From Gemmatimonadota bacterium (GTDB lineage Bacteria; Gemmatimonadota; Gemmatimonadetes; Gemmatimonadales; Gemmatimonadaceae), in the NCBI GenBank assembly GCA_041178365.1, contig JBEGVM010000148.1, positions 1 to 38,797 on the forward strand: DNA of 38,797 nucleotides, read 5' to 3'. Numbering within the stretch: position 1 is the stretch's first letter; every line of letters starts with the position of its first letter. This document shows positions 1 through 38,797 of the stretch, piece after piece. A program made the position numbers and the translations under genes. Below the pieces are notes generated by a model. That model saw only the letters and a list, made by a program, of their open reading frames with translations. It searched no databases and was not told the DNA's origin.

Positions 1-1006
1 CCGGTGGGCTCGACGGCGGTCGAGAGCCCGGTCGTACCGACACGGGACGCCCCGCCAGTTCCCGCAGGGCGTCACGCGCGGAGGGGCCTGACCCCATCGG
101 GATGGCGAGCTCCCATCCACCGACCGACGGCGTCGGCAGCGCGATTGCATCGAACGAGAGCCCCTCCAGCATCGCATCGCCGGGCGAGGGCATCGGGTCA
201 GCTTCGCGCTGCGCGTCCTCCGAGAAGTCGAAGGCACTCCCCATGGCGGAGAGATCGCTGACGCTCGCTGGCTCGGACGCGTCCTGCACCACCCAGACGC
301 CTTCGTCCTCCTCATCCACCGCCTCGGCTCCGCCAGCACTCGCAGGTTCAGCGGGCGCGGCCTCCTCGAACACGGGGATGGGATCGAAGTCCTCGAGGAG
401 CGGGAGGTCATGGAGCGCATCCGCTCTCTCGGAGTCGCCCCACGCATCCCGCGTCTCCGCTCGGCCCGTGGCGGCGAGCGCCTCCACCTCCGCGAGACGT
501 GCGACGAGGCGATCATCGCCGGGCGCCCGAGCGGTCAGCTCCCGATAGATCGCCGCGGCATGGTCCGGGAGCCCCTGCTGCACGTAGAGCTCGGCCATGG
601 TCTCGGTGACGAAGATCGGCGGAGGGGGCACGGGATCCGCGATGGGCGCCACCTCGTCCCTCACCAGCCGCTCCTCGGGCGCGAGTACTACCGGCTCATC
701 GATCTGCGGGGCGAATGGGAGGAGGTACGCGAGCTCATGGACGATCGGGTCGGTCGCATCCAGCGCCGAGGCGTCTCGCACGACGAGCGCGGCCTCCTCG
801 AGATGTCCCACATCCCGGAAGCAGCGCGCCAAGACGATCTGCCCGAACACATTGCGCGGCCGCTCGTCCAGCGTCGCTCGGATGACGCGAATCGCCTCGT
901 CGAGGCGGCCGGCGCGTCGGAGGGCCTCCGCGTACAACGCACCGCACCGCGCCGGATGCGCGTCGGCACGGAGTCGGAGAGCATCGAGACGGTCGAGATC
1001 GGACAT
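1..1006 (-). CDS. TPR-repeat protein with acidic/Pro-rich linker (partial; runs off the left edge)
   Basis: Not in the ORF track because no stop is reached. Hand translation from ATG 1006 gives MSDLDRLDALRLRADAHPARCGALYAEALRRAGRLDEAIRV..., then FVTETMAELYVQQGLPDHAAAIYREL (TPR-like helices), then an acidic low-complexity region. A good promoter lies upstream. Confidence 0.8.
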   Translation of the reverse strand, partial: MSDLDRLDALRLRADAHPARCGALYAEALRRAGRLDEAIRVIRATLDERPRNVFGQIVLARCFRDVGHLEEAALVVRDASALDATDPIVHELAYLLPFAPQIDEPVVLAPEERLVRDEVAPIADPVPPPPIFVTETMAELYVQQGLPDHAAAIYRELTARAPGDDRLVARLAEVEALAATGRAETRDAWGDSERADALHDLPLLEDFDPIPVFEEAAPAEPASAGGAEAVDEEDEGVWVVQDASEPASVSDLSAMGSAFDFSEDAQREADPMPSPGDAMLEGLSFDAIALPTPSVGGWELAIPMGSGPSARDALRELAGRPVSVRPGSRPPSSPP

Positions 1007-1054
1007 GCCGGGGGGCGCGGGGACGGGCGAATCGGGGCGGCGGCGCCCTGGCGC

Positions 1055-1084
1055 AAGGTAGCATCGCCCCGCCATGACGGTCAA
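1055..1084 (-). promoter_or_regulatory. sigma70-type promoter for the left-edge TPR gene
   Basis: Minus strand: TTGACC (1084-1079), 18-nt spacer ending in TGC (extended -10), then TACCTT (1060-1055). Confidence 0.6.
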
Positions 1085-1104
1085 TTCAGAAGTGCCCGTC
1101 TCGC

Positions 1105-1134
1105 TTGATTTTACGTCGCCGTGACGGGTAGGTT
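1105..1134 (+). promoter_or_regulatory. sigma70-type promoter for ppiD (back-to-back with the previous one)
   Basis: TTGATT (1105-1110), 18-nt spacer, TAGGTT (1129-1134). Confidence 0.55.
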
Positions 1135-1186
1135 TGAGGGTTATCTCCGTGCGGGACTTTCACCGTCAGCCTCAGGGTTCTCGTCC

Positions 1187-3031
1187 GTGCTGCAACAGAT
1201 GCGGGGCATCGCTAAGTACATCTGGATCTTCCTCTTCGTCGCCTTCGTCGGGGGCTTCCTCCTCGGGGACATGTCGGGGCTCATCGGCCGCGCACCGGTC
1301 ACGAGCGCCACGATCGTCGCCAAGGTGAACGGGGACGAGATCCCCTACCTCTCCTGGCAGAACCTGGTCCAGCAGCTCCGGCAGCAGCAGGAGCAGCAGG
1401 CGGGGCGCGCCATGACCCTGGATGACCAGCGCCAGCTCGAGGAGCAGGCGTTCGAGCAGATGGTCTCGGACCTCCTCCTGCAACAGGAGTACGATCGCCG
1501 CGGGATCCGCGTGAGCGATGCGGAGATCAAGCAGGCGGCGCTGAGCTCCCCGCCCCCGCAGTTGATGCAGAACCCCGACCTGCAGACCGACGGGCGGTTC
1601 GACCTCCAGAAGTACCAGCGCTTCCTCAGCTCGCCGGTGGCGAAGCAGCAGGGGCTCCTCGTGCAGCTCGAGAACTATTACCGGACCGAGCTCCCGCGCG
1701 CGAAGCTCTTCTCGCAGCTGATCGCCGACACCTACGTCAGCGACGCGCGTCTCTGGCAGACCTTCCGTGACGAACGCGACAGTGCGACGGTGCGCTTCGT
1801 GGCGCTTCGCCCCACCCCGGCTGAGATCGCCACCACCACGGTCGAGGACAGCGAGGTCAAGACGTTCTACGATCGGTTCAAGGACCGGTGGACCCGTCCG
1901 GGGCGGGCGGTGGTCTCACTCGTGACCATCGACCGCACCCCGTCGGCCGAGGACACCGCCGCGACCCGTGCGCGGGCGATGCAGTTGCGGGAGGAGATCC
2001 TCGCTGGCGCTGTGGGGTCCGCCTTTGCGGATGTGGCGCGCCGGGAGTCGGCGGATACCGCCTCGGGGGCCTTGGGTGGCGATCTCGGGCGCGGGGGGAG
2101 AGGGCGCTTCGTCCCTCCCTTCGAAGCGGCGGCGTACGCGCTGCGGCCCAATCAGATCTCGGAGCCGGTGTTGACCGATTTCGGGTGGCACCTCATTCAG
2201 GTGACCGACCGGAAGGGCGACACGCTCTCCCTGCGGCACATCCTGCTGAAGGTGGAGCAAGCCGATGCGTCGGCGACGGTGACCGATCGGCGGGCGGATC
2301 GCCTCGCGGCGATCGCGGCGGGCTCGAGCGATCCGTCGAAGCTGGACAGCGCGGCGGCGGAGCTCAAGCTCCTCATCTCGCAGATCCCGGTGCAGGATGG
2401 GCAGCGGGCCACCTACCTTGGACGCCCCGTCCCTGGCCTGACGGGGTGGGCCTTCTCGGGCCCCGTCCCGGGGGAGATCAGCGATCTCCTGGATGACGAG
2501 AACGGGTACTACCTCGCGCGGCTCGACTCCCTCAGTGTGGGGGGGCCGCAGTCCTTCGCCGTGGTCAAGGAGGAGATTCGAAGCGTCCTGAAGAGCCGCA
2601 AGGCGGCCGCTGCGCTCGCCAGCAAGGGCGAGGCGTTGCTCCGTGATGCGAAGGCGACCTCCCTCGCGGCCGCGGCCACCAAGGCGAGCACCGTCGCAGA
2701 CAGCGCGGGCCCTTTCACCCGATTGGGCTTCGTCCCCGGGCTCGGGTATGCGAACGAGGCCATCGGCGCCGCCTTCACCACCCCAGTGAATGGCCTGGGG
2801 ATGGTGCAGACCGATGAGGCGGTGATCGTGATGCAGGTCCTCGCGCGGACCGAGGCGAGCCGTCCGGAGTTCGATGCGTCAAAGGCCCTGCTCCGCGAAC
2901 AGGCCCTGCAGGGGGCGCGCGAGCGTCGCGTCCGCCTCTTCCTCGACAACCTCCGCAAGGAGGCGAAGATCGTCGACCGTCGCACCGAGATCAACGCGGG
3001 CCTTCGCCGGCAGTCGCAGCTCGAGCCGTAA
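1187..3031 (+). CDS. ppiD: PpiD/SurA-family membrane-anchored periplasmic peptidyl-prolyl isomerase/chaperone
   Basis: Probable GTG start at 1187 (MLQQMRGIAKYIWIFLFVAFVGGFLL, TM anchor); SurA_N-like domain (AKVNGDEI); parvulin motif FADVARRESAD...GGDLG...FVPPFEAAAYAL...SEPVLTDFGWHLI. Confidence 0.85.
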   Translation: MLQQMRGIAKYIWIFLFVAFVGGFLLGDMSGLIGRAPVTSATIVAKVNGDEIPYLSWQNLVQQLRQQQEQQAGRAMTLDDQRQLEEQAFEQMVSDLLLQQEYDRRGIRVSDAEIKQAALSSPPPQLMQNPDLQTDGRFDLQKYQRFLSSPVAKQQGLLVQLENYYRTELPRAKLFSQLIADTYVSDARLWQTFRDERDSATVRFVALRPTPAEIATTTVEDSEVKTFYDRFKDRWTRPGRAVVSLVTIDRTPSAEDTAATRARAMQLREEILAGAVGSAFADVARRESADTASGALGGDLGRGGRGRFVPPFEAAAYALRPNQISEPVLTDFGWHLIQVTDRKGDTLSLRHILLKVEQADASATVTDRRADRLAAIAAGSSDPSKLDSAAAELKLLISQIPVQDGQRATYLGRPVPGLTGWAFSGPVPGEISDLLDDENGYYLARLDSLSVGGPQSFAVVKEEIRSVLKSRKAAAALASKGEALLRDAKATSLAAAATKASTVADSAGPFTRLGFVPGLGYANEAIGAAFTTPVNGLGMVQTDEAVIVMQVLARTEASRPEFDASKALLREQALQGARERRVRLFLDNLRKEAKIVDRRTEINAGLRRQSQLEP

Positions 3032-3037
3032 GCGTCG

Positions 3038-3133
3038 CGCTCGCCCGCGAGGCGAGCGAACGAAGCGGGGGGCCGGCGCTGAGCGCCGGCCCCCCGCTTC
3101 GCATCCTGCGTCAGGGTGACCCCTCGGTCACCC
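3038..3133. terminator. Three tandem hairpins between convergent ppiD and tatA; likely bidirectional terminator
   Basis: 8-bp stem 3038-3045/3051-3058; perfect 20-bp inverted repeat 3061-3080/3082-3101; 8-bp stem 3114-3121/3126-3133; no U-tract. Confidence 0.65.
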
Positions 3134-3142
3134 GCTCTCCGG

Positions 3143-3388
3143 TCAGATCAGCCTTTTCGGCTCCTTCTCCACCGCGTCATCGTGCTGCACGGTCCGGCTC
3201 TCACCCGGCGGGAGCGCCTCGCGCTCCGCGGGGGTGGCGAGCTCACGCTGGACGTCGTTCATGTTGCGCTTGAACTCGCGGATCCCCTTCCCGATCCCCC
3301 CCATCAGCTCCGGAACCTTCTTGGCCCCGAAGACGACCAGGATGACCAACGAGATGAGGATGAGCTCCCCTGGACCCAGACCGAACAT
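3143..3388 (-). CDS. tatA: Twin-arginine translocase subunit TatA/TatE
   Basis: MFGLGPGELILISLVILVVFGAKKVPELMGGIGKGIREFK (TM, FG hinge, amphipathic helix); AGGAGG RBS upstream. Confidence 0.95.
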   Translation of the reverse strand: MFGLGPGELILISLVILVVFGAKKVPELMGGIGKGIREFKRNMNDVQRELATPAEREALPPGESRTVQHDDAVEKEPKRLI

Positions 3389-3399
3389 GGACGACCTCC

Positions 3400-3678
3400 T
3401 TAGAACAGCGACCGCGCGACAAGGTAGGCAGCGAGGACCCCGACGATGCTCAGCAACGAGACGTCGAGCGCGATGGGTCCCACCCCGATGCTAATGATAA
3501 TCAAGTCGAGGGTGAGGGGGCCCACGGCCGCCGTCATCCCTGTGGTGAGGAACTCCTTCACCGCCCCCGATGGCAGGAAGAGCCGGAGGAGATGCGTCAG
3601 GAAGCCCCCGACGATGAACCCGCTCGCCAGGACGATCGCGTGAAACTGCGGACGATGCTTCGCTGACCCCTGCGCCAT
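3400..3678 (-). CDS. Small membrane protein, DUF4321-like
   Basis: 92 aa and hydrophobic; pattern ...VGPLTLDLIIISIGVGPIALDVSLLSIVG; start overlaps the ispB stop. Confidence 0.65.
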   Translation of the reverse strand: MAQGSAKHRPQFHAIVLASGFIVGGFLTHLLRLFLPSGAVKEFLTTGMTAAVGPLTLDLIIISIGVGPIALDVSLLSIVGVLAAYLVARSLF

Positions 3679-4685
3679 CAGGCTCTCCGGTCGAGGACGA
3701 ACGCGAGCGCATCGGCGAGCGACTGCCGCACATCAGACGGGGGGATATCAGCCAGGGCCTCTTCTGCCTCCCCAGCCCACAGCTCCCCTTGCTGCCGCGC
3801 GTAGTCGAGTCCCCCGCACTCCGTCACGATCCCGACGACCTCGGCGATCGACTCGTCACTGGGAACGGGATCGGCGAAGAGGGCGTCCACCTGAGCGCGC
3901 TGGGCGCGCGACATCACCGGGAGGGCCGCGATCAGTGGCAGGGTGACCTTGTGCTCGCGAAGGTCGAGCCCGGTGGGCTTCCCGGTGACCTCCTCCTGCG
4001 CGGTGTAATCGAGCAGGTCGTCTGCCACCTGGAAGGCCATCCCCATCCGTTCGCCGAATTGGCGCATCGGCTGTCGGAACCGGGGGGCGCCCGCGAGCGC
4101 CCCCATCTCACAGGCCGCGCCGACCAGGGAGGCCGTCTTCGCCAAGATCAACCGCCGGTAATCCGCCTCGCTGAAGCTGAGCGCGTCGAACGACGCGAGC
4201 TGACGCAGCTCCCCGAGGGTCATCTCATTCGACGCCTGCGTGAAGACCCGCAGGGCCTCGAGATCCCCAAGGCGCACCAACTCCGCGATGGCTTTCGAGA
4301 AGAGGAAGTCCCCCATCAGGACAGCGACCTGATGGCTGAAGAGGGCGTTCAGCGTCGGCTGCCCGCGCCGCAAGACCGAATGGTCGACCGAGTCATCGTG
4401 AACCACACTCGTCAGGTGCACCAGCTCGCTCACCGCGGCGAGGGGGAGCGCCCGATCCTCAGGCGTCCCCTCGACCGAGGAAGCCAACAAGAGGAGCGTC
4501 GGCCGGAAGAGTTTCCCGCGCATCCCCCGGAGGTGGGCGTTCGCCGCCTGGACGATGTCCACATCAGCCTGGACGATACGCCACATCTCATCCGGCACAC
4601 GGTCGAGCCGGTCCCGGATCGGGGCCTGGATCTCGCGGAGCCCGGACAGGGACGGAGCGAAGGGGAGGGGGGATTCAGGAGTCAC
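3678..4685 (-). CDS. ispB: Long-chain polyprenyl diphosphate synthase (IspB/HepT type)
   Basis: GKLFRP; FARM VHDDSVDHSVLRRG; KTASL; SARM FQVADDLLD; GKPTGLDLREHKVTLP. Confidence 0.88.
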   Translation of the reverse strand: MTPESPLPFAPSLSGLREIQAPIRDRLDRVPDEMWRIVQADVDIVQAANAHLRGMRGKLFRPTLLLLASSVEGTPEDRALPLAAVSELVHLTSVVHDDSVDHSVLRRGQPTLNALFSHQVAVLMGDFLFSKAIAELVRLGDLEALRVFTQASNEMTLGELRQLASFDALSFSEADYRRLILAKTASLVGAACEMGALAGAPRFRQPMRQFGERMGMAFQVADDLLDYTAQEEVTGKPTGLDLREHKVTLPLIAALPVMSRAQRAQVDALFADPVPSDESIAEVVGIVTECGGLDYARQQGELWAGEAEEALADIPPSDVRQSLADALAFVLDRRA

Positions 4686-6901
4686 GGCGCGGTGCGTTCG
4701 AGCGAGGAGAGACGAGCGACGACGTCACGGAAGCGCCCATCGACGGCGAAGACCCTTTGATAATAACGTCGCGCGTCCTCTGGGGCGCCTAGGAATTCCG
4801 ACACCTGCCCCAACAGAAATAGGACCCCGATGAGCTGCGGGTCCGATACCCCGGGCTCTGTGAGGGCCCGCTCGAGGATCGCCTGCCCGACCGCGTGCTG
4901 CTCCTTGTCGATGAAGCAGCGGCCCAGCGCCTCGAGCGCGCGCAGACGGTGGCCCGCCGAACGCAGCGCCTTCTGAAACGCACCGATCGCGTCATCGATG
5001 AGCCCCATCTCGCGGTACGCCACACCGAGTTCGTAGTGTGCGGCGTGGTCCGCATCGGCCACCTGCGCCGAGATCCCCTGCGTGAATCGCGTGAGCATCC
5101 CCTGAAAATCCACCGGACGCGCCTCCGCCGCCGACGGCTCAGCGACGACGATGCGCGTGCTCCCCCGCTCGATGCTCTCCTTGAGCCAGTCGCCAAGGGA
5201 GACGAGCCCATCGTCCGCTCCATCGCTGGTCGGAGCGGGTTGCACCTGAGACATGCGTGACGTGCGCGTCGCGTCTGATGGTCGCGGCGACGCCGCGGGG
5301 GCGGGAGACGCGGGCACCGAGACGGGGCCGAGGGCGGCGAGCGCGGTATGGGCGCGCGGGTCATCGGGATCGATCGCGAGCACCCGTTGAAAGACCGCGG
5401 AGGCCCGCGACGGCGCGCCGCTGCGGACGAGCGCATCGCCCAGATCCAAGAAGGCGCCCGTGAGACGCGGCGCATCACCGGCGACCGACGCCACCTCCAC
5501 GCGGCGCTGATGGTAGCGTACGGTGTCCGGCGCGACACGCACCAGCTCCTCCGCGAGGGAGGCCATGCTCGCCGCCTCCCCCTGTTCCTGACAGAGCGTC
5601 AGCGCCTGTTCGATCTCCGCGAGCCCCTCCTCGCGTCGCCCCGCGTCCAGCAAGGCCTCGCCATAGGTCCGACGCAACAACCAGTCGCGGGGGCCCTTCC
5701 GAACCTGTGCCGCGAGCGAATCGACCGTCGGCGCAAGGGCGACCGAGGTCACTCGACGCGCTGGCATCTCCGCGCCAACCCCTCCGAGCGGTGGTGCCGC
5801 CTGCGACTCCTCGAACCCCGGGAGATCGATCAACGAGATCGGCTCCACGCCCTCCGGATCGATGAGCGGGAGATCTGCGATCGGGGAGGATGGCGCCTCC
5901 ACGATCGGCGCGGTCGCTGCGAGGACGTCATCGGGGTCAGCGACCGCGTCGGCGGACTGGACCGCCGCGCTCTGCCCGGGGTCCGGCGGGAGCTCACCGA
6001 GCAGACCCGTGCCCTCGAACCCATCCAGCAATCCCCCGCCCGACCAGGGGGCGTCGATCGGCGTCAGCGCTTCCAATCCGAACTCGGATTGCGCGGGGGC
6101 CGGCTGCCCGAGGAACCCACGCTCCGGCGGTGGCAACAGGAGCTCGTGCTCCTCTACTGCTTGGCTGGCGAGCATGACCCCGCCATCGAAGACCCCGGTC
6201 GGTCGCGGCAGGTTGGCCGCCCCGACATCGAGAAAGACGAGGCCGTCCGCCGAGGCCATCCGATCCTGTTGCACCACCCGCAGCTCCGCCTCGGGATCGA
6301 TCGCTCGAATCCGCGCGACGACGACGTCGGCGTCCGGGATCCGGCCCAGCCGCGTGAGCTGCGCATGCGCGAGCTGGAGCTGCTCGATCGCCTCATCCAT
6401 GCGGTCGGCATTGGCGAGTTGGTCGGCGAGCATGACCCGCACATCACTCTCTTCCGGGACGAGATCGGCGTACTCCTTGAGGGCACGGAAGGCTTCCTCG
6501 AGATCGCCCATCTGCTGCGTGCGATTGGCGTACTCGACGAAGTTCTGTCGCGCCTCGACCCGGAATCCCTTGGACGCCAGGATCCGTCCCAGCTTGTAGT
6601 AGACCACGGTGCGCCCAGGGGAGTGGCGCAGGATCTTGTTGCAGAGGGCGATGGCCGGGTTGTAGAACCCCCCCTCCGCATAGTGGTCGACCGCGCGCTC
6701 CCACATCGCGACCGCGTCCGTCGTCTCGCCGGACTTGAGGAGCAGGTCGCCGAGTCGATTGTAGAGCGGGATGTCGATCGGGTCGGCCTCGCCATTCTCG
6801 AACATGTCGACGATCTCGCGATACGCGACGATGGCGAGCGCCAGATCCTTGCCCGCCTCGAGATCGGCCGCGCGACGCTTGAGCTTGGCGATATCGGTCA
6901 C
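4682..6901 (-). CDS. Large cytoplasmic TPR protein, SgmX-like architecture
   Basis: N-terminal TPR cluster (LYNRLGDLLLK, AIALCNKILR), acidic Pro-rich linker, central TPRs, and C-terminal TPRs starting HYELGVAYREMGLIDDAIGAFQKA; no signal peptide. Confidence 0.8.
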   Translation of the reverse strand: MTDIAKLKRRAADLEAGKDLALAIVAYREIVDMFENGEADPIDIPLYNRLGDLLLKSGETTDAVAMWERAVDHYAEGGFYNPAIALCNKILRHSPGRTVVYYKLGRILASKGFRVEARQNFVEYANRTQQMGDLEEAFRALKEYADLVPEESDVRVMLADQLANADRMDEAIEQLQLAHAQLTRLGRIPDADVVVARIRAIDPEAELRVVQQDRMASADGLVFLDVGAANLPRPTGVFDGGVMLASQAVEEHELLLPPPERGFLGQPAPAQSEFGLEALTPIDAPWSGGGLLDGFEGTGLLGELPPDPGQSAAVQSADAVADPDDVLAATAPIVEAPSSPIADLPLIDPEGVEPISLIDLPGFEESQAAPPLGGVGAEMPARRVTSVALAPTVDSLAAQVRKGPRDWLLRRTYGEALLDAGRREEGLAEIEQALTLCQEQGEAASMASLAEELVRVAPDTVRYHQRRVEVASVAGDAPRLTGAFLDLGDALVRSGAPSRASAVFQRVLAIDPDDPRAHTALAALGPVSVPASPAPAASPRPSDATRTSRMSQVQPAPTSDGADDGLVSLGDWLKESIERGSTRIVVAEPSAAEARPVDFQGMLTRFTQGISAQVADADHAAHYELGVAYREMGLIDDAIGAFQKALRSAGHRLRALEALGRCFIDKEQHAVGQAILERALTEPGVSDPQLIGVLFLLGQVSEFLGAPEDARRYYQRVFAVDGRFRDVVARLSSLERTAP

Positions 6902-6907
6902 GAGGCA

Positions 6908-6937
6908 AAGCTAGCGGCCGAACCGCTGACAGGACAA
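6908..6937 (-). promoter_or_regulatory. Promoter probably giving a leaderless mRNA for the TPR-ispB-DUF4321-tatA operon
   Basis: TTGTCC (6937-6932), N18, TAGCTT (6913-6908), then 6 nt to GTG 6901; no Shine-Dalgarno. Confidence 0.55.
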
Positions 6938-6983
6938 GCGTTTGACTCGCTCGCTCCCGGCGCGTGCACCAATGGTCGTTGCG

Positions 6984-8240
6984 TCAGCCGACGTGTGCGG
7001 GATGGCCCCCGACCCAGGTGCGCACACAGCGCCGATCGCCATACCAGTAGGGGATCTCTCGGTGATCCCGCAGGTCGAAGAGCGCGAGGTCGGCCTGGAA
7101 GCCTGGTGCGACCTGACCGATCTCGTGTGCGAGTCCCAGGGCTGCCGCCCCATTCACCGTGGCGGCGACGAAGGCCTCCGCCACATTCAGCCGGAGCTGG
7201 CTGACCCCGAGCGTGAGGACCAATGGGAAATTCACCGTCGGGCTCGTCCCGGGATTGAAGTCCGAGGCGAGTGCCACCGGGACGCCCGCCTCGATGAGCG
7301 CTCGCGCCGGCGCCTGCTTCGGACGCCCGAGAAAGAGCATCGTCCCCGGGAGGAGGGTGGCGATGGTCTGCGATGCCGCGAGCGCGCGGATCCCCTGCTC
7401 CGAGATCGCCGCGAGGTGATCCGCGCTCGTCGCCCCGAGCTCCGCGGCGAGCTCGGCGGCTGCCCCGTTCTCGAGCTCATCGGCGTGCAGCTTGAGCTGG
7501 AGACCCGCGGCCCGTGCCGCGGTCAGAATCCGACGCGTTTCCTGCGTCGTGTACACCCCAGGCTCACAGAACACATCGCAAAACCGGGCGAGCCCCTCCG
7601 CCGCGACGGCGGGGATCATCTCCTGCGTCACCACATCGAGGTACGCGTCACGGGTCGCGGCGCTCTCGCGATGCTCGAGCGGGACCTCATGCGCCCCGAG
7701 AAAGGTCGGGACGAGACGCAGCGGGAGATCGGACGCCAGCTGCCGGATCACCCGGAGGGTGGTGAGCTCCGCTTCGAGCGAGAGGCCGTAGCCGGACTTG
7801 ATCTCGACGGTGGTCGTCCCATACGAGGCGATGCGCCGGAGGCGCTCGGCGGCCAGCGTCCGCAGCGCCTCTGGGGTGCGGCTCCGCAGATCACGCACCG
7901 AGGCATGGATCCCCCCGCCCCGACGGGCGATCTCGAGATAGCCGATCCCCGCCGCGCGCATCTCCTGCTCCTCGTAGCGCGCCCGACCGAAGATCGCGTG
8001 CGTGTGCGAATCGACGAACCCGGGGGTGAGCACCCCGTTCCCACAGTCGATGACCTCGGCCGTGGGGTGGGCCGCGCGAAGCTCCGCATCAGGCGCGACG
8101 GCTTGGATGGTCCCGTCTGATGCGATGGCGACCCCGACGCGGTCCCGCACCGCGGCCTCGGACTGCTCCGGGCCACGACGAGCCCGCGCCGGACCGGCAC
8201 AGGTCACCACCTGCGATGCGTTGAGGAAGAGCTGGGTCAT
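6984..8240 (-). CDS. hutI: Imidazolonepropionase
   Basis: Start ATG 8240 ([10 protein letters not shown]), overlapping the radical SAM stop; PGFVDSHTH, EIKSGYGL, FLGAHEVP, DVFCEPG, KLHADEL, SADHL, ASDFNPG. Confidence 0.95.
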   Translation of the reverse strand: MTQLFLNASQVVTCAGPARARRGPEQSEAAVRDRVGVAIASDGTIQAVAPDAELRAAHPTAEVIDCGNGVLTPGFVDSHTHAIFGRARYEEQEMRAAGIGYLEIARRGGGIHASVRDLRSRTPEALRTLAAERLRRIASYGTTTVEIKSGYGLSLEAELTTLRVIRQLASDLPLRLVPTFLGAHEVPLEHRESAATRDAYLDVVTQEMIPAVAAEGLARFCDVFCEPGVYTTQETRRILTAARAAGLQLKLHADELENGAAAELAAELGATSADHLAAISEQGIRALAASQTIATLLPGTMLFLGRPKQAPARALIEAGVPVALASDFNPGTSPTVNFPLVLTLGVSQLRLNVAEAFVAATVNGAAALGLAHEIGQVAPGFQADLALFDLRDHREIPYWYGDRRCVRTWVGGHPAHVG

Positions 8241-9211
8241 GGGGAGGCCACCAGATCGTGGAAGCGGTTCAGTTGCAGCGGGGCCTGCGCCTCCCCGCGA
8301 CACGCATAGAAGCAGCGATCACAGGCGATCGGCTCGTACCCGCGATAATCGCGCCAATGGCCGTCGGTTGGGAAATCGGGACACCGACGGATCCCACCGT
8401 AAGGGTCGATATGTACGGTGTCCTGCCCGGACTGACAGGGGGCCTGCAACACACCGGCCACCCAGCGCGGGATCTGCGAGAGGTAGTGATCGGAGTTGGA
8501 GATAGTCCCACGACGGCGGCGCTTGAATGCCAGGAGCTCGGCGACGAGGGCTCCGACGCGCTGGTGATGGGCCGGGCCGAGCAGGTGATCGCGGTTCCCA
8601 TTCTTGAAGTCGGTGTAGACCGAGAGATTCACCCCGACGCGCATGGCCTCCGCCGCCCGTACGATCGGCATGATCTCGTCGAGGTTGTCGTCCTTGATCA
8701 CGGTGTTGAAGCGCACCGTCATCCCCTCGGATCGGATCCGCTCCGCCGTCGAGAGGATCTTCGCGGTGAGTCCCGGGATCCCTCGGGCCTGCGCATGTCG
8801 GTCGTCGAGATAGTCGAGCGAGATCCCGAACTGACCGATCCCCGCCTGCCAGAGCGATCGCGCGCGCTCGAGACTCAACATCGCCCCGTGCGTGAGCACC
8901 GTCATCCACACGGGGGAGACGGCCTGATGCACCCCATGCACGAGTTCCTCGAGGTCAGCTCGGAGGAGGGGCTCCCCGCCCGTCCAGGTGATCATCATCG
9001 GATCGAAGGCGACGGCGGCATCCACGAAGGAGCGCAGCTCCTTCGCCTTCATCTCCGAGGACGTCTTCCAGTAGTCACAGAACGGGCACCGGGCATTGCA
9101 CCGCATCGTGACCTCGAAGTTCACGAGGACGGGTCGCCGCTGCAGCCGCAGTCGCGCGTACTTCAGACTGAACGGCAGGAGGTGCCAGGGGCGGAAGCGT
9201 GCGCTCAGCAA
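8237..9211 (-). CDS. Radical SAM protein with C-terminal SPASM/twitch-like Cys cluster
   Basis: Probable TTG start at 9211 overlapping the hutU stop; CNARCPFC (CX3CX2C); TGGEPLLR; ISLD; C-terminal CQSG...[10 protein letters not shown]...CDRCFYAC. Confidence 0.88.
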
Positions 9212-10863
9212 TGGAGCGAGGGGAGTTGGATCCCTTCGCGAACGGCCGTCTCCCGCGCGATCTCGTATCCGGCATCGGCATGCCGAGCGACCCCGATGCC
9301 AGGGTCGTTGGTCAATACGCGCTGCAGGCGCTCGCGCATGGCGGGCGTCCCATCCGCCACGATCACCTGCCCCGCATGCAGCGAGTTGCCGATCCCCACG
9401 CCCCCGCCGTGGTGGAAGCTGACCCAGCTCGCCCCACTCGCCACGTTGAGCAAGGCATTGAGGATCGCCCAATCGGCGATCGCATCACTGCCATCCTTCA
9501 TCGCCTCGGTCTCACGGAAGGGCGAGGCTACGCTCCCGGTGTCGAGGTGATCGCGTCCGATCACGATCGGCGCGGCAACCTCCCCGCGCGCCACGAGATC
9601 GTTGAGCGCCATCCCGAACTTCGCGCGCGCCCCCTGCCCGAGCCAGCAGATGCGCGCCGGCAATCCTTGGAATTGGATGCGCTCGCGCGCGAGAGTGATC
9701 CACCGTTTCAGATGGTCGTCCTCGGGGAACATCTCGAGCACGAGCGCGTCGGTCCGGGCGATGTCCTTGGGGTCGCCCGAGAGCGCGGCCCACCGGAAGG
9801 GCCCCCTCCCCTCAGCGAAGAGGGGCCGGATGTACTCCGGCACGAAGCCGGGGATGTCAAAGGCGTTCGTGACCCCCGCATCGAGCGCGACGGTCCGGAT
9901 GTTGTTCCCGTAGTCAAAGGCGATCGCGCCGCGCCGCTGCATCGTGAGCATCGCCTCCACATGGACGACGGCGCTTTCGGTGGAGTGGCGCAGATAGGTC
10001 GCTGGATCGGCGACGCGCAGGGCATTTGCCGCGGCGAGGGTCATCCCGTGCGGCACATAGCCATTGAGCATGTCGTGGGCGGACGTCTGATCTGTGACCA
10101 CATCCGGGATGTCGCCTCGTGCGATGAGCGCCGGCAGCACGTCGGCTGCGTTCCCGACCAACCCGACGGAGATCCCGCGCTTCGCTGCCTGCGCCTCACG
10201 CACCCAGCGCATCGCCTCGTCGATATCGTGCGTGATCCGATCGCAGTAGCCGGTGTCGACGCGCTTCTGGCTCCGCGCGGGATCGACGTCGATTCCCAGG
10301 AAGGCGGCGTCATGCATGGTGGCCGCTAGGGGCTGCGCCCCGCCCATCCCACCGAGGCCCGCGGTGAGCACAAAGCGCCCTGCGAGCGACCCACCAAAGT
10401 GCTGGCGCGCTACCGCGCCGAAGGTCTCGTAGGTCCCCTGCACGATCCCCTGCGAGCCGATGTAGATCCACGACCCCGCCGTCATCTGACCATACATCAT
10501 GAGCCCCTTTCGCTCCATCTCGCGGAAGTAGTCCCAGGTGGCGAAACGGCCAACGAGGTTCGAGTTCGCGATCAGGACACGCGGGGCGTGCGCATGCGTC
10601 CGAAACACCGCCACGGGCTTCCCGCTCTGGACGAGCAGGGTCTCATCCGATTCCAACGCCCGCAAGGAACGGACGATATCGTCGAACGCCTGCCAAGTCC
10701 GCGCCGCGCGCCCCGTGCCCCCGTAGACCACCAGATCATCCGGCCGCTCGGCGACCTCCGGATCGAGGTTGTTCATGAGCATGCGCAGGGCGGCTTCCTG
10801 TTCCCAGCCCTTGCAGGAGATCTCGGGACCGCGCGGAGCGCGGACGGGACGTGGCTGTGACAT
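9205..10863 (-). CDS. hutU: Urocanate hydratase
   Basis: [73 protein letters not shown]. Confidence 0.97.
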
Positions 10864-10872
10864 AGGGAGAAG

Positions 10873-12405
10873 TTAGTGCGCGGGGGAGGCGAAGCGCCCG
10901 TCCGCGATCGCGCGAGCCAGGCGTTCCATGTCGGGGCCCAGGACCCGATCGGCGGTCAATGACGGGACCAATGTGCGAATCGCGCGGTGCGCCGCTTCGA
11001 CCGCTGGGCTCCCGCGGAGTGGCCGGCGGTAGTCGATGCCCTGGGCGGCGCACATCAGCTCGATAGCAAGCACCTGTTCCACATTGCGGAGCAGCCGCCG
11101 CAGCTTGGTCGCCGCCCCCATCGCCATCGGGACGACATCCTCCTTGCTCCCATCGGTCGGGATCGAGTCGACACTCGCCGGGTGCGCGAGCCCTTTGCAC
11201 TCGCTGGTGATCGCGGCGGCGGTCACCTGCGCCATCATGAACCCCGAGCTCACCCCGGCGGTGGGTGTGAGGAAGGGAGGGAGTCCCTCGTTGAGGTCGG
11301 GGTGCACGAGCCGGTCGATCCGTCGCTCACTCATGACCGCGAGATTGGTCATGACGATGGCGAGGAGATCCAACGCGAGCGCGACCGCCTGGCCGTGGAA
11401 GTTGCCGCCGGAGAGCATCGTCCCGTCATCGAAGACGAGGGGATTGTCCGTCGCCGCGTTGAGTTCCGTGGCGATCACCCGCTCGGCGAATTCGATCGCC
11501 TCGAGGATCGGTCCGTGCACCTGCGGCATGCAGCGGAGCGCGTAGGCATCCTGCACCCGCGTGTCCCCGTCGCGGTGCGACTCGCGAATCTCACTCCCCC
11601 GGAGCAGGTCGAGGAGGAGCGCCGCTGAGGTCTGCTGTCCCACCTGTCCTCTCGCGGCATGGATGCGGGGGTCGAAGGCCGTCGGCGTCCCGAGGAGCGC
11701 CTCGAGCGACATCGCACCTGCCACATGCGCGGTGACCCAGGCCCGACGAGCCGCCGTCACCGCCAGTGCTGCGACGGCGGTGTGCGCTTGGGTGCCGTTG
11801 ATGAGGGCGAGCCCCTCCTTCGGACCGAGGGTCATCGGCGCGAGGTGGTGCGCCGCGAGCACCTCCGCCGCCGACCCGCGCCCAGCCGGATGGTTCAGCT
11901 CTCCCTCTCCGATGAGGGCAAGGGCGAGATGCGCGAGTGGGGCCAGATCCCCGCTCGCGCCGACCGACCCCTGCTCCGGGATATCGGGCCAGCACCGTGC
12001 ATTGAGCATCCCACAGAGCAACTCGGCGAGCTCCGGACGCGCCCCGCTGAACCCCTTCGCCAGCACGTTCGCACGTAAGAGCATCATGGCGCGTACCTCG
12101 GCCTCAGGGAGTCTCGGCCCCACCCCCGCGGCATGGCTGCGCACGAGATTCACCTGCAGTTGCGCGAGCTGATCCGCAGGGATGGCGACGTCGGAGAGCT
12201 TCCCGAACCCCGTGGTGACGCCGTAGACCGCCTCTCCACGCGCGGCGATGCCCTCCACCACGGTGCGGGTCGCCCGCATCCGAGCCACCGCCGTGGGAGC
12301 GATGGTGACCTGACGTCCCACCGTGGCGACCTCAACGACATCGGTGATGGCGAGGGAGGCCCCGTCGAGGATCAGCGGGAGCGTCGGCATGGGGTGCGCC
12401 GTCAT
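10873..12405 (-). CDS. hutH: Histidine ammonia-lyase
   Basis: Start ATG 12405 overlaps the upstream TGA; YGVTTGFG; LVRSHA (His-specific SH); MIO-forming GSVGASGDLAPL; QDAYALRC; SGGNFHG. Confidence 0.95.
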   Translation of the reverse strand: MTAHPMPTLPLILDGASLAITDVVEVATVGRQVTIAPTAVARMRATRTVVEGIAARGEAVYGVTTGFGKLSDVAIPADQLAQLQVNLVRSHAAGVGPRLPEAEVRAMMLLRANVLAKGFSGARPELAELLCGMLNARCWPDIPEQGSVGASGDLAPLAHLALALIGEGELNHPAGRGSAAEVLAAHHLAPMTLGPKEGLALINGTQAHTAVAALAVTAARRAWVTAHVAGAMSLEALLGTPTAFDPRIHAARGQVGQQTSAALLLDLLRGSEIRESHRDGDTRVQDAYALRCMPQVHGPILEAIEFAERVIATELNAATDNPLVFDDGTMLSGGNFHGQAVALALDLLAIVMTNLAVMSERRIDRLVHPDLNEGLPPFLTPTAGVSSGFMMAQVTAAAITSECKGLAHPASVDSIPTDGSKEDVVPMAMGAATKLRRLLRNVEQVLAIELMCAAQGIDYRRPLRGSPAVEAAHRAIRTLVPSLTADRVLGPDMERLARAIADGRFASPAH

Positions 12406-15400
12406 GGGGTACGGAGTCCTGCTCCCGGGGGGCGGAACGTCTGGCGATCGTAGTCGAGCTTGATCTCCGGTTGCGCCTTGAGGGAGATGAAGAAGGTGAA
12501 GGCGAAATTCCCGTTCGGGGCCTGCGTGAAGCCAAAGACCGCGCGCCAATCGTGCAGCTCCCGCTGCAACGACACCACCTGGCTGGCGAACTCACTGCGC
12601 ACCACGTCGTAGGTCGTGCTCCACGACCCCGCCCACCGCGGCGTGAGATTGAAGGTCGTGCGGATCCCGACGGAGGTAGTCGGCGGCACCCGGAAGAAGG
12701 TGGCCCCGGAGGGGCCGGCCGTCTGCGCGACCTGCGTCGCCGCCGAGCGCTCCGCCTGGAAGACGCAGGTATCGTACTGCGGGAAGCCGAGCAGGGCCTG
12801 GCACTGCAGGGTAGGATCGAAATCGACGATGCGCCCACCGACTGGCGGACGTTGGCGCTGCGAGCTCACCGTGAAAGCGGCGGTGAATCCCTGCCCCGTC
12901 GGGATCTCTTGGATCCCCCCGCGCGTCCGTGTGCCGGTGGTGGCCCCCATGCCGTTGAGCGAGCCCGCCGCGGAGATCAGCCCGCCCCCCATGGGGCTCG
13001 TCGATGCCATCGGTGATGGACCGGTCCGCGACGCCCCCATCGAGATGCCGAAGAGCTTCGCGATCGCTTGGACGATGCTCGAGTTGGCATCGAGGTTGAA
13101 GGAAGCGCGCACCGCCTCGCGGTAGGGATCGAAGCTGGCCGAGTCGCTGAGGAGATCACCCTGGAAGAGCGAGTAGTCGACCCCGAGATCGAACCCCGGG
13201 AGGAGATCGGAGCGGAAGGTGTAGCCAAAGCGGTCGGTCGCGAACCCGGTCTTCCCAGTCGCACGCCGTCGCTCGAAATCGTACGCGATCCCGGTGAACT
13301 GGATCGTCGCGACCTTCACCTTCTTCCCGCCATCCGCCGAGAGATCCGTGGAGTCCTGCGGCACGCGGAGCTTGGCCTCGATATTCGTGGTGAGGCCGAG
13401 CGACACGCGATTCTGCGCGAGGGAGCCGAGGTAGCCGGCGCGCGTGCGGCCTGTGGCGGCGAGGAAGGCATCGGGGACCGATGCCTCCGGGGAGAACGAG
13501 TAACTCAGCGTCGGCGAGATCGCGTGCCGGAACCGCTGCACGGGGCCGAAGCCAGGCAAGAGGGCGTAGATGGTGGGCGAGACCCCGACGCCGTAGGACA
13601 ACCGCTTGCGCTGCGTGACCCACGCCCCATTGGAACGAAAGGTCCGCACGGCGAATCCGCCGGGATCGACGTTCGACGCCGTCACGGAGGGGGTCAGGTT
13701 CCAGGTCCCCTGCAAAAACTGTGGTAGCCCGATGGAGATGTCGGCATCGAGGCTCGACTCATACGTCTGCTGGAAGACGCGATCGACGCGCACACTGCTG
13801 TCCCGCACATCGCGGAGCGTGATGATCTGTGGGTAGTCGAAGACCTGCTGATTGAAGCGGAGCCCGCTCTGGACCTGGAAGTCGAAGATCTTGAATGGGG
13901 TGCCGATCGACAGGGTCGTCGTCCCTGTATTCCGCTTGAGGCGGACCGAGTCGAGTCCGGCCGTCGTCTGGAGATAGCGATAGGCGAAGTCGCCGGTCGC
14001 ATCGAGGTTGTAACTGTTCCGCTGTCCGAACTGCAGACTGGGATTCAGGACGAACCACCGGCCCAGCTCGAGTGGCTTCGACGCGATGTTGAGTGAGGGA
14101 AAGTCCTGATCGACCTGGTCGCGACCCGGATACTGCCGACGGGTGCCACCCAGGTTCACCGAGAAGGGCCCTTGCTGCCGCACCAGGTTCATCTGGGAGG
14201 CGATCGTCGCCACGGCGGCGAGGGGATTGATGATCGTCTGCCGCTGGATCTGCGTGCTGGTGACGTAATTGAGGTTGGTGTTGATGCGCGTCCGAGAGGA
14301 GAACTCCTGGGCATGCGACCAACTGACGGCGGTGTTCTGGTTCCCCGTGCTCAGCGTGTTCTGCGAGAGCGCGAGGGTGCCGGACATGAAGCGATCGAGC
14401 CAGCGGTAGCGGATCTCCCCATTGAACCGGGTCCACCCCGGGTCCTGCGCCGTCGCCCGCGCGCTGGAGCGCCAGTCCATGGAGACCTGTGCGTCGATGA
14501 AGTCGTTGATCGCGAAGTAGTACCCTAGGTTCTCCACCGTGCGCCGATACGTCGGAGAATTACGCACCAACTCGGCGAATCCCATGCGCGGGGGGATGAT
14601 CCCCGAGCGGCGCCCGGAGCGGATATCCTGGAAGATGAAGGGGAGCCACATCACCGGCACATCTTGGACGTAGAGGATCGCCGGGCGCGCGACGAGCGTG
14701 CTCCCACTCACCCGCTTCAATTCCTTCGCGAGGAAGTGATAGTGCGGGACACTATCGAGGCAGGAGGTGATGACCCCGTCGCGGCCGTAGACGGTATTGC
14801 GATCCGCCGCGGTGTCGGAGGCGAACGCCGCGCGATGCGCCATCACGCGCCACTCCTCTCCGGCCTTCGCGATGGTACTGAAGTCGCGGGTGCGGCCTTC
14901 CCGGCGTTCCACATCGTAGACCAACTCCTCCTGCCCGATGATGTCATCACCACGCGCGGGATCCCGCATGACGATCGTGTCCCCGCGGGCGGTGACCCGC
15001 TTGATGCTATCGCTGTAGGCGATCTGATCCGCCACGAGGAGCGTGGAATCGCGCTGCACCGCCGCGCGCGCGGTGGAATCCCGCTGCAACGTCATGACGC
15101 GCCCGGTCGCCTCGAAGCGCATCTGCCCCGCTTGGTATCGCACCGCCGTATAGCCACGCCGCGCCATCAGGGCACGAATGACGCTGTCGTCAGGAGCCCA
15201 GGAGACGAGGACCCCGGCGGCAGGGGCGCGAGATACGGAGTCGACGCCGGGACGCCCCTGAGGTGATGGTGAGGGCATGGGCATCCCCGTTCGCATCGGC
15301 TCCTGCCCCGCCGGGCGCGGCCGCACCGGCTGTGCCGCGAGCCCGGTCGGCACCAGCCCGCCGACGACGACCACGAGCGCCATGACGGCGCCGATCCGGC

Positions 15401-16142
15401 GCATCCGACGCCGATAGACGAGCCAGGAGACGATGATACTGACCTCGTACAGACCGTAGAGCGGCACCGCCATCAGGGCGGTCATGATCAGCAGATCCCC
15501 CGGGGTCACGACCGCAGAGATCACAAAACTCGCTGCCATCGCGTAGCGCCGGAACTTCGTCATCGCCATCGGCGTGACCAGCCCGATCGCGGTCAACGCC
15601 AAGACCACGACCGGCAGCTGCGAGATCGCGCCAAAGGCCAAGCAGGTCGTGACCATGAAGCCGAAGACATCGCGCGCCGTGAAGAGGGGCTGAAGCGAGG
15701 CGGACTGCATCCCCACCAGCACCTTGAAGATGATCGGCAGCACGAAGCGCCACGCGACATACACCCCCGTCCCGAAGAGGGCCGTCGCCCCCAGGAGCAC
15801 CGGGAGCATGAGCCGCTTCTCGTGGGGATGGAGCGCGGGTGAGAGGAAAGACCAGACGTGATACCCGACGACCGGCAGCGAGCAGACGAGGCCCACGGCG
15901 AAGGCGACTTTGAGACTGATCGAGAAAGGGTCGAGGGGATGCGTGACGACGAGCTTCCCCTCCGGGAGGTAGGGCATCACGGGGGCGGCCAGCCACCCGA
16001 TCACATCGAACTCAGGGCGCATGACGATGACCAGCGCCCCCATCATGCAGAGCAGGAGCGCTCCCACGCTCCACATCAGGCGATACCGCAGCTCCTCGAG
16101 ATGATCGAGGAAGGGCATCTCCGCGGCGGGTCCGGATGTCAT
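12402..16142 (-). CDS. tatC-lptD: In-frame fusion of TatC (about 16142-15405), an internal signal peptide and an LptD-type LPS assembly outer-membrane protein (15404-12402)
   Basis: TatC part: MPFLDHLEELRYRL, YHVWSFLSPALHPHEKR, VTPGD, LYEVSI. Then, with no stop, MRRIGAVMALVVVVGGLVPTGLAA-QP. LptD part: ITSCLDSVPHYHF, RPAILYVQDVPVMWLPF, RRSGIIPP, GYYFAINDFID, C-terminal LQRELHDW..F.F.ISLK. The ORF-track extension to 16607 overlaps cpoB and was discarded. Confidence 0.88.
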   Translation of the reverse strand: MTSGPAAEMPFLDHLEELRYRLMWSVGALLLCMMGALVIVMRPEFDVIGWLAAPVMPYLPEGKLVVTHPLDPFSISLKVAFAVGLVCSLPVVGYHVWSFLSPALHPHEKRLMLPVLLGATALFGTGVYVAWRFVLPIIFKVLVGMQSASLQPLFTARDVFGFMVTTCLAFGAISQLPVVVLALTAIGLVTPMAMTKFRRYAMAASFVISAVVTPGDLLIMTALMAVPLYGLYEVSIIVSWLVYRRRMRRIGAVMALVVVVGGLVPTGLAAQPVRPRPAGQEPMRTGMPMPSPSPQGRPGVDSVSRAPAAGVLVSWAPDDSVIRALMARRGYTAVRYQAGQMRFEATGRVMTLQRDSTARAAVQRDSTLLVADQIAYSDSIKRVTARGDTIVMRDPARGDDIIGQEELVYDVERREGRTRDFSTIAKAGEEWRVMAHRAAFASDTAADRNTVYGRDGVITSCLDSVPHYHFLAKELKRVSGSTLVARPAILYVQDVPVMWLPFIFQDIRSGRRSGIIPPRMGFAELVRNSPTYRRTVENLGYYFAINDFIDAQVSMDWRSSARATAQDPGWTRFNGEIRYRWLDRFMSGTLALSQNTLSTGNQNTAVSWSHAQEFSSRTRINTNLNYVTSTQIQRQTIINPLAAVATIASQMNLVRQQGPFSVNLGGTRRQYPGRDQVDQDFPSLNIASKPLELGRWFVLNPSLQFGQRNSYNLDATGDFAYRYLQTTAGLDSVRLKRNTGTTTLSIGTPFKIFDFQVQSGLRFNQQVFDYPQIITLRDVRDSSVRVDRVFQQTYESSLDADISIGLPQFLQGTWNLTPSVTASNVDPGGFAVRTFRSNGAWVTQRKRLSYGVGVSPTIYALLPGFGPVQRFRHAISPTLSYSFSPEASVPDAFLAATGRTRAGYLGSLAQNRVSLGLTTNIEAKLRVPQDSTDLSADGGKKVKVATIQFTGIAYDFERRRATGKTGFATDRFGYTFRSDLLPGFDLGVDYSLFQGDLLSDSASFDPYREAVRASFNLDANSSIVQAIAKLFGISMGASRTGPSPMASTSPMGGGLISAAGSLNGMGATTGTRTRGGIQEIPTGQGFTAAFTVSSQRQRPPVGGRIVDFDPTLQCQALLGFPQYDTCVFQAERSAATQVAQTAGPSGATFFRVPPTTSVGIRTTFNLTPRWAGSWSTTYDVVRSEFASQVVSLQRELHDWRAVFGFTQAPNGNFAFTFFISLKAQPEIKLDYDRQTFRPPGAGLRTP

Positions 16143-16179
16143 GCGCGCACCATGCGGCGAAGGCCTCGACGACGGCGCG

Positions 16180-17028
16180 TCAGGGGCGCCGCGTCGTCCC
16201 GACGAACTGCTCGGAGAGGACCGCCGCCTCTGAGCGCGGATAGCGCTGGATGATCTGCCGATAGAGGACCCGAGCCGGCTCGGTCTTCCCCGCGATGCGC
16301 AGCGCCGTCGCGCGCTTGTACAGCGCCGTGGGGGCGCGCTCAGAGTTCGGGTAGCGGACCGCCACCTGCTCGTAGAGCGAGTCGGCCGCCGTCGCATTCC
16401 CCTCCGCCGTGAAGGCCTCAGCCATCCCGTACAGCGCATCGGCCGCGAGGTCCGACCGCGGGTACTGCGCCAGCAGCGCACCGAACGCGCTCCGAGCGGA
16501 CGCGCCGCTCCCTCGTCGCAGTTGATCCTGCCCCATCTGATACAACTGCGCTGGCCCCGGTGTCGCGGACGGCGCGGTCGGCGTACGTGCCGAATCGCGC
16601 CCGCCACTCATCGCCCCAGCGGATCCCGCCGCTCGCTCGCCGGCATCCGACTCGAGGTCGGCGCGGAGTTCCTGGATGCGCCGCTGCGACTGCCCGGTGA
16701 GCTCTTGGATCGCGATGAGCTGCGCGCGGACGTTCTGGAGGTCCTCTCGGACATCCCCACGCAACCGCACGACGGTGGCGCTCATGTTGCGCACGGTGTC
16801 GTTCGTCGCGCGTAATAGCGTCGCGATCTGCAGGAGCGTGGTATCCATCGCCGCCGCCCGCAGGGAGTCCCGCAGACGCTCGGCCGTCTGCAGGCGACGG
16901 AATTCGTCGCGGACCGCGACGACATCGCCTTGCACGACCCGAAGGTCCTGCTGGGTCGCAAGGCAGGCGCCGGCCGTCAGGATGACGACCGGCGCCCAGA
17001 ACAGCCGGAGGGAAGACCGCAGGGTCAC
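16180..17028 (-). CDS. cpoB: Tol-Pal system protein CpoB/YbgF (coiled coil plus TPR), predicted lipoprotein
   Basis: GTG 17028 overlaps the pal stop; lipobox-like TAGA-C; coiled coil; TPRs QYPRSDLAADALY, RYPNSERAPTALYK, QRYPRSEAA; directly downstream of pal. Confidence 0.88.
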   Translation of the reverse strand: MTLRSSLRLFWAPVVILTAGACLATQQDLRVVQGDVVAVRDEFRRLQTAERLRDSLRAAAMDTTLLQIATLLRATNDTVRNMSATVVRLRGDVREDLQNVRAQLIAIQELTGQSQRRIQELRADLESDAGERAAGSAGAMSGGRDSARTPTAPSATPGPAQLYQMGQDQLRRGSGASARSAFGALLAQYPRSDLAADALYGMAEAFTAEGNATAADSLYEQVAVRYPNSERAPTALYKRATALRIAGKTEPARVLYRQIIQRYPRSEAAVLSEQFVGTTRRP

Positions 17029-17657
17029 CGCGGCGGGACCCCACCCGCGATGATCTCGAACTCGTCGCGACGGTTCTGCGCCCACGCCGCCTCGGTCGAC
17101 TCGACGTTCAACGGACGCTCCTCACCGAAGGAGACCACGGCGATCCGCTCATCGGCGATCCCGAGGTCGACGAGGTAGCGCTTGGCGGCGGCCGCACGGC
17201 GCATGCCGAGCGCGATGTTGTACTCGTCAGAGCCCCGCTCATCGGTATGCCCGGCGACGCGGATCCGCACCGACGGATTCGCTTGGAGGAAGGCCAGCTT
17301 CGCGTCGAGGGTCGCCCGAGCTTCCGCGCGCAGATCCGACTGGTCGTAGTCGAAGAAGATCATCTCCGTCAGGACCGCCCGCGGGTCCGATGTCGAGAGA
17401 TCCCGGCCGGCGACGGTCCCGGTCGCACCGGCGAGCCGATCGCCTACTGCTGAGGTGGCGGCGCCCGCAGCCGGCGCGGCAGGGACGGGGGCGGCGGGCG
17501 CTGGCGCGGGAGCCACAGGGGCCGCGGTCGGCGCCGCCGGCGAGGCCACCGCAGGGGCCGACTCAGGCGTCGGTTCGGTCTTCGGCGTCACACCCTTGCA
17601 CGCCGCAAGGGAGAAGAGCGCGACAGCGACCACCGGAAGAGTGCGACGAGCGGTCAT
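17025..17657 (-). CDS. pal: Peptidoglycan-associated lipoprotein Pal
   Basis: ATG 17657 with GGAG RBS; lipobox LAAC; Pro/Ala linker; OmpA-C domain IFFDYDQSDL...GHTDERGSDEYNIALGMRRA...SFGEERP...NRRDEF. Confidence 0.95.
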   Translation of the reverse strand: MTARRTLPVVAVALFSLAACKGVTPKTEPTPESAPAVASPAAPTAAPVAPAPAPAAPVPAAPAAGAATSAVGDRLAGATGTVAGRDLSTSDPRAVLTEMIFFDYDQSDLRAEARATLDAKLAFLQANPSVRIRVAGHTDERGSDEYNIALGMRRAAAAKRYLVDLGIADERIAVVSFGEERPLNVESTEAAWAQNRRDEFEIIAGGVPPR

Positions 17658-17704
17658 GGGAGCCTCTCCAAATCGAGGAGTGAGAAGGGGGAAAGATAAC
17701 CGAG

Positions 17705-19012
17705 TCAGGGGGTGCTCAGGAGCCGCGGGGACCATGCCCCCATGCGAGTGGCCACCCCTCGGGTGAGTTGCCGCACCCGCCCCGACTCTATATCCAGTAC
17801 CCACAACTGCCGCGTTCCGGTCCGCGACGAGGTGAAGACGAGGTGACGTCCATCTGGTGCCCACGACGGATCCTCGTTGATCCCCTCGGTCGTGTACTGC
17901 CGGACGGTGCGATCCCGTAGGCTGATCGTGGCGATCTGGAACCGCCCATCGATCTGCGTGGAGAAGGCGACGAATCGCCCATCAGGGGACCAAGCCGGAT
18001 CGGCGCGATAGGGGGCGTCGGTCAGCGCGGTCGAGGTCAGCAGCTCCGGGTTCGCCCCATCGGCATCGGTGAGATAGATCTCGTTGCGTCCCAGGCGGGA
18101 GGTCGTGAACGCGATCCGCCGGCCATCGGGCGCAAAGGTCGGCTGTGCGTTGGTCGATCCGCGACCCACGGTGACGCGCAGGGGGGGCTCCTCCCACGCG
18201 CCGACCGGCACGAGGTACAGGTCGGTCCCCGACTCCCCCGCCGCGAAGGCCAGCCACTTCCCATCCGGAGAGAAGGCCGGCGAGAGGCTGAGGGGAGCGG
18301 AGGTCCGCACCCGCTGCTCCTCACCTGAGGTCAGATCCCGCACCACGACGGAGGTCCCGTCATCCCGCATCCGAGCAAAGGCGATCGATCGACCGTCCGG
18401 ATGCCAGGCGGGCCCGAGCGCCGCCCCCACCCCAGCGACCATCTGTTCGTTCACCCCATCGCTATCGATCTGCCAGAGCGCGCCACCTCGGACGAAGAGG
18501 ACACGAGTTGCCGCAATCCCCGAGGTCCCCGTGACCCACGCCTCGACCCGATCCGCGATCGCGTGCACCGCGAGACGCCAAGCGGGGGAATATCGCGGCC
18601 CTGGCAACGGGAATCGCTGGGCCTCCTGCGCCTGTCCCGCCACGACATCGTGGAGGGTGACCAGCACGCTCCCATCGGCCTGTAGCACGAGCTGCAACAC
18701 CCCCGCCGCACCCAGTCGCGCATACAGCGGATAGTTCAGTCGGCCGGTGGGGGGAACCACACCGGAATCGGGAGAGATGACCGTCAGCCGATGCCCGAAC
18801 TCCAGATCACGCGCGATGATGCGCCGCACCGAATCCGCATCCACGCCACGCACGGGGAGGAGATAGATCCCAGGCTGCGTACCCGGGGTGTAGGTGAGAC
18901 CAATCCGAACGCCGGGTTCCTGTGCGACGACGGTCTGCGGCGCAGCACTGACGCCCAGAAGCGCCAGCAGCGCGACCATCCGCAGGGCGCGCCCCCACGT
19001 TCCACCCCTCAT
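17705..19012 (-). CDS. tolB: TolB beta-propeller protein
   Basis: Signal peptide; PD40 repeats (PAWHPDG, PAFSPDG, PTFAPDG, PAWSPDG, PSWAPDG); lies between tolA and pal. Confidence 0.92.
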   Translation of the reverse strand: MRGGTWGRALRMVALLALLGVSAAPQTVVAQEPGVRIGLTYTPGTQPGIYLLPVRGVDADSVRRIIARDLEFGHRLTVISPDSGVVPPTGRLNYPLYARLGAAGVLQLVLQADGSVLVTLHDVVAGQAQEAQRFPLPGPRYSPAWRLAVHAIADRVEAWVTGTSGIAATRVLFVRGGALWQIDSDGVNEQMVAGVGAALGPAWHPDGRSIAFARMRDDGTSVVVRDLTSGEEQRVRTSAPLSLSPAFSPDGKWLAFAAGESGTDLYLVPVGAWEEPPLRVTVGRGSTNAQPTFAPDGRRIAFTTSRLGRNEIYLTDADGANPELLTSTALTDAPYRADPAWSPDGRFVAFSTQIDGRFQIATISLRDRTVRQYTTEGINEDPSWAPDGRHLVFTSSRTGTRQLWVLDIESGRVRQLTRGVATRMGAWSPRLLSTP

Positions 19013-19719
19013 CGCAGCCGTGCCGGGTCGAAGCGAAAGGTCACCGGCAGGATGTCATCACCAAACCCGGAGGGTAGCGGACCAAAGCGTCCCCTCGCCG
19101 CCTCGACCGCCCCTTCCGCCTCCACGTCGAACGCGAAGTTCCCACTCCGCTCCACGAATCGGAATCCCGACACACTGCCGTCTCGGTGGATGAAGAAAAG
19201 CACCTCGGCGGTCAGCGCCCCCGGGTTGCGTGGCCGAAAGTTCAACGCGATCTGTCGCACGATGTTCTGTAGATAACCGGGGAACGGGAACTGGATCCCC
19301 TCGGTGCGGACCATCGCGACATCGGACCCAGTCCCACCGACAGCGCCACCGCCGGCCGTCGGAGCGCGCGACACCGGCGCCGCCTTCGTTGGCGCTGCTG
19401 TCGACGGCGTGGCGCGCGTCGGCGTCTTCGCGGTCGGGGCCTTGATCGGCGCGGTCTTGCCGGGATCGGTGCGCTCAGGGCGGGACGGCGTCGGGGCAAC
19501 CTCCGCGGGCCGCGCGGGCTCGGGAGCTGCTTCGCGCACGACCCCAGCCGCCCGCTCACCCGCCGGTGCGGCGACGAGGGTCACGGCGTACATCGTGGGG
19601 AGCGCGGGGGGCGCCGAGGTGCGCACGACGAGCAACGCGAACCCGGCGAGCAGGTGCACGACCGCCGAGATCGCCAAAGGACCACGCAGCTCCGGAGCCC
19701 CGCGGAGCGCATGACTCAC
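19009..19719 (-). CDS. tolA: TolA/TonB-family energy transducer (short)
   Basis: TM with SAVVH (SxxxH) motif; Pro/Thr/Ala-rich linker; TonB_C-like domain (FFIHRDGSV...SGNFAFD..A..AV); tol operon context. Confidence 0.8.
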   Translation of the reverse strand: MSHALRGAPELRGPLAISAVVHLLAGFALLVVRTSAPPALPTMYAVTLVAAPAGERAAGVVREAAPEPARPAEVAPTPSRPERTDPGKTAPIKAPTAKTPTRATPSTAAPTKAAPVSRAPTAGGGAVGGTGSDVAMVRTEGIQFPFPGYLQNIVRQIALNFRPRNPGALTAEVLFFIHRDGSVSGFRFVERSGNFAFDVEAEGAVEAARGRFGPLPSGFGDDILPVTFRFDPARLR

Positions 19720-20132
19720 TTCTCGACGTCCTCCGGCTCCGTCACGAGCCCGACATCACCGACCCCCGAGGCTCGCATGATCGCCAGGACCCGGACCACC
19801 TGGCCGTAGTCCGCCCGCTGATCGGCGCGGAGATAGACGCCCCCCTGCCCCGACTTCTCCGCCAAGGCGCGGAACATCCCCCGGAACTCCCGGAGCGAGA
19901 CGCGCACGTCGTCGAGATAGATGCGCCCATCCCGGGTGATGGACACCACGAGGGGCTGCTTCGCATCCAGCGGACGCGCTTCGGCCCGCGGGAGTGAGAC
20001 ATCCACGCCCCCCTGCATCATCGGGGCCGTGATCATGAAGATGATCATCAGGAGCATCATCACATCGATCAGCGAGACGACGTTGATCTCCGCATTGAGG
20101 GGCGTCCGCTCCCCGCGGGCGCGGCGTCGCAT
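19716..20132 (-). CDS. tolR: TolR/ExbD
   Basis: EINVVSLIDVMMLLMIIFMITAPMM; LRADQRADYGQVV. Confidence 0.9.
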   Translation of the reverse strand: MRRRARGERTPLNAEINVVSLIDVMMLLMIIFMITAPMMQGGVDVSLPRAEARPLDAKQPLVVSITRDGRIYLDDVRVSLREFRGMFRALAEKSGQGGVYLRADQRADYGQVVRVLAIMRASGVGDVGLVTEPEDVEK

Positions 20133-20133
20133 C

Positions 20134-20841
20134 CTAGAGCCGTCCCTCGCGCGCGATGAGCGCGATCACTTCCGTGCCGAAGGCGTCGAGCTCGCCATCG
20201 AGGCGGTTCAGTCGTGCGGCAAAGATGTTGTACCCGAAGTAGGCGGGGATGGCGACGGCGAGGGCGAAGGCCGTCGCGACGAGCGCTTCGGCCACACCCG
20301 GCGCGACCGCCGCAAGGTTCCCCGACCCGCCGCGCGCGACGCCGAGGAACGCGCTGATCACGCCGAGCACCGTGCCGAGCAGTCCGAGGAGCGGGCTCAC
20401 CGAGCCGACCATCGCCAGAAAGGGGATGTAGGTCCCCAACCGATCACGCTCGGTGTTGGTCTCCGCATCCAGCACGAGGCGCAGCGCCTCGACCTGCGAG
20501 GCCGAGAGCGCATCACTCCGCTGCCCAGCTCCCCCCGTCCGCAGATCATCGAGGAACCGGACCGCCCGTTGCAGGATGCGCGGGTGCGCGCCCTCCTCCC
20601 CGCGCACGAGGAGGAGCCCCTCCGCTTCACTGAACGAGCGACACCCGCTGAACTCCGCCTGGAACTCCCGACCCGCGCGCTCCACTGCTCGGAAAGTGCG
20701 CCACTTGGAGAGCATCACAGCCCACGAGAGGAGGGAGAGCACGCCGAGGACGGCGAGGACGGTGAGGGTGACGCCTGAGCTCGCGAGAATCAGCTCGATC
20801 GGCGACGAGGGGACGGCTGCCGTCATTTGCGCAATGATCAC
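20134..20841 (-). CDS. tolQ: TolQ/ExbB proton channel
   Basis: SPLLGLLGTVLGVISAF; VAPGVAEALVATAFALAVAIPA. Confidence 0.9.
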   Translation of the reverse strand: MIIAQMTAAVPSSPIELILASSGVTLTVLAVLGVLSLLSWAVMLSKWRTFRAVERAGREFQAEFSGCRSFSEAEGLLLVRGEEGAHPRILQRAVRFLDDLRTGGAGQRSDALSASQVEALRLVLDAETNTERDRLGTYIPFLAMVGSVSPLLGLLGTVLGVISAFLGVARGGSGNLAAVAPGVAEALVATAFALAVAIPAYFGYNIFAARLNRLDGELDAFGTEVIALIAREGRL

Positions 20842-21788
20842 TGAGTGTTGAACCAGTCGAAGGTCCGGCGAAGCCCCTCATCCAACGACATCGCGGGGCT
20901 CCACCCAAGGTCGGCGCGTGCCTTATCGATACACACGACCGATCGACGTTGTTCACCAGCGCGTGGGGGCGCATGCTCGACTGGGACACGCCGACCCGTG
21001 CCACGCATCAGCGCCGCCGCCAGCTCGAGCACCGAGGTCTCGATCTGCGTGCCGAGGTTGAAGGCCCGCACATCCACCGTCCCCGCCGGGAGTACCGGAA
21101 GCGCCACGGCACGGAGATGCGCGCGCGCGACATCACCCACATAGACGTAGTCACGGGTCTGCCCGCCATCGCCGAAGACGGTGAGAGGCGTCCCCGCGCG
21201 GAGGCGCTGACAGAAGATCGCGACGACCCCCGCCTCCCCATGCGGATCCTGGCGCGGGCCGTAGACGTTCGCGAAGCGAAGGGCGACGTAGTCGAGCCCA
21301 TGGATCCGCGCGTAGTAGCCGAGGTAGAGCTCCACGGCGTACTTGGCGATCCCGTACGGGGAGTCGGGATTCTTCTCGAAGGTCTCGAGGTTGGGCGGCG
21401 TGACGAGATCGCCGTAGACCGCGCCGCCGGTCGAGGCAAAGACGAATCGCGTCTGGCGCCCCGAGGCGCGCATCGCCTCGATCAGGTTGAGCGACCCCTT
21501 GATATTCACGTCGGCGTCGAAGCCAGGTTCGGCGACGCTCTTCCGCACATCCATCTGCGCGGCGAGATGGCAGATCAGATCGAACCCGCCCTCTCGGACA
21601 CAGCGGGCCGCCTCGGCGGACCGGATGTCCGCGTGAACGAAGGTCGCAGCCGCAGGAACCTGGGTGCGCTTCCCGCTCGAGAGATCATCAATGACGGTGA
21701 CGGACCAGCCGTCAGCGAGGAGGGCATCGGCGACGTGGGAGCCGATGAAGCCCGCTCCCCCGGTGATCAGTGCGCGTCGTGAAGTCAT
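20838..21788 (-). CDS. NAD-dependent nucleotide-sugar epimerase (GalE-like extended SDR)
   Basis: Start ATG 21788 (MTSRRALITGGAGFIGSH); HLAAQMDVRKSV; ASTGGAVYG; catalytic YGIAK; NVYGPRQDPHGEAGVVAIF. Confidence 0.9.
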   Translation of the reverse strand: MTSRRALITGGAGFIGSHVADALLADGWSVTVIDDLSSGKRTQVPAAATFVHADIRSAEAARCVREGGFDLICHLAAQMDVRKSVAEPGFDADVNIKGSLNLIEAMRASGRQTRFVFASTGGAVYGDLVTPPNLETFEKNPDSPYGIAKYAVELYLGYYARIHGLDYVALRFANVYGPRQDPHGEAGVVAIFCQRLRAGTPLTVFGDGGQTRDYVYVGDVARAHLRAVALPVLPAGTVDVRAFNLGTQIETSVLELAAALMRGTGRRVPVEHAPPRAGEQRRSVVCIDKARADLGWSPAMSLDEGLRRTFDWFNTQ

Positions 21789-21794
21789 CCCTGA

Positions 21795-21800
21795 AAGATA
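21795..21800 (-). promoter_or_regulatory. -10 element of a probable leaderless promoter for the epimerase-tol operon
   Basis: TATCTT exactly 6 nt before ATG 21788; no SD and no clear -35. Confidence 0.45.
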
Positions 21801-21828
21801 GGGAGTGCCGAGTGGCGCGCGGGAGCGC

Positions 21829-22971
21829 TTAGGGGAGCCGCGCCGTGACCCGCCCCGTGGTCCCGACGGCGATCGCGCCATCGACCTGGCTCAGCAGGAC
21901 GGCGCTCGCCCCGGCGCGGGTGACCCGTACGACCTGGGCCACCGCGAGATCGACGGGGTCCGGCATCGGCGCGCGACGCCGCGACGGCCGGTCTTGCTTC
22001 ACCAGCGTGACCTGATCGCCGACCCGCAGACCATCCCCCGACCCCTTGGCCAGGAGGATCGCGGCGCCCGGGGCCGGAAGGAGCGCATTGTCTGCAATCC
22101 ACAGCACCGCGGTGGTCGGGCCCGCTGTGAGACGGGTGGGTACCGAGTCGGTCACCTCGGCTGGACTCCAGCTCGGGACCACCACGTGGTCCTCCTCGAC
22201 CTGATCGAACTTCGTCACCAGCTCAGCGACCCCACCGGCCGAATCCGAGACGACGCGGAGGAGCCCGGTGGGGATGGCGACGCGGCCGATGCCCTTGAGG
22301 GTCGGGCCGTATCGCAGGGTCAGCAACGTCATGCCAGCCGAGACCGTGCTCCCTCGCGGGAGGACGAGCCGAACCCGATCATAGAGCTGCACGACCCGAG
22401 TCGAGGAGACGGCCGTTCGTGCGGTCGATCGCACCGGGGGCAACACCAGGCGCCCAGCCCCCTCGAGGCCGCCGAGGCTGACGAGAAACGGGACCCGCTC
22501 CGCCTCTCGACGACGTGCCGCCCAGAGTGAGGCGGGATCGCCGCCGATGACCCGCGGCGCTCCCGCGGGCGCAGCCGTACGCGCGGCGGCGCCACCCGGG
22601 GTGCCACTCTGGGCGCCACTCTGGGCGCCAGCGGCTGTTGCTGATTGCGGCGCTGCGCTCGCTGGTCCGGTCTCCACCGGCGCCGCCGGCTCACCCGTGA
22701 TCAGGAGCACCCACCCCGGTTCGATCAGATCGGGGTCTTGGATCAGTGCGGAGTTCTTGCGGAAGATCTCCGGCCAACCGAACGGATTGCCGAGGTACTT
22801 GGCCGCGAGCCCCCACAGGGTATCGCCTCGCTTGACCGTATGCGTGACGGCGGGGACCTCCCCACTCGGGGAGGTCCCCGCCCCCGTCGCCTGCGCCCCG
22901 ATGCCCTCAGGGCCGCCGCAGAGGACCGCAGCGCCCAGGAGCAGCGCGCGCAGACGACGTCGCGTGGTCAT
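21829..22971 (-). CDS. Exported LysM peptidoglycan-binding protein
   Basis: Start ATG 22971 with signal peptide; LysM HTVKRGDTLWGLAAKYLGNPFGWPEIFRKNSALIQDPDLIEPGWVL; C-terminal beta-rich region. Confidence 0.85.
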   Translation of the reverse strand: MTTRRRLRALLLGAAVLCGGPEGIGAQATGAGTSPSGEVPAVTHTVKRGDTLWGLAAKYLGNPFGWPEIFRKNSALIQDPDLIEPGWVLLITGEPAAPVETGPASAAPQSATAAGAQSGAQSGTPGGAAARTAAPAGAPRVIGGDPASLWAARRREAERVPFLVSLGGLEGAGRLVLPPVRSTARTAVSSTRVVQLYDRVRLVLPRGSTVSAGMTLLTLRYGPTLKGIGRVAIPTGLLRVVSDSAGGVAELVTKFDQVEEDHVVVPSWSPAEVTDSVPTRLTAGPTTAVLWIADNALLPAPGAAILLAKGSGDGLRVGDQVTLVKQDRPSRRRAPMPDPVDLAVAQVVRVTRAGASAVLLSQVDGAIAVGTTGRVTARLP

Positions 22972-22975
22972 CCGA

Positions 22976-23443
22976 TCAGAACGGCAGATCGTCGTCGCCG
23001 TCCATCGCCGCCGGGAACTCCTCGAAGCCATCTGAGGCGCCCTCCGACTTCGCGCCAGCCGCCGCCCGCATCGGCCGGCCCTCACCTTCCCCACCGCGAC
23101 CGCCACCGAGGAGGACGATCTCGCGCACGTTGATCTCGGTCACATAGCGCGTCTGCTTGTCCTTGTCCTCGTACTGCCGATACTCGACGCGCCCCTCGAC
23201 GAAGAGCTTGTCGCCCTTCTTCACATAGCGCTCGATGATGTCGGCGAGACCGGTGCCCTTGGCGTTCCACGCCACGCACTTGTGCCACTCGGTCTTCTCC
23301 TGCTTCTCCCCGCTCGCCGAATTCCACTGCCGGCTGGTCGCGAGGGAGAACTGTGCCACCTTGTTCCCGCCGCCCGTCGAGCGGATCTCGGGGTCGGCAC
23401 CCACGTTGCCCACGAGGGTCACCTTGTTCACGCTACGGCTCAT
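22976..23443 (-). CDS. ssb: Single-stranded DNA-binding protein
   Basis: SVNKVTLVGNVGADPEIR, EKTEWH, C-terminal DDDLPF; AGGAGG RBS. Confidence 0.97.
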   Translation of the reverse strand: MSRSVNKVTLVGNVGADPEIRSTGGGNKVAQFSLATSRQWNSASGEKQEKTEWHKCVAWNAKGTGLADIIERYVKKGDKLFVEGRVEYRQYEDKDKQTRYVTEINVREIVLLGGGRGGEGEGRPMRAAAGAKSEGASDGFEEFPAAMDGDDDLPF

Positions 23444-23528
23444 GCTGCCTCCTAGTTAGGGTCTGTCCGCGCGCTCACCCTACTGCCGTCCCGCGGCCGC
23501 CGTCGCATCGGAAACACCTGCCCATAAC

Positions 23529-24635
23529 CTAATCGCCGCCGCCCACGGGCGCCCGTCGCATCAGGACCGCATCCTCGGGAGGTGCCGTGTAGTACCCCCG
23601 CCGCCGGCCCACGGGGAGGAATCCCTGGCGACGGTAGAGGGTCTGGGCGGCGATGTTGCTCGCGCGGACCTCGAGGAAGACGGTGTCCCCGCCGTCGGCA
23701 TCGAGTGCTCGGAGGACCTCAGCGAGCAGGGCATCCCCTATCCCCTGACGACGCCGAGCGGGATGCACCGCGAGGTTCAGCAGCTCCGCCTCCGGCCCAA
23801 CCCGCCGGAGGATGGCGTATCCCACGACCTCGCTGCCCACCTCTGCAACAACGCACCGATCGGTCGGCGAGCTGATCGTCTCGGCGAGCATCGCCGCACT
23901 CCAGGGATCGGAGAAGCTGGCCTGCTCGATGGCATGGATGGCCGTGAGATCGTTCAGGTCCGCCGTGCGCGCGCGACAGAGTGACGCACGCAACGGACGC
24001 CCATGCGCCGCCTCCCACTTCACCTGCGCCTCCGCCAATCGCCCATAGAGCGGTTCCCATCCCGGCAGGTCAACCGGCCCGAGGGTCCGCGCGAGCGAGA
24101 GCACCCCCACCGCCTCTCGCGCATGGGGCATGGCTTCGTGGGCTGTGTCGCACGCCCCTGCGGGGAGACAGCCGAGCTGCTCCACCGTGGTGATGCGGCC
24201 CTGCGCATCGCGGTGGAGGACCGCGACGTAATACTCCCCGCGGAGCGCGTCGAGACGCACCGGCGTGGTCCCTGACGGTGTCGGAGTGAGCGCGAGCGAC
24301 GGGACGGCGAAGAGGGGAATCTCGCGGCCCTCGGCCAGCCCCTTGGCGATCGCGCCGACGACGCGGAGCGCGGTGAAGCTGCCTGGCCCCGCGCCGACGA
24401 GGATCCCCTGCAGGTCAGGGAGCGCGACGCCGGCACGCTCGAGCGTGGCGAGCACGGCGGGGAAGAAGCGCTCCTCCTCCATGCTCCGCATCTCAACCGT
24501 CTCCTCGACGACGAGCGCACCCCCCTGCAGGACTGCGACGGTGCCGGCGCCCGTCGCGGCATCCATGACGAGAACCGTGCCGTCGAGCGGATGGCGCGCG
24601 ACCTCAGGCGCTGGAGCGATGGCGTCCGACCTCAC
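23529..24635 (-). CDS. tsaB-rimI: Fusion of TsaB (t6A tRNA modification) and a RimI-type GNAT N-acetyltransferase
   Basis: TsaB: VLVMDAA, GAGPGSFTALRV..AIAKGLA, LDALRGEYY. RimI: IEQASFSDPWS, LLNLAVHPARRRQGIG, FLEVRASN..AQTLY, RRGYY...EDAVLM. No stop at the junction (about 23990). Confidence 0.88.
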   Translation of the reverse strand: MRSDAIAPAPEVARHPLDGTVLVMDAATGAGTVAVLQGGALVVEETVEMRSMEEERFFPAVLATLERAGVALPDLQGILVGAGPGSFTALRVVGAIAKGLAEGREIPLFAVPSLALTPTPSGTTPVRLDALRGEYYVAVLHRDAQGRITTVEQLGCLPAGACDTAHEAMPHAREAVGVLSLARTLGPVDLPGWEPLYGRLAEAQVKWEAAHGRPLRASLCRARTADLNDLTAIHAIEQASFSDPWSAAMLAETISSPTDRCVVAEVGSEVVGYAILRRVGPEAELLNLAVHPARRRQGIGDALLAEVLRALDADGGDTVFLEVRASNIAAQTLYRRQGFLPVGRRRGYYTAPPEDAVLMRRAPVGGGD

Positions 24636-25060
24636 CAGGTCACCCGTCGGTGCGAGGGATCGGTCGGGAGATGTGCGAGCTGGATCCGCTGCACCTCATG
24701 CGGCAACCACTTCCCCGCCCGCTCCGGCCACTCGACGACCACGAGCCCATTCGCCCCGAGCATCTCATCCCAGCCGATCGGCGCGAGCTGTTCGGGGCGT
24801 TCGAGCCGATACAGATCGAAATGATGGAGCGGACCGCGTGGGGCGGCATACGCGTGCACGATCGCATAGGTGGGACTCGTGACCTCCACCGAGACCCCCC
24901 ATCCACGCGCGATGGCCTGCGCGAGGGTGGTCTTCCCTGCGCCGAGGTCGCCCTCCAGCGCGAGGATGGTGCCCGGCTCGGCCGCCTCCCCGAGCGCATA
25001 GCCCCACGCGCGAAGCTCCGCTTCGGAGAGCTCAGCGACGGGCACGGCCGCCCCCGCCAC
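24632..25060 (-). CDS. tsaE: t6A biosynthesis ATPase TsaE
   Basis: [32 protein letters not shown]. Confidence 0.95.
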
Positions 25061-27113
25061 GCTGTGATCCCGAGCCAGGACGTGGGCGCCCCTCGCCCAT
25101 CGCCGCCTTGAGATCGAACAACTCGTCGCGCAGGCGAGCGGCGGATTCGAAGTCGAGGTTCTTCGCGGCGGTCCGCATCTCCTCCTCCAAGCGCGCGATC
25201 AGCCCGGGCAGATCGTCGGTCCCATAGGTCCGTTCCGCTTCGGCGACCTTCTTCCGGGTCTGCCGGGAGGCACGCTCCCCTTCGCGCGCGGCCGTCCCAT
25301 CACGTGCATCGGCGACGCGGGTCACGATCCGCACCTGGTCCGTGCTCTTGGTCACCCCCCGCGGCGTGATCCCGTGCGCGAGGTTGTGGGCCTCCTGCCG
25401 CACGCGTCGGCGCGAGGTCTCGTCGAGACACCGTTGCATCGAGCCCGTGATGCGGTTGGCGTAGAAGATCGCGCGCCCATCCACGTGTCGAGCGGCTCGC
25501 CCGACGGTCTGGATGAGCGAGCGATCCGAGCGGAGGAAGCCTTCCTGATCCGCGTCCAGGATCGCGACGAGCGAGACCTCGGGGAGATCGAGCCCCTCGC
25601 GCAGGAGGTTGATCCCGATCAGCACATCGAACTCCCCCAGACGGAGCCCACGGACGATCTCCATGCGCTCGATCGCGTCGATGTCGGCGTGCATGTAGCG
25701 GACCCGCACCCCCACCTGCGCGAGATAATCGGAGAGATCCTCCGCCATGCGCTTGGTGAGGGTGGTGACGAGGACGCGCTCCCCACGGCGCTCGCGCAGT
25801 CGGATCTCGTGTAGGAGGTCGTCGACCTGCCCCTGCACCGGGCGGATCTCGATCACCGGATCGAGGAGCCCCGTGGGACGGATCACCTGTTCGACCACGA
25901 CGCCCCCACCGAGGGAGAGCTCTAACTCCCCGGGGGTCGCGGAGACGTTCACCGCGTGAGGGGTAAGCGCTAGGAACTCATCGAACTTGAGCGGACGGTT
26001 GTCGAGGGCGCTCGGGAGTCGGAATCCATACTCGACCAAGGTGGTCTTCCGGGCGCGGTCGCCGTTGTACATCCCCCCGATCTGCGGGAGGGAGACGTGC
26101 GATTCGTCGACGACGACCAGGAAGTCCTCGGGGAAATAATCGAGGAGGCAGGCGGGGCGCGCGCCGGGCTGCCGCCCCGCGAGGATCCGCGAGTAGTTCT
26201 CGATGCCGGGGCAGGTCCCGATCTCCAACATCATCTCGATGTCGAAGTTGGTCCGTGACTCCAGCCGCTGGGCCTCGAGGAGCTTCCCCGCCCCCTTCAG
26301 CTCCGCCAACCGCTCGGTGAGTTCGGCGCGGATCTCCTTCACGGCACGCTCCAGCGTGGGGCGCGTGGTCACGAAGTGCTTCGCCGGGTAGACCGCCGTG
26401 CGCTCGAGGGTCGCGATCGTCGAACCGGTCAGCGGGTCGATCTTGGTGATGCGCTCGATCTCGTCACCGAACATCTCGATCCGGACCCCCTGCTCCTCGT
26501 ACGCGGGGAGGATCTCCACCGTATCCCCGCGCACGCGGAAGGTCCCCCGCGCGAACTCCACGTCGTTGCGCCCGTATTGGATCTTCACGAGCGCGCGCAG
26601 GATATCGTCGCGCGCGATCGTCTGCCCGACCTCGAGCGTCACCATCGCCTGGCGGTAGGTCTCCGGATCGCCGAGGCCGTAGATCGCCGAGACCGTCGCG
26701 ACGATGATGACATCCTCGCGCTCCATGAGCGAGGAGGTCGCGCGGAGCCGGAGGCGATCGATGTCCTCATTGATCGACGCGTCCTTCTCGATGTAGGTGT
26801 CCGAGGCGGGGACGTAGGCCTCGGGTTGGTAGTAGTCGTAGTAGGAGATGAAGTACTCGACCGCATGCTGCGGAAAGAACCCCTTGAGTTCCCCGTAGAG
26901 CTGCGCGGCGAGGGTCTTGTTGTGTGAGAGCACCAACGCGGGGCGCCCGTGGGCGGCGATGACGTGCGCCATCGTCATCGTCTTCCCCGAACCGGTGACA
27001 CCCAGGAGGGTCTGGAAGCGATCACCGCGCGCGAGCCCGGCGGAGAGCTCCGCAATGGCGCGCGGCTGGTCGCCCGCGGGTTGGAACGGGGCTTCGACCG
27101 AGAAGAACGTCAT
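25032..27113 (-). CDS. uvrB: Excinuclease ABC subunit B
   Basis: [45 protein letters not shown]-terminal UVR motif [11 protein letters not shown]. Confidence 0.98.
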
Positions 27114-27142
27114 CGCCGACCCGACCGCGGCGTCCCCGATGG

Positions 27143-27184
27143 CATAATCCGAGATAATGCGTTACTGATTATCTCACGATTATG
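27143..27184. promoter_or_regulatory. AT-rich imperfect palindrome (putative operator) between divergent uvrB and hns
   Basis: CATAATC-c-GAGATAAT [gcgttactg] ATTATCTC-ac-GATTATG. Confidence 0.6.
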
Positions 27185-27230
27185 GCGCGCCCGACGTGGC
27201 GCCCCCGATACCCTCGCACCGGATCCCCGT

Positions 27231-27710
27231 ATGGCTCGCGCTGCCGTCCCCGATGTCATCCGAGAGAAGATACACGCACTCCAGTCCAAGCTGGAGCAGA
27301 TCGAGACCCAGCAGCGGGCGACTCGCGCCGCGGCACTCGGGTTCGTCTCCGAGGCCCTCGAGCGGCTCGGCCTGACGTTGCAGGATGTCGCGGCTGGGCT
27401 CGGGAGCCGCCGAGGCCGGAAGGCGGCAGGGGCAACGGGGCGTGGCGCGTCTCGCGGGAAGACGGGGGCCAAGACGAGCCCGAAGAAGCAGGGGAAGCGC
27501 GGGCGGCCAGCCAAGGCCGCGGGCAACAAGCCAAGGAAGGCCCGCGCGAAGGGCGCGAAGGGGGCGAGGCGGTCCGCAGCCAAGGGCGCCAAGGTCCCAG
27601 CCAAGTATCGTAGCCCCAATGGGGAGAGCTGGTCGGGCCGCGGGAAGCAGCCGCGGTGGCTCGCCGCGCTCGTCGCCGAGGGCCGCTCGCCTGCGGAGTT
27701 CCTGCTCTAG
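27231..27710 (+). CDS. hns: H-NS family nucleoid protein with long Lys/Arg/Ala/Gly-rich linker
   Basis: ATG 27231; N-terminal coiled coil ending LGLTLQDV; C-terminal H-NS DNA-binding signature KYRSPNGESWSGRGKQPRWL...AEFLL; 159 aa. Confidence 0.88.
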   Translation: MARAAVPDVIREKIHALQSKLEQIETQQRATRAAALGFVSEALERLGLTLQDVAAGLGSRRGRKAAGATGRGASRGKTGAKTSPKKQGKRGRPAKAAGNKPRKARAKGAKGARRSAAKGAKVPAKYRSPNGESWSGRGKQPRWLAALVAEGRSPAEFLL

Positions 27711-27716
27711 ATCATC

Positions 27717-27746
27717 GTGGGGGCGTCAGCCGATGGACGCCCCCGC
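27717..27746. terminator. Hairpin between convergent hns and the membrane-protein gene
   Basis: GGGGGCGTC (27719-27727) pairs with GACGCCCCC (27736-27744); 8-nt loop. Confidence 0.55.
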
Positions 27747-27749
27747 CTC

Positions 27750-28193
27750 TCACTGCCCCGGCATCCAGGGGCGGTCCCACGGGATCCCCGCGAAGATCAG
27801 CACCAACGTCGCCACCGTGAAGGCCAAGGCCATCCGGTGGCGCTTCGCATCATCGGCGGCATTCTTCGCCACGACCCCACCGATCGTCGCGACGATCGCG
27901 GCGACCACCATCAGCGTGGGATGCTCGGCGATGAAGAAGCGCAGCGGTGCGTTCTTCATGGTGCCCGCCATGTCGCCCATCGCCGCCTTGATGAGCGGGC
28001 TCACGACGAAGAGCGACAGTCCGGTGATCACCTGGAGGTGTAAGGCCGCGGTGAAGGTCAGCCCGAGCTGACGCGCCGCGGCATACGGCGTCCGGCCGTT
28101 CAGCCCCTGGATCATCCGCAGGACGGCGAGGATGCCCGCCGCGAGGACGAGCCATCGCAACGCATTGTGGGTGTGTAGGATCGCAGCATACAT
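27750..28193 (-). CDS. Four-TM membrane protein with several His residues (cytochrome b-like, function unknown)
   Basis: MYAAILHTHNALRWLVL, ALHLQVITGL, RFFIAEHPTLM, IFAGIPW; four hydrophobic segments. Confidence 0.7.
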   Translation of the reverse strand: MYAAILHTHNALRWLVLAAGILAVLRMIQGLNGRTPYAAARQLGLTFTAALHLQVITGLSLFVVSPLIKAAMGDMAGTMKNAPLRFFIAEHPTLMVVAAIVATIGGVVAKNAADDAKRHRMALAFTVATLVLIFAGIPWDRPWMPGQ

Positions 28194-28199
28194 GTCCGA

Positions 28200-30389
28200 T
28201 TAACCCTCCCCATCCGTGAGACGTTCCCGCCGAGCGACGGAGGTCACCCCCTTCACGCGACGCGCGGCATTGATGATGCGCTCGAGGTGCGCGAGGTTCT
28301 CCACCTCGACGAGCGCGGCCCCAGCCACCCGGCCATCGACGGTCTTCAGCTCGAGCGACCGGATATCGGTCCCCGCCGCACTGACGGCCGTCGCGAGATC
28401 GGCGTAGAGCCCGCGCCGATCCGTCCCCTCGATCGCGAGCCGGATCACGAAGCGCTCCCCCTCGCTCTCCTGCCAGTCGATCTCCAGCCGCCGCTCTGGT
28501 TCGTGCACGAGGAAGAGCAGGTTCGGACAATCCCCCCGGTGGATGCTCACGCCGCGTCCACGCGTGACGTAGCCGACGACGGCATCACCGGGGACGGGCT
28601 GACAGCACTGTGCATACCGCACCATCAACCCATCGGCCCCCTGGATGCGGAGCCCGCGTGAGGTCCCGGGGCGCCGCATCCGATCGATCAACCGCTCGAT
28701 CGGACTCGGTCGGAGCGCGACCTCCTGCGTCTCATTGAGATCGGGGTGCAACGCCTTGAGCACCGCGGTGACCCCGACGTCCCCCGACCCGATCGCCGCG
28801 AGGACGTGACCGACGCTCGGGAGCCTGAGCGCCGTCGCGATGGTCTCCAACTCGGCGTCCCCAAGCTTGGCGTGCCGACGACGACGCAACTCGCGATCGA
28901 GGATCTCCTGCCCGACAGCGACGAAGGTCTTCTGCTCCTCGTTCCGCAACCACTGCCGGATCTTGTGCCGGGCACGACCCGTGCGCACATGGGCCAGCCA
29001 ATCCCGGTTCGGGCGGGCCGACTGGGATCGGATGATCTCGACCGTCTCGGAGTTCCGGAGTTCCCGGGAGAGCGGCACGATCCGCCCATTCACCCGGGCC
29101 CCCTGCGTGTGGAGCCCCACCTGGGTGTGCACCGCGAAGGCGAAGTCGATCGGCGTCGCCCCCTTCGGGAGCTGGATCACATCCCCACTCGGCGTAAAGA
29201 CGAAGATCTCATCCTGATACAGGTCGAGCTTGAGGAACTCGAGGAACTGATCGGGGGTCTCGGCGTCGAGCTGGAGCTCGAGCACCTGCCGGAACCAGGA
29301 GAGATGGCGATCGAGGTCGCGACTTCCCTTCTCTCCCTCCTTGTACAACCAGTGGGCGGCGATGCCGAACTCCGCCGTCCGATGCATATCGCGCGTACGG
29401 ATCTGGATCTCGAAGAGCGTCCCACGCGGCCCGAAGATGGTCGTATGCAGCGACTGATACCCGTTCGACTTGGGCTGTGCGATGTAGTCCTTGATCCGCT
29501 CCTGCAACGGGGTCCAGGCCCCGTGGACCACGCCCAGGGCATGGTAGCACTCAGGGACGCTGTCGACGAGGACGCGAATGGCGTAGAGGTCGTAGATCTC
29601 GTCGTACGGGACATCCCGCTTCGCCATCTTCTTGTGGATGGACCAGAGATGTTTGGGGCGGCCGTTGACCTCCTGCACCTTCACGCCGCTCGCTCGGAGC
29701 GTCGACTCCAACGGCTGGAGCATCTCGGCGATGCGCGCATCTCGCGTGGCACGCTTCTCGGCGATCAGCTGCGCGAGGCTTTTATACTCGTCAGACTCGA
29801 GCCACTTGAAGGCGAGGTCTTCGAGTTCCGCTTTCATCGCGGCGAGCCCGAAGCGATGGGCCATCGGCGCATAGAGGTCGCGCGTCTCGAGCGCGATGCG
29901 CCGACGCTTCTCCTCCGGCATCCACTCGAGGGTCCGCATGTTATGCAGGCGGTCAGCGAGCTTGACCAGGATCACCCGCGCATCCTTGGCGACCGAGAGG
30001 AGGAGCTTGCGGTAGCTCTCCACCTGACGCTCCTCACGGGAGGCCATCGGGAGATGCCCGATCTTGGTCAATCCGTCGACGATCTGCGCGATCTCCCGCC
30101 CGAACTCGCGCTCCACATCCTCCACCGTGCGTCCGGTGTCCTCGACCACATCGTGGATCAGGCCGCTCGCGACCGTCACGGAATCGAGATGGAGCTCGGC
30201 GAGGATGCGGGCGACCTGTACGCAATGCGTCACATAGGGATCCCCGTTGCGCCGGGTCTGCCCCAGATGCGCTTTCTCACTGAACCGATAGGCGCGCCCG
30301 AGCAGGTCGGCGTCGAGCCGTCCGGCCAGCTCGGGGTCCTGGAGGTCCCACCCTGGGATGATGTCGATCAGCGGGGGCGCAGCGGTCAT
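28200..30389 (-). CDS. rel: Bifunctional (p)ppGpp synthetase/hydrolase (long RSH, Rel)
   Basis: Start ATG 30389; intact HD motif IHDVVED; KLADRLHNMRTL; RIKD-type synthetase with GYQSLHT; TGS (DFAFAVHT); CCQPVPGD; ACT domain. Confidence 0.95.
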   Translation of the reverse strand: MTAAPPLIDIIPGWDLQDPELAGRLDADLLGRAYRFSEKAHLGQTRRNGDPYVTHCVQVARILAELHLDSVTVASGLIHDVVEDTGRTVEDVEREFGREIAQIVDGLTKIGHLPMASREERQVESYRKLLLSVAKDARVILVKLADRLHNMRTLEWMPEEKRRRIALETRDLYAPMAHRFGLAAMKAELEDLAFKWLESDEYKSLAQLIAEKRATRDARIAEMLQPLESTLRASGVKVQEVNGRPKHLWSIHKKMAKRDVPYDEIYDLYAIRVLVDSVPECYHALGVVHGAWTPLQERIKDYIAQPKSNGYQSLHTTIFGPRGTLFEIQIRTRDMHRTAEFGIAAHWLYKEGEKGSRDLDRHLSWFRQVLELQLDAETPDQFLEFLKLDLYQDEIFVFTPSGDVIQLPKGATPIDFAFAVHTQVGLHTQGARVNGRIVPLSRELRNSETVEIIRSQSARPNRDWLAHVRTGRARHKIRQWLRNEEQKTFVAVGQEILDRELRRRRHAKLGDAELETIATALRLPSVGHVLAAIGSGDVGVTAVLKALHPDLNETQEVALRPSPIERLIDRMRRPGTSRGLRIQGADGLMVRYAQCCQPVPGDAVVGYVTRGRGVSIHRGDCPNLLFLVHEPERRLEIDWQESEGERFVIRLAIEGTDRRGLYADLATAVSAAGTDIRSLELKTVDGRVAGAALVEVENLAHLERIINAARRVKGVTSVARRERLTDGEG

Positions 30390-30439
30390 ACCTCGGTATA
30401 TCGCCGGCCCGACCAAAAGGTGCAAGCGCCCTGGCGCCG

Positions 30440-31120
30440 CTAGAGGATCCCCGACTCCGCGAAGGAGAGGTAGCGCCCTCGCCCGATCACGATATGGTCC
30501 TGCACCGGGATGTCGAGGAGCCGCCCCGCCGCTACCAACTGGGCGGTGATCTCCCGGTCGTCGGTGCTCGGCGTGGGGTCCCCCGACGGATGGTTGTGGA
30601 CGAGCACCAGGGCCGCCGCCCGCTCGGCGATCGCCTCCCGAAAGACCTCGCGCGGATGCACGAGCGACCCATTGAGGATCCCGCGGCTGATCAGCACGTC
30701 TCGTTCCAGTCGGTGCTGACTGTCGAGGATCGCCACATGGAACTCCTCCACGGGGAGTCCCTCGAGTCGCGGCGCGAAGTAGCGCCAGACATCGCGTGGT
30801 CCTCGCATCGGCTCCCCCTCCACCACTCCTTCGCCGGCGAGCCGGCGTCCGACCTCCAGCGCTGCCTGCACAGCGAGGGCGCGGGTCTCCCCGAGGCCGG
30901 GGACCTCGGCGAGCGCGGCCAGCGGCATCTGACCGAGCCGGCGCAGGGAGCCCCCCGCTCGAGCGAGCAGTGCGGCGGCGACCTCCGTGGTGCTCGACCC
31001 ACTCGGGGCGGAGCCGAGCAACAATCCGAGGAGCTCGCTCGTGGTCAGGGACTGGGCGCCGAGGGCGCGGAGGCGCTCACGGGGGCGGTCGGCGGGAGGG
31101 AGTTCGAGGACGGAAGGCAT
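30440..31120 (-). CDS. radC: RadC/JAB-domain protein (full-length form)
   Basis: Start ATG 31120; DRPRERL; HhH VPGLG; SLVHPREVF; JAMM motif HNHPSGDPTPSTDD; DHIVIG. Confidence 0.93.
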   Translation of the reverse strand: MPSVLELPPADRPRERLRALGAQSLTTSELLGLLLGSAPSGSSTTEVAAALLARAGGSLRRLGQMPLAALAEVPGLGETRALAVQAALEVGRRLAGEGVVEGEPMRGPRDVWRYFAPRLEGLPVEEFHVAILDSQHRLERDVLISRGILNGSLVHPREVFREAIAERAAALVLVHNHPSGDPTPSTDDREITAQLVAAGRLLDIPVQDHIVIGRGRYLSFAESGIL

Positions 31121-31169
31121 GTCGCCATCATGGCCGCCGCATCCTCGCCGCACAGCACCCTTCGGATGC

Positions 31170-31209
31170 CGATGGGGGCGCGAACTCTCACGCGTCCGCG
31201 CCCCCATCG
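31170..31209 (-). terminator. Hairpin downstream of secA
   Basis: 13-bp perfect stem CGATGGGGGCGCG (31170-31182) with CGCGCCCCCATCG (31197-31209), 35 nt past the secA stop. Confidence 0.6.
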
Positions 31210-31244
31210 TCTGCCATCAGTCGTGACACGCGATCAGGCCAGGG

Positions 31245-34457
<3,213 letters not shown>

Positions 34458-34463
34458 CCAGTC

Positions 34464-35054
34464 TCACTCGGTGGTGGTACGGTACACCCCATGCGCCGCG
34501 ATGTACGCGGCCACGGCATCCGTGACGAAGCCACGAATCGGGAGCCCCGCGCGCACCCGCGCACGAATCTCCGTCGCCGACAGGTCGACCCGTCGGGTCA
34601 CCAATCGGTCCCACACGATCCCTGCCGGCGCGGCAGGCATCGCCTCCTCCCCACGCGTACAGACGACCAACTGTGCCAGGGCGGCGACCTCCGCCGGCGC
34701 CTGCCACTGCGCAAAGGTCCTCGCGGCGTCCGCCCCGAGGATCAGATGCAGCGCGGCGTCAGGCCATGTGGCACGATACGCCCGCAGTGTGTCGACGGTG
34801 AAAGATAACCCGGGCCGATCGAGCTCGATGGGATCGACGGTGAGACGAGGATCACCCTCCGCGAGGAGGCGCAGCATGGCGAGCCGATGGGCTGCATCTG
34901 TGATGGCCGCATCGGACTTCAATGGCTGGCGTCTGGCCGGGATCAGGACGAGCCGATCGAGCGCCAGCTGCTCCAGCGCCCCGTACGCCAAGAGGAGATG
35001 GCCGATGTGCGGGGGATCGAAGGTCCCGCCGAGGATACCGACGCGCTCCCCCAC
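34464..35054 (-). CDS. nadD: Nicotinate-nucleotide adenylyltransferase
   Basis: GGTFDPPHIGH, SFTVDTL, LILGAD, LSATEIR. Confidence 0.93.
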   Translation of the reverse strand: MGERVGILGGTFDPPHIGHLLLAYGALEQLALDRLVLIPARRQPLKSDAAITDAAHRLAMLRLLAEGDPRLTVDPIELDRPGLSFTVDTLRAYRATWPDAALHLILGADAARTFAQWQAPAEVAALAQLVVCTRGEEAMPAAPAGIVWDRLVTRRVDLSATEIRARVRAGLPIRGFVTDAVAAYIAAHGVYRTTTE

Positions 35055-35059
35055 CTCAG

Positions 35060-35848
35060 TTACGCTTTCGGAGGACGAACCGCAGGAGCCAAGGCGCTAT
35101 CCATCGCCGCCGGGAGCTTGCAGAGGCGCACGACCTCACCATCCTTCGGGTACGCCGCGCGCAGCGTCACGCACACCTCTTCGGCATCATCGGTGTAGTT
35201 CAGCAGCGGGAGCCGATAGATCTCGACCATGCGCAGCATCGCCTGCCTCGCGCGATCAGACTCGGGCCACCCCTTCACCACGTCCTTGAAGTAGAGGATC
35301 GCCGAGTCGTACGCCTTGCGGCGCAGGTAGTGCATCCCGGTCTCGTAATCCTTGGTGGCGAACCGCTCATCGAGCCCCTCGAGCGCCACGGAGGCGGAGT
35401 CCGCCATCGGGGAATCGGGATAGACGCCGACGAGGAGGCGGAACTGCGTCTGCGCGAGGAGACCGTTCTGCGGATCGAGTGCCGCATTCGGCCAGAGGCC
35501 GAGATAGGCCTGCCCTGACATGTAGAGGGCATCGTCCGCCAGCGAGTCGTTGGGGAAGCTCTCAGCGAGACGGATGAAGGCCTGGGCCGCCAACAAGCGT
35601 TCGTCGCGCTTGAGCCGAGACTGCCCGAGATACCAATGGGCTCGCGGGAGGAGCGAGTCTCGGCTGGGGAGATCGAGCGTCAGCCGCTCGAAGGCCGCCG
35701 CCGCGTCGGTGTACTTCTTCGCGTCGTACCGCTCGATTCCCGCCTGATACAGGGAGACCGAGGTCGGATAGTTCCGTACGTTGAACGCACGGAAGCACCC
35801 GGCGGTGGCCAGCGCGAGGAACACGACGAGCGGGAGAGAGCGACGCAT
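35060..35848 (-). CDS. bamD: Outer-membrane protein assembly lipoprotein BamD
   Basis: Lipobox TAG-C; TPRs (LYQAG...KKYTDAAAAFE, FPNDSLADDALY, KDYETGMHYLRRKAYDSAILYF). Confidence 0.88.
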   Translation of the reverse strand: MRRSLPLVVFLALATAGCFRAFNVRNYPTSVSLYQAGIERYDAKKYTDAAAAFERLTLDLPSRDSLLPRAHWYLGQSRLKRDERLLAAQAFIRLAESFPNDSLADDALYMSGQAYLGLWPNAALDPQNGLLAQTQFRLLVGVYPDSPMADSASVALEGLDERFATKDYETGMHYLRRKAYDSAILYFKDVVKGWPESDRARQAMLRMVEIYRLPLLNYTDDAEEVCVTLRAAYPKDGEVVRLCKLPAAMDSALAPAVRPPKA

Positions 35849-36804
35849 CAGGTCGGGGGTTGGAGCCGCGCCGTCCCAGGGAGGGTGCGGAAGTACTCAA
35901 TGGTACGCAGTAACCCCTCGCGGAGTTGCACGGAGGGCTCCCAGCCGAGGATGGCCTTGGCCCGCGTGATATCGGGCTGCCGCACCTTGGGATCATCAGC
36001 TGGTAGCGGCAGGGATTCAATCGTCGAGGAGGAACCCGTGAGTTCGATCACCAGCTCGGCGAGCTCGCGGACCGTGAACTCATTCGGGTTGCCGATGTTG
36101 ACGGGCATCCGTTCCTGGCTCATGAAGAGCCGGTAGATCCCCTCCACCTCGTCGGAGACATAGCAGAAGGAGCGCGTCTGCGACCCGTCGCCGTAGACGG
36201 AGAGGGGCTCGCCGCAGAGTGCCTGCACGATGAAATTCGAGACGACACGCCCATCCCCCGGCCGCATCCGCGTCCCGTAGGTGTTGAAGATCCGGACGAT
36301 TCGCGTGTCTACCCCCTGCGCCCGATGGTAGGCCATCGTCATCGCCTCAGCGAAGCGCTTCGCCTCGTCATAGCACCCACGCGGCCCGATGGGGTTCACA
36401 TTCCCCCAGTAGGATTCCGGCTGCGGATGCACGAGGGGATCGCCATAGACCTCGGAGGTCGAGGCGAGGAGGAACCGGGCCTGCTTGGCGAGCGCGAGCC
36501 CCAGCGCGTTGTGCGTCCCGAGCGAGCCGACCTTCAGCGTCTGGATCGGGAGCTCGAGATAATCGACGGGACTGGCCGGCGAGGCGAAGTGCAGCACCCC
36601 GTCAAGATGACCGGGGACGTAGGTATACTCGGAGATATTGTGACGGATGAAGGAGAAGCGCTCGTGCCCCATGAGGTGCGCGATGTTCTCCGGTCGGCCG
36701 GTCAGGAAGTTGTCGAGCCCGATGACCTCATGGCCGTCCGCGAGGAAGCGATCGGCGAGATGGCTGCCGAGGAAGCCCGCGGCCCCGGTGATGAGGACTC
36801 TCAC
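35848..36804 (-). CDS. uxs: UDP-glucuronate decarboxylase (UDP-xylose synthase)
   Basis: [64 protein letters not shown]. Confidence 0.9.
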
Positions 36805-38108
36805 TCAGCCCCCCGCCCGATCGAGCGGTAGGTGAAGCCCAAGGCCTGCATCTTCGCGGGGTCGTAGAGGTTGCGGCCGTCCACGACCACCGGGGTCTTG
36901 AGCGCTGCCTTCACCCGCGCGAAGTCGGGGAAGCGGTACTCGTTCCACTCGGTGACGATGACCAGCGCATCGGCCCCCTCCGCCGCGGCGTAGTTCGACG
37001 GGGCGTAGGTGATGCGGTCCCCGATCCGCCGCTCGGTCTCATGCATCGCTGCGGGATCGTGGGCCACGACCGTCGCCCCAGCGGCGAGCAGCTCGTCGAT
37101 CAACACCAGCGCCGGTGATTCGCGCATGTCGTCGGTGTTCGCCTTGAAGGCGAGCCCCCAGAGCGCGATGCGCTTCCCGCGCACCGAGCCACCGAGCGCC
37201 GCGGTCACCTTGGCGAAGAGCCGATGCTTCTGCCGCTCGTTGGCCTCTTCGACGGCCTTGAGCACCCCCATCGGGGCCCCGCGCTCCTCGGAGGTGCGCA
37301 CGAGCGCCTTCACATCCTTCGGGAAGCAGGAGCCACCGTAGCCGGGCCCCGGGAAGAGGAAGGCGGGACCGATCCGACCATCGCTCCCGATCCCCTTTCG
37401 CACGAGATCGACGTTCGCCCCGACGCGCTCGCAGAGGTTCGCGATCTCATTCATGAAGGAGATGCGGGTCGCGAGCATCGCATTGGCGGCATACTTGGTC
37501 ATCTCCGCCGACGGGATATCCATGAAGATGATCGGCTTCCCGGTGCGCACGAAGGGGGCATAGAGCTCCGCCATCCGCTCGCGCGCGAAGTCGCTCTCCA
37601 CCCCGATGACCACGCGATCGGGCTTCATGAAGTCGTCCACCGCGGCCCCCTCCTTCAGGAACTCGGGGTTGGAGCACATGTGATATGGGACCTTCGCATG
37701 TGGACGGATCGCCTCGGCGACCTTCTGCGCCGTCCCGACCGGCACCGTCGACTTGGTGACGACCACCACCTCGCGAGCCGCGTGCTGCCCGATCTGATCG
37801 GCGACGGCGAGCACATGCTTGAGATCGGCGGAACCATCTTCGTCAGGCGGGGTCCCTACGGCGATGAAGATCACATCGGCGGCGGCGATCGCGGCCGGGA
37901 TGTCGGTGGTGAAGGCCAAACGCCCGGCGACCCGATTGCGATGGACATACTCCTCGAGCCCTGGCTCGTAGATCGGGAGGATATCCTGATTGAGTCCCTC
38001 GATCTTCTTGGCGTCGACGTCGCCGCAGATGACGTCATTCCCCGTCTCCGCGAGACAGGCGCCGACGACCAGGCCAACATAGCCAGTCCCAACCACCGTC
38101 ACCTTCAT
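36801..38108 (-). CDS. ugd: UDP-glucose 6-dehydrogenase
   Basis: [28 protein letters not shown], catalytic [10 protein letters not shown]. Confidence 0.93.
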
Positions 38109-38112
38109 ACCA

Positions 38113-38797
38113 TCACTCCGTCGCAGCGCCCATGACCGGGCGCGATGAGGTCAGCGTCACGACGCGGGCACGCAGGGAGCCAAGCGTCGCCATGACATTC
38201 CGTGTATCGATGATCAACGGCGCATGCGTTCCCACCTGCCGGTAATCCACTTCGGTGTGATCGGTGATGATCACGACGGCATCCACCGCTCCAAGCAGCT
38301 TCGGCGTGAGCGGCACGCTCGCCATCGCATGCCCATCTTCTTGGAAGCGCACCACATGCGGATCGTGGTACTGCACCCGCGCGCCTCGCTCTTCCAACCG
38401 GCGCATCACGTCGAGCGCGGGACTCTCCCGCATGTCGTCGATGTCACGCTTGTACGCCACGCCGAGGACGAGGACCGCGCTCCCCTTCACCGCCTTCCCT
38501 TCATCGTTCAACGCCCAGGCCACCTTCTCGACCACGAAGTCGGGCATCGATGAATTGACCTCACTCGCCAGATCGATGAACCGCGTCTTGTAGTTGAGCG
38601 AGCGCATCTTCCAGGCGAGATAATGCGGGTCGAGGGGGATGCAGTGCCCCCCGATCCCAGGGCCCGGCGTGAACTTCATGAAGCCGAAGGGCTTGGTCGC
38701 CGCCGCCTCGATCACTTCCCAGATATCGACCCCGAGGCGATCGCAGACGATCGCCATCTCATTCACGAGCCCGATGTTCACCGAACGGAAGGTGTTC
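38113..38797 (-). CDS. UDP-N-acetylhexosamine 6-dehydrogenase (WbpA/WecC family), 5' end truncated by the window edge
   Basis: Frame open to the window end (...[13 protein letters not shown]); [24 protein letters not shown]; [15 protein letters not shown]. Confidence 0.85.

Follow-up and report, generated by a model that had tools for sequence, protein, structure and literature searches.

A single gene of a freshwater Gemmatimonadota-like bacterium encodes TatC followed by LptD, with a signal-like stretch at the join, and comparison with its relatives indicates that the chain is probably cut by signal peptidase I at A270^Q271, which would leave TatC with seven helices and LptD in its usual mature form. 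The gene lies in a window of 38,797 nucleotides, by which we mean the whole stretch of DNA that was analyzed (Table 1). That one uninterrupted ORF of 1246 aa, read from ATG 16142, would pass through TatC and then LptD had been the original prediction, and it was borne out by Pfam and by translation, which met a single, terminal stop. The frame stays open upstream to GTG 16607, but since that codon overlaps cpoB the start is either ATG 16142 or ATG 16118, the latter encoding an M9 that is invariant in the alignment.

Table 1. Features of the fused gene and its neighbors in the window
Feature	Position	Strand	Basis or remark
tatC-lptD fused ORF	12402..16142	(-)	1246 aa from ATG 16142, alternative start ATG 16118; translation, Pfam/TIGR profiles
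TatC domain, residues 1-243, six TM helices	15414..16142	(-)	Pfam/TIGR, PDB hits, model match
Basic cluster RRRMRR (244-249), TatC cytoplasmic tail, likely n-region	15396..15413	(-)	Junction comparison
h-region IGAVMALVVVV (250-260), predicted TM7, last hydrophobic peak of the chain	15363..15395	(-)	Hydrophobicity
c-region GGLVPTGLAA + Q271, with the predicted cut by signal peptidase I at A270^Q271	15330..15362	(-)	Profile of the genome's signal peptides
Linker, Pro/Arg-rich, low confidence (272-315)	15198..15329	(-)	pLDDT <50 for mature residues 1-40
N-terminal all-beta region (about 334-506), read as periplasmic beta-jellyroll	14625..15143	(-)	Model strands
LptD beta-barrel (about 514-1221)	12480..14603	(-)	Pfam LptD_2; Foldseek 8h1s, E 1e-25
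tatA/B/E-family gene	3227..3379	(-)	Only one found in the genome
tolQ-tolR-tolA-like-tolB-pal-cpoB cluster, upstream	16180..20841	(-)	Pfam/TIGR profiles
hutH	10873..12405	(-)	Profile match; one of its in-frame ATGs and the fused gene's stop overlap (ATGA)

Integrity of the fused gene

These were the sole TatC and the sole LptD found in the genome, whose assembly is fragmented (222 contigs, 84% complete), and it is this fragmentation that speaks for an assembly error, or for a broken gene in which a private mutation allows read-through. We regard that explanation as almost certainly wrong and rejected it, based on contigs from two other studies that cross the junction and on four other genomes of the clade that are fused at the same place; both halves, in addition, are under purifying selection (dN/dS of 0.08-0.13 and 0.04-0.05 for the two domains). 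The contig from a second study covers 15294-15621 without a gap and with one substitution, and that from a third study covers 15327-15498 with neither substitution nor gap. A contig spanning the whole stretch has 0 differences from it and may be the source of the stretch itself. Thus a check for assembly error, which had been proposed with the original prediction, found none, and the surveyed relatives within the clade did not all carry separate genes. The match in an RNA run extends only over 15454-15602, short of the junction, and has no bearing on expression; the plasmid collection held no match to the junction.

The TatC and LptD halves

The TatC half was matched by Pfam TatC (PF00902) at residues 13-227 (E 1.7e-53, profile positions 1-208 of 208), by TIGR00945 tatC with 164 bits, above the cut-off of 132.7, and by PDB TatC structures at E 2e-39. 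Its structure model has the six-helix fold and resembles 9dzz and 4b4a (TM-score to target 0.80-0.85). The chain carries HLEELR at 14-19, WSFLSPALHPHE at 97-108 and, at 243-272, YRRR-MRRIGAVMALVVVVGGLVPTGLAA followed by QP after the predicted cut. Residues H14, E17, R19, F99 and E108, which were aligned to PDB TatC, are invariant in all 53 fused rows of the alignment, as are P214 and E233. In E. coli TatC, F94 and E103 are described as signal-binding residues (PMC13673990). A complete TatC with HLEELR and the Phe/Glu loop had been predicted, and the full-length profile match and the invariance of F99 and E108 agree with this. In the FE(L/M)P motif, the Glu of TM4 (E. coli E170) is replaced by Gln175 in the fused TatC; Gln also occurs in 38 of 91 separate relatives and, judging from these sequences, marks the lineage and has nothing to do with the fusion.

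That the ORF continues in frame into LptD was likewise confirmed by Pfam and Foldseek, which recovered a whole LptD with N-terminal beta domain and barrel. Pfam LptD_2 matched residues 484-956 above cut-off (E 1.8e-31), and the top 30 Foldseek ranks were all LptDE, at full length, for a model with a pTM of only 0.51. The N-terminal beta region is covered by the full-length match to LptD structures and by a weak NF002997 hit (449-565). An LptC-like gene is present, and the profiles used gave no match for LptE or PF03968 in this 84%-complete genome.

The junction as an internal signal peptide

The original prediction took the junction to be an internal signal peptide that serves as TM7 and is cut by signal peptidase I. 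The C-terminus of TatC is cytoplasmic and, given this and the basic cluster, the junction helix is expected to lie N-in, C-out. A basic stretch, an h-region and, 5-11 residues farther on, [AGS]^Q were present in all 37 fused loci examined, with Ala at -1 in 34 of them, and in the MAFFT alignment the Q271 column is nearly invariant, a result that is unaffected by the bias of our scoring profile. That profile, built from the genome's own signal peptides, was trained on Gln-followed sites and so favors Gln at the best site by construction; by its scores A270^Q271 ranks first of 12285 internal Gln sites in the genome, and the window's junction, L-A-A^Q, reaches 15.8 against a median of 15.5 for the 92 N-terminal training sites. 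Median scores were 13.3 for the fused junctions and 13.1 for the N-termini of 72 separate LptD proteins, versus 0.8 (maximum 6.1) for 111 control windows internal to TatC; a few fused junctions score low (2.6, 5.7 and 7.5). Of 49 fused database proteins, 48 had the best signal score of the entire chain at the junction. Within this genome, x-x-[AGS]Q follows 104 of 224 N-terminal hydrophobic stretches versus 46 of 959 internal ones. The junction has the small or aliphatic -3 residue, small -1 residue, basic n-region and h-region of a signal peptidase I substrate, and it varies (59-64% identity with members of the clade) whereas AQ is kept. Two signal peptidase I genes were identified in the genome, together with a type II glutaminyl-cyclase-like lipoprotein (E 1e-58 to 6qro); a type I glutaminyl cyclase (PF05096) was not found in this 84%-complete genome.

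The motif and its match to the genome's signature thus uphold the predicted signal peptide, but not every line of evidence does so for the topology: in the AlphaFold model of residues 1-295, TM6 and the junction form one long helix (218-263) of falling confidence, without a hairpin, and the model does not support the TM7 arrangement. In young fusions, part of the motif could have come down from the time when the gene was separate. A Tat-type internal signal was considered and rejected; the Tat consensus before the h-region is S/T-R-R-x-F-L-K, which is missing here despite the presence of RR, and other fused junctions, such as KRQGKAG and KRGAARMLG, have no RR.

Under the mechanism that we favor, SRP/Sec would insert TM1-6 of TatC during synthesis, and the basic tail of TatC with the h-region would then form an N-in seventh helix that starts Sec/SecA export of the remaining 976 residues. 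Signal peptidase I would cleave A270^Q271, the glutaminyl-cyclase-like lipoprotein may cap Q271 as pyroglutamate, and periplasmic chaperones would bring LptD to BAM while TM7 stays with TatC.

Internal initiation at ATG 15404

A different route to LptD would be a second translation start at ATG 15404 (M247), in which case the long product would be a TatC whose tail is dispensable or is degraded. M247 would yield a textbook signal peptide of 24 residues and is found in six of eight proteins of the window's clade. No SD precedes it (anti-SD duplex of -1.7 kcal/mol, versus -2.8 and -3.2 at the candidate tatC starts, computed against a short anti-SD motif), as the original prediction had stated; the argument that had been drawn from this against re-initiation is weak, however, in that the tatC starts are barely stronger, so that the lack of an SD is not decisive. 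The loss of start codons in relatives appears to be the better argument. Two genomes from the window's clade carry ATC (Ile) at codon 247. Among the 37 fused loci, 29 lack any ATG, GTG or TTG ahead of the h-region (eight have one), and 18 are without a start codon even as far as the third residue of the h-region. Moreover, M247 precedes the IG motif of the TatC tail in separate genes, and so is unlikely to be the former start of lptD. Internal initiation is, on this evidence, very improbable as the source of LptD.

An uncut chain

It had also been claimed that the intact fusion could not work as both proteins. This was overstated, in that the low-confidence linker of ~44 residues, rich in Pro and Arg and preceding the periplasmic domain, leaves a tether geometrically possible; by our own estimate, linker and jellyroll together could span the periplasm. 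LptD in the outer membrane would then be tied to TatC through TM7 as a bridge across the envelope. We consider such a bridge improbable, since the small -3 and -1 residues and the +1 Gln are kept in all sampled fused lineages, including an old, family-wide one, fused linkers are no longer than separate ones (medians of 44 versus 47 in family f1 and 51 versus 45 in family f2), and family f2 shows several reversions to separate genes.

Distribution, origin and purpose of the fusion

The fused state was found in six of the 50 TatC-bearing genomes of the genus, in 109 of 139 in a sister family and in none of 42 outside the order. None of these counts draws on an order-wide search that had 407 matches. 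Adjacency of tatC and lptD is kept across the phylum, and a tree of 144 rows shows no fewer than 14 flips between the two states; it is likely, from these sequences, that the same fusion arose several times in the phylum. Separate pairs of the genus have an overlapping stop and start (GTGA/ATGA) in 32 of 36 cases, and the overlap is 4 nt in 55 of 91 separate loci. The fusion may have originated by a short deletion that took the tatC stop together with the overlapping lptD start. Since a cleavable signal opens lptD, fusion would leave the products nearly unchanged, and for that reason it was likely a tolerated state and not one made to serve regulation. It also recurs and reverts.

Cleavage at A270^Q271 is also compatible with selection for a 1:1 ratio of TatC to LptD or for a functional seventh helix, an alternative that concerns the purpose of the fusion and not its processing. 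Its fixation in most of one family, the repeated gains, the phylum-wide adjacency and the single TatA/B/E gene found, with which an extra helix could matter, are in keeping with such selection. We nevertheless think it unlikely, given that the separate genes already overlap, that reversions occur in family f2, that TM7 is unconserved beyond its hydrophobicity and that unrelated pairs fuse likewise. The same overlaps, flips and unrelated fusions weaken the proposal that the fusion couples Tat capacity to LPS assembly. Three further fusions of this layout were identified in the genome (TetR-TolC, PepSY-lactamase and MFS-adhesin E), one of them private to it, and these sequences point to a general, tolerated polyprotein layout.

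Comparison with known systems

The nearest precedent is FbcH of Bradyrhizobium japonicum, the cytochrome b/c1 precursor that Thony-Meyer, James and Hennecke reportedly found in 1991 to be processed into two proteins; there too, one gene gives a polytopic inner-membrane protein, an internal signal and two products. Both halves of FbcH are subunits of a single inner-membrane complex, whereas the partners in TatC-LptD belong to unrelated pathways and different membranes, and a beta-barrel is released. As in FbcH, a single ORF holds two complete proteins with a signal at their boundary and no conserved internal start, the cleavage here being predicted from sequence. In separate tatC and lptD of other Gemmatimonadota (91 loci) the order, the proteins and the A^Q signal ending are the same, with Gln after the predicted cut in 70 of 72 LptD proteins scored, but a stop and an overlapping start divide the genes and TatC has six helices.

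In S. aureus, SpsB, a signal peptidase of type I, is described as cutting the polytopic LtaS internally, after its last helix, to free a large exported domain (PMC12260438). That cleavage is reported to inactivate one enzyme (PMC12260438), whereas the cut in TatC-LptD would give two working proteins. The Q-rule of Bacteroidetes, with the glutaminyl cyclase PgQC, was published as specific to that group (PMC5837995, PMC10653852), and "Gemmat" is absent from the main texts of both papers; this genome appears, on sequence alone, to share both a Gln that follows most of its signal peptidase I sites and a type II glutaminyl cyclase homologue. Another natural TatC fusion, the haloarchaeal 14-TM TatC, is described as two fused TatC, a duplication that is a single membrane protein without an exported partner, in a review that makes no mention of LptD or Gemmatimonadota (PMC13673990). 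The literature searched, which included few subscription journals, contained no report of a TatC-LptD fusion.

Implications

We find it rather likely that in Gemmatimonadota signal peptidase I acts as a general polyprotein processor: overlapping operon genes would fuse wherever an A^Q signal opens the downstream one, and the heritable result would be one-gene, two-compartment products, among them an essential LptD barrel that passes through co-translational insertion behind a polytopic TatC and a seven-helix TatC whose extra helix may join the Tat complex. If the cleavage holds, these would be bacterial polyproteins with parts bound for different membranes, a kind of product for which, to our knowledge, viruses supply most of the examples and bacteria a single one, confined to one complex. 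They would be natural substrates for testing whether signal peptidase I acts efficiently on an internal helix after six TM helices, whether an outer-membrane barrel can pass from SRP-type insertion to SecA export within a single chain, and whether a seventh helix is tolerated, or put to use, by TatC. For annotation, exported proteins of this kind escape predictors that look for N-terminal signals, and those fused database entries that carry a name are called only TatC or "hypothetical", with LptD hidden. The repeated gains and losses suggest that operon genes may fuse cheaply when the second starts with a cleavable signal.

The fused reading frame and its surroundings

As the original prediction held, translation of the window gave one uninterrupted frame of 1246 residues in which a TatC domain (Pfam TatC, residues 13-227) is followed by LptD (LptD_2, 484-956), and the product passed the TIGR00945 tatC cut-off. 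In AlphaFold models, residues 1-295 matched solved TatC and residues 271-1246 (pTM 0.51) gave full-length matches to LptDE structures (E 1e-25). One TatC and one LptD domain were found in the genome, which is 84% complete, and the named database homologues of the fused protein were labelled Gemmatimonadota. The gene is preceded by tolQ-tolR-tolA-like-tolB-pal-cpoB and followed by hutH, whose ATG overlaps its stop codon. Elsewhere in the window, a radical SAM gene lies inside the histidine-utilisation genes (order hutH, hutU, radical SAM, hutI), and SecA has a DEAD-like match (7-567, against a 290-position profile) that is too long to be explained by the nested cross-linking domain, which suggests an insertion.

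Positions of the fused gene and of other features in the window and in further contigs of its genome (G000; L, fetched locus; C, contig)
Feature	Sequence	Positions	Strand	Remarks
tatC-lptD	window	12402-16142	-	
tatA-family gene	window	3227-3379		
Radical SAM gene	window	8237-9472	-	
TsaB/TsaD-like domain and GNAT acetyltransferase in one ORF	window	23529-24635	-	after tsaE; likely TsaB-RimI
SecA	window	31245-34457	-	1070 aa
Two tandem UDP-glucose/GDP-mannose dehydrogenase genes, then NAD-dependent epimerase and BamD-like lipoprotein	window	36801-38781	-	
Lipoprotein homologous to Bacteroidota type II glutaminyl cyclase	L071 = G000:C172	1465-2445	-	matches bacterial glutaminyl cyclases, E 1e-58
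TetR repressor-TolC-type channel	L158 = G000:C175	385-2391	-	internal A^Q signal
PepSY_TM membrane protein-beta-lactamase-family serine hydrolase	L157 = G000:C68	202-1917	+	internal A^Q signal
MFS transporter-adhesin E-like exported protein	L159 = G000:C108	1729-3363	+	

An assembly error at the junction was ruled out by contigs from two other studies, which cross it (run X6, 15294-15621, gapless with one substitution; run X7, 15327-15498, exact), and by four other genomes of the window's small clade (G016, G043, G046 and G059) that are fused at the identical place, such that this is not a lone read-through among relatives with separate genes. Run X1 covers 14800-16300 with zero differences, but is possibly the source of the assembly itself. 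Relative to two clade members, dN/dS was 0.08-0.13 for TatC and 0.04-0.05 for LptD, and the junction was just 59-64% identical.

The junction as a probable signal peptide

All 37 fused loci, including three assigned by hand at contig ends, carried a basic stretch, a 10-residue hydrophobic stretch and, 5-11 residues on, [AGS]^Q (Ala in 34), with Q271 a nearly invariant alignment column. A site profile trained on 92 N-terminal sites, in which Gln is favoured by construction, placed the junction at the top of the genome's 12285 internal Gln sites. Median scores were 13.3 for fused junctions, 13.1 for separate LptD N-termini (72 loci) and 0.8 for TatC-internal control windows (maximum 6.1; 111 windows), and of 49 fused proteins from the database, 48 had the best site of their entire chain at the junction, although these are related sequences and so not independent. 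The signal peptide originally predicted here is supported as a motif, and its cleavage at A270^Q271 by signal peptidase I, for which the genome has two genes, is probable. TM6 and the junction form one long helix in the AlphaFold model, which neither supports nor contradicts a TM7.

In Bacteroidetes, Gln freed by signal peptidase I is cyclised, stabilising exported proteins (PMC5837995, PMC10653852). This rule was published as confined to Bacteroidetes, but the window's genome seems to follow it likewise, given its cyclase homologue and the presence of x-x-[AGS]Q after 104 of 224 N-terminal hydrophobic stretches versus 46 of 959 internal ones (crude gene set). The TatC-LptD junction carries this signature, which is typical of signals in its genome. 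Retention of the +1 Gln while the junction drifts would be best explained if this position becomes a free N-terminus.

We propose a pathway in which TM1-6 of TatC would be inserted co-translationally, TM7 would begin Sec export of LptD, the chain would be cut at A270^Q271, the new N-terminal Gln would be capped as pyroglutamate, LptD would be assembled by BAM and TatC would retain TM7. An uncut chain, with LptD permanently tethered to TatC, is very unlikely given that the linker is no longer in fused than in separate genes. Production of LptD by internal translation restart is equally hard to credit: M247 (ATG 15404) is present in 6 of 8 proteins of the window's clade, but is replaced by Ile in two of its genomes, ATG, GTG or TTG stands ahead of the h-region in just 8 of 37 fused loci, and 18 of the 37 have no such codon up to the third h-region residue. 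The missing SD before 15404, earlier taken to argue against re-initiation, was confirmed, but carries little weight, since the tatC start is itself poor in SD.

The proposed cleavage resembles the processing of B. japonicum FbcH, which reportedly works in a similar way. It is also like SpsB cleavage of LtaS (PMC12260438). In contrast to both, TatC-LptD joins unrelated proteins destined for two membranes. The fusion is real, and no report of it was found in the literature searched, which covered few subscription journals. In the portions available, a 2026 Tat review mentions haloarchaeal TatC fusions alone, with 'LptD' and 'Gemmatimon' absent, a TatC survey has no occurrence of 'fusion' (PMC3827258) and a BAM review uses 'internal signal' in another meaning (PMC13067283).

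Distribution and origin of the fusion

A TatC match was present in 50 of 55 genomes of the window's genus, and six of these 50 were fused, five by an open frame of >1200 codons and G016 by a frame that stays open across the signal until the contig ends. Among 139 genomes with a match in the sister family (f2), the TatC frame was at least 1000 codons in 109, 600-999 in 6 and shorter in 24; the short cases inspected included two fusions that a contig end interrupts, as well as several TatC copies with no lptD following them. Such copies were seen in some genomes of f2 and of another genus, g14 (L038, L099-L101, L108, L113, L114, L156), and G110 and G075 have a stand-alone TatC alongside the fused one. 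Outside the order, none of 42 genomes had a long TatC frame, and in each of the 19 retrieved an lptD match follows tatC. The suggested length survey (best 7994 candidates scored) yielded 54 TatC homologues of 685-2181 residues, comprising 50 TatC+LptD_2 (the window's own entry included), 3 Lnt-TatC and 1 double TatC. Database proteins P0052-P0054 (800-900 aa, contigs of 95-355 kb), with Lnt (apolipoprotein N-acyltransferase) ahead of TatC, are a different natural TatC fusion.

A tree built with FastTree from joined TatC and LptD sequences (144 hand-picked rows, 53 fused, separate f2 loci over-sampled, rooted on other classes) required at least 14 changes of state. Its fused rows fell into six groups or more, namely the clade of the window, G053, genus g14 (a single event or two), family f2, which contains several nested separate rows, and two among other orders, one of which rests on a long-branch join flagged by the tool. 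Five genomes with separate genes are sister to the window's clade (support 100), and a grouping of that clade with G053 was rejected (AU p 5e-5; 22 rows, quick tree). Possible frameshifts in or beside the lptD signal region were noted in L112 (G462), which has a G-rich run, and L036 (G032); these may be assembly errors, which would reduce the f2 reversion count.

Separate loci often have a 4-nt (A/G)TGA stop/start overlap (55 of 91; 32 of 36 in the window's genus). In that genus, separate TatC ends in ...RR....IG(G/K)xxx-stop, versus RRRMRR-IG-h-region in the window's fusion, from which we infer that a deletion likely took out the tatC stop and the GTG overlapping it, along with LptD's original n-region, whose role TatC's basic tail would then have taken over.

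Other fusions of the same layout

Ranked directly behind the TatC-LptD junction across the genome are three sites, each of which falls at a boundary between domains. In 49 of the 55 genus genomes (a tally of 50, minus G051 as uncertain), the TetR-TolC frame continues unbroken past the junction. All 119 database homologues examined (from the best 120 of 298) have their best signal score at the boundary, with Gln in 117. For the PepSY_TM fusion, 23 of the 55 genus genomes have a full-length single frame and many others have the two parts separate, with A^Q at all 12 junctions printed. The MFS fusion was seen solely in the window's genome, and its close relatives G043 and G059 carry TAG at the junction; it may have arisen very recently or be an error.

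Since one layout is common to fusions of unrelated partners and differing ages, tolerance is a more favoured reading than a Tat- and LPS-specific purpose, and the original suggestion that the fusion couples Tat capacity to LPS assembly loses ground accordingly. Selection for coupling, or for a functional TM7, would be compatible with cleavage, but we regard it as unlikely. Cleavage of TetR-TolC, if it occurs, would leave a repressor held in the membrane. The contribution of the window is a young, separate origin of the TatC-LptD fusion in a mostly unfused genus, together with four such fusions in one genome.
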